Positions 1 to 64,000 of a DNA stretch of 64,000 nucleotides are shown here, piece by piece. Within the stretch, counting starts at the first letter, position 1, and the number at the start of each line of letters is the position of its first letter. Below the pieces are notes generated by a model that had not been told where the DNA came from, did not search any database, and was given only the letters and a program-made list of their open reading frames with translations. The DNA comes from Phycisphaerae bacterium (lineage in GTDB: Bacteria; Planctomycetota; Phycisphaerae; WQYP01), in assembly GCA_051955985.1 (NCBI GenBank), contig JBQCGD010000071.1, forward strand, positions 27,036 through 91,035. Direction: 5' to 3'. A program made the translations under genes and the position numbers.

Positions 1-787
1 GGATGATTTCGCGGTTGGAATAGCCGCGGCCGACGCCGAGGTTGTAGAACAAACCGTGTCCGGGCTTGAGGTTTTCGAGGAGGACGAGGTGTGCTTCGAC
101 GAGGTCCCAGACGTGGATGTAGTCGCGGATGCAGGTGCCGTCCTTGGTGGGGTAGTCGGTGCCGAAGAGGTCCATGTGGGATTTTTTGCCGAGGGCGACG
201 TTGAGGAGGACGGGGATGATGTGGGTTTCGGGGCGGTGGTCTTCGCCGATGGAGCCGTCGGGGGCGCAGCCGGCGACGTTGAAGTAGCGCGGGGCGGCGA
301 AGGCGAGGCCTTCGGCCTTGGCGGTGTCTTTGAGGATGTGTTCGACCATGAGTTTGGAGTCGCCGTAGGGATTGATGGGGTTTTGGGGGAGGTCTTCGGT
401 GATGGGCATTTTCGGCGGCATGCCGTAGGTGGCGCAGGTGGAGGAGAAGACGAGTTTTTTGATGCCGGCGGCGTGCATGGCGTCGAGCATGGAGACGGTG
501 TTGGAGACGTTGTTGCGGTAGTACTTGCGGGGGTCGGTGACGGACTCGCCGACGTAGGCGGATGCGGCAAAGTGCATCACCGCTTCGACTTTTTCTTTCT
601 GGAAGATGTCAATGATCTGGAAGGTGTTGGCGAGGTCGGCGACGTAGAACTTCGCGCGTGGATCAACGGCGGCGCGGTGGCCGTTGGAGAGATTGTCGAT
701 GCAGGTGACGGCATGGCCCTTTTGGACGAGCAGTTTGACCGCATGGGAGCCGATGTAGCCGGCCCCGCCGATGACGCAGATATTCAT
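1..787 (-). CDS. galE: UDP-glucose 4-epimerase (3' end cut by window edge)
   Basis: Minus-strand translation from ATG at 787 reads MNICVIGGAGYIGSH...; Rossmann GxxGxxG and SDR YxxxK (PYGDSK) motifs; absent from ORF track because it runs off the window. Confidence 0.8.
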   Translation of the reverse strand, partial: MNICVIGGAGYIGSHAVKLLVQKGHAVTCIDNLSNGHRAAVDPRAKFYVADLANTFQIIDIFQKEKVEAVMHFAASAYVGESVTDPRKYYRNNVSNTVSMLDAMHAAGIKKLVFSSTCATYGMPPKMPITEDLPQNPINPYGDSKLMVEHILKDTAKAEGLAFAAPRYFNVAGCAPDGSIGEDHRPETHIIPVLLNVALGKKSHMDLFGTDYPTKDGTCIRDYIHVWDLVEAHLVLLENLKPGHGLFYNLGVGRGYSNREII

Positions 788-1063
788 GAGAAACCTTCCG
801 TTAGAATGACTCGGGCCAGGGGCCGCGGGCGAGCAGGGGGCGGCCGGCCGGAACGTGTATTGTCTGAATTGCAGACGGCGCGCCAAGCGGTGAGGCGTGG
901 CGGGGTCCAGAAACGTTTTGGGGAAGAATCGGGGGGGGCGCCTGCAGATGGGAGCGTCCAGGATCGCCAGTCCATGGAAGGGGTGGGGTTGTTTTGTGCG
1001 GTCTTTGCGCGGCAATGGCGCTTGCGCTTTGTAGAACCGGTTCCCTTTCAGGAGGAGCATCCC

Positions 1064-1570
1064 ATGAGGAAGGTGGCGAGTGTTGCTGCAGGTCTGCTGA
1101 TCCTTGGGGCGATGGCGTGTCCGGCGCGGGCGGCGGGGGTGACCGCGGCGCTTCCGGACAACGACACCGCCCAGAAGATGGTCAACGATTTTGCGCCGTG
1201 GATCAGCGCGATCATCCAGCAGCGGTTTGCCGTGGCGAGCAAGATTTACCCATTGGAGAAATACGCGGAGACGCAACTGGAGAATTCCGGGGCGGCGCAG
1301 GTGTTCAGCAAGGTGACGCGGATCGACGACACGACGGTGTCGCTGGTGGGAGTGCATATCCTGGGGGACCACATCGGCACGGCGCTTTTTACGCTGCCGA
1401 CGGAGCACGGGGTGATCGCGATCAAGGTGTCGTATTACCGCTACGGCACGGACACGCACGTGGGGAAGGTGGAGATTGCAGACAAGTGGACGGAGATTGA
1501 GTTGCTGGCGGAGACGGTCAATGCGTTGCCGGCGCCGGTGACGGCGGTGTTGTCGAGCCGGGTGCAGTGA
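1064..1570 (+). CDS. hypothetical secreted protein (signal peptide MRKVASVAAGLLILGAMACPARA)
   Basis: GGAGGA RBS 8 nt upstream of ATG 1064; N-terminal signal peptide; 5' two-thirds of the listed 56..1570 ORF is antisense of galE and was discarded. Confidence 0.45.
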   Translation: MRKVASVAAGLLILGAMACPARAAGVTAALPDNDTAQKMVNDFAPWISAIIQQRFAVASKIYPLEKYAETQLENSGAAQVFSKVTRIDDTTVSLVGVHILGDHIGTALFTLPTEHGVIAIKVSYYRYGTDTHVGKVEIADKWTEIELLAETVNALPAPVTAVLSSRVQ

Positions 1571-1677
1571 GGGGGGTGGGCGGGGGTCTGGGGGCTGGGG
1601 AATGGGGTATGTGAATTCGTGGGTCTGGAGGGGGGTTTGAGGCTTTGGGTTGCAGGGCGGCATTCTTCGCGGACATG

Positions 1678-1702
1678 GCCGACGAGGGCGTCGGCCCCAC
1701 TT
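1678..1702 (-). repeat. family-E stop-adjacent hairpin GCCGACGAGGGCGTCGGCCCCACTTT
   Basis: Immediately 3' of ferredoxin gene stop; one of five near-identical copies. Confidence 0.5.
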
Positions 1703-2590
1703 TCAGGCGATGATGGGGTCGACGGTGGGGCCGCGGGGGGTGATGGTGATGGCGCGGGGTTCGGTGGGGCAGCGGTTTTCGCAGAGGCCGCAGCCGATGC
1801 AGATGTTTTTGCGGACGATGATTTTGCCGGTGAGGGGGCTGGCGGTGATGGCCTGGAGGCCGTTGTCGTTGGCGACGGGGCAGACGTCGATGCAGAGGGT
1901 GCAGTTTTCGCCGCGGTCGCGGAGGCAGGTGGCGTGATCGACTTTGGCGGTGCCCATGTCGATGTTCAACATGTCGAGCATCTGGAGCGCGCCGGAGGGG
2001 CATGACTGCATGCAGGCAAGTTCACTGCAGACGACGCAGGGCTGATCGGCGGGAACGACGTAGGGGAAGCCGTCGGCGGTGAGATGGTTGGGATCGAGCT
2101 GGATGGCGTCGGCGGGGCAGGCCTCGACGCATTTGGCGCAGCGTGAGCAGACCGACTCGAACTGGCCGGGGTCCATGGCGCCCGGGGGGCGGAGGTAGCG
2201 ATCGAGCAGGTGCTTTTTCTTCGGTGTTTCGGGCTTGCCGACGGGGAGCGAGTATTTGCCGATGTGAATCTGATCGAGCTTGGGGGGCTCGCTCTTCGCA
2301 AATCGTTCGGCCTGGTCGGGGATGGCCTCGATGGCGTTCAGGAGGGGGTTGATTTTGCGTTCGATGACGCCGGCAAAGGGAGAGAGGACCTCTTTCATGG
2401 CATCGGAGAAGAAATCGCGACGCTCCTTTGGGCGTACGGGCTTCACGCGGCGCACTTCGGAGGTCGGCCGCGGCGGAGGGGGGGGCACCGCGGGTTTCTG
2501 GGGCGGGACCTCCGGCGCGCGGGGCGGCGGGGCCGGGGATTTCGCGGGCTCGGGGGCGGGGGATTGTTCTGATTGCGTATCGCTCATCAC
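1703..2590 (-). CDS. 4Fe-4S ferredoxin-type protein with Pro-rich N-terminus (NapG/MauM-like)
   Basis: Four CxxCxxCxxxCP clusters (CSRCAKCVEACP, CVVCSELACMQSCP, CTLCIDVCP, CIGCGLCENRCP). Confidence 0.7.
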   Translation of the reverse strand: MMSDTQSEQSPAPEPAKSPAPPPRAPEVPPQKPAVPPPPPRPTSEVRRVKPVRPKERRDFFSDAMKEVLSPFAGVIERKINPLLNAIEAIPDQAERFAKSEPPKLDQIHIGKYSLPVGKPETPKKKHLLDRYLRPPGAMDPGQFESVCSRCAKCVEACPADAIQLDPNHLTADGFPYVVPADQPCVVCSELACMQSCPSGALQMLDMLNIDMGTAKVDHATCLRDRGENCTLCIDVCPVANDNGLQAITASPLTGKIIVRKNICIGCGLCENRCPTEPRAITITPRGPTVDPIIA

Positions 2591-2667
2591 TCTTGCCGAT
2601 ATTATACGCAGAGGGCCGCGTCGTTCTCGCGGTCCGGGGCATGCACTTTCGGAAATTCGGCGGACCG

Positions 2668-3315
2668 ATGCAAACGCTGCACGATTTTTTCCTGATTCTC
2701 CTGCCGTTGTTTGTGGTGATGGACCCGGCGGGGACGCTGCCGGTGTATGTGGCGTTGACCGCGCATTACACCGACGAGCAGCGGCGTCAGATCGCGGTGA
2801 AGGCGACGGTGGTGGCAGCGGTAACGGGGATCCTGTTCGTGGTTCTGGGGCAGGCGATATTTAATTTTCTGGGGATCCAGTTTGCGGATTTTCAGATTGC
2901 CGGGGGCATATTGCTGGTAATCCTGGCGGTGCTGGATCTGCTTAGTCCGGGGAAGCCGGCGGTGAATGAGGCGGCACAGACGGATCCGGCGGCGTCGATC
3001 GGGATTGTGCCGCTGGCAGTGCCGCTGATCGTGGGGCCGGCGACGATGACGACGAGCCTGCTGCTGGTGAACACGTACGCGAAGACGTATGGGCAGGTGC
3101 TGGTGGCGGCGATGGTGTGCGCGGGGCTGCTGCTGAACCTGGCGGTGCTTTTCGTGGCGATGTGGTTTTCGGGCCGGCTGGTGGCCCTCATCGGGCGGAA
3201 CACGATGAGCGTGGTGAACAAGATTGTGATGATCCTGCTGGCGGCGATTGCGGTCAGCTTGATACGCCAGGGGATCGTGAGTATTGTCAACGACCTCCGC
3301 GTGCCGCCGGTATGA
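2668..3315 (+). CDS. MarC family (UPF0056) integral membrane protein
   Basis: MQTLHDFFLILLPLFVVMDPAGTLPVYVAL... typical MarC N-terminus, 6 TM segments; start chosen at 2668 to avoid overlap with ferredoxin gene. Confidence 0.7.
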   Translation: MQTLHDFFLILLPLFVVMDPAGTLPVYVALTAHYTDEQRRQIAVKATVVAAVTGILFVVLGQAIFNFLGIQFADFQIAGGILLVILAVLDLLSPGKPAVNEAAQTDPAASIGIVPLAVPLIVGPATMTTSLLLVNTYAKTYGQVLVAAMVCAGLLLNLAVLFVAMWFSGRLVALIGRNTMSVVNKIVMILLAAIAVSLIRQGIVSIVNDLRVPPV

Positions 3316-3364
3316 AAGCGGTGGAGCGCGGCAGCCGCGTGATCCGCCCCGAAAGGTTTCCCCG

Positions 3365-3721
3365 ATGAACGAATCCGAAACGTCCGCAGGTCTGAGCCCC
3401 GAACAGAAGACTGTCCGGTATGCCCCGGGCTCGGTGGTGCGCATCACGCAGCAGATTCCCCGCCGCACGGATACGGTTGTCACGACCGTCACCGGCACGG
3501 TGATGCGGCAGGAGAGGCAGCCTTCCGGAAGCTGGTACGCCCGGAACGCAGGGAGCAAGGTGTGGCTCGACCGGCTGGTGATCCGGAAAGAGGATGGGGA
3601 GATCACGATTCTCAACCTGGATGAATACACGGTGGTGGAAGTGATTCGGGGGCCGGAGGCGGTTCGTGCGGAATCGCCGCTGGTGGTACCCGCCCGGGAT
3701 GCCGCCGCGGGTTTGACGTAA
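3365..3721 (+). CDS. hypothetical protein
   Basis: ORF with GAAAGG upstream of ATG 3365; no recognisable motif. Confidence 0.3.
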   Translation: MNESETSAGLSPEQKTVRYAPGSVVRITQQIPRRTDTVVTTVTGTVMRQERQPSGSWYARNAGSKVWLDRLVIRKEDGEITILNLDEYTVVEVIRGPEAVRAESPLVVPARDAAAGLT

Positions 3722-3735
3722 TCGCCCATTCCCGA

Positions 3736-5256
3736 TTATCGGAAGACGGTGTATGCCGCCGCAGCGATCAGGAGCGCCGGCGGGATGATCCATCGCAGGC
3801 GTCGGGGGCCGTGGAGTGAGAAGACCACGTAGAGCATGCAGACGAGCAGGACGGTCTGGTCGGCACCGGGGCGGCTCAATTCCCCCGCGCCGAAGTTGTT
3901 CAGGAGCATCGTCAGCAAGCCCAGGAGCAACGCCAGCACGCCGGCGAAATGGGGGGGGGTTGTGCCGCGGGGCCCGGCGCGCCAGCCGAGTCCCACCACC
4001 ACGATGCCGAGGACGATGAGCGGGAAGTCGAGCAGGCCGACGATCTGCTGGAAGAGTTTATCGGGGGAGGGCGTGGGGCGGGCTTCTTCGAGGAGGCAGG
4101 CAATGCCGAAGATCAGGAGCCCGATTTCACCGGCAGCCATGACCACAAAACCGCGTGCCCGGGTTGCCGGGGGGGACGGTTTGACGCAAATCAAGTAACC
4201 GGCGGCGATGATCCAGAGGGCGAGGGCCGGGAGGAGCATGAGGAAATCGGGGGAGAGCCACGTGAGGAGGAGCGCAAGGGCCATGACCGCGAAGTAGCGC
4301 GCGACGTTGTTGCGGTTCATGGCGATGATGGCGCCGGCCATGAGCCCGAGCAGTCCGGTGCTCAGAAGGGTGTGATCGAAGGGCTGGGCCTTGTGGTAGA
4401 GCAGTGGGTTGAGGAGCACGAGGGAGAAGAACCCGTCCGCGACGCGCATGCGGTGCCGCACACGGCGCGCGGCGATCGTGAAGGCAAAAGCCGCTGCCGC
4501 CAGGAGTGCAACGTTTGCCACATCCCCCAGGGTTGCACCGCCCGGGTGGTAGCTGACCTCCAGCATGGCGGCGGCGATCATTGCCCACCAGAGCGACCAT
4601 ACCAGCAGGGGTGACTGCAGGGCCAATCCCACCCAGCGCGCGACGGGCCGCAGCGAGGAGGTCCGCTGTCCCATCTTCGTCGCCCGCACCTCCCCGAGGG
4701 GGCATTCCTGCAGATTGGCCTTCACCGTGAGCTCGATGCCCACCGTTTCGGCATGGACGGACTCGACGCGCTGCCAGTCGACGAAGGCGGGATCGTAGGC
4801 GCGGAATTGCGATTCCACGTTTCCCGGGTCGATTCCGGCCAGGACGAAAAGCGCCCAGTCTGCGATGCTCCGCCGGTGGCCCCGGCATGCGACGACCGCG
4901 CAATGCTCTTCCCGCACCCGTCGCACCATTGCAGGAATCGCAGCGACATCGTCGGCGCCGCTCGGATTGAGCGTCACCACCACGTCTCCGGCGGCGGCGC
5001 GAAAGCCCTCTGCGTATCCGCCGGCGTCATGATCGGTCTGCTCGACCACCCGCATCGCGGGCGGCCGCGTGGGCAGCGCGTCGATCATCTCCAGCGCGGG
5101 CGCATCGCAGATGACGAGAAATTCGTGGGCGAATCCGTGCAGGGCCCCGTGCATCCGCTGCACCTGCGCGAGGAGCACCTGACCGTCGTGCGGCGCCGGC
5201 AGCACGACCGAAATCATCCGCGACTGCGTTGCCTCAGAAACCTCGCCGCTCGTCAT
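3736..5256 (-). CDS. glycosyltransferase family 2-like domain fused to polytopic membrane domain
   Basis: N-terminal ISVVLPAP... GT-A-like start, C-terminal two-thirds strongly hydrophobic multi-TM. Confidence 0.45.
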   Translation of the reverse strand: MTSGEVSEATQSRMISVVLPAPHDGQVLLAQVQRMHGALHGFAHEFLVICDAPALEMIDALPTRPPAMRVVEQTDHDAGGYAEGFRAAAGDVVVTLNPSGADDVAAIPAMVRRVREEHCAVVACRGHRRSIADWALFVLAGIDPGNVESQFRAYDPAFVDWQRVESVHAETVGIELTVKANLQECPLGEVRATKMGQRTSSLRPVARWVGLALQSPLLVWSLWWAMIAAAMLEVSYHPGGATLGDVANVALLAAAAFAFTIAARRVRHRMRVADGFFSLVLLNPLLYHKAQPFDHTLLSTGLLGLMAGAIIAMNRNNVARYFAVMALALLLTWLSPDFLMLLPALALWIIAAGYLICVKPSPPATRARGFVVMAAGEIGLLIFGIACLLEEARPTPSPDKLFQQIVGLLDFPLIVLGIVVVGLGWRAGPRGTTPPHFAGVLALLLGLLTMLLNNFGAGELSRPGADQTVLLVCMLYVVFSLHGPRRLRWIIPPALLIAAAAYTVFR

Positions 5257-5266
5257 GGCCCAACGC

Positions 5267-5692
5267 TTACTGGCACTTCGGACACGTGCCGTGCAGAACC
5301 ACTTCCGGGTAATGAATGCTGTACCTGCTGCCGACGCCTAATGACTTCACGAAGTCGCGAGGAATCTCGGCTTCTTTCAAGCATTCCACCTTGCCGCATT
5401 CCTCGCAGATAAAGTGGGGGTGCTGGTGCGCCGGGGCTTCCTGGGGATTACCGAGGGCATAGCGCGAGACGCCATCCTCGCCGCGCACGCGGTGAATCAC
5501 GCCCTTTTTGGTGAAGGTGTTCAACGTCCGGTAGATGGTGACGGTGTCGGTATGCGGCGGCAGCTTCGCCTGAATCTCAACGGCTCCCAGCGGCCGCGAC
5601 GAGCCCCCCAGCACCTCCAGCACGCCTGCCCGCACGGGCGTGCGCCGCAGCTTGCTCTGCCTGATCAGCCGTTCCACCAACTCGTCATTCAT
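5267..5692 (-). CDS. Fur family transcriptional regulator (Fur/Zur/PerR)
   Basis: Winged-helix N-terminus, HxH...CEECG...CPKC metal-site pattern typical of the Fur family. Confidence 0.75.
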   Translation of the reverse strand: MNDELVERLIRQSKLRRTPVRAGVLEVLGGSSRPLGAVEIQAKLPPHTDTVTIYRTLNTFTKKGVIHRVRGEDGVSRYALGNPQEAPAHQHPHFICEECGKVECLKEAEIPRDFVKSLGVGSRYSIHYPEVVLHGTCPKCQ

Positions 5693-5758
5693 GCCAGAAT
5701 CTTACCCCGCGGCCCCGGCATGGCAACCGGCGTTGGTTTCGAGGGGCGAGGCGCCGGC

Positions 5759-8305
5759 TCATCGGCGCGGGAGATTTCGCGCCTTTCGTCCGCCCTGCCT
5801 TTTGGCGGCAGGCGCGGGCGGTGCGGGGTCAGGCGTCGGCGCCGTCAGGGCGGGCCCGGTTGCGGCCGATGCGGGGGCTTTTGCAATCTCCCAGAGCCTG
5901 TAAATGACTTGAGGGTCGTGCCTCGGCGGGTCGGTTTGCGCCTGCGGGGCCACCGCAAATCGCCGCTTCCCGCCGAACGCCCGCACGTTCGCTATATTTC
6001 CCACCATCTGCATCGTGGGCACTTCCCAGTCCTCCACTTTTTTCACAACGCACCCATCCCCTGTCGGCGGCACCTCCACGCGCCCCACCCGGGGGCTCTC
6101 CTGCCGGACGAACATCACCCGGCGCCCTTCCGCCAGGTAGTGCGTAATCAGATCCATTTTGGCGCGCCGCAGTTCGCTGGCCGGCCGGGAGTTCCAGTTC
6201 CCGTTTTTGTCCTGCACGCCCAGCAGTTCCTCATAAAAACGGGAGCGCTCGAGCTGGATCGGATCGGGGTCATCCTGCTTATCCTTGTCGGAGTCCCGGA
6301 TCTCCACGCGGCGTTTTGAATCCGCAAAAAACGGTCCGTTGAAGAGCGTGTCGTTGATCAGTTGCCAGCCCCCCACCGCGTCGAGATCATTCAAGATGCG
6401 ATCTTCGCTGAAAATAACCGTCCCGGCCGGCGCCTTCTTTCGCAGGACATTGACTGTCGACCGCAGACCCACGAATTGCGTGTAGTTCGCCATCACCTGG
6501 GGCATGAAGTTGTGCAGGTTGATCCCGCACCCGATCGCCGTCAGGATGCCGGCGCCGAGCGCCATACCGACCTTTGCGGCGGCGAACTCCCGGTCAAAAA
6601 TCCAGATGCCCGCAATTACGAGGAGGATGAAGCCGGCGATCCCCATCCCCAGCCAGCTTTCCCACACAAAATCGCGAACCGCGGCCCACGTGGTCGTCAG
6701 GAGGGGGAGGCCCAGCTCGATGGGCGCATCATCGAGGTACAATGCCACGCAGATGAAGAAAAATGCCCCGAAGGCCGTGATGGCCAGCAGCGACGCCCAG
6801 CGCTCGCCCCGCAGCACGGCCAGGCCACGGTCCAGGAGCCAGAGCCCCGCGAAAACCAACCCCGGCACGATCGACATGAAAAAGCGCATGTACCCCAGGG
6901 TGTTTTCGCCACCCGGCGCCCAGTAGTAGAGCATGTACAACAATGTCGATGGCAGCACCCAGAGCGCCAGCAGCATCCCGAGCCGCCAGGCCGACCCCGC
7001 CATGGCAAACAACCCCGCGATCGCCAGCGGCCACAGGACGAACAGGCCGGTGTGGTTCAACTGCGTGACCATGGTTTCCCAGTTGCCCACGCGACCGGGG
7101 AGCCCGTCGCCAAAATCACCGCTCAGGTACTTCCAGGCGAAGCCGGTGCTTTCCCGGCAGTAGGTGTATCCGGTCTTCCACGGCGCGCCGAACGCGATCC
7201 AGCAGACCCCCGCGAGGACCGCAATGGGAATCGACCACGCCAGCATCAGCGAGAGCGATCCCCAGGCCCGCTTCCAGTTCATCCGGAAATTCAGGAGCGC
7301 GGCAAACAAGACGGGGAGGACCAGCAGGAACTCCGAGTAGCGGATGGTGCACGCATATCCCAGTGCGAACCCGCCGATCCAGGCGCGCCAGTTCTGCCCG
7401 GTACGGAGCCAGGAGAGCACGCCCCAGAATCCCACCGTCACGCAGAACAGCGTGGACGCATGCGAGTTCGCATCGTTGGCGTAGTAGAGGACCAGCGGAT
7501 TGCACGCCAGCCAGATCACGCCGAGCAGGCTCATGAAGGGCGTCACGGCCTGGCGGAAGAGAAAGTAGGCGAAGTAGCACGCCAGCACCGTGCAGAGCGG
7601 ATTGACCACGTACATGCCGTCGATGCCGCCGATCAAGCGTCCGAGGGCCGCGAGGAGCGGGAAGCCGAAGGGGTATTTCGCGTAGACCCGGTATTGCGCC
7701 GGCTGGGCCGCATCCGCGGGCCCGTACGGCTCGGTGATGATGTCCATGCGTCCGGCGAACTGGTAGGGCGTCTCGGGCACGAAGCTCAATCGATTCCGCA
7801 GCCAGTCAAACGCGTGCCATTGCTGCATGGATGAAGGCATTGGGTGTTCCGCGGCGCGTGCCAGCAGGTCCGCCGTCGGATCATGCAGATCGCGACGCAG
7901 GGGGTATGGCAACTGGGGCGTAAACAGGGCGCGCAGCCGGTCGTAACCGGTCCAGTTCGGCAACGGCCCGGGCGTGGCGGAAACGTCGACGGCGGGCGCG
8001 GGGCGCTCGGGCGAAAAGATGTTCCTGTCCCCCGCAATGAGCCGGGCGGTCATCAGATATCCGTTCTGATCCACCCCGGCATGCGCCCCGGCGTAAAAAA
8101 ACGACAGGGCGTATGCGTAGAGCCCCACGATTGCGATGAAAACCATCACGGCGAGCCAGCGCCGGCCGCTTTCCTCCTCCGGCGTGGGCCACAAGGGGCG
8201 TTCGGCAAGCGCCGGCGTCGAGCCTTTTCGGGGAGCGGGCACAGCCACGGATTCCGGCGGCCGCGAAGACGTCAAACCTGCTGGTGCCAAAGGGTAAGTC
8301 GACAT
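5759..8305 (-). CDS. large polytopic membrane protein, GT-C-fold glycosyltransferase-like (ArnT/PMT-like) with C-terminal soluble domain
   Basis: About 12 TM helices in first 560 aa then charged soluble tail; start placed at second Met (8305), first Met at 8353 also possible. Confidence 0.5.
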   Translation of the reverse strand: MSTYPLAPAGLTSSRPPESVAVPAPRKGSTPALAERPLWPTPEEESGRRWLAVMVFIAIVGLYAYALSFFYAGAHAGVDQNGYLMTARLIAGDRNIFSPERPAPAVDVSATPGPLPNWTGYDRLRALFTPQLPYPLRRDLHDPTADLLARAAEHPMPSSMQQWHAFDWLRNRLSFVPETPYQFAGRMDIITEPYGPADAAQPAQYRVYAKYPFGFPLLAALGRLIGGIDGMYVVNPLCTVLACYFAYFLFRQAVTPFMSLLGVIWLACNPLVLYYANDANSHASTLFCVTVGFWGVLSWLRTGQNWRAWIGGFALGYACTIRYSEFLLVLPVLFAALLNFRMNWKRAWGSLSLMLAWSIPIAVLAGVCWIAFGAPWKTGYTYCRESTGFAWKYLSGDFGDGLPGRVGNWETMVTQLNHTGLFVLWPLAIAGLFAMAGSAWRLGMLLALWVLPSTLLYMLYYWAPGGENTLGYMRFFMSIVPGLVFAGLWLLDRGLAVLRGERWASLLAITAFGAFFFICVALYLDDAPIELGLPLLTTTWAAVRDFVWESWLGMGIAGFILLVIAGIWIFDREFAAAKVGMALGAGILTAIGCGINLHNFMPQVMANYTQFVGLRSTVNVLRKKAPAGTVIFSEDRILNDLDAVGGWQLINDTLFNGPFFADSKRRVEIRDSDKDKQDDPDPIQLERSRFYEELLGVQDKNGNWNSRPASELRRAKMDLITHYLAEGRRVMFVRQESPRVGRVEVPPTGDGCVVKKVEDWEVPTMQMVGNIANVRAFGGKRRFAVAPQAQTDPPRHDPQVIYRLWEIAKAPASAATGPALTAPTPDPAPPAPAAKRQGGRKARNLPRR

Positions 8306-8487
8306 GGCGTCCTTCACACAACACAGAACCGCCGCAGTTATCGGCATTTCCAATCCGCGAACATGCTAAACGCATCGGCACTTCCGATGTTGCGGTCCAT
8401 GCGACTGTTCCCCATCCGCAAAAATCACGTTGCCGCCGCATCCAAGTCCTTCCCTCATTCGGCCGATGACACTGGAGAGGTCATTTC

Positions 8488-9270
8488 ATGCTCGATGAAT
8501 CCGCACTTGATATTGAGAATGCCGTTTCGGCCCACCTGATGCGCGAATCGCAGAAGATGGAGGAGGAGCTTCTGCAGGCCCGCGCGGTCCAGCGGTACCT
8601 TCTTCCGCCGGAGGTGCAGGAGCACGCGGGTTTCCGTACGGCGTTCGTGTATCACCCGCTGCACCATGTGGGCGGCGACTTCCTGGATACGCTGCTCCGC
8701 CCCGACGGAAAACTCGTCCTCATGATCGGTGATGTTTCCGGGCACGGCATGGCAGCGGCGCTCAGTTCCGCCATGCTCAAGACGGCGTTTCTCCGCCACG
8801 CCCCCGGCGCGAGCGGCCCGGGTCACCTGCTGTCGCTCATCGACGCGGAGCTCCACAAAACGGTCCGCTTCGGCCGCTTTGTGACTGCCATGATTGCCTG
8901 GTTTGATGTGGCGACAAGGACGCTGACCGTTTCTTCGGCCGGCCATCCGCCTGCACTCCTCATGCGGCGGGGCGAAGTTTCCCGGGTTGAGGCCGAGCCC
9001 CACCTGCCGCTTTTCACCGGGGATGCCGTTGAATACCCCGATGCGCCTGCGATCCAGATGCTGCCCGAGGACCGGCTCCTCCTGATGACCGACGGGGTGC
9101 TCGAAGCGACGCGCTCCTCCGGCGAGATGATCACCACCGACGAAGTGAGCAAGGTGGTCAGTTCCTGCCCGGTCGACGGCAACTTTGCGGCGTGCATCTT
9201 TGAATCGCTTTTCTTTTCCGATCTCGTCTTCAACGACGACGTGAGCCTGCTGGCGCTGGAAGTGAGATAG
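8488..9270 (+). CDS. PP2C-type Ser/Thr phosphatase, SpoIIE/RsbU family
   Basis: GDVSGHG metal-binding signature, LLLMTDG second Asp motif. Confidence 0.7.
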   Translation: MLDESALDIENAVSAHLMRESQKMEEELLQARAVQRYLLPPEVQEHAGFRTAFVYHPLHHVGGDFLDTLLRPDGKLVLMIGDVSGHGMAAALSSAMLKTAFLRHAPGASGPGHLLSLIDAELHKTVRFGRFVTAMIAWFDVATRTLTVSSAGHPPALLMRRGEVSRVEAEPHLPLFTGDAVEYPDAPAIQMLPEDRLLLMTDGVLEATRSSGEMITTDEVSKVVSSCPVDGNFAACIFESLFFSDLVFNDDVSLLALEVR

Positions 9271-9310
9271 CGGGGTACCGTCCGGTGCAATGGCCGGACC
9301 TGTTATCTGT

Positions 9311-10750
9311 TCACTTATCTCGTGGGAGAAACGGCCGCGCGCTCAACGACTTCCCGACCAGCGTGCGTCCCGCCCAGATATCCTTCAACTGCCCCGTCGT
9401 GATCGCCTGAGTCATGATGTTTCCGAGTGCCGTCGCTTCGACGGGCCCGGCGAGCACGCGCAGTCCGGTCGCATCCGCGGCCAATTGATTCAGCAGATGG
9501 TTCTGCGATCCCCCGCCGACGATGTGCAGCACCTTGAACTGCTTGCCGGTGATCTCCTCGAGCATCTTCAGGACGCGTGCATATCCGGCGGCGAGCGATT
9601 CGAGGATGACCCGCACGAATTCCCCATGCGTTTTCGGAATCCGCTGGTTCGTCCGGGTGCACTGCGCGACGATTTTGCCGGGCATGTTTCCGGGCGTGGA
9701 AAACGCGGGGTCCTCCACATCCAGCAGCGCGATGTTTGCATCCGCCGCCTCGGCCATCTGCGTCAGGGTGGCGTAATCGTATTCCGTCCCTTCGCGCTGC
9801 CACTCGCGCCGGCACTCCTGGAGCAGCCAGAGGCCGGCGAGGTTTTTCAGCAGACGGATTTTTCCGCCGACGCCCCCTTCGTTCGTCACGTTGTATTGCG
9901 CCGCTTTCTCGGTAAGCACGGGCTGGTCCGTCTCGGCCCCGAGGAGCGACCACGTGCCGCTGGAAAGGTAGAGCCAGTCACCCTGCGCGGGATTGGCCGG
10001 CACCGCGGCGACGGCGGAGGCGGTGTCGTGACCGCCGACGGCGATGACCGGGACGTTCGACAGCTTTTCATTCACTTGCGGGAGCACGGCGCCGCGGACG
10101 GAATTCTTTTCGCCCGGGATGGAGATCGGCGGGAACAGGGCGGGATCGATGCCGATGGTCTTGAGGACTTCCGGCGACCATTGCCGGGTCCTGGCATCGA
10201 GCATCTGCGACGTGGAGGCGATCGTGTAATCGGTGCCTTTCCGACCGGTGAGGAAATAGGTGACCAAGTCCGGCAGGAAGAGGATGCTCTTGGCCGCGGC
10301 CAACTGCGGCGAATTTCCGAGGGAGAGCGCGGCCATCTGGAAGAGCGTGTTGAGGGACATCGTCTGGATGCCGGTGATGGAGTAGATCTTCTCTTTGGGC
10401 ATCCGCGTGAAGACGGCCTCGACCATGGGTTCGGTCCGCGGGTCGCGATAGCAGACCGGGTTTCCGAGCAACTCTCCGTTGGCGTCGAGCAACCCGAAAT
10501 CCACGCCCCAGGTGTCGACGCCGATGCCGGAAATTTCGTGCCCGCTCGCCCCCTTTGCGATGCCGGTCTTGATCTCGTGCCAGAGGCGCAGGATGTCCCA
10601 ATGGAGGCGTTTTCCGACCTGCACGGAGATGTTGGGGAAGCGATGCAGCTCGGTGAGTTTAATTCCGGCGTCGGAGACGGTCCCGAGCATCACACGACCC
10701 GATTCTGCGCCCAGGTCTATCGCCAGGTAATGTTTCTCACCACTCGCCAT
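9311..10750 (-). CDS. rhaB: rhamnulokinase (FGGY carbohydrate kinase)
   Basis: LAIDLGAESGRVMLG, GIDTWGVDFGLLD, VGGHDTASAV, HIVGGGSQNHLLNQ motifs closely parallel E. coli RhaB. Confidence 0.8.
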   Translation of the reverse strand: MASGEKHYLAIDLGAESGRVMLGTVSDAGIKLTELHRFPNISVQVGKRLHWDILRLWHEIKTGIAKGASGHEISGIGVDTWGVDFGLLDANGELLGNPVCYRDPRTEPMVEAVFTRMPKEKIYSITGIQTMSLNTLFQMAALSLGNSPQLAAAKSILFLPDLVTYFLTGRKGTDYTIASTSQMLDARTRQWSPEVLKTIGIDPALFPPISIPGEKNSVRGAVLPQVNEKLSNVPVIAVGGHDTASAVAAVPANPAQGDWLYLSSGTWSLLGAETDQPVLTEKAAQYNVTNEGGVGGKIRLLKNLAGLWLLQECRREWQREGTEYDYATLTQMAEAADANIALLDVEDPAFSTPGNMPGKIVAQCTRTNQRIPKTHGEFVRVILESLAAGYARVLKMLEEITGKQFKVLHIVGGGSQNHLLNQLAADATGLRVLAGPVEATALGNIMTQAITTGQLKDIWAGRTLVGKSLSARPFLPRDK

Positions 10751-10841
10751 GATTCATTCCTCTCGCAAACGGATGCAGGCCCGATTGTAAGGCAGCGCCC
10801 GCAACTTGAGGAGGGATGGGGGTGTCAGCGGGGTGGTGATT

Positions 10842-11612
10842 TCAGCGTTTTGCCTGCGAGTGCTCGATCAGCCGCTGAACGTGGTCGTCCGGCAGGGCGA
10901 GCGCGCCGCCGCAGCTCTGGGCGGTCACGTAGGCCCGGGCGGCTTTTTGGGTCATGGCGGTCGCGGCGAGCACGGCTTCGGCCGTGGGACCGAGGGCGAT
11001 CATCCCGTGGTTGCCCAGCAGAATCGTCGCGGGTGGTTCGCCGTACTGGTTCATGTAGGTTTCCAGCCGGTACCGCAGTTCCACGGCAAGTGGCAATCCT
11101 GGATCCATGTAGGGGACAAAGAGCGAGCGCGGCCCGCACAACTGCACCTGCTGCGGAAAAAGGCGGACGGTGGCGAACGCTTCCGCCTTTGGGGAGGCCA
11201 TGATTCCGGCGACATAGGTGGGATGGGTGTGGCCGATGAAGCGGATTCCCGGGAGATCGAGGAGGACGGCGTGGAAGAAGGCTTCCTTCGAAGGCATGGG
11301 CGCGTGCGCCGGGCTGGCGGCGTGGAGGCAGTCGACGATGGCTGCGCGGCTGGCATTGGGTTTTCTGGCGACGAGCTGCAGCAGGGGCTCGAAGGTCAGC
11401 GGGACAAAATCGTCTTCCTTGGCTTTCTGGAGGTATTTCCCGGAGGCCTTGAGGAGGAAGGTCTTCCCATCCACTTTTGCCGAGCAGTCCCCTTCGTTGT
11501 GAATCACGTACTCATTGGCCGGATCGCCCAAGGCGTGAGCGAAGGGCAGGAGTTCGGCCACTACAGATCGATGCGGCATTTGCTCGGGTCCCCTAGAGAG
11601 ATGACGGCTCAT
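10842..11612 (-). CDS. class II aldolase/adducin family protein, putative rhamnulose-1-phosphate aldolase
   Basis: HTHP zinc-ligand motif, about 256 aa, immediately downstream of rhaB on same strand; RBS AGGAAGG before ATG 11612; appears as C-terminal part of artefactual 953-aa ORF in the track. Confidence 0.7.
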   Translation of the reverse strand: MSRHLSRGPEQMPHRSVVAELLPFAHALGDPANEYVIHNEGDCSAKVDGKTFLLKASGKYLQKAKEDDFVPLTFEPLLQLVARKPNASRAAIVDCLHAASPAHAPMPSKEAFFHAVLLDLPGIRFIGHTHPTYVAGIMASPKAEAFATVRLFPQQVQLCGPRSLFVPYMDPGLPLAVELRYRLETYMNQYGEPPATILLGNHGMIALGPTAEAVLAATAMTQKAARAYVTAQSCGGALALPDDHVQRLIEHSQAKR

Positions 11613-11792
11613 GATACCTTCCTCCTTTTTCCGGAGCGAACGGGAGGTGGGCGGAAGGAAGCGGCGGAGGGCGATAAAACCGGACTTTGCCGGCTTGCGA
11701 CCTGTGCTCTGCGGAGGCGGCGGCGGGCCGCGGGCAGGCCGTTTCCACCGTTGTGCTGCTTGATCTGCTACAATTGGCCGATGAGGTAAACG

Positions 11793-13556
11793 ATGGCGGC
11801 CTGGCGTGACGACAAAATTCTGGAGCTGGCCACCCAGCTTTCCTACTCTCCCGCGGAAAAGCGGCGGGAGCAGTTGGATGCCGCGATCGATCTCGTTCCC
11901 ACACTGCATCCGGACAAATCGTATCCGTGGGATTTCGTGCATTTTCGAATCACGGGGTTCCAACCGCGCGCGCATTCCGAGCACACGGTGGCGGGGAAGG
12001 TTCTGCTGGCGGACCTTTCCACGCTGATCGAATTTCTTTCGGACACGCTCTCGATCAAGGTGGATGAGCCGCTGGCGGCGGGGGAGAGCGTTTTGTCGAT
12101 GGAAGAGGTGTCGCGCAAGTTTTCGGTGTCGTTGAAGACGATTCAGCGGTGGCGGAAGCAGGGGCTGATCGCGCTGCGGTACATTTATCCGGACGGGCGG
12201 CGGCGGATTGGTTTCCGGGAAGCGGCGGCCGCGCAATTTGCCGCGGCGAACAGGGAGCGGGTGGAGAAGTCGGCGACGTTCAAGCAGCTGTCGGCGGAGG
12301 AACGCCGGCAGATCATCGAGCTTGCCCGGCGTTTCCTGTCGCACGCCGGGGGGGCGCGGCACTCGCTTACGGAGATTGCGCAGCGCATTGCGGAGCGCGT
12401 CGAGCGGAGCCCGGAGACGATCCGCTACACCATCCGGCAGTATGACGCCGATCACCCGGAGGCGGCGCTTTTTCCGGAGAACGGGGAGAGCATTCGCACG
12501 GACCGAAGCGCGGGGGCGGAGCCGGTGGACGGGGGCACGCCGGTCGGCGAGGCGGCGCAGGCCCAGGCGGCATTTGGCGGGAGCGATGCGGAGGAAGCCG
12601 CGGGGCAGCATGCGGAGAAACTTCGTTCGCTGCTGATTCCGTTCGTCCACAACCCGCTGTTCGAGCACCCGGATGCGGACAACATTATCCTGACGGTTTT
12701 GCCTGCCGAGGGGTTGGCCAAGGCGCAGGCGAGCGTGGCGGCGGGTACGAATCCGAAGGCGAACGATGTGCTGATGGCGCGGATGCCGCGGGATCTGCCG
12801 CCGTTTTTGGCCGACATTTTCATGCAGCCGATCATGCCGCAGGAACTGGAGACGGATGCGTTTCGGCGGATGAACTACCTGAAGTTCAAGGCGGCGAAGG
12901 CGCAGGCGATGCTGGCGGGGGAAAATGTCTCGGCCGATGCGGTGGCGGGGCTGGAAGCGCTGCTGGCGCAGGCGAACGAATTGAAGAACCAGCTGGTGCA
13001 GGCGAATCTGCGGGTGGCGGTGCACGTGGCTCGGAAGCACGAGCGGTCGAACCGGCCGTTGATCGAGCTGTTTTCGGATGCAACGGTGTGGCTGATGCGG
13101 GCGGCGGACAATTTTGATTTTGCGCGGGGCGGTTCGGAGCATCATGCGCGGTTTTCGACGTATGCCAGCTATGCAATTATGAAGAATTTCGCGCGGGACC
13201 GGGCGGATCGGCTGGCGGGGCCGGAGGCGCGGGTGCTCACCGGGCAGGAGGAGATTCTCAAGACGGTGGGGGCGCGGGAGCATGCGGCGGAAGCGGAGGC
13301 GCCGGCAAGCAATGCGGAGCTGCTGTCGCTGTTGAAGCAGTTGCCGGCGCGGGACCAGGAGCTGTTGACGCATCATTATGGGCTGAACACCGGGAAGGGG
13401 GAGACGGAGCCGCTGAGCTTGTCGCAAATCGGGGACAAGATGGGGATCACCAAGGCGCGGGTGCGGCAGTTGGAAGTGCGGGCGCTGCGGAAGCTGCGGC
13501 AGTTGCTGGAGACGCGGCGCGAACAGTTGCACCAGGCGACGTCCAAGCACAACTAG
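11793..13556 (+). CDS. RNA polymerase sigma-70 family factor with long N-terminal extension
   Basis: Region 2 (VAVHVARKHERSNRPLIELFSDATVWLMRAADNFD...FSTYASYAIMKNF) and region 4.2 HTH (LSLSQIGDKMGITKARVRQLEVRALRKLR); GAGGTAA RBS. Confidence 0.75.
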   Translation: MAAWRDDKILELATQLSYSPAEKRREQLDAAIDLVPTLHPDKSYPWDFVHFRITGFQPRAHSEHTVAGKVLLADLSTLIEFLSDTLSIKVDEPLAAGESVLSMEEVSRKFSVSLKTIQRWRKQGLIALRYIYPDGRRRIGFREAAAAQFAAANRERVEKSATFKQLSAEERRQIIELARRFLSHAGGARHSLTEIAQRIAERVERSPETIRYTIRQYDADHPEAALFPENGESIRTDRSAGAEPVDGGTPVGEAAQAQAAFGGSDAEEAAGQHAEKLRSLLIPFVHNPLFEHPDADNIILTVLPAEGLAKAQASVAAGTNPKANDVLMARMPRDLPPFLADIFMQPIMPQELETDAFRRMNYLKFKAAKAQAMLAGENVSADAVAGLEALLAQANELKNQLVQANLRVAVHVARKHERSNRPLIELFSDATVWLMRAADNFDFARGGSEHHARFSTYASYAIMKNFARDRADRLAGPEARVLTGQEEILKTVGAREHAAEAEAPASNAELLSLLKQLPARDQELLTHHYGLNTGKGETEPLSLSQIGDKMGITKARVRQLEVRALRKLRQLLETRREQLHQATSKHN

Positions 13557-13661
13557 ACAATGGAAACGTGGGCGGCGGGCACGGGGACGGCAGGAAAATT
13601 CCCTTTCTGGGAACGGATGGGGGGCGGATCCCGTTATGGCCATTGATCCATCTTTCAGCGA

Positions 13662-13967
13662 TTGGGACCTGCCATGCCGCACCACTGCCCTGCGTGTTCG
13701 CACGAAACTGCACAGAAGATTCGTTTCACGGCATGGGGCGGGGTGATTGGGCCGCGGCTGCTGTCGCTGGTGCGGTGCAACGGGTGCGGGGTGCAGTACA
13801 ACGGGAAGTCAGGGCGTCGGGTGGAGAAGGCGATCCGGGTGTACACGTCGGTGGCGCTGGGGGTGCTGATCCTGCTGGCGGGGTTGATGATTTATGCCCT
13901 GTTCACGCAGGGGGCGCCGGTGAAGAAGACGGTGGGGCATGGGCAGCCGGCGGGCATTGTTTCGTAA
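13662..13967 (+). CDS. small zinc-ribbon protein with C-terminal TM helix
   Basis: CPAC...CNGC four-Cys pattern then hydrophobic VALGVLILLAGLMIYALF. Confidence 0.35.
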   Translation: MGPAMPHHCPACSHETAQKIRFTAWGGVIGPRLLSLVRCNGCGVQYNGKSGRRVEKAIRVYTSVALGVLILLAGLMIYALFTQGAPVKKTVGHGQPAGIVS

Positions 13968-13985
13968 CGACATTTCGGACCCACG

Positions 13986-15601
13986 TTATTTGGCGGGGAG
14001 TTGCGCTTCGACGCGGTAGGCGATCATCTTGGTGGACGCCATCGTGATGAGGGTCTTGTTGTCGCGCCAGGTGATGGTGCTGCCGGCGAGGAAGGTTTCG
14101 AAGGGCGCGGACTGGTAATCGCCGTCGATACCGACGTAGAGGCGCATCATGCCGGGGTTGAGTTGCGCCTGGAAGGCGACGGTTTTGGAATCGGGAGAGA
14201 AGGTGATGGGGCAGGCGCAGAGGGCGGAGAAGTCGCGGGTGCCGATCTTGCCATCGACGGCGGCGTGCCAGCGCATTTTGTTGCGGATGCCATAGGCGAG
14301 GTGCTGGGAGTCGGGGGAGAAGGCGAGGGTGCCGGCGCCGACGGACTCGTAGGGGCCGAGGGGTTTTTGCTGTCCATCGCGGATGATGAAGGCCTGGTTG
14401 CCGCGGGCGATGGCGAAGGCGTAGTGGCGATGGTCGGGGGAGAGGGTGAAGGTTTGTTCGACGACGCCGTCGAAGGATTCACCGGTGGGGCGGTCGTTGA
14501 GGAAGAGGTTCCATGCGTTACCGCGGCGGGCGACGTAGAGAAGTTTTTCGGTTTTAGCGCTTTCGTTTTCGCGCGGGGCGAGGAAGGCGAGAGTTTCGGC
14601 GTTTACTTCATCGAAGGGGGTCGGGTATTCGGTGGCATTGATGACGACGTGCCATTTGTTTTTGGTTTTGGCGACGAAGGCGAGTTGTTTGGCGTCAGAG
14701 GAGAAGAGGAGGGAGTGCTGGAGGATGCCATCATATTGGGGGGATTGGAAGGGGGTGCGTTCGGTGGTGAAGACTTGCCAGCGTTTTTCGGGGAAGGCGG
14801 CATAGTAGGCGAGGCAGGAGGAGTCGGGGGCCCAGGTGTACCAGGGGAAGATGCGTGCGAGGAGGCGCGGCGGGGCGGTGTGGGATTCGGGCGGGGCGGG
14901 GATAGGGATGCCGTCTTCGAAGAGTTGCATGGTGTTGCGGCCACCCTGGCCGAGGACGAGGACGTGGCGGGAATCGGGGGAGAAGGACATGAGGCCGCAG
15001 TAGGGCAGATTGATGCCGCTTCCGCCTTCAGTGGGCCATTCTTTGCCATCGACGGTGATGTGCCAGTGGAAGTCTTTCTGGTGGATGGTGGCGACGTGTT
15101 GGGAGTCTGGGGAGAAGACGATGGGGCTGCCGCGGCCGCGGAGGCCGGGGATGTCCTGGGCGCCGGTGATGAGGGGCTTGTTGTTGTCGAGGATGGTCCA
15201 GGTGTCGCGGGATCTCATGGCGTAGCCGAGGTGGGCGGAGTCGGGGGAGAAGATGGCGGTGGAGAGTTCGACGGAGGCGAGGCCGGGGCGGCTGTCGAAG
15301 ATCATGCGGATGGGTTCGAGGTGCTGGGCTTCGGCGGATTTTGCATCGATGTTGGCGAGATCGGCGGGGGAGAGGAACCCGGCGTGGGTGGGGAAGGCGA
15401 GGTGGGCGTTGTCGGGGGAGATGTGGATTTCGAGCCCGCCGGCGAGGTGGCCGAGCTCGGTGGTGGTGGTGTGGAGGTCCTGGGGGACGTTGCCGATGAG
15501 GATGGAGAGGTCGCCGGGGGCGGCTTTGGCGGGGGTGGCGGTTCCGAGGGCGAGGAGGAGGAGGGAAGCACGGAGAGCGCGGAGGGCAGGGAGAGAGGGA
15601 G
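13986..15601 (-). CDS. secreted WD40-like (PD40/TolB-type) beta-propeller repeat protein; start codon unresolved
   Basis: Eight FSPDS-type repeats (IFSPDSAHLGY, VFSPDSQHVAT, SFSPDSRHVLV, TFSPDSKTVAF...), signal peptide LRASLLLLALGTATPAKAAPG; no in-frame ATG/GTG/TTG within 75 codons upstream of the signal peptide. Confidence 0.55.
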
Positions 15602-15621
15602 TCGGCGGTTTGGTTATGTGC

Positions 15622-15792
15622 GCTGCATGTGGGTGCCGGTTGTGGGTTTTTGAGCTGAAAATGGGGGTGCATTGGGGCAAAGGCGCAGCGGGCTGCGCCT
15701 TTGGGTGAGGAAGGGGCGCAGCGGGGCGCGCGTTTTGGGGGGGGTGGCTGCATGTGGGTGCAGTCTGGGTGGGGGGAGGCTGCATGGGGGTG
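15622..15792. promoter_or_regulatory. three direct repeats GCTGCATGTGGGTGC in divergent promoter region
   Basis: Copies at 15622..15637, 15746..15760, 15778..15792 (third has one mismatch) between PD40-propeller gene and NTase-like gene. Confidence 0.35.
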
Positions 15793-15983
15793 CAGGGTGT
15801 CGGGCGGGGTGGGAGGGGGTTGGGTTGTTTGGGGATGTGGAAGGTGGTGTGCACGAAGTTCCCCGCGTTCCGCAATTGAGTTTGACACAGAAAGTGGTGA
15901 GAGGCAAGTGGGTGGTTTGTATTTTGTTTGGAGGGCGGGGTTGGGTGGGACGGGCATAGGATGCTCCGTGCGAGAGCGGGCGC

Positions 15984-16592
15984 GTGTATACTGGTGAGAT
16001 GATTCCGTTGACTTCCGACATGACACTTTTGGACAGGATGGTGCTGGGCGTGGAACGGGTGCGCGATCGGTTGATGCGGGCGTCGGCGGCGCTGGAAGCG
16101 GCGGGAATCCCATATGCAGTGGCGGGAGGGAATGCGGTGGCGGCGTGGGTGGCGACGGTGGATGTGGCGGCGGTGCGGAATACGCAGGATGTGGATGTGC
16201 TGTTGCGGCGGGCGGATTTGGATGCAGCGGCGGTTGCGCTGGAGCGTGCGGGATTTATTCGCCGGAATGTGGCGGGGATGGAGGTGTTCCTGGATGGGCC
16301 GGAGGCGAAGGTGCGGGACGCGGTGCATGTGGTGATGGCGGGGGAGAAGGTGAAGCCGGAGTATGAGGCGGCGGCCCCGGATGTGGTGGAGTTTGCGAAG
16401 CCGGGGGAGGGGAACGTGCGGGTGGTGACGTTGGAGGGGTTGGTGCGGATGAAGCTGACCTCGTTTCGGGATAAGGATCGAACGCATCTGCGCGATATGT
16501 TGGAGGTGGGGTTGATCGATCAGGAGTGGGTTCGGCGGTTGGGGGGGACATTGGGGGCGCGGTTGCAGCAGTTGATTGATACGCCGGAGTAG
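15984..16592 (+). CDS. hypothetical protein, possible minimal nucleotidyltransferase fold
   Basis: AGIPYAVAGGNAVAAW...(13 aa)...DVDVLL resembles GS/GG-x(9-13)-DxD NTase signature; GTG at 15984 or ATG at 15999. Confidence 0.4.
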   Translation: MYTGEMIPLTSDMTLLDRMVLGVERVRDRLMRASAALEAAGIPYAVAGGNAVAAWVATVDVAAVRNTQDVDVLLRRADLDAAAVALERAGFIRRNVAGMEVFLDGPEAKVRDAVHVVMAGEKVKPEYEAAAPDVVEFAKPGEGNVRVVTLEGLVRMKLTSFRDKDRTHLRDMLEVGLIDQEWVRRLGGTLGARLQQLIDTPE

Positions 16593-16677
16593 TGAAGCGC
16601 AACGAGGCCGCGAAGTCGCAAGCGTTGGGGCGGGCACGTGCGTTGAATGAACGGTTTGGGTGTGGGGATTAAGATTA

Positions 16678-16704
16678 GCCGATGGGGGCGTCGACTCCAC
16701 TACT
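16678..16704 (-). repeat. family-E hairpin (degenerate copy GCCGATGGGGGCGTCGACTCCACTACT)
   Basis: At stop of FHA-PP2C gene. Confidence 0.45.
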
Positions 16705-18415
16705 CGCGGCGGGCGAGGAGGAAGGTGCGGTCGTCCTGGGACATGCCGAACTGGAGGGAATCGAGGAGATTGGTGAGTTGGGTGGAGAGGGCGTCGCAGG
16801 TGCAGGTGGGGGATGCTTTGATGAGGCGGGTGATGTGGTCGGCGAGAGGGTCTTCGCCGAGGAGGGTGCCGCCTTCGAGGGGGAGTTCGGTGAGGCCGTC
16901 GGTGAAGGTGACGAAGAAGGTGTTGGGGGGGAGGATGGTGGACTGGGAGAGGAGTTGGGCCTGGGGGTCGAGGCCGAGGGGCATGTTGGCTTCGGACTGG
17001 GTGAGTTGGAGGGCGCCATCGGGGGTGATGAGGAGGCCGGGAGGGTGGCCGGCGTTGATGATTTCGAGGGCACCGGTGGCGGGGTCGAGCATGGCGGCGA
17101 GTGCGGTGACGAAGGTGCCTTCGGTGAGGGATTCGGCGAGGTAGAGGTTGAGGTTCTGCATGATGTCGAGGAGTGGGGTGTTTGCGCGCATGGCGGTGTG
17201 GGTCATCATGTGGAGGCTGGAGGCGGTGAGTGCGGCGGGGAGCCCTTTGCCGCAGACGTCGGCGATGATGAGAAGAACCTGGCCGTTTTTGCCGGGGACG
17301 ATGTCGACGTAATCGCCGCCGACCCATTTGCAGGGGGTGAATCCGATGGCGACATCGAGGCCAGGGATTTTGAGGTTGCGGGGGACGAGGCGTTCCTGGA
17401 TGGCGTGAGCGCGGCCGAGTTCGCGTTCGATGGCGGCGTGGGCTTCGCCGAGTTTTTTGCCGGCCCAGGTGGTTTCGGCCTGCTGGAACTGTTTGACGGC
17501 GAGGGCGGCGAGGGCGAGCCATTCGGAGGTGGCGCACTCGGGAGGGAAGAGGACGTAGAGGAGGTCCATGTAGTGTTTTTCGGAGCGGATGGGGACAGCG
17601 ACGGCGGAGATGGCCATGACGTCGGAGGAGATGGAGAGTTCGGCGAAGTCGGGTGTGGGAGGCGGGGTAGGGTGGGGTGCGCTGCCACCCGCAGCACCGG
17701 CGCGAGAACCGGAGGTGTTGCCGGCGAGGACGGGCTCGTTGCGGGCGAGGATGGTGCGGAGCACGGTGCGGGAGACGTAGGGCTGCCAGTCTTTGTAATT
17801 GTCGGCGGCCTCGGCGGGGCAGAGAGGCTTGGGGGATTCGGTGAGGTTTTCCTTGGAGGCGCGGAGGACGAGTGCGGAGCGGCCGCGGAATTCGGAGGAG
17901 ACCATGAGTTTGCTGAGTGCGGCGAAGCGGGCGGCGGGGTCTTCGGTGGCGACGAGGTGCTGGCCGAACTCGGAGAGGGTGGAGAGGTGGGTGGCGGAGA
18001 GGCGCGGGGTGTCGAAGTCTTTGAGGCTGGCGATGCGGCCGACCTGGCCATCGACGACGGAGAGATTGGCGTCGATGGTGGTGGGTGCGGGCGGGGGTTC
18101 GGCGCGGGAGTCTTCGGCGGGGAGGAGGGTGAGGGCGAACTCGCCGAGCTGGAGGAGGTCGCCGGGCTTGATGACGGACTCGGTGACGCGGGCGCCGTTC
18201 ACGTGGGTTCCGTTGCGTGAGCCGAGGTCGCGGATCCACCAGCGGCCGAAGGGGTCGCGGACGATTTCGGCGTGGCGGCGGGAGATGGTGTTGGATTCGA
18301 GGGGGAGGGAAGCGTCGCGAATGCGGCCAATGAGGATGTTCTGCCCCTCGAGCTTGTGGCGGGAGGTGGCGCCGGCGGCGTTACGAACTTCGAGAGAGAG
18401 CGCAGTGGTGGCCAT
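16700..18415 (-). CDS. FHA domain-containing PP2C (SpoIIE-type) Ser/Thr phosphatase
   Basis: N-terminal FHA (GRIRDASLPLESNTISRRHAEIVRD...IRDLGSRNGTHVNG), C-terminal PP2C (GGDYVD...IADVCGKG...TDGLTE). Confidence 0.75.
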   Translation of the reverse strand: MATTALSLEVRNAAGATSRHKLEGQNILIGRIRDASLPLESNTISRRHAEIVRDPFGRWWIRDLGSRNGTHVNGARVTESVIKPGDLLQLGEFALTLLPAEDSRAEPPPAPTTIDANLSVVDGQVGRIASLKDFDTPRLSATHLSTLSEFGQHLVATEDPAARFAALSKLMVSSEFRGRSALVLRASKENLTESPKPLCPAEAADNYKDWQPYVSRTVLRTILARNEPVLAGNTSGSRAGAAGGSAPHPTPPPTPDFAELSISSDVMAISAVAVPIRSEKHYMDLLYVLFPPECATSEWLALAALAVKQFQQAETTWAGKKLGEAHAAIERELGRAHAIQERLVPRNLKIPGLDVAIGFTPCKWVGGDYVDIVPGKNGQVLLIIADVCGKGLPAALTASSLHMMTHTAMRANTPLLDIMQNLNLYLAESLTEGTFVTALAAMLDPATGALEIINAGHPPGLLITPDGALQLTQSEANMPLGLDPQAQLLSQSTILPPNTFFVTFTDGLTELPLEGGTLLGEDPLADHITRLIKASPTCTCDALSTQLTNLLDSLQFGMSQDDRTFLLARRE

Positions 18416-18557
18416 GGCGTTACCGGTGTGAATTCATGACCCTCGATTGGATGGTTCTACTGTACCGGAGGAGCGGCGACACTGCTAACTATTTCCACGC
18501 ATCGGTTTCGTCCGCGAAGGTATTGCGATTGCACGTGGCTTCGCATGGAGGTGCCGC

Positions 18558-19277
18558 ATGCCGGAGTGGTTGATTGTGATTGCGTGGATCGGGGTGGGCC
18601 TGGGCATTTTGTCGGCGGTGATGATCACGATTGATGAGCTGGCGGGGCACCCGCAGCACATGAAGATCATGAACGTGGTGTGGCCGCTGACGGGGCTGTG
18701 GGCGGGGCCGCTGGGGCTGCTGGGGTATTACCGGTTCGGGCGGTTGTCGACGCAGCATGTGATGATGGAAGCGAAAGAGCATGGGGAGACGCCGCCGTCG
18801 AAGAAGAAACCGTTCTGGGCGATCTCCGCGGTGGCGGCGACGCATTGCGGGAGCGGCTGCACGCTGGGCGATTTGATTGCGGAGTGGGGCGTGTTTTTTC
18901 TGCCGGTGGTGCTGACGTGGTTTGGGTACAGAACGATTTTCAGCGACAAGGTGTTTGCGACGTGGGTGATTGATTTCATCCTGGCGTTTCTGCTGGGGAT
19001 TCTGTTTCAGTACTTTACGATTGTGCCGATGAAGCATCTGCCGCCGGGCAAGGGGGTGTGGGCGGCGATCAAGGCGGATGCGTTGTCGCTGACGGCGTGG
19101 CAACTGGGGATGTATGGGTGGATGGCGATTGCGATCTTTGTGTTGTTTGATCATCACTTGCCGAAGACGAGCCCGGTGTTCTGGTTCATGATGCAGATTG
19201 CGATGGTGGCGGGGTTTTTGTGCGCGTATCCGGTGAACTGGTGGCTGGTGCGGTCGGGGATCAAGGAGAAGATGTGA
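18558..19277 (+). CDS. DUF4396-like integral membrane protein
   Basis: 6 TM helices, C-terminal YPVNWWLVRSGIKEKM motif. Confidence 0.55.
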   Translation: MPEWLIVIAWIGVGLGILSAVMITIDELAGHPQHMKIMNVVWPLTGLWAGPLGLLGYYRFGRLSTQHVMMEAKEHGETPPSKKKPFWAISAVAATHCGSGCTLGDLIAEWGVFFLPVVLTWFGYRTIFSDKVFATWVIDFILAFLLGILFQYFTIVPMKHLPPGKGVWAAIKADALSLTAWQLGMYGWMAIAIFVLFDHHLPKTSPVFWFMMQIAMVAGFLCAYPVNWWLVRSGIKEKM

Positions 19278-19419
19278 CGGCGCGGGGGGGGGCGCGGCTG
19301 GGAGATGAGCGCGTTGAGGGGATGCAATGTGTCGGGTGCATGGTTCGCGACGACGCAAGCGTAGGCGGGGATCGCCGTGTTGTGCGAGACGCTGCGCAGG
19401 TGAGGACCACAAGGGAAGA

Positions 19420-19447
19420 GCCGACGGGGGCGTCGGCTCCACTTTTA
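19420..19447 (-). repeat. family-E hairpin GCCGACGGGGGCGTCGGCTCCACTTTTA
   Basis: At stop of lipoprotein gene 19445..20647. Confidence 0.5.
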
Positions 19448-20647
19448 GCGGAGGATGCGGAAGTAGAAGACGTTGTCCTGCGGGGTGCCGGGGCTGGGTG
19501 GGGGGACGGTGATCTGGAGCGGGGCGCTCTGGCTGCCGCCGGCGCGGACGAGGAGCTCGTGCGGGCCCGGGGTGAGCGTGGCGGGGAGGATGTAGACGGT
19601 GCGGGGGAGGGTTTCCCAGTAGCGGATGTCGGCCTGGGAGCTGGCGGCGAGTGCGGCGCCGAGGGCCATGGCGCCGAGGCCGGCGAGCGCGATGCCGGTG
19701 TCGTGGCGTTGGGCGCCGTAGGCGGTGACGCCGGCGCCGGCGGCCATGGCGCCGGTGCCGATGACGGCCTTGGTTTTGCGAACGGTGTCGATGTCCTGCC
19801 AGCGTTGTTCCTGGGCCATGGCGAGGGTGTCGACCATGTGATAGGTCTCGTTGGGGTTGTTGACGACGTTGCCATCGACGAGGAGCTGGGCGGGGCCGAT
19901 GGGGCCGGCTTCGAGCGGGGTTGGGCCGAAGGCGGATTCTTCGTTGTACCACCCCTTGGGGGCGCGGCGCGGGCCTGCGCCGTAATCGACGAAGACGAGG
20001 GTGTTGACCTTGGGGTTCTGGACGTCGCGGATGACGGCGTTGAGGCGCGGGTCGTTTTTGACGGCGAGTTCGTAGTTTTCCTGGGCGAGGTCGGGGCGGT
20101 TGAGGCGCGAGTAGCAGAACCCGAGGCCGAAGTAGCCGAGGGCGAAGTTGGATTCGGCGGCCTGGTAGTGCTTGGGGTCATCGACGTTGGCGTAGGCGCG
20201 GAGTTTGAAGAGGGAGTTCTGGAAGGCGGCGCGGGCGTTTTCGTAGTCGTGCTTGATGAGGAAGGTGACGCCGAGGTAGTAGTGGGCCATGGCGCGTTCG
20301 AAGGGTTCGCCGGTCCAGACCTTGACGCCTTCCCAGAAGACGGCGGCGCCGGTGGTACGGCCGGTGTCGTTGACGTGGGTGGCGTTCATGACGTCGTAGG
20401 CGTTCATGAAGGCGGTTTCGGCGCCGGGGAGGTCGCCGGCGGCGATGGCGGCGGAGCCGTAGCGGCAGTTGTTGAGGACGTAGTCTTCGTTCTTCTTGGT
20501 GATGTCGGGGCGGAGCTGGGCTTCGGCGGCCGCGAAGTTGCCGACCTGGTAGTTGGCGATGGCGTTGCGTACTTCTTTGGGCGTGGTCTGGCAGCCGGTG
20601 GCGGCGAGCGCGGGGGCGATGAGGAGTGCGGGGAGGATGCGTTTCAT
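19445..20647 (-). CDS. lipoprotein with TPR-like region and Gly/Ala-rich C-terminal segment
   Basis: Lipobox LAATGC after MKRILPALLIAPA; first of three consecutive lipoprotein genes on minus strand. Confidence 0.5.
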   Translation of the reverse strand: MKRILPALLIAPALAATGCQTTPKEVRNAIANYQVGNFAAAEAQLRPDITKKNEDYVLNNCRYGSAAIAAGDLPGAETAFMNAYDVMNATHVNDTGRTTGAAVFWEGVKVWTGEPFERAMAHYYLGVTFLIKHDYENARAAFQNSLFKLRAYANVDDPKHYQAAESNFALGYFGLGFCYSRLNRPDLAQENYELAVKNDPRLNAVIRDVQNPKVNTLVFVDYGAGPRRAPKGWYNEESAFGPTPLEAGPIGPAQLLVDGNVVNNPNETYHMVDTLAMAQEQRWQDIDTVRKTKAVIGTGAMAAGAGVTAYGAQRHDTGIALAGLGAMALGAALAASSQADIRYWETLPRTVYILPATLTPGPHELLVRAGGSQSAPLQITVPPPSPGTPQDNVFYFRILR

Positions 20648-20699
20648 GGGGGCTCCGGGGAGTGCGACGGTCATTGGTAAATTGTAATTGGTAATTGGG

Positions 20700-21284
20700 T
20701 CAGTCGAGCATGCCTTTTTTGATTTGCTTGGAGGTTTCGTATTGGCCGGTCCAGAGTTCGGCGCCGGTGCGCAGGTTGGTGAGTTTGTACTGGCAGAGGT
20801 AGATGTCGCTGCGGCTCTTGGAGGTGGCGCGGGTGTCGGCGAGGAAGGTGGCCCAGAGGGCGTACTCGGGCTGGATGCGGTCTTCGGAGGGGCCGACGTC
20901 GGGGATTTCTTCGGCCTTGAGCTTTTCGTAATCGGACTTGTTCACGAGCCAGGTGAATTTGTCGTGCAGGGCGGGCTGGGCGGCGAGGAGGCCCTGGAGG
21001 CGGTGGACGAAGAGTTCCTTGCGGTTGTCGCGGATGATTTCGTTGGTCTGGTTTTCCACGGGCTTGATGACGATTTTCAGCGGGCCCTTCTGCATCTCCT
21101 GCTGGATGTAGGGGTCGCTCATGATGGCGGCGGCCATTTTGTTGGTCATGGCCTGCATGTCGTCGGAGTTCAGGAATGTGGTTGTGCGGTTTTTGCTGAT
21201 CGCTTCGGAGGAACAGCCGGCGAAGAAAACGCAAAACGCGAAACACAAAACACAAAACGCGCGGATGGAGAGCGGGGTCTGCAT
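20700..21284 (-). CDS. LpoB-like (TolB N-terminal-like fold) lipoprotein, paralog 1
   Basis: Lipobox FFAGC; KIVIKPVENQTNE and YALWATF...DIYLCQYKLTNLRTGAELWTGQYE mirror the paralog at 21390..21989; GAGGA RBS before ATG 21284. Confidence 0.5.
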   Translation of the reverse strand: MQTPLSIRAFCVLCFAFCVFFAGCSSEAISKNRTTTFLNSDDMQAMTNKMAAAIMSDPYIQQEMQKGPLKIVIKPVENQTNEIIRDNRKELFVHRLQGLLAAQPALHDKFTWLVNKSDYEKLKAEEIPDVGPSEDRIQPEYALWATFLADTRATSKSRSDIYLCQYKLTNLRTGAELWTGQYETSKQIKKGMLD

Positions 21285-21326
21285 CGGGGAAGGTCCTCGT
21301 GTGGGCATTCCGGGAGAACACTCAAC

Positions 21327-21371
21327 CGCGAAAACACAAAACCTTGCGAAGAGGAGGTTTTGTGTTTTGCG
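21327..21371. other. AC-rich hairpin AAAACACAAAACC-N12-GGTTTTGTGTTTT between tandem lipoprotein paralogs
   Basis: 13-bp perfect stem followed by T-rich tract; related AC-rich sequence recurs at 21228..21262. Confidence 0.4.
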
Positions 21372-21389
21372 TTCTGAGTTTTGGGTTTT

Positions 21390-21989
21390 TCAGTTCAGGG
21401 TTTTGACTTCGTACTGGCCGGTCCAGACTTCGGCGCCGGTGGTGAGGCTGGTGAGGCGGAACTGGCAGAGGTAGTAAGTGGTTTTGCCGTTGTTCATGCT
21501 GTAGAAGGTGCCGGCGAGGGCGTATTGGGGCTTGATGCGGGGATCCTGGGGCTGGGGGCCGCCGCGGGAGGCATCTTCGAAGGGGTCGTTGTTGTTGCCG
21601 CCGAGTTCTTCGCTCTGGAGTCGCTCGAGGGTGGCGCGGTCGGAGACGAAGAGGAGGCGGTCGCGGGTCTGGGCGGAGTTGAGGAGGCCCTTGAGGCGGG
21701 CGATGTAGATGTCCATGTTGCGGCCGGGCATGTCTTCGGTTTTGTTTTCGATGGACTTCATGACGATAGTGACGCGGTAGGGGTTTTGGGCGATTTCCGG
21801 GATGGCGACGAGGTCGGGGGCGAGTTTGCTGGTCATTTCGCGGAGGTCGCGGCTCTGCAGGCCGTGCTCGCCGCTTTGGACGGTGTCCATATCCGGGCGC
21901 ATTTCGTTGCGGTCTTTTTCGCAACCACCGAGGCCGACCGCGACTGCACCGATGATGCCGCAAACTGCGACGCACTTTGCAATACCCAT
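21390..21989 (-). CDS. LpoB-like lipoprotein, paralog 2
   Basis: Lipobox LGGC; YALAGTF...TYYLCQFRLTSLTTGAEVWTGQYE; GGAGGA RBS. Confidence 0.5.
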   Translation of the reverse strand: MGIAKCVAVCGIIGAVAVGLGGCEKDRNEMRPDMDTVQSGEHGLQSRDLREMTSKLAPDLVAIPEIAQNPYRVTIVMKSIENKTEDMPGRNMDIYIARLKGLLNSAQTRDRLLFVSDRATLERLQSEELGGNNNDPFEDASRGGPQPQDPRIKPQYALAGTFYSMNNGKTTYYLCQFRLTSLTTGAEVWTGQYEVKTLN

Positions 21990-22098
21990 AGATCCTCCGA
22001 AGGGGGGTAAAGAATGTCCCGTGTGAGGGTAATAGATTAAACCCCAGCGCGACGGTTAGTCAAAAGAGGCGGGATTTTTGGGGAGGAGGCGAGTGCGA

Positions 22099-22449
22099 TC
22101 AGCGGACGAGGACCTGGGCGGCGTATCCGATGCCGAAGGCGACGACCACGAGGCCGGTGAGGCTGGCCAGGAAGGCGCCGATGGCGGCGGGGAGAAGGCC
22201 GTGGAGCTGACCGCGGCTGGCGGTGACACGTGCGACGGCGGTGAGGGAGAGGAACACGATTGCGGCGCTTTCGAGGAGCAGAATGGTCATGCCGAAGATC
22301 GCATCGGCGGGGGTGCCGACGTCGCGAAGGAGACGGAGGGCCGCGACGATAAACGCGGCGTTGAAGAGTCCGGCGGCGAGGCCGACGAAGGCGAGGGTGC
22401 TCCGTTGGGGATGGATGGAACCGGCGGGGTCGTACGAGAGGAGGGTCAT
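22099..22449 (-). CDS. small hydrophobic membrane protein
   Basis: 116 aa, 3-4 predicted TM helices; no other support. Confidence 0.3.
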   Translation of the reverse strand: MTLLSYDPAGSIHPQRSTLAFVGLAAGLFNAAFIVAALRLLRDVGTPADAIFGMTILLLESAAIVFLSLTAVARVTASRGQLHGLLPAAIGAFLASLTGLVVVAFGIGYAAQVLVR

Positions 22450-22536
22450 GGGCGGTCTCCATTGCCAGGCCGACGTTCACCATGTTACCGTGAGGTGGGC
22501 TCCGGCGGCGCGTTTTTTTTCTTTCTGCCTTGCGGC

Positions 22537-23286
22537 ATGGGTCGGGGTCAAGGGCTGTTCGGAAAGGGCAGGTGGCGCGTGAGCGAAAGGCAAGGTGCTC
22601 CCGGCCGGAAGCCGGTAACTTCCGAAACCCTGGCGGGTTACGACCTGTGGGCGGGGAGCTACGATGCTCTCGACAATCCGCTGATTGCGATGGTGGATCG
22701 GGCGTTGGAGGTGGATCCGCCGGCGGTGGCGGGGAAGCGGGTGGTGGAACTGGGGTGCGGGACCGGACGGCTGGCGGAGTATTTTCTGGCGGCGAGTGCA
22801 GCGGCATACACGGGGGTGGACGGTTCGGCGGGAATGCTGGCGCGGGCGCGCGAGCGTTACGGGGTGACGGTGGCGCTGGGGGAGGGGGATGGGGCGGGTG
22901 CGTTGAATTGGGGGGCGGGCGGGTTTGACCTGGTGGTGGTGTCGCTGGTGCTGGAACATTTTGCGGAGATCCGGCCGGTGATTCGGAATGCGGCGCGGCT
23001 TGCGGTAAGCGGCGGTGAGTTGCGGATCCTGGAATTGCATCCGTCGCGGCAGCGGGCGGGGACGGGGGCTCATTTTCTGCACGAGGGGCGCGATGTGCGT
23101 TTGCCGAGCTATCCACACGAGGAGGCGGAATTTCGGGAGGAGCTGGCGCGGGCGGGATTTGAGGATGTGCGGATTGCGGAGCATGTGCCGGATGAGGAGA
23201 CGTTGGCGCGTTCGCCGCGGCTGGCGAAGTACCGGGGTATGACGCTGCTGCTGGAGGTGCGTGCGAATCGAAGAACGAAGGCGTAG
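22537..23286 (+). CDS. class I SAM-dependent methyltransferase
   Basis: Motif I VVELGCGTGRLA, motif II DLVVVSLVLEHF; start ATG 22537 or GTG 22579. Confidence 0.6.
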   Translation: MGRGQGLFGKGRWRVSERQGAPGRKPVTSETLAGYDLWAGSYDALDNPLIAMVDRALEVDPPAVAGKRVVELGCGTGRLAEYFLAASAAAYTGVDGSAGMLARARERYGVTVALGEGDGAGALNWGAGGFDLVVVSLVLEHFAEIRPVIRNAARLAVSGGELRILELHPSRQRAGTGAHFLHEGRDVRLPSYPHEEAEFREELARAGFEDVRIAEHVPDEETLARSPRLAKYRGMTLLLEVRANRRTKA

Positions 23287-23327
23287 CGGAACGACTTCCG
23301 CGGCGGGGGCGGCTACAATCAGGGTCT

Positions 23328-24485
23328 ATGTCAAAATCGCGCGCGAAAAAGAACGAGGAAGAAGTGGAGCATCACGCATTGCCGGCGCCCGAAGCGCTGG
23401 ATGCGAATGAAGCGGCCTCGCCGGACGATGCGGAGGATGGAGATGGGGAGATGTCGGCGGCGGGGGCGCCTTCCGGGCCGCCCGTGGCGGGGCAGGTGGT
23501 GACGTACGAGATCAAGCATGATCTGCAGAAGCGGGTGGATCTTTACTTGAAGGATCGATTGCCGGACTTTTCGCGGGCGATGCTGCAGAAGCTGGTGAAG
23601 TCAGGAGCGGTGATTGTGAATGAGCGGCCGGCGAAATCGTCGACGACGTTGCGGGCGGGGGATGTGCTGCGGGTGACGGTGCCGAAGCTGCAGCCCCCGG
23701 AGTCGCTGCCGGAGAACATTCCGCTCGACATCGTGCATGAGGATGATCAGTTCATCGCGATCAACAAGCAGTCGGGGCTGATTGTGCATCCGGCCCGGGG
23801 GCATTGGTCGGGGACGTTGATCAATGCGCTCCTGTATCACGCGCAGCAGACGCATTCGACGCTGTCGACGGGGAGCGATCCGTGGCGGCCGGGGATCATT
23901 CACCGGCTGGATCGGGACACGACGGGGTTGATCCTAATTGCGAAGACGGACGAGGCGCACTGGCGGATTGCCGGGCAGTTTGAGCGGCGGACGATTCGGA
24001 AGACCTATTTGGCGATTGTGCATGGGGAGTTTGAGCTGGAGTCGGACCTGATCGATGCGCCGCTGGCGGTGCACCCGAAAATCCGCGAGAAATATGCGGT
24101 GCGACGGGATATCGGGAAGCCGGCGCAGACGGTGTACACGGTGAAGGAGCGCTTCAAAGGGTACACGCTGCTGGAGCTGGCTCCGAAGACGGGGCGGACG
24201 CACCAGCTTCGCGTGCACTGTGCACACATCGGGCATCCGATTATCGGGGACACGATGTATGGGGGTCGGCAGATCACGGAAGAGGACATCGTTCCGAAAA
24301 CACACAATGCAAAGGTCAAAACTCAAACCGTACCCCCCCCACCGTTGATTACGCGGCAGGCGCTGCATGCGTACCGGTTGCAGTTTGTGCATCCGAGCAA
24401 GTTCACGCGGATGCATCTGGAGGCGCCGATGCCCGGGGACATGGGGCATATTTGCGAGTTGTTGCGAAAACATCGGACGCTCTGA
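23328..24485 (+). CDS. rluD: RluA/RluD-family pseudouridine synthase
   Basis: S4 domain then HRLDRDTTGLILIAK catalytic-Asp motif and GDTMYGG; acidic N-terminal extension. Confidence 0.8.
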   Translation: MSKSRAKKNEEEVEHHALPAPEALDANEAASPDDAEDGDGEMSAAGAPSGPPVAGQVVTYEIKHDLQKRVDLYLKDRLPDFSRAMLQKLVKSGAVIVNERPAKSSTTLRAGDVLRVTVPKLQPPESLPENIPLDIVHEDDQFIAINKQSGLIVHPARGHWSGTLINALLYHAQQTHSTLSTGSDPWRPGIIHRLDRDTTGLILIAKTDEAHWRIAGQFERRTIRKTYLAIVHGEFELESDLIDAPLAVHPKIREKYAVRRDIGKPAQTVYTVKERFKGYTLLELAPKTGRTHQLRVHCAHIGHPIIGDTMYGGRQITEEDIVPKTHNAKVKTQTVPPPPLITRQALHAYRLQFVHPSKFTRMHLEAPMPGDMGHICELLRKHRTL

Positions 24486-24497
24486 GGATTGCGGGTG

Positions 24498-24884
24498 TCA
24501 GCCGAAGCGCCGGATTGCCCACATCGCGCCGAGGACGAGCGCGAACAGCGCGGCAAACGCGACACATGCCAGGAAAAAGTAGAGCGCTACGGACGTGACG
24601 GATTGTGTTGCGCCGTCGGCGGAGGGGTTCGGGTTGGGATCGGCGGTTGGGAGGGGCGTTCCATAAGCGGTGACCGGATCCATCTGGGCGAGGACGGCTT
24701 CGATGTCGGCGAGGGTGGGTTTGGCGGTGCGGGCGGCGAGGAGGTCGCGGATGTGGGTTTCGAGGTCATCGACGATGGCGCGGCGCTGGTCGCGGGCGTT
24801 TCCGGAGCGGTGGAGGGTTTGTTCGACGGCATCGAGGTAGGCGTCGAGGCGGGATTTGGCCTCGGCGGAGAGGGAGAGCGTCAT
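24498..24884 (-). CDS. PadR-associated membrane-anchored protein
   Basis: ATG 24884 overlaps PadR stop in an ATGA junction; helical N-terminus and C-terminal TM helix; typical PadR-operon partner. Confidence 0.45.
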   Translation of the reverse strand: MTLSLSAEAKSRLDAYLDAVEQTLHRSGNARDQRRAIVDDLETHIRDLLAARTAKPTLADIEAVLAQMDPVTAYGTPLPTADPNPNPSADGATQSVTSVALYFFLACVAFAALFALVLGAMWAIRRFG

Positions 24885-25252
24885 TCGGTTGCTCCTTTCT
24901 TGTCGGTGGCCATGCGTTCGATGGAGGTGTTGAGGGATCGCCAATGGGCGAGCATCTGTTCGAGACGTCGATGGCCGGCGCGGGTGAGGCGGTAGTAGCG
25001 GCGCGGCGGGCCGGCGGGCGAGGGTTGGTGGCGGACGGCGACGAGTTGGTCGGCGGCAAGGCGGGCAAGGACGGGGTAGAGGGTGGATTCGGTAAGCGCG
25101 AGGTCGTCGAGTTCGGCCAGGCGCTGAAGGAGCTGGTAGCCGTAGAGTTCTTCGCGGCGGAGGGCGATGAGGACGAGGAGCTCGAGGAGCCCTTTGCGGA
25201 CCTGGGAGACCCAGGGGCCGGTCCATCCGCGGGATCTTTCCTGTTCAGTCAT
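24881..25252 (-). CDS. PadR family transcriptional regulator
   Basis: LLELLVLIALRREELYGYQLLQRLAEL...ESTLYPVLARL winged-helix signature. Confidence 0.7.
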   Translation of the reverse strand: MTEQERSRGWTGPWVSQVRKGLLELLVLIALRREELYGYQLLQRLAELDDLALTESTLYPVLARLAADQLVAVRHQPSPAGPPRRYYRLTRAGHRRLEQMLAHWRSLNTSIERMATDKKGATE

Positions 25253-25403
25253 GCCACTACCACGCGATGCAGAGTACCAGTACATCGTACTGCGTGGTAG
25301 TGGGAGCGCCAAGGAAAAGTTTCATATTATGGTTGCGGCGGCAACGCTTTGGCCGCGGGGAGGAAGAGGGAGCGTTTGGCGTGGGGGAAGCGGTTGATAC
25401 AAT

Positions 25404-26666
25404 GTGGGCGAGTGGCGTGGCGGGGACCGCGCGCCTGCGAACGAGAAATGTCCGCGATGTGACGGCTGGAGTGCCGATGTCCGGAGCAGGAGCAAGCTGT
25501 CGGTGAGTGAACCGGGATCATCCGTAGCGGGCGGTGGCGGGGGGGGAGCGGGGGAGACGGGAGGTGGGAGCGGCGCGGAAGTGGTGCGACCGCCGTTACA
25601 GCTCGTGCGCCTGCCGGTGGACAAGCCGCAGCCGGCGGTTTCGTTTTTACATGAACGGTCGCAGGGGGTGATGGATCTGATTGCGCATTTCTGGGAGCGG
25701 CTGGCGCAGACGCCGCCGTTGCAGCGGGGGGACTTGCACCTGGTGGTGGCGACGCCGACGGGGTCGGACGTGGTGAATATCAACACGCCGCAATTGGATG
25801 CGGGGAAGTTTTCGGGGGCGATGCTGTATGTGCCAAAGGCGCATCGGGCGGATGTGCTGGCATTGGACCCCCCTACTGCGGCGGCGTTTGCGGCGTATAT
25901 CAGCCATAAGGGGATGGAGGCAAGGTCCGATAATGTGGTTTCGGGTGCGGGGATGAATTCCGTAACTCCTGATTTAGTAAGCACTTCTGATTCTTCGGGT
26001 GGAACGTTACCGTTGACGGATTTGTCGAGCGTGGTGCGGGGGGCGGTGGCGTCGATGGAGTTGCCGGGGGATCCGGGGGTGGGGGGGAAAGGGGCGGGCG
26101 CGGCGGGGAATGGGAAGGTGCCGATTGATTTTTTGACGGGGCATGCGGAGGGGATTGGGTGGATGGTGCCGATGTTGTTGCCGGTGGTGCACAAGAAAGC
26201 GCCGGCGCGGGAGATGGTGAACGTGGTGATGCAATTGCCGGAAGGTGTTGTGTCAGAAGGGGATGGCAACGTTCGGGCGGCGAAGGAAGCGGACGTGCCG
26301 GTGCTGAACAAATGGCGGCGGATGTACAAGGAGGAGCGGGGGATTCTGTTTGATGCGGACCTGGATGCGTGGGTGCAGACGGGGCGGGTGTTTGTGTATG
26401 AACATGAAAAGCAGGTGGTGGCGGTGGCGAAGTTCGATTTGGAGCTGCCGCGGTTAATCGAGATAGGGGGGGTATTTACGTTTCCGGAGTTTCGGAAGAA
26501 GGGGTTCGGGGGGCGTATTGTGGCGGACCTGGCGGGGCGGATACGGGCGGCGGGGAAGACGCCGACGTTGCAGGTGGATGACCAGAATGGGCCGGCGTTA
26601 AAGCTGTATGAGGGGATGGGATGGCGGCCCATGGGGCGGTTGGCGCGGGTTTGGTTAACGGGGTAG
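25404..26666 (+). CDS. GNAT family N-acetyltransferase with about 300-aa unrecognised N-terminal region
   Basis: C-terminal GGVFTFPEFRKKGFGGRIVADLAGR (GNAT motif A); start uncertain (GTG 25404 or ATG 25671). Confidence 0.5.
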   Translation: MGEWRGGDRAPANEKCPRCDGWSADVRSRSKLSVSEPGSSVAGGGGGGAGETGGGSGAEVVRPPLQLVRLPVDKPQPAVSFLHERSQGVMDLIAHFWERLAQTPPLQRGDLHLVVATPTGSDVVNINTPQLDAGKFSGAMLYVPKAHRADVLALDPPTAAAFAAYISHKGMEARSDNVVSGAGMNSVTPDLVSTSDSSGGTLPLTDLSSVVRGAVASMELPGDPGVGGKGAGAAGNGKVPIDFLTGHAEGIGWMVPMLLPVVHKKAPAREMVNVVMQLPEGVVSEGDGNVRAAKEADVPVLNKWRRMYKEERGILFDADLDAWVQTGRVFVYEHEKQVVAVAKFDLELPRLIEIGGVFTFPEFRKKGFGGRIVADLAGRIRAAGKTPTLQVDDQNGPALKLYEGMGWRPMGRLARVWLTG

Positions 26667-26783
26667 CGAGGGGGGACTGGGGGTTGACTGGGGGTCGGTG
26701 GTGGGTTGGGTCGGGGTCTCTTATGGGGTAACTTGGGGTTTGTGGGCGGTCGACAAGGGGGGGTGATTGGGGCGGTAGGAGAC

Positions 26784-26797
26784 GTTCCACGTAGAAC
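26784..26797. promoter_or_regulatory. parS-like palindrome GTTCCACGTAGAAC (copy 1)
   Basis: 12/14 core match to the parS core GTTCCACGTGAAAC; 96 bp upstream of parB start. Confidence 0.4.
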
Positions 26798-26853
26798 TTT
26801 TGACTGCTTTGGTTGGGTTGGCGTTGACGTGCCGGGGGTGGTGGAGGTACAAG

Positions 26854-26867
26854 GTTCCACGTAGAAC
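26854..26867. promoter_or_regulatory. parS-like palindrome GTTCCACGTAGAAC (copy 2)
   Basis: Identical 14-mer 70 bp downstream of copy 1; 26 bp upstream of parB RBS. Confidence 0.4.
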
Positions 26868-26892
26868 ATTGCCTTGAGAAAGGAGTCTCGTG

Positions 26893-27843
26893 ATGACGTT
26901 GAAGGATCGACCACGGCTTGGGCGGGGGTTGAAGTCGCTTATCTCTACACCTGTCACCGTATCGCCTGCGGGCACGAATGGGTCGCCTACCCCCCCTGCC
27001 GAGAGCGTGCTGGAGACGGGGGAACGGTTGGCGTTGATCCCGGTGGAGGCGATTGATCCGAATCCGCACCAGCCGCGCGCGGCGATGGAGCCGACGGCGT
27101 TGCAGGAGCTGGCGAACTCCATCAAGCAGTCGGGCGTGTTGCAGCCGGTGATTGTGCGGCCGGGGGCACCGGTGAATGGGACGCCGCGGTATGAGCTGGT
27201 GGCGGGGCATCGGCGGACGGAGGCGGCGAAGCTGGCGGGGCTGGCGGTGGTGCCGGCGATTGTGCGGCAGGATACGACGGATGAACGACAGGCGGAGTGG
27301 GCGCTGATCGAGAACATCCAGCGGGAGGATCTCAATGCGATCGAGCGGGCGAAGGCGTACCGGGCGTACGTTGACAAGTTCTCGCTGACACATGGGCAGG
27401 CGGCGGAGCGGCTGGGGGAGGACCGAACAACGATCACGAACTTCCTGCGGCTGCTGGAGTTGAACCCGGGGGTGCAGGACCTGGTGGCGCGGGGGATCTT
27501 GTCGGCGGGGCATGCGAAGGTACTGGCGGGGGTAACGGACAAGGCGAAGCAGGATTCGTTTGCCAACAAGGCAGTGACGGAGGGGTTGAGCGTTCGGAAG
27601 TTGGAGGAGCTGGTGAGCGCCCCCCCCCTGCCCACCGAGACACCTGCAGAGACGACGGTGGCGGCGCATACGCGGACGCTGGCGGCGAAGAGTCCGCATG
27701 TGGTGGAGCTGGAGCAGGATCTTTCGCGGAAGCTGGGGACGAAGCTGCGGATTTTCCCGAGCAAGAAGAAGAACACGGGGAAGATCATGATCCAGTATTT
27801 TTCGCTCGATGAGTTTGACCGGATCGTCGAGAAGTTTAATTGA
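26893..27843 (+). CDS. parB: ParB/Spo0J partition protein
   Basis: LQELANSIKQSGVLQPVIVRP, ELVAGHRRTEAAKLAG (GHRR box), HTH; AAGGAG RBS. Confidence 0.8.
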   Translation: MTLKDRPRLGRGLKSLISTPVTVSPAGTNGSPTPPAESVLETGERLALIPVEAIDPNPHQPRAAMEPTALQELANSIKQSGVLQPVIVRPGAPVNGTPRYELVAGHRRTEAAKLAGLAVVPAIVRQDTTDERQAEWALIENIQREDLNAIERAKAYRAYVDKFSLTHGQAAERLGEDRTTITNFLRLLELNPGVQDLVARGILSAGHAKVLAGVTDKAKQDSFANKAVTEGLSVRKLEELVSAPPLPTETPAETTVAAHTRTLAAKSPHVVELEQDLSRKLGTKLRIFPSKKKNTGKIMIQYFSLDEFDRIVEKFN

Positions 27844-27886
27844 TTTATATATCTGCATATCTATACCACCTTGCAAAAGATCAATT

Positions 27887-27947
27887 GGCCACGAAAGACA
27901 CGAAGGGCACGAAATTGTTTCAGGGTGTGGAGCGGTTTCGTGTCGGA
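27887..27947. repeat. family-A repeat (GCCACGAAAGACACGAAGGGCACGAAATTGTTT...)
   Basis: Intergenic parB/rbsK; shares GCCACGAAAGACAC...CACGAAATT core with copies at 32541 and 37518; internal inverted repeat GACACGAAA...TTTCGTGTC. Confidence 0.5.
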
Positions 27948-27964
27948 CTTGAGGGAGCGACTTC

Positions 27965-29092
27965 ATGGCGAAGCGGATCGCCAAACCGGTGAGCAAGCGC
28001 GCGGCGAGGCCGGCGGGCGTGGCGCGTGGCGGGGTGGTGGAGCGCGCCGGGAAGGGGGAGCATTGGGGTGGGGGGGAGGCGAAGAAGCTGGAGGCGTTGC
28101 CGACGGATGCGCCGGGGCGTGCGTCGGTGGCGGGGCCGAAGTCGGGGGTGGGGGTGGTGGGGTCGTTGAACATGGATTTGGTGGTGCGCACGGAGACGAT
28201 GCCGCGGCCGGGGGAGACGGTGCTGGGGCAGGATTTGTTGCAGACTCGGGGGGGGACGGGGGCGAACCAGGCGGCGGCGGCGGGGCGGCTGTGGAACCGG
28301 AAGACGTCGGGGGCGAAGCTGATCGGGCGGATCGGGGAGGATGTTTTCGGGGAGAACATGCTGGTGGCGTTGAACAAGTGCAAGGTGGATGTGACGTCGG
28401 TGTTGAAGACGCGCGGGTCGCCTTCGGGGACGGCGATGATCCTGGTGGATCGGCATGGGGAGAATGCGATCGTGGTGGCGAGCGGGGCGAATCGGCAGTT
28501 GTCGGCGACGGATTTATTGGCGGAGCGGAAGACGATCGAGACGTCGGTGGTGCTGACGGCGCAGCTGGAGGTGCCGCACGATACGGTGGCGTGTGCATTT
28601 GCGTTGGCGCGGCGGTCGAATGTGTTGACGATTCTGGATCCAGCGCCGGCGCCTGCGGAGGGGTTGCCGGAGTCGTTGTATCATGTAGATATCTTGACAC
28701 CTAACCAGATGGAGGCGCAGATCCTGACGGGGATGCCGGTGCGGAATTTGGAGGAGGCGCGGCGTGCGGCGGAGCGGTTCTTGATTCGGGGGACGCGGAT
28801 CGTTGTGATGAAGATGGGGTCGCAGGGGGCGGCGATTGTGCAGAAGGATGAGCGCGGGGTGGAGACGGTGGTGCAGCATGTGACGGGGTATCGGATTCAG
28901 CCGGTGGACACGACGGCGGCGGGGGATGCGTTCACGGGGGCGCTGGCGGTGGGGCTGGCGGAGGGGATGCCGCTGGCGGCGGCGGTGAAGTTTGCGAATG
29001 CGGCGGGGGCGCTGGCGTGTTTGAAGCAGGGGGCGATGGGGGCGATACCGGGGCGCGCGGAGGTGGAGGGGTTTATGGCGGAGAGGGCGTGA
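27965..29092 (+). CDS. rbsK: ribokinase (PfkB family) with about 60-aa basic N-terminal extension
   Basis: VVGSLNMDLVV, GGTGANQAAAAGRL, C-terminal DTTAAGDAFTGALAVG; GAGGGA RBS before ATG 27965. Confidence 0.7.
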   Translation: MAKRIAKPVSKRAARPAGVARGGVVERAGKGEHWGGGEAKKLEALPTDAPGRASVAGPKSGVGVVGSLNMDLVVRTETMPRPGETVLGQDLLQTRGGTGANQAAAAGRLWNRKTSGAKLIGRIGEDVFGENMLVALNKCKVDVTSVLKTRGSPSGTAMILVDRHGENAIVVASGANRQLSATDLLAERKTIETSVVLTAQLEVPHDTVACAFALARRSNVLTILDPAPAPAEGLPESLYHVDILTPNQMEAQILTGMPVRNLEEARRAAERFLIRGTRIVVMKMGSQGAAIVQKDERGVETVVQHVTGYRIQPVDTTAAGDAFTGALAVGLAEGMPLAAAVKFANAAGALACLKQGAMGAIPGRAEVEGFMAERA

Positions 29093-29094
29093 AT

Positions 29095-29152
29095 CCCCCC
29101 CCGACGACGACGTAAACACGAAGGGATGAAGAGATGAAGGGACACGAAGGGG
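29095..29152. repeat. family-B repeat (CCCCCGACGACGACGTAAACACGAAGGGATGAAGAGATGAAGGGACACGAAGGG)
   Basis: Directly after rbsK stop; related to copy at 45927 and shares GAAGGGA/CACGAAG modules with family A. Confidence 0.45.
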
Positions 29153-29200
29153 GTGGGAGGGGGCTTGCTGTTGTTGGCGGGGGGTTCGACTGTTGTGCGA

Positions 29201-29238
29201 GAGGTGCCCGCGTCGCCTGCGGGCGACGGGCGTTGGGG
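29201..29238. repeat. family-C GC-rich palindromic repeat GAGGTGCCCGCGTCGCCTGCGGGCGACGGGCGTTGGGG (copy 1)
   Basis: Contains hairpin GTCGCC-TGCG-GGCGAC; three copies within 1.5 kb. Confidence 0.5.
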
Positions 29239-29266
29239 ATTGGGGTGCTTATCGTTCCTTATTTTG

Positions 29267-29515
29267 CTAGCTCCCGGGTGTATTCCTCAGGCCGACAGCG
29301 CCAATGATGAGCAGGAGAATATTCAGGAGGGCATTCGAACAAGCGACGGCGATGAGGAGGAAGGTGATACGCCTCGCGATGTTGCGCCAGGTGCGTTTGG
29401 TCGGGGCGATTGCCGCTATGCATACAAAGGCTAATTCTCCGATGACGGCCATGTTGCTGACATGGGGCGTTCCCCAGAACATCCAGTAGGGCTTGCATAG
29501 ATCGAGCCACCACAT
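29267..29515 (-). CDS. small membrane protein (low-GC islet)
   Basis: 82 aa, two TM helices, locally AT-richer DNA; weak RBS. Confidence 0.3.
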   Translation of the reverse strand: MWWLDLCKPYWMFWGTPHVSNMAVIGELAFVCIAAIAPTKRTWRNIARRITFLLIAVACSNALLNILLLIIGAVGLRNTPGS

Positions 29516-29775
29516 CAGGTTTGGTCCCTTGTAGAAGAGCTTGAGAGCGAAGCGCTCTGAAGGTTGGGGTGATTCTTTCCGTCCATGGGAAGTGTTGGGG
29601 CTGACCCTACGTCGGGAGCAGTTGCAAGTTCGAGGATAAAACTGTGGCGGGGTGCGTTGACGTTTTGCGGAAAATTCGGGGGGCGACTTGCAGGTGGGAG
29701 AGTCCATGATCCCCACCCCATGGAAGGGGTGGGCTTGTTCTCTAACAAGGTTTAGGCACCCTCGGTGGTCTAAGC

Positions 29776-29810
29776 GTGCCCGCGTCGCCTGCGGGCGACG
29801 GGCGTTGGGG
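29776..29810. repeat. family-C repeat copy 2
   Basis: GTGCCCGCGTCGCCTGCGGGCGACGGGCGTTGGGG. Confidence 0.5.
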
Positions 29811-29870
29811 TTTGTGCGTGGCGGAGGGGGTGGGAATCGGAATAATGGAGGGGAATGAGAAGGAGGTGTT

Positions 29871-30101
29871 ATGCTGGCGGAAGTGTTTGGGTTGGTGGGG
29901 GTGGTGATGGTGGTGTTGACGGGGATCGTCCACATCCTTTTAGCGATGGGTGTGTGGATGGATGCGCATGCGCTGGGGAAAGAAGGGCGGCGGGTGTATC
30001 TGCTTCCGGCGCCGTTGTGGGGGTTGACGACGCTGGTGATGGGGTTGGTGGGGGCGGCGGTGTATTGGGGGATGAATCGGTCGACGTTTCGGCGGGATTG
30101 A
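29871..30101 (+). CDS. small two-TM membrane protein
   Basis: AAGGAGG RBS 7 nt upstream of ATG; 76 aa, two hydrophobic helices. Confidence 0.4.
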   Translation: MLAEVFGLVGVVMVVLTGIVHILLAMGVWMDAHALGKEGRRVYLLPAPLWGLTTLVMGLVGAAVYWGMNRSTFRRD

Positions 30102-30210
30102 ATGCGGGAGATGTTTGTTTTTGAGGATGGGTCGCGCGTGGAATGTCCGTGGCCCTGCGCCGCCCGAGGCGGCGGGCATTGTCGGGGAGCGTGTTTTTTT
30201 GGAGCGAGAA

Positions 30211-30594
30211 ATGGTGGAAGTGTTGCGGGCGGCGTATGCGGCGTTGAATCGGGGGGATGTTGGGGCGGTGGTGGAGGTGTTGGATGCGGGGGTGGAGTGG
30301 ATTGAGCCGGCGGAGGTTGGGGGTGGGCGGCGGTTGCGGGGGGTGGAGGCGGTGACGGCGCATCTGGTGGCGGCGCGGGGGGCGTGGGCGGAGGGGGGGT
30401 GTGAGCCGGAGCGGTTTGTGGTGGCGGGGGAGCGGGTGGTGGTGGTTGTGCGGGTGCGGGTGCGGATGAAGGGGGAGACTCTGTGGCGGGAGGGGCGGGT
30501 GGTGGATGTGTATACTAGTGGCGGGGGGAAGGTGGTGGAGAAGCGGACGTTTATGGAGGAGGGGGAAGCGGTTGCGTGGGCGGGTGGGGCGTGA
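30211..30594 (+). CDS. NTF2-like (SnoaL/ketosteroid-isomerase-like) protein
   Basis: MVEVLRAAYAALNRGDVGAVVEVLDAGVEWIEP... and C-terminal beta-rich VVVVVRVRVRMKGETLWREGRVVDVYT typical of this fold. Confidence 0.45.
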   Translation: MVEVLRAAYAALNRGDVGAVVEVLDAGVEWIEPAEVGGGRRLRGVEAVTAHLVAARGAWAEGGCEPERFVVAGERVVVVVRVRVRMKGETLWREGRVVDVYTSGGGKVVEKRTFMEEGEAVAWAGGA

Positions 30595-30616
30595 GGGGCG
30601 GGTCGGGCTGTTTATG

Positions 30617-30660
30617 AGAGGTGCCCGCGTCGCCTGCGGGCGACGGGCGTCGGGCGTCGG
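30617..30660. repeat. family-C repeat copy 3
   Basis: GAGAGGTGCCCGCGTCGCCTGCGGGCGACGGGCGTCGGGCGTCGG. Confidence 0.5.
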
Positions 30661-30676
30661 GGGGAGAGGGGGTGGG

Positions 30677-31351
30677 TCAGGAGACGACGGATTGTTTTGG
30701 TTTTTGTAGGAGGGGGTCGGCGAGTTGGGCGGCGCGGAAGGCGCGGAGGCGGCGGGCGCAGGCGGGGCAGCTCATGCAGGGGAATTCGAGGTTCATCTGG
30801 CAGGACCAGCTTGCGGCGAAGGGGGCGGCCATCTGGTAGCCGAGCTCGATGACCTGCTGGTCTTCGAGGCCCATGAGGGGAGTCTTGAGGGTGAGGGGGG
30901 TTTCGGTGGAATAGAGGTCGAGGAGCTGGTTGAAGATCTGGACGAGTTCGATGTTGCGGGCGAGGGCGTCGGCTTGTTTTTGGTCGAGCTGGGCGCCCCA
31001 GATGAGGACGGAGGCGTGGATCTGGCGGGCGAAGCCGGCGCCGATGGTGAGGAGCTGGAGGTCGCGGAGGGGGATGAGGTTGGAGTAGGGGTCTGAGCCG
31101 GTGGAATGGACGACGCCGGCGGTTTCGGGGGGCCAGCTCATTTGACGGAGGTGTTGAGCGTCGATGGCCCAGGAGCGGAAGGGTTTGAAGTGGGCGACTT
31201 GTTTGTCGAAGGCGTTGGCGGCCTGGGCTTCGGGGGCGCGGGCGTCGCGGAGGTGGAGGAGGGCGATGCGGTATTCGCGGGAGGCGAGCGCGGCGGCGAC
31301 GAGGCTGTGGAGTCCGCCGGAGGAGAGGATGAGGGCGATGGCTTTGGGCAT
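30677..31351 (-). CDS. queC: 7-cyano-7-deazaguanine synthase
   Basis: PP-loop LSSGGLHS (SGGxDS), C-terminal zinc cysteines CQMNLEFPCMSCPAC. Confidence 0.75.
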   Translation of the reverse strand: MPKAIALILSSGGLHSLVAAALASREYRIALLHLRDARAPEAQAANAFDKQVAHFKPFRSWAIDAQHLRQMSWPPETAGVVHSTGSDPYSNLIPLRDLQLLTIGAGFARQIHASVLIWGAQLDQKQADALARNIELVQIFNQLLDLYSTETPLTLKTPLMGLEDQQVIELGYQMAAPFAASWSCQMNLEFPCMSCPACARRLRAFRAAQLADPLLQKPKQSVVS

Positions 31352-31533
31352 GGTGGTCCGCCTGATTTTTTGCGCGAAGTTGCAGGTCCAATAATGGGTA
31401 TCGGCGGGAGATGGGGGGGACTTGATGAACTTTATCGGGGGGTGGAGGAGGATATGTTCGCCTCGCTCCGCATCGCCCCCCCGCTGCGACGGCCGCCTGA
31501 AGGCGGAACTTCATACGGACGGAAGTCCGTACT

Positions 31534-32529
31534 TCAGCGGTCGAATGTCACGATGGTTTTGAGGCCGGCGGGGGGGTTGGCGAAGAAGGGTTCGAGCTGG
31601 TCGAGGGGGAGTCGTTTTGGGTTGGGGGGGGATTCGTCGATTTGGCGGGCGGCGGGTTGGTTGATGGCTTCGGGGAAGGGGCCGCAGCGGGAGCCGAGGA
31701 CGTTGATTTCATCGATGACGATGGGTGCGAGGTTAAGGGGCTTGTTGGCGGCGACGGTGGTTTTCATGACGAGGGTGCCGCGGGGGCGGAGGAGCTGGAG
31801 AGCGCGTTCGAAGCCTTCAGCGCGGCCGGTGCAGTCGATGACGACGTCCTGGTCGCGGGCGGTTGTGAGTTCGCGGTCGAGGAGGGTGCGGATGTTGTTG
31901 TTGGCGGCGCCGGTGCGGATGCGTTCGATGAGGGAGAGCTTGGATTCGTGTTTGCCGACGAGGGTGAGTTTGCAGCCGGTGCGGGCGAGGGTTTGGGCGA
32001 CGAGGAGGCCGAGGCGGCCGTCGCCGAGGACGGTGACCCGGGTGCGTTTTTCGATGGGGACCTGTCGGAGGATCTGGAAGGCGGCGGCGAGGGGTTCGAC
32101 GAAGACGGCTTCGTCGTTGGAGAGGTGGTCGGGGAGTGCGTGGAGGTTGCGGGTGGGGATGCGGAGGAAGTCGGCGAAGGCGCCATCGCGCCCCTGGATG
32201 CCGATGACGGAGCGGTGGAAGCAGTGGGAGGAGAGTCCGCGGTTGCACATGTCGCACTTGCCGCAGACGCAGTTGATTTCGCCGACGACGCGTTTACCGA
32301 GCCAGTGCTGGTCGTTGGGGGGTGCGCCTTTGGGGAGTGCGGTGACGGTGGCGACGAATTCGTGGCCGAGGACGCCGGTGAAGTTCATGTAGCCTTTGGC
32401 GATTTCGAGGTCGGTCTGGCAGACGCCGGCGGCGAGGATTTTGAGGAGGGCTTCACCGGGCGCGGGGATGGGGTCGGGGTGATTGCGTTGGAATTTGACG
32501 GAGGAACCGTCGAAGAGGATTGCGCGCAT
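31534..32529 (-). CDS. zinc-dependent alcohol dehydrogenase (MDR family)
   Basis: GHEFVATV, structural-zinc CVCGKCDMCNRGLSSHC, Rossmann TVLGDGRLGL. Confidence 0.75.
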   Translation of the reverse strand: MRAILFDGSSVKFQRNHPDPIPAPGEALLKILAAGVCQTDLEIAKGYMNFTGVLGHEFVATVTALPKGAPPNDQHWLGKRVVGEINCVCGKCDMCNRGLSSHCFHRSVIGIQGRDGAFADFLRIPTRNLHALPDHLSNDEAVFVEPLAAAFQILRQVPIEKRTRVTVLGDGRLGLLVAQTLARTGCKLTLVGKHESKLSLIERIRTGAANNNIRTLLDRELTTARDQDVVIDCTGRAEGFERALQLLRPRGTLVMKTTVAANKPLNLAPIVIDEINVLGSRCGPFPEAINQPAARQIDESPPNPKRLPLDQLEPFFANPPAGLKTIVTFDR

Positions 32530-32540
32530 GGTCGGGGCCT

Positions 32541-32612
32541 TTGAAGGGATTCGCAGCGGATAAATTAGCCACGAAAGACACTAAAGACACGAAATTTTTA
32601 CTGGTGGTGTGG
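32541..32612. repeat. family-A repeat (TTGAAGGGA...TAAATTAGCCACGAAAGACACTAAAGACACGAAATTTTT)
   Basis: Between ADH gene start and HEAT-lipoprotein stop. Confidence 0.5.
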
Positions 32613-32620
32613 GCGCTGGT

Positions 32621-33349
32621 TCAAGGCTGTGCGGCGGGTTTTGTGGCGGGCTGGTTGGCGGATTGGAACCATTGGAGCCATTCTTTGCCGTCGGGGCCGA
32701 TGTTCTGGTGGGTGATTTTGACGAGGGAGTCGTGTGCGAAGTAGACGACGCCGGCGTCGCGGTCGTCGAGGGCGTCGATGAGTGCGCGGATGGATTCGTT
32801 GGAGGGGTCGCTGTGGAGGGCTCGGGCGGCGTTGATGCGGACCTGGGTATCGGGGTCGGAGCGGACGGCGTTGGCGAGGGCGGAGGTGGCGGCGGTGGTG
32901 AAGGTGTAGGAGAGGGCCTTGGCGGCATCGCGGCGGACTTCGGGTTCACGGTCGGCGAGGCCGCCCTTGCCGTTGGATCCGCCGACGAGGAACTTGATGG
33001 CTTCGGGGCGGTGGGAGGAGCCGAGGGCTTCCATGGCCTGGGCGCGGACCATGGGGGAGGGGTCGGTGGTGAGGATTTCGTAGGCTTTCATGTAGGGGGC
33101 TTCGTGGCCGTAGGGCTTGGTTTCGAGCCAGGCGATGGCGTCGCGGCGTTCATCGGGGTTGGTGACGTTGAAGAGGTTGGCGGCGGCGTCTTCGGGGGAG
33201 CGGTTTTTGATGGCGCCCATCATGCGGGGGATGAGTTCGTTGAAATCGTGGGAGCGTTTGGCGGAGCCGCTGCAGGCGGTGAGGAAGAGCGCTGCGAGGA
33301 GGAGAGCGACGCGTGACGAGCGGTGGAGGGGGGATTGTGGGAGCATCAT
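32621..33349 (-). CDS. HEAT/PBS-lyase repeat lipoprotein
   Basis: Lipobox LTACSG; repeated D/E-P-x-V-R-x-x-A-A-x-A-L blocks. Confidence 0.6.
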   Translation of the reverse strand: MMLPQSPLHRSSRVALLLAALFLTACSGSAKRSHDFNELIPRMMGAIKNRSPEDAAANLFNVTNPDERRDAIAWLETKPYGHEAPYMKAYEILTTDPSPMVRAQAMEALGSSHRPEAIKFLVGGSNGKGGLADREPEVRRDAAKALSYTFTTAATSALANAVRSDPDTQVRINAARALHSDPSNESIRALIDALDDRDAGVVYFAHDSLVKITHQNIGPDGKEWLQWFQSANQPATKPAAQP

Positions 33350-33359
33350 GGTTCCTGTT

Positions 33360-34199
33360 TCAGGACTGTTCGGCGAGTTCGAGCATTTCGGGGGTCACCC
33401 AGACGGGCTGGCCGACGGATTCGCCGAGGAAACGGGAGGCGAGTCGTTCGAAGCGCTGGCCCTGGTCGGTGACGTAGCAGGTGAAGCGGCCTTCATGGGG
33501 GCTGTTGGAACGCGCGTGCATTGTATCGAGGTTGTCGCGGACCACCAATGCGGTTTGCTGTGCGGAGTCGATGAGGGTGACGGGTTCGCCGAGGGTTTCC
33601 TGGATGGCGTTGGCGAAGAGGGGGTAGTGGGTGCAGCCGAGGATGAGGGAGGAGACGTCGAGTTCGAGGAAGGGGGCGAGGTATTCGCGGAGGACGAGAC
33701 CGACGAGGAGGTCGGTGGGTTCGCGGCCTTCTTCGATCATGGGGACGAGGAGTGGGCAGGCGCGGCCGATGACCTGGAGGGTGGGGTTGATGCGGTGGAT
33801 GGCGTTGGAGTAGGCGTTGCTGGAGATGGTGGCTTCGGTGGCGATGAGGCCGACGCGTTTAAAGCCATTGCGTGCGGCTTCGACGGCGGCGCGGGCGCCG
33901 GGTTCGAGGACGCCGAGGACGGGGATGTCGAAATCATCCTGGAGTTTTTCGAGGGCGAGTGCCGAGGCGGTGTTGCAGGCGACGACGAGCATTTTGGGGT
34001 GGAGGCCCATGAGGAACTGGAGGCACTGACGGGTGAAGCGGTGGATGGTGGCGGCGGATTTTGTGCCGTAGGGGAGGCGTGCGGTGTCGCCGAAGTAGGC
34101 GATGGATTCGTTGGGGAGGAGTGTACGGATGGCCTTGGCGACGGTGAGGCCGCCGAGACCGGAATCGAAAACGCCGATGGGCGCTCCTGCCGCCGCCAT
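33360..34199 (-). CDS. murI: glutamate racemase
   Basis: IGVFDSGLGGLTV, VVACNTAS, LGCTHYP catalytic Cys motifs. Confidence 0.85.
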   Translation of the reverse strand: MAAAGAPIGVFDSGLGGLTVAKAIRTLLPNESIAYFGDTARLPYGTKSAATIHRFTRQCLQFLMGLHPKMLVVACNTASALALEKLQDDFDIPVLGVLEPGARAAVEAARNGFKRVGLIATEATISSNAYSNAIHRINPTLQVIGRACPLLVPMIEEGREPTDLLVGLVLREYLAPFLELDVSSLILGCTHYPLFANAIQETLGEPVTLIDSAQQTALVVRDNLDTMHARSNSPHEGRFTCYVTDQGQRFERLASRFLGESVGQPVWVTPEMLELAEQS

Positions 34200-34216
34200 A
34201 TGTGGCCTCCTTGCCG

Positions 34217-35026
34217 TTATGCCTGATCGGCAGTGTGTTCAGCGCCCGCGGCGAGCGGGGCGTCGGATTCGGGTGGCAACTCCGTTGCACTCACGTTGGG
34301 ATCAATGATTGCGGCTTCCGAGGGGAGGGGGCCTTCGCGCGCGAGGACGCCGAGTTCTTCGAGGGCGATCTGGGCGGCGCGTTGTTCGGCCTGTTTTTTG
34401 GCGGCGCCCCAGGCGCTGCCGAAGGCGCGGGAGCCGATGACGACGCGGACTTCGAAGCACTTGGAGTGGTCGGGGCCTTTTTCGTCGAGGAGTTCGTACA
34501 TGGGGGTGGCGTTGAGGGATTTCTGGGCGTGCTGCTGGAGGAGGGATTTGAAGTTTTGCTGGTGGGTAGTGGCGGCGTATTGTTCGATGTAGGGATCCAT
34601 GTAGCGGAGGATGAAGAGGCGGGCATGTTCGAAGCCGCCGTCGATGTAGATGGCGGCGATGATGCTTTCGAGGACGCCGGCGGCGAGGGAGGAGGGGCGT
34701 TCGGCGCGGCCGGTCATGCCTTTGCCGACGAAGATGAGGTCGGTGAGGCCGATGGCGTTGGCGACGGCGGCGCAGGTATTGCGGCTGACGACGGCGGATT
34801 TGAGCTTGGTGAGGTCGCCTTCGAGGTAACCGGGGAAGAGTTCGTAGAGGCGGTGGCAGACGACGAGTCCGAGGACGGAGTCGCCGAGGAATTCGAGGCG
34901 TTCGTTGGAGAGGCGGCGGTCGTCTGCGATGGAGGCGTGGGTGAGGGCTTCTTTGAGGAGGGCGTGATTGACGAAGCGGTAGCCGAGGACTGATTCACAT
35001 TGGGTGACGAGTTGTTCGAAATCCAT
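34217..35026 (-). CDS. rnc: ribonuclease III
   Basis: RNase III signature NERLEFLGDSVLGLVV, C-terminal dsRBD. Confidence 0.85.
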   Translation of the reverse strand: MDFEQLVTQCESVLGYRFVNHALLKEALTHASIADDRRLSNERLEFLGDSVLGLVVCHRLYELFPGYLEGDLTKLKSAVVSRNTCAAVANAIGLTDLIFVGKGMTGRAERPSSLAAGVLESIIAAIYIDGGFEHARLFILRYMDPYIEQYAATTHQQNFKSLLQQHAQKSLNATPMYELLDEKGPDHSKCFEVRVVIGSRAFGSAWGAAKKQAEQRAAQIALEELGVLAREGPLPSEAAIIDPNVSATELPPESDAPLAAGAEHTADQA

Positions 35027-35381
35027 CCAGACACCTTTAGAGGCCCAGTGAAGCTGCAGGGGGGCAGCGCGGGGGGAAATCGTGGGCAGGGTCTGGGGGT
35101 GGCGCGAAGCGCTGGAGCCGCCGTCCTTGCGTGGGCAGCACCAGCGGATGGCGATATCACCAGTCGCCTGCGAAGGTTACTGTATCGCGACGAAAAGGCG
35201 GACGCAATCAGAAAAGGGAACACTGGGAAGGCGAAGGAGGGGCGGACGGCCAAGAAATCAGTGGGAACGGTGTTGCGAAGACAGCCCCCTTTTCTGCTAT
35301 AGTTGGTGGTCCTTCAAGGACTTTGGCGGGTTCGTTCACCGCTAGATTGCCAATGGAACGATGTTCGCAGGAGAAACCGTG

Positions 35382-36239
35382 ATGGTTACCCGCCGAGGTT
35401 TCGCGCGCCGTGGGTTTACGCTCATCGAGCTGTTGGTCGTGGTGGCAATCATCGCGGTGTTGATTGCGATCCTGTTACCGTCGTTGGGGAAGGCGCGCGA
35501 GCAAGCGCGGATGACCCATTGTGCCAGCGGGATGAGACAGTGGGGAATTGCGCTCCAATACTATCTCAATGATTACGCGCAGGCGATGCCGCTGGAGGGC
35601 TCCACGAGTGCGCCCAGCGCCTCCAATCCAAATTTCATGGATGGGGGGAATTGGTTTAATGCGTTGCCTGACTACGTAAATGCCCCGCGTTACTACCTTC
35701 TCTATGCGGGATACAGTGCGCGGGTGGGGACGACCGTGACAGATTCCAACGGGACGGTGTGGACGATCACGAACGGCGGGCAGAACGGGGGCGGGTACAA
35801 GAATGCGTGGATCTGGTACTGTCAATCGCAACTGCAGAAGACCAAGAATTCCACTTCGGGCTTAAATTCGTTTCATTATGCGATGAATGGTGTACTGGAC
35901 GGGGCGGGGAGCAGCGGCACATGGGGCGGCGATTTGGGACAAATGTATGTGAAAGTAACAAGCATGGATGATCCGGCCTCGACGGTGTTTCTGTTCGAGC
36001 CGACGGGGAACAATCCCAACGATGTTCCCTCGAGCTCAACAGCGGCGGGTCTCGCGAGCAACATCGACGTGAAGCGACACAACGGCGCTGCGAACATCAA
36101 CTTTGTGGATGGTCATCAAGAAACGATTCGGCAAACGATCATGACGCCGAGCCGGCCGAACTCTTCGGCGGTGTGGACTTCAACGGCGCCGCGGCTGGTC
36201 TGGGGGCCGTTCAGCGGGCCGAAGCGCCCGGGGACCTGA
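35382..36239 (+). CDS. prepilin-type N-terminal cleavage/methylation domain protein with C-terminal H-X9-DG (DUF1559) motif, paralog 1
   Basis: [25 protein letters not shown]; C-terminal [13 protein letters not shown]. Confidence 0.7.
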
Positions 36240-36360
36240 GCTGACAGGAGCAGTGCTGATCCAAGTGCACGAAAAGGAATGGGCGCCGAAGCTTGGCGTC
36301 TTTTGGGGGTTTGGATTAACATCAGCACTCCATCTTTATGCTTCGAATTAGAGGGTCCTC

Positions 36361-37497
36361 ATGAAAGTTCTGATCAATCGCGCCGCGCTGGTGGAAGCCC
36401 TCGGCCTTGCTTCTTCTGTGGTTCTTTCGCGGACGCCGAAGCCGGTGTTGACGTGTGTGAAGCTGGTGGCGGGGACGGGGGCGGGCGGGACGGGGGCGAA
36501 GACGCTGACGGTGGTGGCGACGGACATGGAGCTGGCGCTGCAATACACGCTGACGCAGGTGGATATTGCGACGCCGGGGGTTGCGTTGATTCCGGCGGGG
36601 AAGCTTTCGGAGATTGTGAACAATTCGCCGGACGATACGCTGACGCTGGACACGAACCAGGACACGACAGCGATCAAGGGGTCGGATGCGCAGTACAAGG
36701 TGTTCGGGTACAACCCGGAGGAATTTCCGCCGGTGTCGTCGTTTGACGGGTCGCCGGACTTTTCGCTGACGGCGGGGAGCCTGCGGCAGCTGCTGGACCG
36801 GACGCGGTTTGCGGCGGCGCGCGAGATGACGCGGTATGCGATCAACGGCGTGCTGTTTGAGAAGAAGGGGAAGAAGCTGTCGCTGGTGGCGACGGACGGG
36901 CACCGGCTGGCACAGACGAAGGATGACACGATTTCGGAAGGGGGGAAGGATGTGTCGGCGGTGGTGCCGATCAAGGCAATCAACCTGATTGAGCGGCTGC
37001 TGACGGATCCGGAGCAGACGGTGTCGCTGCAGTTCAAGGAAAACAAGCTGTTTGTGCAGATCAGCTCGGAGACGGGGGGCGTGAGTGCGACGATGTCGAC
37101 ATCGCTGGTGGAGGGGACGTTCCCGCCGTACGGGGATGTGATTCCGAAGGATTCGGACAAGAAGGTGACGTTGAACCGGGAGCGGTTTTTCTCGGCGGTG
37201 CGGCGTGCGGCGTTGCTCACGAACGAGGAATCGAAGGGGGTGCGGCTGGCGTTTTCGAGCGGGACGTTGTCGATTTCTTCGCGGGCGCCGGAGATGGGCG
37301 AAGCGAAGATTGATCTGCCGATCGAATATGCAGGGGATGCGATTGAGATCGGGTTCAATCCGACGTATCTGCTGGACGCGTTGAAGGTGGCGGATCAGGA
37401 GACGGTGACGTTTGAGATGAAGACGCCGAACAAGCCGGGGCTGCTCAAAAGCGGTCCGGGGTTCTTGTATGTGGTGATGCCGGTGAATCTCAGCTGA
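36361..37497 (+). CDS. dnaN: DNA polymerase III beta sliding clamp
   Basis: MKVLINRAALVEALGL...three-domain clamp pattern, about 378 aa. Confidence 0.85.
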   Translation: MKVLINRAALVEALGLASSVVLSRTPKPVLTCVKLVAGTGAGGTGAKTLTVVATDMELALQYTLTQVDIATPGVALIPAGKLSEIVNNSPDDTLTLDTNQDTTAIKGSDAQYKVFGYNPEEFPPVSSFDGSPDFSLTAGSLRQLLDRTRFAAAREMTRYAINGVLFEKKGKKLSLVATDGHRLAQTKDDTISEGGKDVSAVVPIKAINLIERLLTDPEQTVSLQFKENKLFVQISSETGGVSATMSTSLVEGTFPPYGDVIPKDSDKKVTLNRERFFSAVRRAALLTNEESKGVRLAFSSGTLSISSRAPEMGEAKIDLPIEYAGDAIEIGFNPTYLLDALKVADQETVTFEMKTPNKPGLLKSGPGFLYVVMPVNLS

Positions 37498-37517
37498 GTT
37501 AGTGTGTTTTCCGGCTC

Positions 37518-37580
37518 ATTGAAGGGACGTAAATGAGCCACGAAAGACACTAAAGACACGAAATTGTTTTACGTTTTTTT
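37518..37580. repeat. family-A repeat (TTGAAGGGACGTAAATGAGCCACGAAAGACACTAAAGACACGAAATTGTTTT)
   Basis: Between dnaN and dciA; 37/38 identical to copy at 32563..32600. Confidence 0.5.
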
Positions 37581-37611
37581 GGCCTTTTGACGTGCAGATG
37601 CGGCTGTCTGC

Positions 37612-38082
37612 ATGATCGTGGGTTTTATGCCTCCCCGCAAAAAGAATAACGGCCAGAAGCCGGCCGCGCGCTCGAACGCGCCTTCGCCTGAGAACATCTC
37701 AAACCTGGAGATGCGGGGGGATCGGCTGAAGGTGTTTTCGCTGCAGACCCTGCTGACGAACAAGAAGAGCAAGGAGACGCGGGAGACTGCGAAGCTGGGG
37801 GAGGTGTTGTTGCCGTGGTTTGAGAAGATGGTGGAGAAGCCGGCAGAGAAGATGGAGGGGGTGCTGGAGCTGTGGATGGAGCTGGCGCCGCCAAATCTGA
37901 AGGAGCGTGCGCGGCTGGTGAGTTTTCAGCGGGGGACGCTGACGATCGCGGTGGAGTCGGCGACGGTGCGGGCGGAGCTGGATGGGCAGTTGCGGCAGGG
38001 GCTTTTGCGGAAGCTGCAGATGGGGTCGAAGGGGGCGATTTTTCGTATCAAGACATCGGTGCAGCCCTTACGGGAGATGTGA
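37612..38082 (+). CDS. dciA: DUF721 family protein, candidate DciA-type helicase loader
   Basis: C-terminal LELWMELAPPNLKERARLVSFQRGTLTIAVESATVRAELDGQLRQGLLRKL matches DUF721 hydrophobic pattern; immediately downstream of dnaN. Confidence 0.5.
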   Translation: MIVGFMPPRKKNNGQKPAARSNAPSPENISNLEMRGDRLKVFSLQTLLTNKKSKETRETAKLGEVLLPWFEKMVEKPAEKMEGVLELWMELAPPNLKERARLVSFQRGTLTIAVESATVRAELDGQLRQGLLRKLQMGSKGAIFRIKTSVQPLREM

Positions 38083-38089
38083 GCTTCTC

Positions 38090-38420
38090 GACAAGTTATC
38101 CACATGAGTGGTTATGAACTTGCCGTCCAGTTCCCTTCCGGGGTTTTAAGATAATGTTTTAAAAGAGAATAGTCTTCGTAAAGAGGCCTGTCGGCATGTG
38201 GATAACGGGGCCTGCTGTTCGTAAGACATTGCCAGGTATCAAGTTGCAGATGATCAGTTGATGATGGGCAGGTGCAGAAGCTGTCACTGGCGTGTCGCTG
38301 GGGGCTGTTTTTGGGCTCATAATGATGACAATTTCACTGTTGGCGGGGTTCATGGCGGGGGACTTGCGGGGGTGCGCTGTTTCGCGCCAGCAGCTCTCGA
38401 AAAGTTATCCACTGCGGACT
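38090..38420. other. candidate replication origin (oriC): DnaA boxes plus AT-rich tract
   Basis: TTATCCACA at 38096..38104, TGTGGATAA at 38197..38205, TTATCCACT at 38405..38413; AT-rich 38141..38180; 497-bp convergent intergenic gap after dnaN-dciA. Confidence 0.45.
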
Positions 38421-38579
38421 CACAATCGGCGCGACAAGGGGGGAAGGGGCGATGAACGGGTAAGTTACGGGGGTTTTGACGGGCGGGCATTTTGCCTGAT
38501 TGGGGGAGCGGAGCGAGCGCGAGGGGCGTCCTGAATCCCCACGCGGTGGGAGGCGTGGGCTTGGGGAGGGTGGGGAAGC

Positions 38580-39509
38580 TCAGGAGCGGTGTTCCCAGCC
38601 GGCGCGGGGCCAGGGATGTGGGCGGCTGTCGGGGTCGATTAGTTGGAGGGCGTGGTCGGCGGTGATGGTGCCGATGGCGGTGAGGGGGATGTCGGAGATG
38701 CCGATGATTGCGGGGGTTGCGTCGGGGTCGAGGGCGAAGAGGAGTTCGTAGTCTTCGCCGTCGGCAAGGGCGTGGAAGCCGGCGGGGAGGGAATCTTTTT
38801 TGGAGAGGGTCCAGGCATCTTCGTGGATGGGGAGCTGGGCGGTGTGGATCTGGGCGCCGACGTTGGAGGCGTTGCAGAGGCGGGGGAGGTCCTGGGCGAG
38901 GCCGTCGGAGAGGTCCATCATGGCGTGGAGGGCGGGGCCGGCGGCTTTGGCCAATTTTTGGGCGAGGTCGATGCGCGGTTTGAAGGCAAGGTGGCGGCCC
39001 AGAAGGGATCCGCCGAGAGCGCCGGAAACGAAGAGGGTGTCACCGGGCTTTGCGCCGCTGCGGGTGATGAGGTGTTGGCCCGTCGGAATGCGGCCGAGGG
39101 CGGAGACGGTGATGGCGAGGCGTTGATCCCAGATGCTCGTGTCGCCGCCGACGAGGGGGCAGTTCAATGCGGCGCCGGCGGCCTGGCAGGCGAGGAATAG
39201 TTCCTTGGCGAACTCTTCGCCGGAGCCGGGGCCTTCGTTGGGGAGGGCGACGGAGATCATGAGGGCGGCGGGGAGGCAGGCCATGGCGGCGCAGTCGGAG
39301 AGGCAGCGGTTGACGGCCTTGGTGCCGGCCTGCGCGGCGGAATGGTGCCGAAGGTCGAAGTGGACCTGGTCGAGGCATTGATCGATTTTGAGGATGGCGA
39401 GGGAGGGGGCGATGTCGACGGCGGCCATGTCGTCGCCGATGTTGAGTTTCACCGCAGGGTGTTGCGGGGTGTTTTGGCGGATCCAGGAGAGGAAGTCGTT
39501 TTCGCGCAT
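38580..39509 (-). CDS. thiL: thiamine-monophosphate kinase
   Basis: AIR-synthase-related fold (IGDDMAAVD..., GGDTS...); start at ATG 39509. Confidence 0.7.
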   Translation of the reverse strand: MRENDFLSWIRQNTPQHPAVKLNIGDDMAAVDIAPSLAILKIDQCLDQVHFDLRHHSAAQAGTKAVNRCLSDCAAMACLPAALMISVALPNEGPGSGEEFAKELFLACQAAGAALNCPLVGGDTSIWDQRLAITVSALGRIPTGQHLITRSGAKPGDTLFVSGALGGSLLGRHLAFKPRIDLAQKLAKAAGPALHAMMDLSDGLAQDLPRLCNASNVGAQIHTAQLPIHEDAWTLSKKDSLPAGFHALADGEDYELLFALDPDATPAIIGISDIPLTAIGTITADHALQLIDPDSRPHPWPRAGWEHRS

Positions 39510-39550
39510 GGGGCACGCGGTGGATGGAGGAATGGTTCGATGCGACACGA

Positions 39551-39586
39551 AAAATTTTAGCCGACGGGGGCGTCGGCTCCACGTTA
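39551..39586 (-). terminator. intrinsic terminator of pyc (family-E hairpin + U-run)
   Basis: On minus strand: TAA-CGUGGA-GCCGACG-CCCCC-GUCGGC-UAAAAUUUUU. Confidence 0.55.
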
Positions 39587-42500
39587 TTCGATTTCGATGA
39601 GGAGGTCGCCGGCGGCGACGAGGGTGCCGGGTTGGACGTCGATTTTGGCGATTTTGCCTTCGCGAGGGGAGTAGACGGCGGTTTCCATTTTCATGGCTTC
39701 GATGGAGAGGAGTTTAGCGCCCTTAGTGATGGTTTGGCCGAGGCTTACGCTGACGGCGGTGACTTTGCCGGGCATGGGGGCGCCGACGTGCTTGGGGTTC
39801 ATGCTGTCGGCCTTGGGGCGTTCGACTTTGGTTATAACTCGTTTGCGGTCAGGGACTTTGACTTCGCGGGGTTGGCCGTTGAGTTCGAAGAAGACGGTGA
39901 CCATGCCGTCGGGGTCGGGGTCGCCGACGGTGAGGAAGCGGACGAGGATGGTTTTGCCGGGCTCGATCTCGATGGGGATTTCCTGGTAGGGCTGTAACCC
40001 GTAGAAAAATGCGGTAGTTGGGATATTGGCGACGTCGCCGTAGTGTTTGCGGAAGCGTTCGAATTCGAGGAAGACCTGGGGGTACATGAGGTAGCTGGCG
40101 AGGTCGGTGTCGGAGGCGTCGCGGTGGATTTTTTCGCTCAATTCTGAACGGGTTTTGTCGAGATTTACCTTGGAAAGAGTCGCTCCGGGACGGTTTTTGA
40201 GCGGTTTTTCCTTGCCGAGGACAATTTTCTGGAGTTGTTTGGGGAATCCGCCGGTGGGCTGGCCGATGTCGCCGCGGAAGAATTCGACGACGGACTTGGG
40301 GAAGGCGAGGTGGCGGTCGGGGTCGAGGATGTCGGCGGGTTTGAGGTTGTTGGTGACCATGAAGAGGGCCATGTCGCCGACGATCTTGGAGGAGGGGGTG
40401 ACCTTGACGATGTCGCCGAAGAGCTGGTTGGCGTCGGCGTAGGCTTTTTCGACGTCGGGCCAGCGGGACTCGAGGCCGAGGGACTTGGCCTGGACGCGGA
40501 GGTTGGTGTACTGGCCGCCGGGCATTTCGTGCTGGTAGACGGAGGCGGTGGGGGCGAGCATGCCTTCTTCGAAGGGGGAGTAGAATCGGCGGACGGCTTC
40601 CCAGTAGTCGGAGTAGCGGGAGAGGGATTCGTCGGAGAGGCCGGTGTCGCGCGGGGTGTTGTGGAGAGCGGCGACGACGGCGTTCATGTTGGGCTGGGAG
40701 GTCATGCCGGACATGGAGGAGACGGCGCAGTCGACGATATTCACGCCGGCTTCGGCGGCCATGAGGTAAGCGCCGCCCTGGATGCCGGCGGTGTCGTGGG
40801 TGTGGAAGTGGATGGGGATGCCGACTTCGTCACGGAGGGCCTTGACGAGTTTGCGTGCGGCGAGGGGCTTGAGGAGGCCGGCCATGTCCTTGATGGCGAG
40901 GATGTGGGTGCCCATGCGTTCGAGTTCTTTGGCGAGTTTGACGTAGTAAGTGAGGGAGTACTTGTCGCGCTTGGGGTTGAGGATGTCGCCGGTGTAGCAG
41001 ATGGCGGCTTCGCAAAGGGCGTCGGTTTCGAGGACGGCTTCGATGGCGACCTTCATGTTCTCGGTCCAGTTGAGCGAGTCGAAGATGCGGAAGACATCCA
41101 TGCCGTGGGCGGCGGCGAGCTTGGCGAATTCCCTGACGACGTTGTCAGGGTAGTTGGTGTAGCCGAGGGCGTTGGAAGCGCGGAAGAGCATCTGGAAGAG
41201 GATGTTGGGGATTTCCTTGCGGAGCTGGGCGAGGCGTTCCCAGGGGTCTTCGCTGAGGAAGCGGAGGGCGGTATCGAAGGTGGCGCCGCCCCACATTTCG
41301 AGGGAGAAGAGTTGGGGGAGGTTGTGGGAGACGAAGGGTGCGGCGTTGAGCATGTCGATGGTGCGGACGCGCGTGGCGAGGAGGGACTGGTGGGCATCGC
41401 GCATGGTGGTGTCGGTGATGAGGAGTTTCTTTTGTTTGAGGACCCAGTCGGCGAATTTTTTGGGGCCGAGCTCTATCAGTTTGGTGCGGGTGCCGGGGGG
41501 GATCTGGTCAGCGCGGCCGATGGGGAGGAGGGGCGGGGGGGTCATGACGGAGAGGTCGGGTTTCTTTTTGATTTCGGGGCGGCTGTTGACGATGACATCG
41601 GCGAGGTAGGTGAGGAGGCGTGTGGCGCGGTCGCGGCGCTGGTGGAATTTGAAGAGGGCGGGGGTGGTGTCGATGAAGGTGGTGGTGGCTTTGCCGCTGT
41701 GGAAGTCGGGGTGGGCGACGAGGTTCTGGAGGAAGGGGATATTGGTTTTGACGCCGCGGATGCGGAACTCGGCGAGAGCGCGCTGGGTACGGGCGATGAC
41801 TTCCTCGAAGGTGCTGCCGAAGCAGGTGAGTTTGACGAGGAGGGAGTCGAAGTAGGGGGTGATCATGGCGCCGGAGTAGGCGGTGCCGCCGTCGAGGCGG
41901 ACGCCGTAGCCGGCGGGGGAACGGTAGGAGGTGATGCGGCCGTAGTCTGGGGTGAAGCCGTTGGCGGGGTCTTCGGAGGTGATGCGGGACTGGAGGGCGA
42001 CGCCGCGGAAGGTGAGGTTCTGCTGGCGTGGGAGGTTCATGGGGGCATCGTGGAGGTTGTATCCCTGGGCGACGCGGATCTGGGATTTGACGAGGTCGAT
42101 GCCGGTGATGAGTTCGGTGACGGTGTGTTCGACCTGGATGCGGGGGTTGACCTCGATGAAGAAGAATTCGTTGGTTTCGGCATCGACGAGGAATTCGACG
42201 GTGCCGGCGTTGCGGTAGTGGACCTGGCGGCCGATTTTGAGGGCGGCCTCGCAGATTTTCTGGCGGACGCCGAAGGGGAGGGAGACGGCGGGAGCGAGTT
42301 CGACGACTTTCTGGTGGCGGCGTTGGATGGTGCAGTCGCGTTCGAAGAGGTGGAGGAGGTTGCCGTGGGAATCGCCGAGGAGCTGGACTTCGATGTGTTT
42401 GGCGCGTTGGATGAAGCGTTCGAGGAAGACTTCGCCCTTGCCGAAGGCAGCGCCGGCTTCACGGGAGGCCTCGGCGAGTTTGTCCTGGAGTTCGGAGATT

Positions 42501-43018
42501 TCGCGGACGACGCGCATGCCGCGGCCGCCGCCACCGTGAGCGGCCTTGATGATGAGGGGGAATCCGATGCGTTTGGCTTCGCGTTGGACATCTTTCCAGT
42601 CGGAGACGGCGTCGTGGGTGCCGGGGACGATATCGACGCCGGCGGCGTCAGCGATTTTGCGGGCGGCGGTTTTGTCGCCGAATCCGCGGAGCATTTCGGG
42701 GGTGGGTCCGACGAAGGTGATGCCGGCGTCGGCGCAGGCCTGGGCGAAGTCGGCATTTTCGGAGAGGAAGCCGTAGCCGGGGTGGATGAATTCGACGCCG
42801 GTTTCCTTGGCGATCTGGATGATGGCGGGGATGTTGAGGTAGTTTTTGACGGGGGCGTCCGGGCCGCCGACCTGGTAGGCTTCGTCGGCCTTGAAGCGGT
42901 GGAGGGAGTAGCGGTCTTCGTGGGAGTAGATGGCGACGGTGCGGAAGCCGAGCTCGGTGGCGGCGCGCATGACGCGGATGGCGATTTCGGAGCGGTTGGC
43001 GACGAGTAATTTTTTCAT
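39584..43018 (-). CDS. pyc: pyruvate carboxylase
   Basis: N-terminal biotin carboxylase (MKKLLVANRSEIAIRVMRAA...), central carboxyltransferase, C-terminal biotinyl domain with EAMKME. Confidence 0.9.
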   Translation of the reverse strand: MKKLLVANRSEIAIRVMRAATELGFRTVAIYSHEDRYSLHRFKADEAYQVGGPDAPVKNYLNIPAIIQIAKETGVEFIHPGYGFLSENADFAQACADAGITFVGPTPEMLRGFGDKTAARKIADAAGVDIVPGTHDAVSDWKDVQREAKRIGFPLIIKAAHGGGGRGMRVVREISELQDKLAEASREAGAAFGKGEVFLERFIQRAKHIEVQLLGDSHGNLLHLFERDCTIQRRHQKVVELAPAVSLPFGVRQKICEAALKIGRQVHYRNAGTVEFLVDAETNEFFFIEVNPRIQVEHTVTELITGIDLVKSQIRVAQGYNLHDAPMNLPRQQNLTFRGVALQSRITSEDPANGFTPDYGRITSYRSPAGYGVRLDGGTAYSGAMITPYFDSLLVKLTCFGSTFEEVIARTQRALAEFRIRGVKTNIPFLQNLVAHPDFHSGKATTTFIDTTPALFKFHQRRDRATRLLTYLADVIVNSRPEIKKKPDLSVMTPPPLLPIGRADQIPPGTRTKLIELGPKKFADWVLKQKKLLITDTTMRDAHQSLLATRVRTIDMLNAAPFVSHNLPQLFSLEMWGGATFDTALRFLSEDPWERLAQLRKEIPNILFQMLFRASNALGYTNYPDNVVREFAKLAAAHGMDVFRIFDSLNWTENMKVAIEAVLETDALCEAAICYTGDILNPKRDKYSLTYYVKLAKELERMGTHILAIKDMAGLLKPLAARKLVKALRDEVGIPIHFHTHDTAGIQGGAYLMAAEAGVNIVDCAVSSMSGMTSQPNMNAVVAALHNTPRDTGLSDESLSRYSDYWEAVRRFYSPFEEGMLAPTASVYQHEMPGGQYTNLRVQAKSLGLESRWPDVEKAYADANQLFGDIVKVTPSSKIVGDMALFMVTNNLKPADILDPDRHLAFPKSVVEFFRGDIGQPTGGFPKQLQKIVLGKEKPLKNRPGATLSKVNLDKTRSELSEKIHRDASDTDLASYLMYPQVFLEFERFRKHYGDVANIPTTAFFYGLQPYQEIPIEIEPGKTILVRFLTVGDPDPDGMVTVFFELNGQPREVKVPDRKRVITKVERPKADSMNPKHVGAPMPGKVTAVSVSLGQTITKGAKLLSIEAMKMETAVYSPREGKIAKIDVQPGTLVAAGDLLIEIE

Positions 43019-43126
43019 GAACGGTTCCTGCGTGGGGGGCCGGCAAAGACCCGAGAGGATACACGAATCGTGCGGGGGCGGGAAGGCGGATAGGTGTTTT
43101 TCGCGGGGTTTTTGCGGGATTGGGGG

Positions 43127-43160
43127 GATTTTCGATTTTGGATTTTCGATTTTCGATTTG
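43127..43160. repeat. GATTTTC/GATTTTG heptamer tandem repeat (x5)
   Basis: gattttcgattttggattttcgattttcgatttgg in pyc upstream region. Confidence 0.55.
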
Positions 43161-43203
43161 GGGGGTGGGAAGGGGCGCCATGTGTTTTTGGGTATCCGCG
43201 CGG

Positions 43204-43240
43204 CATGCTTCTGACCACCGAGGTTGTGGTCAGAAGCATG
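43204..43240. promoter_or_regulatory. perfect 15-bp inverted repeat CATGCTTCTGACCAC-N7-GTGGTCAGAAGCATG upstream of pyc
   Basis: Perfect palindrome arms; candidate operator or RNA hairpin. Confidence 0.4.
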
Positions 43241-43266
43241 GCACCCGGCACGAGCGACAAAGTTTG

Positions 43267-43293
43267 GCCGACGGGGGCGTCGGCCCCACTTTA
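43267..43293 (-). repeat. family-E hairpin GCCGACGGGGGCGTCGGCCCCACTTTA
   Basis: At stop of DUF2950 gene. Confidence 0.5.
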
Positions 43294-44310
43294 TTGTTGG
43301 ACGGGGGTCCAGGAGTGGTCGGGGTTGTAGGATTGGAGGGCTTTGGCTTTTTGTGTGGTTTGGGGGCCGAGGTCTTTCTGGAAGACTTTGCCCTGGTGGT
43401 TGACGATGAAGGTCATGATGCCGGACTTGCCGTAGTCGGCGGGGTAGGCGATGAGGGCGAAGCCGGCGATCATGTGGCCGTTGATAACGTAGTTGTAGGC
43501 GCCGCCGGGGGCGGCGGCGCCTTGGGATTTGAGGATGCGGTAGTAGTAGCCGTGGAAGGGCTGGGGGTTGCGCGGGGAGCCGGAGATGGGGGCGTATCCT
43601 TCGCTGGAGGCCTGTGCGACGAGGGGGCCGAAGGGGCTCGAGGGCTGATTGTCGGCGGCGGGCCAGTAGAGGCCATCCTGTTTGCCGGTGGAGGAGCGGA
43701 GGCGTTGGGCGTATTCGAGGACCTGGTCGTTGTTGTGGTCCTGCATGGCGTATTCGCGTTGGGCCTGGACGTAGGCGCGGCAGATGGAGATGGTTTCGAG
43801 CTCATCGGCGCCGATGTGGCGGGCGAGGATTTCGTTGCGGCCGGCGTTGGTGTCGAAGAACCATTGGCCGTTGGAGGTTTTGGAGAGGGGGATGGGGAAG
43901 GGCCAGTCGTCGTTGCCGATGTGGAGGATGTCGGTGGTGGGGTTTTGCTGTTCGAGGGCGGCTTTTTCGAGGGTTTTCCGGGCGAAGGATTGGTAGTTGT
44001 TGGCGTCGGTGACGGGGTCGCCGGTGACGAGGTCGTGGGCGTCCTTGCCGAAGATTGCCTGGAGGTTGGCGTGGTCGTTTGATTGGACGGCGGAGAGGAG
44101 TGCGACGACGGCGGCGTCGGGGGTGGGGAAGGTTTGCTGGCCGGCGGCGGGGGCTCCGGGCTGGCCGTGGTGTTCCGGGGTGGAGGAGAGGTTTTGCGGG
44201 GAATTCGCATCGTCGCGGGCGTTGGCGCCGTGGGAGGCGCAGCCGGCGAGGACCAGGGATCCGGCGAGGGCGAAGGCGGCGACGGGGAGGTGGAAGGGGC
44301 GAGCGGGCAT
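43291..44310 (-). CDS. DUF2950-like lipoprotein
   Basis: Lipobox LAGCAS; C-terminal HGYYYRILKSQG...YNYVINGHMIAGFALIAYPADYGKSGIMTFIVNHQGKVFQKDLG; ATG 44310; 5' part of track ORF is artefact. Confidence 0.55.
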   Translation of the reverse strand: MPARPFHLPVAAFALAGSLVLAGCASHGANARDDANSPQNLSSTPEHHGQPGAPAAGQQTFPTPDAAVVALLSAVQSNDHANLQAIFGKDAHDLVTGDPVTDANNYQSFARKTLEKAALEQQNPTTDILHIGNDDWPFPIPLSKTSNGQWFFDTNAGRNEILARHIGADELETISICRAYVQAQREYAMQDHNNDQVLEYAQRLRSSTGKQDGLYWPAADNQPSSPFGPLVAQASSEGYAPISGSPRNPQPFHGYYYRILKSQGAAAPGGAYNYVINGHMIAGFALIAYPADYGKSGIMTFIVNHQGKVFQKDLGPQTTQKAKALQSYNPDHSWTPVQQ

Positions 44311-44350
44311 GGGGAACTCCTGCAAATGAAGGGACCGATGGTGGGGACGA

Positions 44351-45742
44351 TCAGCGGCGCATGGACTGGTGGCCGCGGCCGGCCTGGATGTTGGCGCCGC
44401 CGCCGTCGTTGTGGAAAGCGGGGGCGGGGGCGTTGTGGGGCTGGGCGGGCGCGGGGGTGGGGCGGGAGATGGGGGCGGGCGCGGGGGAAGGATGGGGGAG
44501 ACCTTCGACGGGGCGGCGGTTGTAGGCGCTGGTGGGGGGGCTGACGAAGTTGCCGCCGCGTTGGGGTTCAAAGCGTGGGGGTTGTGCGGGGCGGGATGGT
44601 TCGCTGGGGCGCGGCTGTTCGGTGGGGCGGTGCTGTTCGGGGCGTGGGGCTTCGACGGGGCGATGTTCCTGGGGGCGGGGTTGTTCGATCGGGCGATGTT
44701 CCTGCGGGCGCGGCTGTTCGATGGGGCGATGTTCTTCGGGGCGCGGGGCGGGGTGATTGGGGATGCCGATGACGGGGCGTTCGGGGGCGCGTTGGCGTTC
44801 TTCGGGGCGGTAGGGCTGGTGGACATTGAAAGCGTCGTGGTGGTTGCGATCGCCGTTGTTCCAGCCGGGGCCGCGGCGGTCGGGGGTGCGGTCGTTGCGA
44901 TGATCGCGGTCGGGGAAGTTGTGGGGGATGATAATGGGGCGTCCGGGGTTGTGGCGCCATTCGCGGAGGTGTTCATCGCGGTCGCGGCGATCGCGGTCGT
45001 GCCAGTCGCGGTCCCAGTGGACGCCTTCGTTGACGTGGTGGGCGCGCCAATCCCAGTCAAGGTTGAGCCACGGACCGATGCCGTAATGGGGACCGAAGGT
45101 GATGATGGGGCCACTGGGGTAGTAGGGGGGGCGGGAATAAACGAGGCCGGGGTCGTACTGGGGGACGTAGATGATGTTGGGCTGAGCGGGGAGGATTTCG
45201 ATGATGCCGTTGTCGTTGACGACCTGCTGCTGGGGCGTGGTGGCGAGGGTGTTGGCGGCGAGGGCTTCGCTGCGGAGCTGCTGGACGGTGTTCATGACAT
45301 CCTGGGGCTGGTTGGCGAAGGCGGCGCCGAGGGCGGCGGTCCAGTCGGGCTGGGTGGCGAGCATGTTGAGCACGGCGGGGTAGTGGAGAAGGGCCTGGAC
45401 GGAGGGGTCCCAGGGTTGGGCGGCGATATCGTCTTCGGAGGGGTTGGGGAAGTACTGGATCCATTCCTGGGCGGAGGCGATGTCCTGGGGGTAGGTGGCG
45501 GCGGCGAGAATCTGGGTAAGGAGGGGGTCGGGGTAAAGGGCGATGGGGCCGAGGAGCTGGCGGAGCTGATCGGCGGAGTAGGTGGGCACGGCGGGGGCGG
45601 TGGGGTAGGCGGGGACGGGTGGGGAGGTGTAATAGGCGCCGTTTTCCCCGGGGGTGTAGTAATAGGTCTGGGCGACGGCGGCGGAGGCGGCCAGGCCGAC
45701 GGAGGAAAGTGCGGCGATGAGCAAAGAATGTGAGCGTTTCAT
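44351..45742 (-). CDS. DUF3300-like secreted protein with Pro/His/Arg-rich repetitive C-terminus
   Basis: Signal peptide MKRSHSLLIAALSSVGLAASAAVA, GAGGTG RBS; DUF3300 genes are typically adjacent to DUF2950 genes. Confidence 0.55.
   Translation of the reverse strand: MKRSHSLLIAALSSVGLAASAAVAQTYYYTPGENGAYYTSPPVPAYPTAPAVPTYSADQLRQLLGPIALYPDPLLTQILAAATYPQDIASAQEWIQYFPNPSEDDIAAQPWDPSVQALLHYPAVLNMLATQPDWTAALGAAFANQPQDVMNTVQQLRSEALAANTLATTPQQQVVNDNGIIEILPAQPNIIYVPQYDPGLVYSRPPYYPSGPIITFGPHYGIGPWLNLDWDWRAHHVNEGVHWDRDWHDRDRRDRDEHLREWRHNPGRPIIIPHNFPDRDHRNDRTPDRRGPGWNNGDRNHHDAFNVHQPYRPEERQRAPERPVIGIPNHPAPRPEEHRPIEQPRPQEHRPIEQPRPQEHRPVEAPRPEQHRPTEQPRPSEPSRPAQPPRFEPQRGGNFVSPPTSAYNRRPVEGLPHPSPAPAPISRPTPAPAQPHNAPAPAFHNDGGGANIQAGRGHQSMRR
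44640..44760 (-). repeat. 33-nt tandem coding repeat (x4) in DUF3300 gene
   Basis: GGGCGATGTTCCTGGGGGCGGGGTTGTTCGATC-like units encoding EHRPIEQPRPQ x4. Confidence 0.6.
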
Positions 45743-45926
45743 GTTTTCACCTCGGCCAAAGGATGGGGCCTGTTTTGCAATTTGGCAAGAGCAATCCACG
45801 TGCGTGGCGCGCGTGGAGCGTCTTGATTCACTGGGAGATACGCGACGGAGGGCGGGGTGGGTCCGCAGTGGGGGGTGGATCGGTGGGTTTGCGCAGAGTG
45901 CAGTGGATCGGAAACTGATTACCACC

Positions 45927-45982
45927 GCCCCCGACGACGTAATCACGAAGAGATGAAGGGACGAAGGACCACGAAGAATGCC
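45927..45982. repeat. family-B repeat (CCCCCGACGACGTAATCACGAAGAGATGAAGGGACGAAGGACCACGAAG)
   Basis: In divergent intergenic region between DUF3300 gene and crtC-like gene. Confidence 0.45.
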
Positions 45983-46201
45983 GGGGGAGGTGCGAGGGAG
46001 ACGCGCGTGGAACGCTGGCTGTGGTGGTAAGGGTTAGAAACTGGGGAATTATAGAGAGGGCCGGCGATGCAAGGAGCAACGGGCGGGGGTGGTCAACTGT
46101 TACGTGGATGGGGGAACCTCCGATAACGTTCGAGTGCTGTAAGGGGAGAAAACTGCGGGATTTTCGATATTTAACGTAATTAAATGTAGGATGCGCGCGG
46201 C

Positions 46202-47482
46202 ATGGACCGTTATACTTTCCATGGAGCATGTCCAGGGGTCTTTAGGACCGAAACGAACATGGCACGAAACACGGAAATACCCAGGAATGGGGCACTGTCG
46301 GCACTTCGGAAAGGGCCGGTTACCGTCGAGGAGAACGGCGGATTCGGCGGCGCGCAGGATGAGTCGCGCTGGTCGGACGACGCTCAGCATTTGTTGAAGA
46401 CACCGGGGGCGTATGAGTGGTGGTATTTCCACGGGATATCGGCGGAGGGGAACGGGGTGATTTTCGCGGCGTTTGAGGGGCTTCCGTTCCGGCCGCCGCA
46501 GTTGCGGTCGAATCGTCGTTCGACGGCGTCGTCATTTGAGAAGCGGAGCCCGACGGCGGGGGGCGTGGCTTCGCCGGCGGCGTACATGGCGGTGTACCAA
46601 GGGGGGAAGAAGATTGCGCAATTTTTGAATGTGTATCCGACGGAGTCGCAGGCGGGGCGTGCGGGGGACATTCGCATTGGTCCGAACCGGATCATGTTCC
46701 GGGCGGACGGGTCGATCGGGATATCGGCGAAGGGGTATCCGTACGACGTGGTGCGAGGGCGGCCGCGGCATCGGTCGGACCGGGTGCTGGCGGCGCAACT
46801 GGATTTCACGCCGTCGTTTCCGGTGGCGCCGCATCACCGGGCATTTCGCGGGCCGAACGAAAACGGGGCGATGCATCACTGGATCCTGTCGTCGCCGCAC
46901 GGGGAGTTGACGGGAGCGGTGCAACTGGTGGATTCGCGGGAAAACAGCAGCGTGCTGGACGTGCAGATCGCGACGACGGGTTATCACGATTACGTGTACG
47001 GGCAGGGGGATCTTGCGGACGGCATCAGCAAGCAGATGTGGGGGTTTTTGCAGGGGGAGACGTGGACGGCGGTGTGGCACCAGACGATGTACCGGCACAC
47101 CAATGACCATGCGAACGGGCTGGTGCTGTTTGAGAAGGGGAAGAAGTCGGTGATCGTGGAGGCACCGGAGTCGAAGCTGGGCAATTTCCAGGTGGGCAAG
47201 TGGCTGACGCGGTATCCGGGGAGCATCGTGATGCACGGGGCGGACGAGAAGGGGCGTCCGGCGGAGCTGGTGTTGAAGCATGAGGGGCTGCTGGACGGTG
47301 CGCCGTTTCACACGGGGCTGTCGGCAAGCGGGACGCTGACGATTCCGGGTCGCGGGTCGTACACGGGGTCGGGGGCGTCGCACTCGCTGCAGTTGCGGCG
47401 GCTGCGGTGGCCCATTCTGTCGGACATGACGCTGCTGGCGATCATGCAGGTGCAGCGGGACGATCCGCTGTGGCAGCAGTGA
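46202..47482 (+). CDS. CrtC/AttH-like (hydroxyneurosporene synthase family) protein
   Basis: GAYEWWYFHGISAEG resembles CrtC N-terminal motif; start 46202 or 46259. Confidence 0.45.
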   Translation: MDRYTFHGACPGVFRTETNMARNTEIPRNGALSALRKGPVTVEENGGFGGAQDESRWSDDAQHLLKTPGAYEWWYFHGISAEGNGVIFAAFEGLPFRPPQLRSNRRSTASSFEKRSPTAGGVASPAAYMAVYQGGKKIAQFLNVYPTESQAGRAGDIRIGPNRIMFRADGSIGISAKGYPYDVVRGRPRHRSDRVLAAQLDFTPSFPVAPHHRAFRGPNENGAMHHWILSSPHGELTGAVQLVDSRENSSVLDVQIATTGYHDYVYGQGDLADGISKQMWGFLQGETWTAVWHQTMYRHTNDHANGLVLFEKGKKSVIVEAPESKLGNFQVGKWLTRYPGSIVMHGADEKGRPAELVLKHEGLLDGAPFHTGLSASGTLTIPGRGSYTGSGASHSLQLRRLRWPILSDMTLLAIMQVQRDDPLWQQ

Positions 47483-47574
47483 CGGGGAGAGAGGGTGGTT
47501 GGGGCGGGTGCTTTCCATGGGCATGGTGGTTGCATAGGATTCCCCTCCTTGGCGGTTGTGTCGGGAGGTGAAGC

Positions 47575-48051
47575 GTGGGTTTGAGCACGGCGTATCGGGT
47601 GATGCTGTTGGGTGCAGGGTTGATGGGGGCGGCGACGTTCGCGGGATGCGCGGCGGCGGGGTTTGCGGGGGATTTCATCGGGGGGACTTATGACGCGACG
47701 CAGCAGTTGTTCCAGGCGGGGAAGGCGGACACGTACGTGAATGCCAACTGGCAGGACGTGGTGGCGGCGATGCGTGCGGCGTCGGACAAGCTGATGCTGC
47801 ATGCGGTGAAGGAGCATGCGCATCCGGAGCAGTTGAAGGTGGTGCTGCAGGATGACCGGAAGCAGGATGTGACGATCACGATCGTGCGGCGGACGAACAC
47901 GATGACGGAGCTGCACGTGGATGTGGGGCTGCTGGGGCCGGAGGGGCTGGGGCGGCTGGTGCTGCGGGAGATTGCGCACGAGCTGCGGGACGCGATGACG
48001 GACCACCGGCTGGATCCGGACGAAGAGACGCCGCCGGCGACGCGCAAGTGA
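47575..48051 (+). CDS. small lipoprotein (DUF3568-like)
   Basis: Lipobox FAGCAAAG after LLGAGLMGAATF; GTG start. Confidence 0.45.
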   Translation: MGLSTAYRVMLLGAGLMGAATFAGCAAAGFAGDFIGGTYDATQQLFQAGKADTYVNANWQDVVAAMRAASDKLMLHAVKEHAHPEQLKVVLQDDRKQDVTITIVRRTNTMTELHVDVGLLGPEGLGRLVLREIAHELRDAMTDHRLDPDEETPPATRK

Positions 48052-48087
48052 GTTTCGCGCGGGGCGTGCCGGGCGAGTGGTGGGGGG

Positions 48088-48663
48088 TTACATGCCCATG
48101 TCGGTTTTGGTGAGGATGGGTTCGTAGGCGACGTTGGGAGCGGCCTGGAGGATGTTGTCTTTGCCGCCTTCGAGGCGGTCGAGGGCGACGATGACCTTGG
48201 TGACTTTGGCGCCGGCTTCGGTGATGTTTTTGATGGCTTCGATGACCTGGCCGCCGGTGGTGACGATGTCTTCGACGAGGACGACGTGGTCGCCTTTTTC
48301 GAGTTTGCCTTCGATGGTTTTGCTGGTGCCGTAGTCTTTCTTGGCGTTGCGGACGATGAAGAAGGGGAGGCGGGAGGCGAGGGAGGCGGAGGCGGCGAGG
48401 GCGACGGCGCCGAGTTCAGGGCCGGCGATGCGGGTGGTGCCGGCGGGGAGGCGTTTGGCGATTTCGCGGCCCATGGCTTCGAGGATGTCGGGCTGGGTTT
48501 CGAAGAGGTATTTGTCGAAGTAGAACTTGGATTTTTTGCCGGAGCGGAGGGTGAAATCGCCTTCGAGGAGGGCGACTTCCTTGACGCGTTTGGCGAGGGC
48601 GGGGTGGTCCACTTTGAGAACTCCAGAAACTGAAAAGGTCGAAGGTAAATACTTTGCGATCAA
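48088..48663 (-). CDS. pyrE: orotate phosphoribosyltransferase
   Basis: GDFTLRSGKKSKFYFD, PRPP motif VVLVEDIVTTGGQ; TTG start overlapping accA stop. Confidence 0.75.
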   Translation of the reverse strand: MIAKYLPSTFSVSGVLKVDHPALAKRVKEVALLEGDFTLRSGKKSKFYFDKYLFETQPDILEAMGREIAKRLPAGTTRIAGPELGAVALAASASLASRLPFFIVRNAKKDYGTSKTIEGKLEKGDHVVLVEDIVTTGGQVIEAIKNITEAGAKVTKVIVALDRLEGGKDNILQAAPNVAYEPILTKTDMGM

Positions 48664-49649
48664 ACTGCAACGGCGTCTGTGCCGAGTTTGCGGATTCGGT
48701 CGTAGCGGTGGTCGGTGAGTTTTTCGACGGGGATGCGTTTTAATTCGCGGAGGGTTTTATCGATGTAGCGTTCGAGGGCGTCGGCGGCGGCGCGGGGGTT
48801 TCGGTGGGCGGCGCCGAGGGGTTCTTCGATGATTTCGTCGATGATGTTGAGTTCTTTGAGGTGTTTGCTGGTGAGCTTTAAGGCTTCGGCGGCTTCGGGG
48901 GCGTTTTTGCCGTCTTTCCAGAGGATGCCGGAGCAGCCTTCGGGGGAGATGACGGAGTACCAGGCGTACTGCAGCATGGCGAGCCGGTCGCCGACGCCGA
49001 TGCCGAGTGCGCCGCCGGAGCCGCCTTCGCCGATGACGATGCAGACGATGGGGACCTTGAGGCGGGCCATTTCGCGGAGGTTGACGGCGATGGCTTCTGC
49101 GACGCCGCGTTCTTCGGAGCCGATGCCGGGGTAGGCGCCGGGGGTATCGATGAAGGTGACGATGGGGAGGCCGAACTTTTCGGCGAATTCCATTTTCTGG
49201 AGCGCCTTGCGGTAGCCTTCGGGGTGGGCGCAGCCGAAGTTGCAGGCGATTTTTTCCTTGGTATCGCGGCCCTTGTGGTGGCCGACGACCATGACCTTGT
49301 GGCCGCCGATGCGGCCCATGCCGGTGACGATGGTTTTGTCGTCGCCGAAGGTGCGGTCGCCGTGGAGTTCGTCGAAGTCCTTGACGATCATTTCGATGTA
49401 GTCGCGGGTCTGGGGGCGTGCGGGGTGGCGGGCGACCTGGACGGTTTCCCAGGCGGATAGGTTCTGGTAGGTCTTTTTGAGCAGCGCGGTGAGGTTCTGG
49501 CGGAGGGAGTTGATCTCGGCGGCGTAGTCGGCGCCCTTGGTTTCCTGGAGGGCGACGAGGTCGGCGATCTGGCGTTCGAGGGCGAGGATGGGTTTCTCGA
49601 ACTCGAGGGGCATGACGGCGGTTTTGGCTTTGGGTTCTTCTTTGGCCAT
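48660..49649 (-). CDS. accA: acetyl-CoA carboxylase carboxyltransferase alpha subunit
   Basis: RHPARPQTRDYI, FIDTPGAYPGIGSEERG, IVIGEGGSGGAL; start at ATG 49649. Confidence 0.85.
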   Translation of the reverse strand: MAKEEPKAKTAVMPLEFEKPILALERQIADLVALQETKGADYAAEINSLRQNLTALLKKTYQNLSAWETVQVARHPARPQTRDYIEMIVKDFDELHGDRTFGDDKTIVTGMGRIGGHKVMVVGHHKGRDTKEKIACNFGCAHPEGYRKALQKMEFAEKFGLPIVTFIDTPGAYPGIGSEERGVAEAIAVNLREMARLKVPIVCIVIGEGGSGGALGIGVGDRLAMLQYAWYSVISPEGCSGILWKDGKNAPEAAEALKLTSKHLKELNIIDEIIEEPLGAAHRNPRAAADALERYIDKTLRELKRIPVEKLTDHRYDRIRKLGTDAVAV

Positions 49650-49940
49650 GGGAATCTCCATTCGCAAACGCGGCATCCTGCCGGGGGAACAGGTGGGGAT
49701 TGTAGCAGATCGGGGCGGGGGAAGGTGATCTTCGGGTGCGCCGGATGGCCCAAAGAGAGGCAAAAAGTGCACCGGTTTTGGCTCTAAATGCAAGTCTTCC
49801 ACATTGTAAGAACCCGGTGAGAGGCATAAGTTGGGGGCATCGCTTTTCCGCGGAGCGACTCTTCATTTCACCGGCGCGGACGAGACAGCGCTTCGTCACA
49901 TTTCTTTGCAGGCTGGCCCGACGTCTATTTGGAGGTTGGT

Positions 49941-50801
49941 ATGCAGATCCGGAAACGGGCATTTACGCTCATCGAGTTGTTGGTGGTAGTGGCGATCATC
50001 GCCGTGCTCATCGCGATTCTCCTGCCGTCGCTGGGCAAAGCGCGGGACCGGGCGAAGACGACGGTGTGCGCGGGGAACCTGCGTTCATGGAACCAGGTGA
50101 TGACCATCTATCAGAGTTTGTACGACGGGTACCAGGTGCCGTGCCGGATGTATTCGGGAAGTGCGACGAACTGGGGATGGTACGGTGCAAGTTTGATAGG
50201 ACCGTCGATGGGTCTGAACGTGACGAGCAGCAGTTCGAGCCAGTCGGCGACGAACCCGGGGTGGGCGCGGGACAAGATCTTGTCGATGCTGATGTGTCCG
50301 GCGGTGGTTCACCCGGACAACGTGCATCCGAAGGGGTGGTATGGCGGGTACACGTACAACCAGACGATGGGATACGGTCTGACCAAGGAGTCGGACGCCA
50401 ATGCTCACATGAAGCTGCAGTGGCAGGGCGTGAGCACGAACTATCCGGACGGCTGGAAGCCGGTGAAGCGGGATCTGCTGCCGCGGCATCAGCTCATCAT
50501 GATGGACGTGCGGAACATGACGAAGACGACGAGCGACAGCGACAATGCGTTTGCGAAGTTCACGGGGAGTTCGACGAACCTGTTGCCGCCGAACGGGACG
50601 GACCAGACGACGAACAAGGATGAAGCGGGGACGCCGCACTCGGATGGGAAGAAGGCGAACATGCTGTTTGCGGACGGGCAGGTGGTGTGTGACGATCCGC
50701 TGAAGATGTGGCCGGACATGAAGAACAACGCGACGAAGAAGGACTGGATTGTCGATCGGATGGTGGAGCCGACGGCAACGAACGCCGGCTTCCCATATTG
50801 A
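49941..50801 (+). CDS. prepilin-type N-terminal + H-X9-DG protein, paralog 2
   Basis: [39 protein letters not shown]; C-terminal [15 protein letters not shown]. Confidence 0.7.
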
Positions 50802-50831
50802 TCTTCATCATCGTCGGAATGAAAGCAAAGA

Positions 50832-50858
50832 GGCTCCGCAATTGCGGGGCCTTTTTTA
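50832..50858 (+). terminator. intrinsic terminator after pseudopilin paralog 2
   Basis: GGCTCCGC-AATT-GCGGGGCC then TTTTTT. Confidence 0.55.
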
Positions 50859-51225
50859 TTCGGTATGTCGTGGGGGGTGGCCCCGCGAGCGAAGAATCAT
50901 AAGAAAGACTTAAGAGGAATTGGAACTATGGAGGGAGGGACGCGCGGGAGATCGGCGGAGAGGGAAGAACGTGCAGTATTCGGCGGGTTTTTGCAGGGGA
51001 TGGGGGGAGCGCTGCGCACTTTTGGCGGCGGAGATTGCACAAAACGGAGGCGAAAAGTGTACGTATTTTGGCCCTAAGTGCAATCTTTGCCCATTGTAAC
51101 AATGGCGATAGAGAACTAAGTTCAGTATGTCGCTTCTCCGCGGAGCGAACGTCAATTCATAACGCGGAAAAAGAGCACCTGGACGAAGTTGTTTTCAGTC
51201 GGTGCGGCGTACATTCGGAGGTTGT

Positions 51226-52086
51226 ATGAAGATGCAGAAACGAGCATTCACGCTCATCGAACTGCTGGTGGTGGTGGCGATTATTGCGGTGCTGATTGCG
51301 ATCCTGTTGCCGTCGCTGGGCAAGGCGCGGGATCGGGCGAAGCAGACGGCGTGTGCGTCGAACGTGCGGTCGCTGTGGGGCGGCATCAACAACTATGCGG
51401 CGGAATGGGATGGCTACATTCTTCCGGCGCGTTTGAAGGGCGGGAGCACGCAAAGCTGGATCTGGTCGGGTGTGGATGTGCTCGGGCCGGAGTTCGGGAT
51501 GGGCCGGGGCGTGGTGAGCAATGGGACTTACCAGGCACAGCAGTACGAGAAGATCAACGCGATGCTGCACTGCCCGGCAATGCCGACGTATGGCGATCCG
51601 CTGTCGGTTGCAAATGGCACCATCCAGGGGGTTGTGGCGGATTACACGTACAACCAGAATCTCGGCGATGGCGGAAATGTGCTGACGACGTCGCCGCTGG
51701 TCTACAAATTCCCCTTCCGGCGGCTGGGCGACCTGCGGCCGGACATCCTGGTGATGACCGAGCTGCACCCGCCGGTGGAGCGTGGGAAGAACGACTGGTC
51801 GTTTGACAACATCCAGCGCCTGCTGACGCTGCAAAGCCCGGCGGACGCCTCGAACCACGGCACGACGCCGATGGCGGGCACTCCGCACGGCGGCGGGACC
51901 ACGGCCAACATGCTGTTCACGGATGGAAGCATCGTGTGTGACCGGCCCAACCGGATGTCGATTCCGCCGGCCCCGACTTCGCCGCCGTACGCGACGAATG
52001 GCTCGCTTACGAAGACCCTGGATTACCTGTTGAAGCCCGATGTTGCCGACGGCACGAACGGCCCCAACCCGTACAACCACCAGTAA
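51226..52086 (+). CDS. prepilin-type N-terminal + H-X9-DG protein, paralog 3
   Basis: [39 protein letters not shown] identical leader to paralog 2; C-terminal [15 protein letters not shown]. Confidence 0.7.
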
Positions 52087-52109
52087 CGAGCGCAAACGGT
52101 TAAAAAACA

Positions 52110-52144
52110 AAGAGGAGCGGCTTCGGCTGCTCCTCTTTTTTTTG
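52110..52144. terminator. bidirectional intrinsic terminator (pseudopilin paralog 3 / cysS)
   Basis: AAGAGGAGC-loop-GCTCCTCTT flanked by A-run upstream and T-run downstream. Confidence 0.6.
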
Positions 52145-52166
52145 CGGATGGTTCAGGCGGGGGTCT

Positions 52167-53831
52167 TCAACCGGGGGGCAGGGGCGCGAGGCGGGGGCGC
52201 CAGTTGGAGCCGGTGGGGGTGTCTTTGACTTCGACGCCGAGGGCGGTGAGCTGTTTGCGGAGCTCGTCGGATTGGGGCCAGTCCTTGGCGGCGCGGGCGT
52301 GGGCGCGCTGGGTCATGAGGGCTTCGATTTTGGCGGTGGTTTCAACATCGAGGCCGCGGAGAGGGGGGAAGATGACGGCGAGGACGTGATCGATTTTTTT
52401 GAGGGTGGCGAGGGCGCTGCGGGCCTGGGGGAAGGGGATTTTCTTTTGCTTGGTCAGGGGGGCTTCCCAGGAGTGGAGCAGGCCGAGGGCGGCGGCGATG
52501 TTGAGGTCGTCGTCCATGGCGGCGGCGAATTCGTCGAGGAGCTTTTGATCAGGAGCGGAGAGCTCGGGGTCCGGGGTCTGGGTCCCGGGGTCCGGGTGCA
52601 GGATGGAATGGCCCGCGGCTTCGTCGATGCTTGCGACGGTCGTTTGCAGCTTTTCGGCGAGGTCGCGCAGGCGGCCGAGGGCGCTGGCGGCGTCGTGGAG
52701 GCCCTGGAGGGAGAAGTTCATCGACTCGCGGTAGCGGGTGTTGATGAGGGCGAGGCGGATGGCGAGGGGGTCGAACCCCCCCCCGCCTTTCTGGACCAGG
52801 TCGCGGATGGCAAAGAAGTTGCCCTTGGATTTGGACATTTTCTGGCCATCGACCATGAGGTGGCGGGTGTGCATCCAGAACTGGGAGAATTTTTTGCCGG
52901 TGGCGGCTTCGGACTGTGCGATCTCGCATTCGTGGTGGGGGAAGATGTTGTCTTCGCCGCCGGTGTGGATATCGATGGAGGGTCCGAGGAGGCTGGTGGC
53001 CATGGCGCTGCACTCGATATGCCAGCCGGGGTAGCCGGTGCCCCAGGGGGAGGGCCATTTCATGATGTGGCGTTCGTCGGGTTTCCAGAGGAAGAAGTCA
53101 GCGGGGTGTTTTTTGGCGGCGGAATCGGCGGTGCGACCGCCGGCGCCGTGGGAGAGTTGTTCGACGGAGTTGCCGGAGAGTTTGCCGTAGGAGGGGAAGG
53201 AGGCGACGTTGTAGTAGACGACGCCGTCTGGGGCGAGGTAGGCGTGGTTGTTTTGGAGGAGGGTGTCGATCATGGAGATGAAGGGCTGGATGAAGCGGGT
53301 GGGGCGGGGCATGATGGCGTTTTTGGGGCGGAATTCAGAATTCAGAATTCGGGATTCAGAAGTGTCGGAGTCGGGGGCGGCGTCGTAGTCCTGGACGATT
53401 TCGAGCTGGAGCGCGCGGGCGTCGTTGAGGAAGGCGTCGACGAAGAACTGGGCGACTTCGTAGGGGTCGTCGGGGTTTTCGACGAGGGCCTTGCCTTGTT
53501 TTTTGGATTCTTTTTTGAGGTTTTCGCCGGCCTTGGTCATTTTGTCTTCGCCGGTGGCATCGGCGAGGGCGTCGTCGGTCATGTGGCCGACGTCGGTCAT
53601 GTTCATGACGTGGCGGACTTTTGCGCCGCGGAATTCGAGGTAGCGGCGGAGGAGGTCGGCGAAGAGGAACGCGCGGAAGTTGCCGATGTGGGCGTAGTCG
53701 TAGACGGTGGGGCCGCAGGTGTAGAGTTTGATGGTGCTGCCGGCGAGGGGGTTCTGGGGATCGGGTCCGGGCTGGAGGGGCGTGAAGGTTTGGAGTTCGT
53801 GGGCGAGGGTGTTGTAGAAGCGCGTGGGCAT
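52167..53831 (-). CDS. cysS: cysteine--tRNA ligase
   Basis: HIGN (HIGH-type) and KMSKSKGN motifs, zinc Cys, anticodon-binding C-terminus; extra inserts relative to E. coli CysS. Confidence 0.85.
   Translation of the reverse strand: MPTRFYNTLAHELQTFTPLQPGPDPQNPLAGSTIKLYTCGPTVYDYAHIGNFRAFLFADLLRRYLEFRGAKVRHVMNMTDVGHMTDDALADATGEDKMTKAGENLKKESKKQGKALVENPDDPYEVAQFFVDAFLNDARALQLEIVQDYDAAPDSDTSESRILNSEFRPKNAIMPRPTRFIQPFISMIDTLLQNNHAYLAPDGVVYYNVASFPSYGKLSGNSVEQLSHGAGGRTADSAAKKHPADFFLWKPDERHIMKWPSPWGTGYPGWHIECSAMATSLLGPSIDIHTGGEDNIFPHHECEIAQSEAATGKKFSQFWMHTRHLMVDGQKMSKSKGNFFAIRDLVQKGGGGFDPLAIRLALINTRYRESMNFSLQGLHDAASALGRLRDLAEKLQTTVASIDEAAGHSILHPDPGTQTPDPELSAPDQKLLDEFAAAMDDDLNIAAALGLLHSWEAPLTKQKKIPFPQARSALATLKKIDHVLAVIFPPLRGLDVETTAKIEALMTQRAHARAAKDWPQSDELRKQLTALGVEVKDTPTGSNWRPRLAPLPPG
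53331..53370. repeat. family-D AT-rich tandem repeat GAATTCAGAATTCAGAATTCGGGATTCAGAAG (inside cysS coding, in frame)
   Basis: Low-GC tandem hexamer-like units; encodes ESRILNSEF within a CysS insertion. Confidence 0.5.
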
Positions 53832-53957
53832 GCGGAGGTCCTGTGTGGGCGGTTTTGCAGCGGGGAATTGTAGGGCGCGAGGGGGCGGGTGGGTAGGGGA
53901 GGGGCTCCCGTGGGAGGAGCGGCGCGGGAGGGGCGTGTGGGCGCGCGGCGGCGGAGG

Positions 53958-54770
53958 TCAGATGTGGCGGAAGAGTTCCTTGAGGAGTTTGTGCTCGAGG
54001 TTGGGATCGTGGCCGACGACGTACCAGGTGGGGGAGATGTTTTTGGTGACGGCGGGGGTGTAATCGGAGCGGAGGGAGACCTGTGCGCGGCCGAAGCCGG
54101 AGCCTTCGACGAAGACGGGACCGCCGATGGTTTCGATGGGGTTGTTCTGGCGTTCGACGAGGACCTCGATGGCGATTTCGTAGAAGTCGGGTTTGTCGGG
54201 GACCTTGGAGATGGAGAGGCGCACGGTGCGCTGCTGCATGTTGATGGTGTTTTCCATGGCGTTTTTGAAGGTAGTCTGCTCGGGCTTCCAGGGTTCGACG
54301 AACTGGGCGCTGGGGAGCGGCTGGGTGGTGAGGATGCCGAGGCGGTAGTCTTTGCGGTCGAGGCGGAAGCCGCAGTCGGTGAGGAGTTTCATGGCCTGCT
54401 GCCAGATGTTGTCGTAGGAGGCGTGGTAGATGTAACGGGAGGTCTGGTTGGGGTTGATCACCTTGACGACGAGGTGTTCGCCGGGGTGGGCGGGTTCGGT
54501 GGCGGCGGGCTCGGTGCTGGGCTGGGTGGTGGGTTTGAAGGGCTGGGTGCTGGAGAGGAGGGGGGCGAGTTCGGGGATGGCCTGGCCTTCGGCGATTTGC
54601 GTGGTGGCGACGGCGGGGGCGGTGCTGGCGGACTGGGTGGCCGGCTGGGTGCCGGGGGCATCGGGGACCCACATCTCGACGCGGCGGATGGGCTGGATGG
54701 GCTGGATGTTGGAGGTGCAGCCGGCGAGCGCAACGGAGGCGACAGCGAGGGTGAGGAGGAGCTTGTTCAT
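53958..54770 (-). CDS. lipoprotein of unknown function
   Basis: MNKLLLTLAVASVALAGCTSN lipobox; ATG 54770; 5' part of track ORF 53958..55421 is artefact overlapping motB-like gene. Confidence 0.45.
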   Translation of the reverse strand: MNKLLLTLAVASVALAGCTSNIQPIQPIRRVEMWVPDAPGTQPATQSASTAPAVATTQIAEGQAIPELAPLLSSTQPFKPTTQPSTEPAATEPAHPGEHLVVKVINPNQTSRYIYHASYDNIWQQAMKLLTDCGFRLDRKDYRLGILTTQPLPSAQFVEPWKPEQTTFKNAMENTINMQQRTVRLSISKVPDKPDFYEIAIEVLVERQNNPIETIGGPVFVEGSGFGRAQVSLRSDYTPAVTKNISPTWYVVGHDPNLEHKLLKELFRHI

Positions 54771-54840
54771 GGGGGGGATTGTAACGGGTTGGCGAGCGGC
54801 GGGCGAGGTGGGCGGCGGGGGGAATGGCGGAGTTTCGGGA

Positions 54841-55626
54841 TTACTCCGGTTCCTTCGATGTCGGGGCGGTGGCGGGCTGGTCGGGGGAGACGGTGGGGGT
54901 GGGGGCGAAATCGCTGGCGGTGGCTTCGGTGGTGAAGACTTCGACGCGGCGGTTTTCGCGGAGGCTGGCGGCATCGTAGACGCCGGTGCGGAGCGGCTCG
55001 AAGGCGCCGCAGGCGACCGGGCGCATGGTGCGCTGATCGATTTCGTCTTTTGTGAGCTCGCGGATGACGGCCATGGCGCGCTGGTAGGAGAGGGAGAGGC
55101 CCTGGGGGTCGTCAGGGCGGAGGGAGAGTTCGTCGGCGGAGACGTGGCCCTTGACCATGAGGACGAGGTTGAGGCCGCGGACGCGGTCGGCGATCTGGTG
55201 GATGGTGTCGATGGCCTCTGGGGAGAGCTTGGTTTGGCCGGCGTCGAAGATGATTTTTCCGCCGGTGACGTTGTCCTTGCCCATGCGGATGGTCTGGACT
55301 TCGAGGTTGGCGCCGTCGGCGCCTTTGCTGGTTTTCTGGCTGGCGCCCTGGAGGGTGTCAACGGGGGGACCGGGGATGCCCTTGTAGCGTTTGTAGGCCT
55401 GGAGGAATTCGGGGTTGGCATCGGAGGGGGGTTCGTAGGAGGGGTCGAAGGTGGCCTTAATGGCGGCCATGGTGTCCATCTGCTGTTTTTCGCCGCCCTG
55501 TTTGAGGGCGTAGAGCACGACGAAGAAGGACATCATGAGGGTGACGAGGTCGGCGAAGGAGACGATCCACATGGGGGCGGATTCGCCTGCGGGCTCGGGG
55601 GCGGCGGCTTTTTTCTTCATGGCCAT
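54841..55626 (-). CDS. MotB/OmpA-family protein (stator B-subunit-like with peptidoglycan-binding C-terminus)
   Basis: PMWIVSFADLVTLMMSFFVVLYAL TM with conserved Asp, C-terminal OmpA-like domain. Confidence 0.65.
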   Translation of the reverse strand: MAMKKKAAAPEPAGESAPMWIVSFADLVTLMMSFFVVLYALKQGGEKQQMDTMAAIKATFDPSYEPPSDANPEFLQAYKRYKGIPGPPVDTLQGASQKTSKGADGANLEVQTIRMGKDNVTGGKIIFDAGQTKLSPEAIDTIHQIADRVRGLNLVLMVKGHVSADELSLRPDDPQGLSLSYQRAMAVIRELTKDEIDQRTMRPVACGAFEPLRTGVYDAASLRENRRVEVFTTEATASDFAPTPTVSPDQPATAPTSKEPE

Positions 55627-55641
55627 GGGGCACCGGAGGTC

Positions 55642-55669
55642 AATTCAGAATTCAGAGTTCAGAATTCAG
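55642..55669. repeat. family-D repeat AATTCAGAATTCAGAGTTCAGAATTCAG (intergenic motA/motB)
   Basis: Same unit as 53331..53370. Confidence 0.5.
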
Positions 55670-55703
55670 CGTGCGTTGGAGGCGCTCGTGAATCCAGGAC
55701 GGA

Positions 55704-56534
55704 TTACTTCTTGGCATCGCCGCCGGCCGGGGCGATGTGTGCCCGTTCGCCGTGGGAGAGGAAGCTGAGGAGTTTGGATTCGACGATGCGGGGGTTGTCG
55801 CCGGCCTGGATGGAGAGGATGCCCTGGATGATGATCTGCTTGTTGAAGAGTTCTTCCTTGGAGCGGACGGCGAGTTTGTCGCAGAGGGGGCCGCAGATGA
55901 CGTTGGCCCAGATGGTGCCGTAGAGGGTACCGAGGAGTGCGATCTGGAGGGAGTGGGCGATGGTGGCGGCCTGGTTGTCGCTGCTGCCGCCTTTTTCGCC
56001 GGCGGCGGGAGCGGCCATGTTTTTGAACATACAGACCTGGCCGACGAGGGTGGCGGTGAGACCGAGCGCGGGTCCGTACTTGCCCATGAGTTCGAACATT
56101 TTGCGGCCATGGTGGTGGCGTTCTTCGATGGAGGAGAGCTCGATGGACATGACCTGCTCGATGACGGCGGGGTCGGCGCCGTCGATGGCGAGCTGGAGGC
56201 CTTTTTTGAGGAAGGGGTCCTCGGAGGTTTTGACGGAATTTTCGAGGGCGAGGACGCCGTCGCGGCGGGCGATTTCGGCGAACTGGACGATCTGCTGAAT
56301 GAGGTGTGCGGCGTGGACATCCTTGTGGAAGAGGCATTTTTTGATGTAGGCGGGGAGGCCCTTGGAGGCGTGCCAGGGCATGGACATGATGGCAAGGCCG
56401 ATGGCGCCGCCCATGACAAGCACGAACCCTTCGGTGGAGTAGAAGACGCCGAACTGGCCTTCGGTGCCTTCGTACATGGCGAACATGATGCCGCCAAAGG
56501 CGAGAAGGAACCCGATGATGGTTGCGATGTCCAT
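55704..56534 (-). CDS. MotA/TolQ/ExbB proton-channel family protein
   Basis: 4 TM helices, C-terminal GTLYGTIWANVICGPL conserved plug/TM3-4; start ATG 56534. Confidence 0.65.
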   Translation of the reverse strand: MDIATIIGFLLAFGGIMFAMYEGTEGQFGVFYSTEGFVLVMGGAIGLAIMSMPWHASKGLPAYIKKCLFHKDVHAAHLIQQIVQFAEIARRDGVLALENSVKTSEDPFLKKGLQLAIDGADPAVIEQVMSIELSSIEERHHHGRKMFELMGKYGPALGLTATLVGQVCMFKNMAAPAAGEKGGSSDNQAATIAHSLQIALLGTLYGTIWANVICGPLCDKLAVRSKEELFNKQIIIQGILSIQAGDNPRIVESKLLSFLSHGERAHIAPAGGDAKK

Positions 56535-56878
56535 GCCTGAAATCCTGCCCGTTGGGTCGGGGAGCGGCGTGCTCCCTGCAAGCGCTTTATCGGCCAGCCG
56601 TGCGCGGGGGTTAACCTGGGGAAGCTGTGCAGGTCGCACGTCCGGGAAAAAAGGTCAGAACGGGCGGCGGGGCGCTGGTCCACGCCTCGCCGGCCCGCGG
56701 TGACAACCCTCTTATCGGCCAGCGGAGCGATGACCTGAGGCAGCGATAAAAATCGCCTTGAAATGGGGTGGAGCGGGGGAGGCAAAACATCCTACCGATG
56801 GGGTGATGCGTATCCCGCATTGGTAACCGCGCCGCAGGAGCGGTTTGTCGTGGGGTTCCCCCTGGAAATGAGGGTGAT

Positions 56879-57617
56879 TATGCGTTTGCTTTCCCGTCTG
56901 GTTGTTCCGTTGTGTTTGATCGGGTTTGTGGTGGGTCTGACCGGCTGCGGCGGGCCCACGCAGCGCGAGCGGGCTCAGCTCAAGTACTTCCAGAAAAGTT
57001 ATCAGCGGACGGTGAGCACCGACCGCTACGCCGTGGCGCCGCCGGACGTGATCACCATTCACGCGCCGCTGGCCCCCGAGGTGAACAATGTGAAGCAGCA
57101 GGTGGCGCCGGATGGCACGCTGAACCTGGATCTGCTCAACCGTGTGTACGTCGCCGGCATGTCGCCGCAGGAAATTGAGAACCTGCTGGCCGAGAAACTG
57201 CGCACGTTCTATAAGGACGTGAAGGTGCAGATTGACGTGGAGTACAAGAGCCAGTGGTACTACGTGTTCGGGCAGACGGATCATTCCGGGCCGAAGCGTT
57301 ACACGGGGCGCGACACGCTGGTGAGCGCGCTGGCGGAAGCGCAGCCGACGCAGCTCGGGTGGCCGGAGCGTATTTATGTGATCAAGCCGTCGCCGGATCC
57401 GGATCAGCGGCACGTGACGGTGGTGAACCTGAAGGAAATCGTGGAACAGGGGGATTCGACGGCGAACGTGCTGCTGGAGCAGGATGACATTGTGTACGTG
57501 CCGTACAACCCGCTGGCGGCGATCGGGGTGTCGGTGCAGAACCTGCTGTTCCCGGCGCAGCCCGTGATCCAGGCGGCGGGGAGTGCGTCGGCCCTAAGCT
57601 ACGGCGCCGGGTTCTGA
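56879..57617 (+). CDS. polysaccharide export protein, Wza-like (Poly_export/SLBB) lipoprotein
   Basis: Lipobox LTGCGG; PPDVITIHAP...GTLNLDLLNRVYVAGMSPQEIE...; GAGGGTG RBS. Confidence 0.6.
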
Positions 57618-57652
57618 TGCTCGAACCGCCATAGGTGTGAATGCTCCTGAAA

Positions 57653-57686
57653 GCTCCGCGGTGTTTGCGGGGCTCTCTTTTTTTTG
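57653..57686 (+). terminator. putative intrinsic terminator after wza-like gene
   Basis: GCTCCGCGGTGTTTGCGGGGC then TCTCTTTTTTTT. Confidence 0.4.
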
Positions 57687-57776
57687 CAGCTTGCGGGAAA
57701 GCGCGCCTCCCGGCCTCGCCGGCTTTCCGGCTTCTCTTCCGCGCGTTACGCTTTCGGCGTTTTCGAAGGAGCACAC

Positions 57777-58220
57777 ATGCTGAAAACGCCGATTCTGCAC
57801 CCGCAGATCCTTGCCGCGCTCGGCCGGGCCGGGCATTCGTCGAAAATTCTGATCGCCGACGGCAATTACCCGTTTCACACGAAAAGGGGTCCGAACGCGG
57901 AGGTGGTATTTCTGAACTTTGCGCCGGGGCAGATGAACGTGACGGACGTGCTCATCGGCCTGGCGAACACGGTGCCGATCGAGCTGGCGGAAGTGATGGA
58001 GCCGATGAAGACCGGCCCGTACGCGATGAAGAACGATCCGCCGATCTTTGAGGAGTTCCGCAAGATTCTCAAAGCGCGAAATGCCTCGCTGGACCTGACA
58101 AAGATCGAGCGCTTCGCGTTTTATGATGCAGCGGGAACGAAGGACGTGACGCTGACCATCGCCACCGGCGAGCAGCGGATTTACGCCAACATTCTGCTGA
58201 CGATCGGCGTGGTGATGTGA
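57777..58220 (+). CDS. RbsD/FucU family sugar mutarotase/pyranase
   Basis: MLKTPILHPQILAALGRAGHSSKILIADGNYP. Confidence 0.7.
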   Translation: MLKTPILHPQILAALGRAGHSSKILIADGNYPFHTKRGPNAEVVFLNFAPGQMNVTDVLIGLANTVPIELAEVMEPMKTGPYAMKNDPPIFEEFRKILKARNASLDLTKIERFAFYDAAGTKDVTLTIATGEQRIYANILLTIGVVM

Positions 58221-58309
58221 CCGCGGCCCAAACAGGGCCGGCGGCCGGTTGCTTCGCCTTTACACTGCGCTAATAATGCCAGCGACACGAACACAGGAAC
58301 GAGTGCGCC

Positions 58310-58933
58310 ATGTTCAATTTGTTGCCGAAGGACACGGTTTTTTACGACCTGTTTGAAGGTCTGGCCACGCATGCGGTGTCCTGCGCGAACCACCTGCGGT
58401 CGCTGGCCAGCGGTTTTCCGGAATCGATGGAACAGGTGCATCGCATCCGCCAGGAGGAGCATGATGCCGACCAGCTCACGCACCAGGCGCTGGAGCGGCT
58501 TGACCGGACGTTCATCACGCCGTTCGACCGCGAAGACATCCACGCGCTGGTGGGGGAGCTGGACACGATCACGGACAACATCAATGCGCTGGCGAAGCGG
58601 CTCAGCTCGTACCACGTGAAGGCGATGGAGCCGGCGTTTGTGAAGCAGACGGAGATCCTGGTGCAGGCGACGATCGCGCTGGCCGAGGCCGTCAAGCTGC
58701 TGCGGACGACGCGCAAACTGACGGACCTGCAGGCGAAGATCATCGAGGTGCACCGGCTGGAGAACGTGGGGGATGACAACCACCTCGCCGCGATTTCCAA
58801 GCTCTTCGAGCCCGGCACCGACGCTTTGCACGTGATCAAGTGGAAAGAATTTTTCTCATTCATCGAGTCGGCCATCGACGGCTGCGAAGACGCAACCAAC
58901 GTGATCGAACGCATCATCCTCAAGAACGGGTAA
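58310..58933 (+). CDS. DUF47 (PhoU-like) phosphate transport regulator
   Basis: Helical 207 aa, directly upstream of PiT transporter as in canonical pairing. Confidence 0.7.
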   Translation: MFNLLPKDTVFYDLFEGLATHAVSCANHLRSLASGFPESMEQVHRIRQEEHDADQLTHQALERLDRTFITPFDREDIHALVGELDTITDNINALAKRLSSYHVKAMEPAFVKQTEILVQATIALAEAVKLLRTTRKLTDLQAKIIEVHRLENVGDDNHLAAISKLFEPGTDALHVIKWKEFFSFIESAIDGCEDATNVIERIILKNG

Positions 58934-58945
58934 GACTACACCGGC

Positions 58946-60094
58946 ATGCAGATTCCCCTCCATATCCTGGCGGCTTCCACCACCACGGCCGCCGCGACCA
59001 CCACGGCGCCGGCCGTCAGCTTCGCGCTCGTGGCCGTCATCATCGGCGTCGCGCTCGTGTTCGATTTCCTCAACGGCTTCCACGATGCGGCCAATTCGAT
59101 CGCCACCGTGGTCTCCACGCGCGTCCTTTCGCCCATGCAGGCGGTGATCTGGGCGGCGTTCTTCAATTTCGTCGCGGCGTTCGTCTTCGGCACGCAGGTG
59201 GCGGACACGATCTCCAAGAAGCTCGTCAACGTCTCGATGCTCGGCGGGCCGGTGGAGCAGGTCCACGTGATTTTCGCCGGCCTCATTGCCGCGATCATCT
59301 GGAACATCCTCACGTGGCTGCTTGCCCTGCCCACTTCCTCCTCGCACGCGCTGATTTCCGGATTCGCCGGCGCGGCCATCGCGAAGGCGGGCATCGGCGT
59401 GATTGAGCCGGCGGGCTGGATACTGGTGCTGGCGGGCATCGTGTTTTCACCGCTGTTCGGGTTCATCCTGGGCACCATCAACATGGTGGTGGTGTCGTGG
59501 CTGTTCCGGTTTTCCACGCCGTCGCGCGTCGATTCGCTCTTCCGGCGGCTGCAGTTGTTTTCCGCCGGGATTTATTCCCTGGGCCACGGGGGCAACGACG
59601 CGCAGAAAACCATGGGCATCATCTACGCCCTGATGATCGCCGCCGGACCCCAGTTCGCCGTGTACGCCCAGCCCAACAAGGATCCGTCGCACTGGTCGCA
59701 TTACCTCAACATCTTCGGCCATCAACACGCGATGGCCTGGTGGATCATTCTCGCCTGCCAGGCGGCGATGGGCCTCGGCACGGTCTTCGGCGGGTGGCGC
59801 ATCGTGAAAACCATGGGTTCCGGCATCACGCGCCTCCAGCCGGTGGGGGGGTTCTGTGCAGAAACGGCCGCGGCGATGACGATCATCGGGTTCACCACCG
59901 TCGGCGGCGTGCCGATCTCGACGACGCATGCGATCACCGGCGCCATCCTGGGCGTGGGCACGACCCGCTCGATCCGGGCGGTGCGCTGGATCTGGGGGCA
60001 GCGCATTGTGATCGCGTGGATTCTCACCATTCCGTGCTCCGCCTTCATTGCAGCGGTGGCGTACTTCGTCATCCGCGCGGTCTTCGGCGCCTAG
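58946..60094 (+). CDS. pitA: inorganic phosphate transporter, PiT family
   Basis: GFHDAANSIATVVSTRVL and GGNDAQKTMGII duplicated PiT signatures. Confidence 0.8.
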   Translation: MQIPLHILAASTTTAAATTTAPAVSFALVAVIIGVALVFDFLNGFHDAANSIATVVSTRVLSPMQAVIWAAFFNFVAAFVFGTQVADTISKKLVNVSMLGGPVEQVHVIFAGLIAAIIWNILTWLLALPTSSSHALISGFAGAAIAKAGIGVIEPAGWILVLAGIVFSPLFGFILGTINMVVVSWLFRFSTPSRVDSLFRRLQLFSAGIYSLGHGGNDAQKTMGIIYALMIAAGPQFAVYAQPNKDPSHWSHYLNIFGHQHAMAWWIILACQAAMGLGTVFGGWRIVKTMGSGITRLQPVGGFCAETAAAMTIIGFTTVGGVPISTTHAITGAILGVGTTRSIRAVRWIWGQRIVIAWILTIPCSAFIAAVAYFVIRAVFGA

Positions 60095-60098
60095 GCCG

Positions 60099-63000
60099 TC
60101 ACCCCGGCGAATCGTTCAACACTTCGACCGCCTGCTTCGGCGCGAGGAACAGCAGCGTCGCCCGCGCCACGCGGAATCCCAGGATGTCCGATGCCGCACG
60201 CAGGTAATACTGCATCTGCCGCTGGTACTCCGGCAGGTTTTTCTGCCAGGTGAAGGGTGAATCGGTTTTGTAATCGAGGATCTCGGCGGATTGTTCGCGC
60301 GCGTGCACCAGCAGCAGATCGATGGTGCCGCGGATGGTGGGCCAGTCGGCGGGATCCGGGGAGGGGGCGGACGACGTGGGAAGCGGGGCGCTCCAGGCAA
60401 AGGGGATTTCGCGGCGGATGCGGGCGTGCGCGTCGCCGGCGGCGAGGATCACCCGCTGGAGCGGCGGAGTGGTGAGAACCCAGAGAATCCCATCGATATC
60501 GGCGCGCTTTGCATCGTCGGCGGTAAGTCGCTTTTTCGCCGTCAGCGCCTCCAGGAAGCGTGCGAGGTCCTCCCGGCTCCGGCAGGCGCTGAAATCGAGC
60601 AGCTCGAGCACGCGGTGGGTGGCCACGCCGCGAAGACGCGATTCCTCCGCCGCCAGAGTCAGCCCCTGCAGCAGGCCGCGCGGCCGTACATCGTCCGCCT
60701 CTTCGCCGAGGCTGCGGAGCTCCGAAACGGTGAAGACAGCCGGCTGGTTCGCCAGTTCGTGATGGGCGTAGGTGCCGGTGACGCGCGCCACCAGGTCGCG
60801 CGGTTCGTCGGCATCCCGCGTCGCCGGGAGCGGTTCCCCCGCCATCAGCCGGCGAAGGAGTTTGTCCTGCTCCAGCCCGACCGCGGTCGCCGCCGCCGCG
60901 GGCGCGGGTTCGTGGACGGAAATCTCCACTTGCGCGTCGGCCGCCGGCGCCTGCTCCGGCCAGCGCACGCGCATCGGGGAACTCGCCAGCGCCGGCACGA
61001 TCCAATCGAGGAAATGCCGGCCCCGGACCAGCACATCCTCCGCCAGCGGCCCGGCGCCATTCCCGCGCCACTCCGCGCGCTTGGATTCGAGCCACCGGGT
61101 TCGATCGATGTGCCCGGTCAGAATCAGGTGATCCCGCGCGCGGGTGAGCGCGACGTACAAAAGCCGCAGCTCCTCGGCGCGCATGCTGCGCTCGTTGTCG
61201 TTGAGGATGCACGCGGAGGCGGCGGAGGGGTAGTACACGTTGCGCTCCACGTCGGCCACGTGCATGCCGATGCCGAGGCGGCGGTGCACGAACACCGGGC
61301 CGCTGGAGCGCAGGTTCAGCATTCCGCCGAGTCCGGCCGCGATCACCACCGGGAACTCCAGCCCCTTCGACTTGTGCACCGACATGATGCGCACCACGTC
61401 GGACGCTTCGGAAAGCACCGGCGCCTCGCCGAAGTCCCCCTCCTGCTCGCGCAGCTTTTCGATGAAGCGGAGGAACCGGTGCAGCCCCTGCTTGCTGAAG
61501 CCGGCGAACTTGAGCGCCCGCTGGTGGAGCGCACCGAGGTTGGCGATGCGCTGGTCGCCCGCATCAAGGCCGGCGAGGAACGGCATGATCCGCGCATCGC
61601 TGTAAATGCGTGCAAGGCCTTCATGCAGCGGCCGCGTGCGCAGGAGCTCGCGCCAACCCGCGAGCTTTCGAAGGAACACGGTGAGCCGCCGCACCAGCGA
61701 TTCGTCGCGCGCCGGCGGGTCGCGCATGAGATCGGTCTGCTCTCCCGGCGGGAGCACGTACCGATGCACCGCCGCAGCGAACGGCACGCGCTTGCGGTCG
61801 AACGTCAGCCGGATGGTGGCGAGATCATCGTGCGAAAAGCGACCGTAGGGGCCGAGCAACACAGTCGCCATCGGGATGTCCTGCTGCGCGTTGTCGAGCA
61901 CATGCAGCAGCGCGAGGGTGTCGCGCACCTCCGCCGCATCGAAGTAGCCGGTGGAGAGATCCGCGTGCACCGGGATGCCGCGCTGCGACAGCGCGCGGGC
62001 GAAGATCATCGCCTTGTCTTTCATGGAGCGGAGCAGGATCGCGATGTCGCGGTAGGCGAGGGGACGGACGCTGCCGTCGCGCGTCACGATGCCGCGCGAT
62101 TCCCGCATCAATGTCTCGATCCGCCCGGCGACCATCTGCGCCTCGAGCTCCACCGCGGAGAGAAGCTCCCTGGGCGCTTCCTCGCTGCCGTTCTCCTCCG
62201 CCTCCTCCTTCGTGGCGACGAGGTGCACTTCCACGGGCGCGCCGTCGAAGAGCGTGAGCGTCTCATGCCCGCGCGGCGGCGCCGCCGCCGGCGAAGGCTC
62301 GAGCGCGTGACCGTCCCCGTACTGCACGCCCGCCACCTCCGGCGTGAGCACCTTGGCAAACAGTCCGTTCATGGCCTCGAGCAGCTTTGCCTGCGACCGG
62401 AAATTGTGCGGCAACGCGACATGCCCCTCCGCCACCTCCGCCGCACGCGCCCGCTGGATGCGCGCCGAAAAGAGCACCGGATCGGCGAGGCGAAACCCGT
62501 AGATCGACTGCTTCACGTCCCCCACGACGAAAAGATTTCCCTTGCCGCCAAAACTTTCCGCCGAGCGCACCGCCGCCAGAAGCGCCTCCTGCAGCGGGTT
62601 GATGTCCTGGAATTCATCCACAAGCACGTGCCGGTATCGTCCGCGCAGTTCCGCCGCCGCAAGGCTGTCCTTCGCGGTGAGCAGGTTGAGCGTGAGCCGC
62701 TCGAGGTCGGAAAAATCGAGCCGGTTCATGGCGCGCTTGGCCGCCGTGTACGTCTTCTCAAAATCCGCGACGAGCTCGAGCAGCACGCCCAGCGGCCCGC
62801 GCAGCCCCGCCATCGCCTGCGACATCTCCTCCGCGGTGTGCACCAGCACGGTGCTGCAGATGCTTTTCAGGCGGTCCTTCGTTTTTTCCCACGTGCGCTT
62901 CTTCAGGTCGTCGAAACCGTCGATCTGCATGCTCTTGAGCGTGGGCCATTTCTGCGACAGCGCCTGGCAGACGTCCTGGAGCGCAGCCGCCCCCTCCTCG

Positions 63001-63845
63001 CACAGCCGCCGGTGCCCCGCCTCGAGCTTTCGTGCGACATTGCGCAGCTCCGCGGCCATCGGCGAATCCGGCCCCGCGTGGCGCGACGCATCCTCCGCCG
63101 CGCGCTGCGCGAAAATCCCCGCCAGCCGCACCTGCCCCGCGGCCACGTCCTGCACAAACCGCTCAAACATCCGCCGGCACCCGTCGCCGGTGTGGTTCTC
63201 GCGGGCCTCCTCCAGGTAGCGCACGGGGTCCGCCGTCGTCGCCAGCATGGTGTAGACGCGCAGCAGCATGTCCCGGCAATTCGAATCGCGCCCCTGCGCG
63301 TACGCTTCGAAAAAGTCCGCAAAGGCCGCCGCCCGCGCATCCTCCGCCGGCAATCGATGCCACCGCGCCAGCACCTCCTCGATCGCCTCTTCGCGCATCA
63401 GTCGCGTTTCGTCCTCATCGACCAGCTCGAACGCCGGGTCGATCTGGGCCTCATGAAAATGCTGGCGCAGCACGCGAGCGCAGAACGCGTGCAGGGTGGA
63501 AATGCTCGCCCGCTCCACCATCGCCGCCTGCCGCTGCAGCCAACCGCGCCGCTCCGCCGCCAGCCGTCCGCCCTCCTCGGCATCGCGGAGTTTCTTGAGA
63601 ATCGCCGCCGCGATGCGCGTGCGCATCTCGTTCGCCGCCGCCTCGGTGAAGGTCAGCACCAGCAATTCGTCCACCCCGCACCCGCCCGCGACCTGTTCAC
63701 ACACCAGCCGCGCGCATCGCTCCGCCAGCACTGCCGTCTTCCCGGAACCCGCCGCGGCCGAAACGACCAGGTCCCCGGCGACATGCTCAATCGCCTTCCG
63801 CTGCTGCTCCGTCCACGTGCGCTCCTGCTTCGATGCCTGCATCAC
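60099..63845 (-). CDS. addA: ATP-dependent helicase/nuclease subunit A (UvrD-like helicase + C-terminal PD-(D/E)XK nuclease)
   Basis: Walker A AAAGSGKT, DEFQDINPLQ, C-terminal nuclease GTIDLLLVH...EILDYKTD; GTG 63845 or ATG 63842. Confidence 0.8.
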   Translation of the reverse strand: MMQASKQERTWTEQQRKAIEHVAGDLVVSAAAGSGKTAVLAERCARLVCEQVAGGCGVDELLVLTFTEAAANEMRTRIAAAILKKLRDAEEGGRLAAERRGWLQRQAAMVERASISTLHAFCARVLRQHFHEAQIDPAFELVDEDETRLMREEAIEEVLARWHRLPAEDARAAAFADFFEAYAQGRDSNCRDMLLRVYTMLATTADPVRYLEEARENHTGDGCRRMFERFVQDVAAGQVRLAGIFAQRAAEDASRHAGPDSPMAAELRNVARKLEAGHRRLCEEGAAALQDVCQALSQKWPTLKSMQIDGFDDLKKRTWEKTKDRLKSICSTVLVHTAEEMSQAMAGLRGPLGVLLELVADFEKTYTAAKRAMNRLDFSDLERLTLNLLTAKDSLAAAELRGRYRHVLVDEFQDINPLQEALLAAVRSAESFGGKGNLFVVGDVKQSIYGFRLADPVLFSARIQRARAAEVAEGHVALPHNFRSQAKLLEAMNGLFAKVLTPEVAGVQYGDGHALEPSPAAAPPRGHETLTLFDGAPVEVHLVATKEEAEENGSEEAPRELLSAVELEAQMVAGRIETLMRESRGIVTRDGSVRPLAYRDIAILLRSMKDKAMIFARALSQRGIPVHADLSTGYFDAAEVRDTLALLHVLDNAQQDIPMATVLLGPYGRFSHDDLATIRLTFDRKRVPFAAAVHRYVLPPGEQTDLMRDPPARDESLVRRLTVFLRKLAGWRELLRTRPLHEGLARIYSDARIMPFLAGLDAGDQRIANLGALHQRALKFAGFSKQGLHRFLRFIEKLREQEGDFGEAPVLSEASDVVRIMSVHKSKGLEFPVVIAAGLGGMLNLRSSGPVFVHRRLGIGMHVADVERNVYYPSAASACILNDNERSMRAEELRLLYVALTRARDHLILTGHIDRTRWLESKRAEWRGNGAGPLAEDVLVRGRHFLDWIVPALASSPMRVRWPEQAPAADAQVEISVHEPAPAAAATAVGLEQDKLLRRLMAGEPLPATRDADEPRDLVARVTGTYAHHELANQPAVFTVSELRSLGEEADDVRPRGLLQGLTLAAEESRLRGVATHRVLELLDFSACRSREDLARFLEALTAKKRLTADDAKRADIDGILWVLTTPPLQRVILAAGDAHARIRREIPFAWSAPLPTSSAPSPDPADWPTIRGTIDLLLVHAREQSAEILDYKTDSPFTWQKNLPEYQRQMQYYLRAASDILGFRVARATLLFLAPKQAVEVLNDSPG

Positions 63846-64000
63846 GCCGCCCCTCCCATGTCCAGCCGCATGCGTTCCAGCACTTCCTCGCGCTTCATCC
63901 GCGGCACATCGCGATAGGTCCCGCTCGCCCGGTCAAACGGGCAGAGGCTGAAGAAATCGCACGCATCGCACGGCGATTCCTTCTGCGCGCGATACGGCGC
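63842..64000 (-). CDS. addB: helicase/nuclease subunit B C-terminal fragment (5' part beyond window)
   Basis: Minus-strand reading ...SPCDACDFFSLCPFD...RMRLDMGGAA* gives Fe-S cluster cysteines of AddB C-terminus; stop overlaps addA start. Confidence 0.5.
   Translation of the reverse strand, partial: APYRAQKESPCDACDFFSLCPFDRASGTYRDVPRMKREEVLERMRLDMGGAA

Follow-up and report, generated by a model that had tools for sequence, protein, structure and literature searches.

A rare hairpin repeat in a variable slot between rbsK and queC of a soil planctomycete, and its possible role as a recombination joint

The interval between rbsK and queC in the genome of an uncultured soil planctomycete (Phycisphaerae) contains three exact direct copies of a 30-nucleotide, hairpin-forming sequence, here called family C, the first two of which bracket a segment of foreign composition. 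The explanation favored here, tentatively and with a probability of about 0.4, is that the hairpin core serves as a recombination joint, into which an enzyme working in trans has inserted DNA. The sample in which family C is seen consists of 64 kb of this genome (a MAG), hereafter the window, and 8 kb of a second genome, designated L001 (contig CAVYBP010000008.1, MAG MFD01213.bin.2.163, CAVYBP01). The interval lies within an otherwise conserved, origin-proximal core region (parB, rbsK, queC, rnc, dnaN, and dciA). Its features and flanks are the following:

27965 to 29092, plus strand: rbsK (ribokinase; PfkB, 1e-62), the conserved left flank of the slot
about 29098 to 29150, plus strand: family-B repeat (GACGACGTAAACACGAAG..ATGAAG..CACGAAGG), a separate dispersed intergenic family
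29147 to 29238, plus strand: C1, the full family-C element, with a left arm of ~57 nt, the core at 29204-29233, and TGGGG
29239 to 29775, no strand: compositionally foreign segment, bracketed by C1 and C2
29267 to 29515, minus strand: 82-aa ORF for a two-TM protein, unannotated in the source MAG
29712 to 29733, plus strand: 8-bp GC hairpin (CCCACCCC ATGGAA GGGGTGGG), inside the foreign segment
29776 to 29810, plus strand: C2, core and TGGGG only, without left arm
29871 to 30101, plus strand: gene for a 76-aa two-TM protein, annotated in the source MAG (P0120, ACTHN5_08800)
30151 to 30190, plus strand: C', a possible diverged family-C hairpin (GCCC tgc GCCGCC cga GGCGGC GGGC ... GTCGGGG)
30211 to 30594, plus strand: 127-aa SnoaL_2/NTF2-like gene (SnoaL_2, 2e-13; NTF2-like matches in the PDB)
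30593 to 30661, plus strand: C3, with a partial left arm (about 20-28 nt), the core at 30621-30650, and a CGGGCGT tandem tail (x3.6)
30677 to 31351, minus strand: queC (QueC Pfam, 5e-23), the conserved right flank of the slot

Both flanks had been named correctly in the first-pass annotation of this DNA. RbsK scores 305 bits against TIGR02152 (cutoff 299.65) and shares 94% amino acid identity with a fragment in the related locus L007; QueC is recognized by Pfam and has 119 homologues, P0001 being the source protein. The family-B repeat reported next to the first copy of family C is present as well, with siblings at 45933-45978 of the window and at 5498-5543 of L001. A parS-like site (3 mismatches) is found at 26853-26868, just 5' of parB.

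The 30-mer GTGCCCGCGTCGCCTGCGGGCGACGGGCGT is located at 29204-29233, 29776-29805, and 30621-30650, always on the plus strand, with spacings of 572 and 845 nt that contain genes. Allowing as many as 3 mismatches gives no further match in the window, where chance alone would produce 0. The first-pass annotation had listed three near-identical copies; the 30-mer is exact in all three, and the start coordinates given for them were 3-4 nt off, with flanking GAG(AG) included. The hairpin that it described (GTCGCC-TGCG-GGCGAC) is also present and extends across a 2-nt bulge to an outer GCCC/GGGC stem, giving a core with stems of 6 and 4 bp. Read from the sequence, the site has a 4-8-nt center with an imperfect inverted arm of ~11-13 nt on either side, and every copy is intergenic. 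At its full length (~95 nt) the element comprises a loosely conserved left arm followed by the strictly conserved, bulged GC hairpin of 30-35 nt. GAGAG and the core are common to C1 and C3, the core and TGGGG (35 nt, exact) are common to C1 and C2, and the upstream flank of C2 is unrelated to those of the other copies.

A fourth, diverged copy is possible. C' folds with the same architecture as family C, aligns locally with C1 (p = 0.003), and shows one compensatory stem change (T-A to C-G), but its membership is statistically insecure (14.5 bits, E 0.14, with a covariance model built without it). It had been claimed that the repeats separate the genes from one another; this does not hold between the 76-aa gene and the SnoaL gene, where there is no exact copy and only the insecure C' is found. 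Unfiltered covariance-model searches of the window and of 85 kb from related loci detected nothing beyond C', and no Rfam family (such as a preQ1 riboswitch close to queC, or domain V of a group II intron) matched the region at E up to 1.

Outside the window the core is rare in the collections scanned. One other exact copy was found among 185,579 species genomes; the JGI metagenomes gave two chance matches only (different loops, no flank similarity, and no skew), and the IMG/VR viral contigs gave none. Within the sequences searched, family C does not look like the ordinary, abundant REP element that the first-pass annotation had named as a refuting case; it is a rare, discrete, lineage-specific element. 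The other copy is that of L001, in whose source MAG the exact core is single. It lies next to a host-type secretin gene, at the edge of a phage-like block encoding a large terminase (8e-19), a ParB-like protein (2e-15), and an HTH and S24 CI-like repressor (6e-16). Relatives of this terminase were searched for in IMG/VR and none was found. The cores of the window and of L001 are identical at 30 of 30 positions and the adjoining arm at 36 of 60 (60%; left arm of C1 compared with L001 at an equal offset, p about 1e-4), which indicates that the core is under constraint at the level of sequence, as expected of a protein recognition site. In addition, the left arm is common to C1, C3, and L001 and absent from C2, so that the left edge of C2 is a breakpoint located precisely at the core.

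Since the source is a MAG, the clustering of the copies might be thought to be an assembly artefact (mis-joined metagenomic contigs), or else a local duplication or recent slippage without biological role. An independent Logan contig (SRR31762002), 99.2% identical, indeed ends at 30679, the queC stop codon, just outside the right edge of C3; however, this break is 29 nt from the repeated k-mers and is therefore not explained by the repeat. The element of 35-47 nt also recurs in L001, a MAG obtained independently in a different project; the sequences flanking the three copies show ordered differences, and the genes on either side are intact and syntenic with those of relatives. This explanation is the least likely of those considered.

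A close rival to the recombination joint, and a serious second choice, is that family C represents a structural hairpin of the REP kind, which is copied between genes and retained because it ends or stabilizes transcripts in a host whose G- or C-rich mRNAs have little else to form stable stems with; its position at junctions of variable DNA would then be incidental or due to occasional homologous recombination between copies. The element is indeed palindromic and strictly intergenic, its minus-strand fold stands out against shuffled sequences (z = -2.1 to -2.9), and C1, C3, and the L001 copy are located between convergent gene ends. The compensatory change in C', if this is a true member, would preserve the stem. 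Moreover, another hairpin family of this genome (GCCGACGGGGGCGTCGGC) is re-used as a 3'-end module, with 5 copies, each directly 3' of the stop of a minus-strand gene. Yet C2 is placed between divergent gene starts, and the L001 copy has a canonical bidirectional terminator at a distance of 25 nt, so that termination at that place does not require the copy. A Rho-independent terminator was itself considered and rejected: the tails, GUUGGGG on the plus strand and CACCUCUC on the minus strand, have no U-tract, and a terminator scan does not flag family C. Nor do the copies look dispersed: the remaining 62 kb contain none and the related MAG a single one. All copies are direct, without inverted REPIN-like pairs, and exact conservation of the core sequence, rather than of structure alone, is unexpected for a pure stem-loop.

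Composition points to a single foreign stretch. The 542 nt from 29234 to 29775 have a GC content of 0.557, against a window mean of 0.634, and a skew of 0.205, and their joint GC and skew fall in the lowest 0.14% of the 540-nt windows across 12-56 kb. Therefore, the proposal that the whole interval is a low-GC islet survives for this segment only, since the 76-aa gene has a GC content of 0.615 and the SnoaL gene one of 0.703. No counterpart of the segment was found in the loci L005, L007, and L008, and none in plasmid and phage collections. The window as a whole shows an extraordinary strand-wide GC skew, with third codon positions almost entirely G on one strand; the literature collection searched for reports of so extreme a skew in bacteria, Phycisphaerae included, contained nothing relevant. 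Such a strong third-position skew can serve as an internal clock: DNA that is only half ameliorated, like the stretch holding the 82-aa ORF, is recognizable and roughly datable.

The 82-aa ORF shows codon periodicity and a GC3 of 0.73, and its host strand signature is weak (C3 0.48 and G3 0.25, against 0.77 and 0.08 for queC and ADH). Its description as a two-TM protein, like that of the 76-aa protein, agrees with the two hydrophobic segments seen in each. Its status as a gene, taken for granted in the first-pass annotation, is weakened by its absence from the annotation of the source MAG and the lack of a credible homologue: a word-indexed search found none, the three multi-stretch matches of a full HMMER search were judged compositional, and PHROGs, PADLOC, and NCBIfam gave nothing. 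It is an orphan, and possibly a real or a decaying gene. Two identities were tried and rejected, namely Phage_holin_2 (the Pfam match is not significant, E 0.054) and a relic of PMT_2 (tblastn found no such relic anywhere in the window).

The comparison of synteny that had been suggested as a check supports a variable slot. Relatives with the rbsK and queC flanks hold four different gene sets between them, including PMT_2, an 81-aa gene with PMT_2, and HD/PilZ with CMD, and none of these relatives carries family C. Because the flanks are kept and the cargo differs, the interval is a small, long-standing variable slot; exact-protein look-ups with RbsK, SnoaL, and the 76-aa protein turned up no empty site. 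The locus is a modestly interesting example of an already known sort of genome patchwork. Homology to the closest relatives (94% amino acid identity in RbsK) ends at the rbsK stop, restarts inside the 76-aa gene, ends again at the stop codon of this gene, and restarts in queC. In both of the non-homologous stretches a C-type hairpin lies within 26-111 nt of each border.

Not all the DNA between the copies is of the same origin. The 76-aa gene (G3 0.74), whose AAGGAGG ribosome-binding site is at 29860-29866, 4 nt 5' of the ATG, as noted earlier, is native to the locus and syntenic with rbsK, with homologues of 74% and 66% identity ~30 nt 3' of rbsK in L007 and L008. The 127-aa protein is SnoaL_2/NTF2-like, as had been predicted. 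Its gene occupies the place of PMT_2 in relatives and is absent from their rbsK-queC loci. Its third-position skew of 0.98, the full host strand signature, implies that it is not recent foreign DNA. As for the horizontal acquisition that the first-pass annotation had raised for the islet, a foreign look is confined to the 542 nt around the 82-aa ORF. That annotation had also stated that no integrase or recombinase is present, and a Pfam scan of the islet and 20 neighboring genes agrees.

Several observations are the basis for preferring a recombination joint. Three exact direct copies of 30-35 nt lie within 1.45 kb and none elsewhere in 64 kb; C1 and C2 exactly bracket the only segment that departs from the GC content and strand skew of the host; C-type hairpins are found near the borders of both non-homologous stretches; relatives hold four cargos and none with family C; the sole other copy among the species genomes scanned is at the edge of a phage-like block; the inverted arms around a center have the layout of a recombinase core site; and all five copies (C1, C2, C', C3, and L001) are on the G-rich strand. 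From the identity and orientation of the repeats, the synteny, the foreign composition, and the conservation of the core relative to the arm, we infer recombination at the core itself. The core would be an att-like or transposon-end-like site, recognized by an enzyme encoded elsewhere, at which DNA is inserted or exchanged; candidate enzymes are recombinases of the tyrosine or serine class and HUH/Y1 transposases of the IS200/IS605-RAYT type, which bind hairpins. Recombination at a core may have brought in the 542 nt that contain the 82-aa ORF, leaving a core on either side, of which C1 would retain the left arm and C2 the core alone. The SnoaL gene, bounded by C' and C3, would have replaced the PMT_2 of relatives, and the native 76-aa gene would have been stranded between two insertions.

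Other observations weigh against a recombination joint. There is no recombinase or transposase in the islet or the 20 neighboring genes, the native 76-aa gene between C2 and C3 means that not all inter-copy DNA is cargo, and the SnoaL gene is fully ameliorated. With one exact core in its MAG, the prophage-like block of L001 has no partner att site. The left arm is on the phage side in L001 but outside the foreign segment in the window, so a simple attL/attR scheme fails to fit both. The right-flank similarity of C2 and C3 is not significant, C' is insecure, and the sample is tiny. A split unit, suggested by an 11-mer (GAGGGGGTGGG) 3' of C2 and C3, its only two occurrences in the window, was dropped: the flank alignments are not significant and in L001 the motif is upstream of the core.

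If the recombination joint is correct, the hairpin would mark points at which small genes are taken up and swapped in these uncultured soil planctomycetes, and similar points in other genomes could be located by this simple sequence tag; were family C no more than a stem-loop of the REP kind, the locus would be a variable site like any other. A far more speculative extension, considered improbable, is that the core is the site of an undescribed Phycisphaerae gene-capture system, functionally integron-like or IS200/IS605-like, with its integrase in trans. The site would be a much shorter, sequence-conserved, bulged hairpin, and the system would act on the single strand exposed in replication, stacking small cassettes, namely the orphan membrane protein and SnoaL, in a slot near the origin and at the borders of prophages.

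Among known systems, REP elements are short GC-rich imperfect palindromes, exclusively extragenic, often at the 3' ends of genes and conserved within lineages; their copies are dispersed and number in the tens to hundreds, and two of them in inverted orientation form a REPIN (PMC3116915, PMC3337134). Family C resembles the REP/REPIN (RAYT) elements as a short (30 nt), imperfect, extragenic GC palindrome with its hairpin on one strand, conserved in sequence within a lineage as if recognized by a protein. It differs in having 3-4 direct copies in 1.5 kb, all on the plus strand and without inverted doublets, none in the other 62 kb, and one in another genome. No Y1_Tnp (RAYT) match was obtained among the 20 neighboring genes, and none was seen in the 64 kb.

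The attL and attR sites of integrative elements are similar in that identical direct repeats of 30-35 nt at low copy number flank a foreign segment, and the second known copy of family C, at the edge of a prophage-like block, also recalls decayed prophage remnants. However, no integrase was found nearby, the insert has only 542 nt, there are 3-4 copies instead of two, and the sharing of the arm does not readily fit a simple attB x attP product. A tRNA-derived att site was rejected, as the family-C site is not a tRNA gene. Two further candidates were discarded: a parS centromere site (parB being adjacent), because the core is unrelated to the 16-bp TGTTNCACGTGAAACA-type palindrome, and a CRISPR array, for which the repeat length (28-37 nt) fits but the spacings of 572 and 845 nt, with genes inside, do not, CRISPR spacers being about as long as the repeats.

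The non-autonomous elements of the IS200/IS605 group carry similar direct hairpins near both ends, with a longer element-specific arm before the left hairpin and the right hairpin a few nucleotides from the end; they make no target duplication and use the strand that is single-stranded at the fork. The layout of hairpin and arm in family C, the absence of an evident target duplication, and the expected fork strand are in line with this. In contrast, no TnpA or TnpB was found, and C3, the putative right end, retains part of the left arm.

Integron cassettes (including CALIN arrays) and the pdif (Xer) modules of Acinetobacter plasmids are also modules of 1-2 genes bounded by a recurring palindrome, with no recombinase in the module. 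The attC sites measure 57-141 nt and have complementary R''/R' and L''/L' boxes, dif is an 11-6-11 site, and pdif sites alternate in orientation. That the islet is an integrase-less, CALIN-type cassette array, with family C as the attC equivalent and each small gene as a cassette, is very unlikely. In its favor, every small gene (one is an orphan) has the same hairpin at its border, always pointing one way; extrahelical bases occur in the hairpin, and the GTTGGGG tail, which follows it in C1 and C2, resembles the attC R' box GTTRRRY. Nevertheless, no complementary RYYYAAC box precedes the hairpin, its stem has only 10 bp and the site only 30-50 nt, the 82-aa ORF is reversed, the 76-aa gene belongs to the native locus, the 20 neighbors scanned include no IntI-type gene, and Rfam gives no match. 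The site is likewise unlike dif, and its copies are all direct. Finally, the locus is comparable to the hotspots of gene turnover between core genes, with conserved flanks (parB-rbsK and queC-ADH) and differing cargos; such hotspots usually have no recurring border element, whereas here a specific hairpin marks the borders.

The most striking feature of the window is not the islet between rbsK and queC, but a strand-wide compositional bias, whose interest may exceed that of the islet by far. In 2-kb windows from 11800 to 56600, (G-C)/(G+C) amounts to 0.25-0.47 regardless of gene strand. The left border of this domain is sharp (near 11.8 kb), the right one fades near 57 kb, and in the flanks (2600-11800 and 57000-64000) the skew is near 0. 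Within the domain, third-position skew is 0.5-0.98 in most genes of either strand; read on the plus strand, third codon positions are 0.6-0.8 G and 0.01-0.2 C irrespective of gene orientation, with G-ending codons in plus-strand genes (G3 reaching 0.81 and C3 falling to 0.01) and C-ending codons in minus-strand genes. A like skew (0.32-0.60) is found at 1-8000 of L001, a locus from a related MAG. In a relative whose RbsK is 94% identical at the amino acid level, third positions are just 40% identical to those of the window, and its own skew here has the opposite sign. The C3 sites of this relative are G in the window in 75 of 113 cases, and in the minus-strand queC 111 of 159 G3 sites are C; both correspond to C-to-G on the plus strand. 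The literature searched had nothing relevant to such an extreme skew. Several features of the skewed domain are listed here:

26853-26868: parS-like palindrome TGTTCTACGTGGAACC, immediately upstream of parB and differing from the consensus at three positions
26890-27843: parB
36361-37497 and 37612-38082: dnaN and dciA, 9 kb from parB
35361-36239, 49929-50801 and 51202-52086: three paralogous pilin-like genes with an N-terminal methylation motif

The parS-like site with parB, and dnaN and dciA nearby, place the window close to the origin; despite this position, the skew has no sign change anywhere near dnaN. The pilin-like paralogues have a common 148-nt repeat (64-82% identity), and one of them also gives a weak DUF1559 match. 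Their third-position skew (0.22-0.40) is far weaker than in the neighbouring genes, suggesting that they were duplicated or acquired recently.

The gene identities proposed for the islet by the first-pass annotation are supported: the left flank is a ribokinase (TIGR02152, above its cutoff), the right flank belongs to the QueC family, the 127-aa protein is SnoaL_2/NTF2-like, and the 82-aa and 76-aa proteins have two hydrophobic segments each. The islet had also been described as AT-rich and possibly of horizontal origin, and both statements apply to part of it. Low GC is confined to 29234-29775 (0.557), while the SnoaL gene has 0.703. The minus-strand 82-aa ORF has coding periodicity and a weak host strand signature, its third-position skew being 0.31 against 0.76-0.98 in its neighbours. 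The 542 nt between the first two copies (C1 and C2) of the hairpin repeat named family C stand out jointly in GC and skew, ranking among the lowest 0.14% of windows. The ORF is missing from the source annotation, and protein searches of 5.8 billion sequences and 1.84 billion cluster representatives returned no credible homologue. A 61-aa ORF on the opposite strand looks like its shadow: the two coincide in their third codon positions, and the 61-aa product has many Met and Arg residues. In our reading, the 542-nt segment is foreign DNA that arrived comparatively recently and carries an orphan gene for a membrane protein, possibly one in decay. The SnoaL and 76-aa genes are fully ameliorated, that is, they carry the strand signature of the host, and did not arrive recently from an unskewed donor; horizontal acquisition of low-GC DNA describes only one third of the islet. 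The interval is arranged as follows in relatives:

L005 (QueC 83% to the window): rbsK> <PMT_2 <queC
L007 (RbsK 94% to the window): rbsK> 81-aa gene> <PMT_2 <queC
L008 (RbsK fragment, 78% nt): rbsK> 81-aa gene> (contig ends)
L011 (QueC 67% to the window): parB-rbsK ... CMD, HD/PilZ ... queC

The flanks are therefore preserved in relatives with variable content between them, as the proposed synteny comparison bears out, and in more distant genomes the adjacency of rbsK and queC is wholly gone. The 81-aa genes of L007 and L008 are homologues of the 76-aa gene (74% and 66% identity, the C-terminal 25 residues near-invariant) and begin about 30 nt past rbsK, so the 76-aa gene is native. It is annotated as ACTHN5_08800 in the source MAG, one of whose proteins is identical to QueC of the window. 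Compared with these loci, the window has about 780 nt extra between rbsK and this gene. The SnoaL gene occupies the place of PMT_2, of which no relic remains in the window. DNA homology to L007 and L008 ends at the rbsK stop, restarts at 29902-29907 and continues to 30101; homology to L007 picks up again within queC. Both non-homologous stretches have a C-type hairpin near each border, the first C1 and C2, the second C' and C3:

29204, plus strand: C1, exact copy of GTGCCCGCGTCGCCTGCGGGCGACGGGCGT
29776, plus strand: C2, exact copy
30621, plus strand: C3, exact copy
30151-30190: C', diverged hairpin of the same architecture with one compensatory stem change

No further match with up to 3 mismatches occurs in the 64 kb, and chance alone would give 0. 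The 30-mer folds into a bulged hairpin (GCCC / GC bulge / GTCGCC - TGCG - GGCGAC / GGGC). It is extended 5' by GAGAG in C1 and C3 and 3' by TGGGG in C1 and C2, and a CGGGCGT tandem (x3.6) closes C3. Upstream of the core, C1 agrees with the L001 copy at 36 of 60 positions at the same offset (p about 1e-4) and with C3 at 28 of 60 (p = 0.013); the C2 upstream flank resembles no other copy, and downstream flanks have no significant similarity in any pairing. At full length the element is therefore about 95 nt and runs from a left arm through the core to TGGGG. It ends sharply on the right, a few bases past the hairpin, and its left arm is retained for about 20-28 nt in C3 and not at all in C2. Between L001 and the window the core is identical at 30 of 30 positions and the arm at 60%. 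The C-rich half of the palindrome is intact in all copies although this genome strips C from the plus strand, and is therefore under sequence-level selection; such a constraint points to protein recognition of the core rather than a mere stem. C' aligns locally to C1 with p = 0.003, but a model built without it gives only 14.5 bits (E 0.14), so that it is a possible, not an established, member.

Family C does not look like an ordinary abundant REP. A scan with a 24-nt core of 185,579 species, one genome each, found a single copy beyond the window, in an uncultured Phycisphaerales MAG (L001). IMG/VR gave 0 matches, and covariance models with filters off found no additional copy in the window and 85 kb of related loci. 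Two JGI metagenome contigs matched a looser pattern; both are due to chance, since loops differ, flanks are unrelated and skew is lacking. Family C is thus low-copy, as far as visible. The L001 copy borders a block that encodes a large terminase (PHROG 8e-19), a ParB-like nuclease and a CI-like repressor (HTH plus S24). It lies 117 nt past the stop of the repressor gene; the stop of a host-type secretin gene is 80 nt away, and a canonical bidirectional terminator 25 nt. This edge position, together with the islet breakpoints, places family C at the junction of blocks of different ancestry in both known genomes. The prophage-like block (L001 470-7344) also encodes an ASCH protein, and its extreme skew equals that of the host; either the block is old, then, or the bias is common to phages of this lineage. 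Other repeats of the window are:

1676, 16676, 19418, 39558 and 43265, plus strand: family A hairpin GCCGACGGGGGCGTCGGC(C/T)CCAC, five dispersed copies in a single orientation
27885-27920, 32567-32600, 37537-37570; 29098-29150, 45933-45978; L001 5498-5543: family B
43204-43240 and 44560-44750: perfect 15-bp-stem hairpin CATGCTTCTGACCAC ... GTGGTCAGAAGCATG in an intergenic region and, near it, a tandem repeat of 18-nt period

Every family A copy directly follows the stop codon of a minus-strand gene, some with a minus-strand T-run, and the family looks like a re-used terminator module. Family B, intergenic and common to the window and the L001 MAG, is built from ACGAA(A/G)G-type short units in two subtypes, GCCACGAAAGACAC(G/T)AA(G/A)G(G/A)CACGAAATTGTT and GACGACGTAA(A/T)CACGAAG..ATGAAG..CACGAAG. 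In addition, an independent short-read contig (L004, Logan, SRR31762002) matches 31986-30679 at 99.2% identity and ends at 30679, the queC stop codon, just beyond C3. Repeated k-mers do not explain this break; a heterogeneous population may lie behind it, or a fall in coverage at G-runs.

The favoured reading, at a probability of roughly 0.4, takes the core for a recombination joint on which an enzyme acts in trans, and the islet for a small stack of insertions or replacements at a variable slot. In its favour, the copies are exact, few and in direct orientation; they bracket foreign DNA, coincide with synteny breakpoints and mark a prophage border in L001, and the core is conserved against the arm. 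Counting against it, none of 20 neighbouring genes encodes a recombinase, a native gene (76 aa) lies between copies, the L001 MAG has a single copy, and the arm pattern does not fit a simple attL/attR scheme. A close rival, of slightly lower probability, is a REP-like structural hairpin: this genome clearly re-uses family A as a 3'-end module, and genes converge around C1, C3 and the L001 copy, but family C has no U-tract, its copies are clustered, C2 lies between divergent starts, and the terminator beside the L001 copy would make a hairpin redundant there. The presence of the element in an independent MAG and the ordered differences between flanks make an assembly artefact unlikely. Readings as integron attC, parS, CRISPR or tRNA-att each fail a defining feature; the cassette-like label given by the first-pass annotation, whose islet observation is largely right, is fair for the layout and does not extend to integron membership.

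Family C adds a new and rare member to the wide class of palindromic intergenic elements tied to genome plasticity. For a recombination joint of this type, the layout would also suit, by resemblance only, a non-autonomous element of the IS200/IS605 type, in that a long arm precedes the left hairpin, the element ends a few bases past the right one, and every copy is on the fork-exposed strand.
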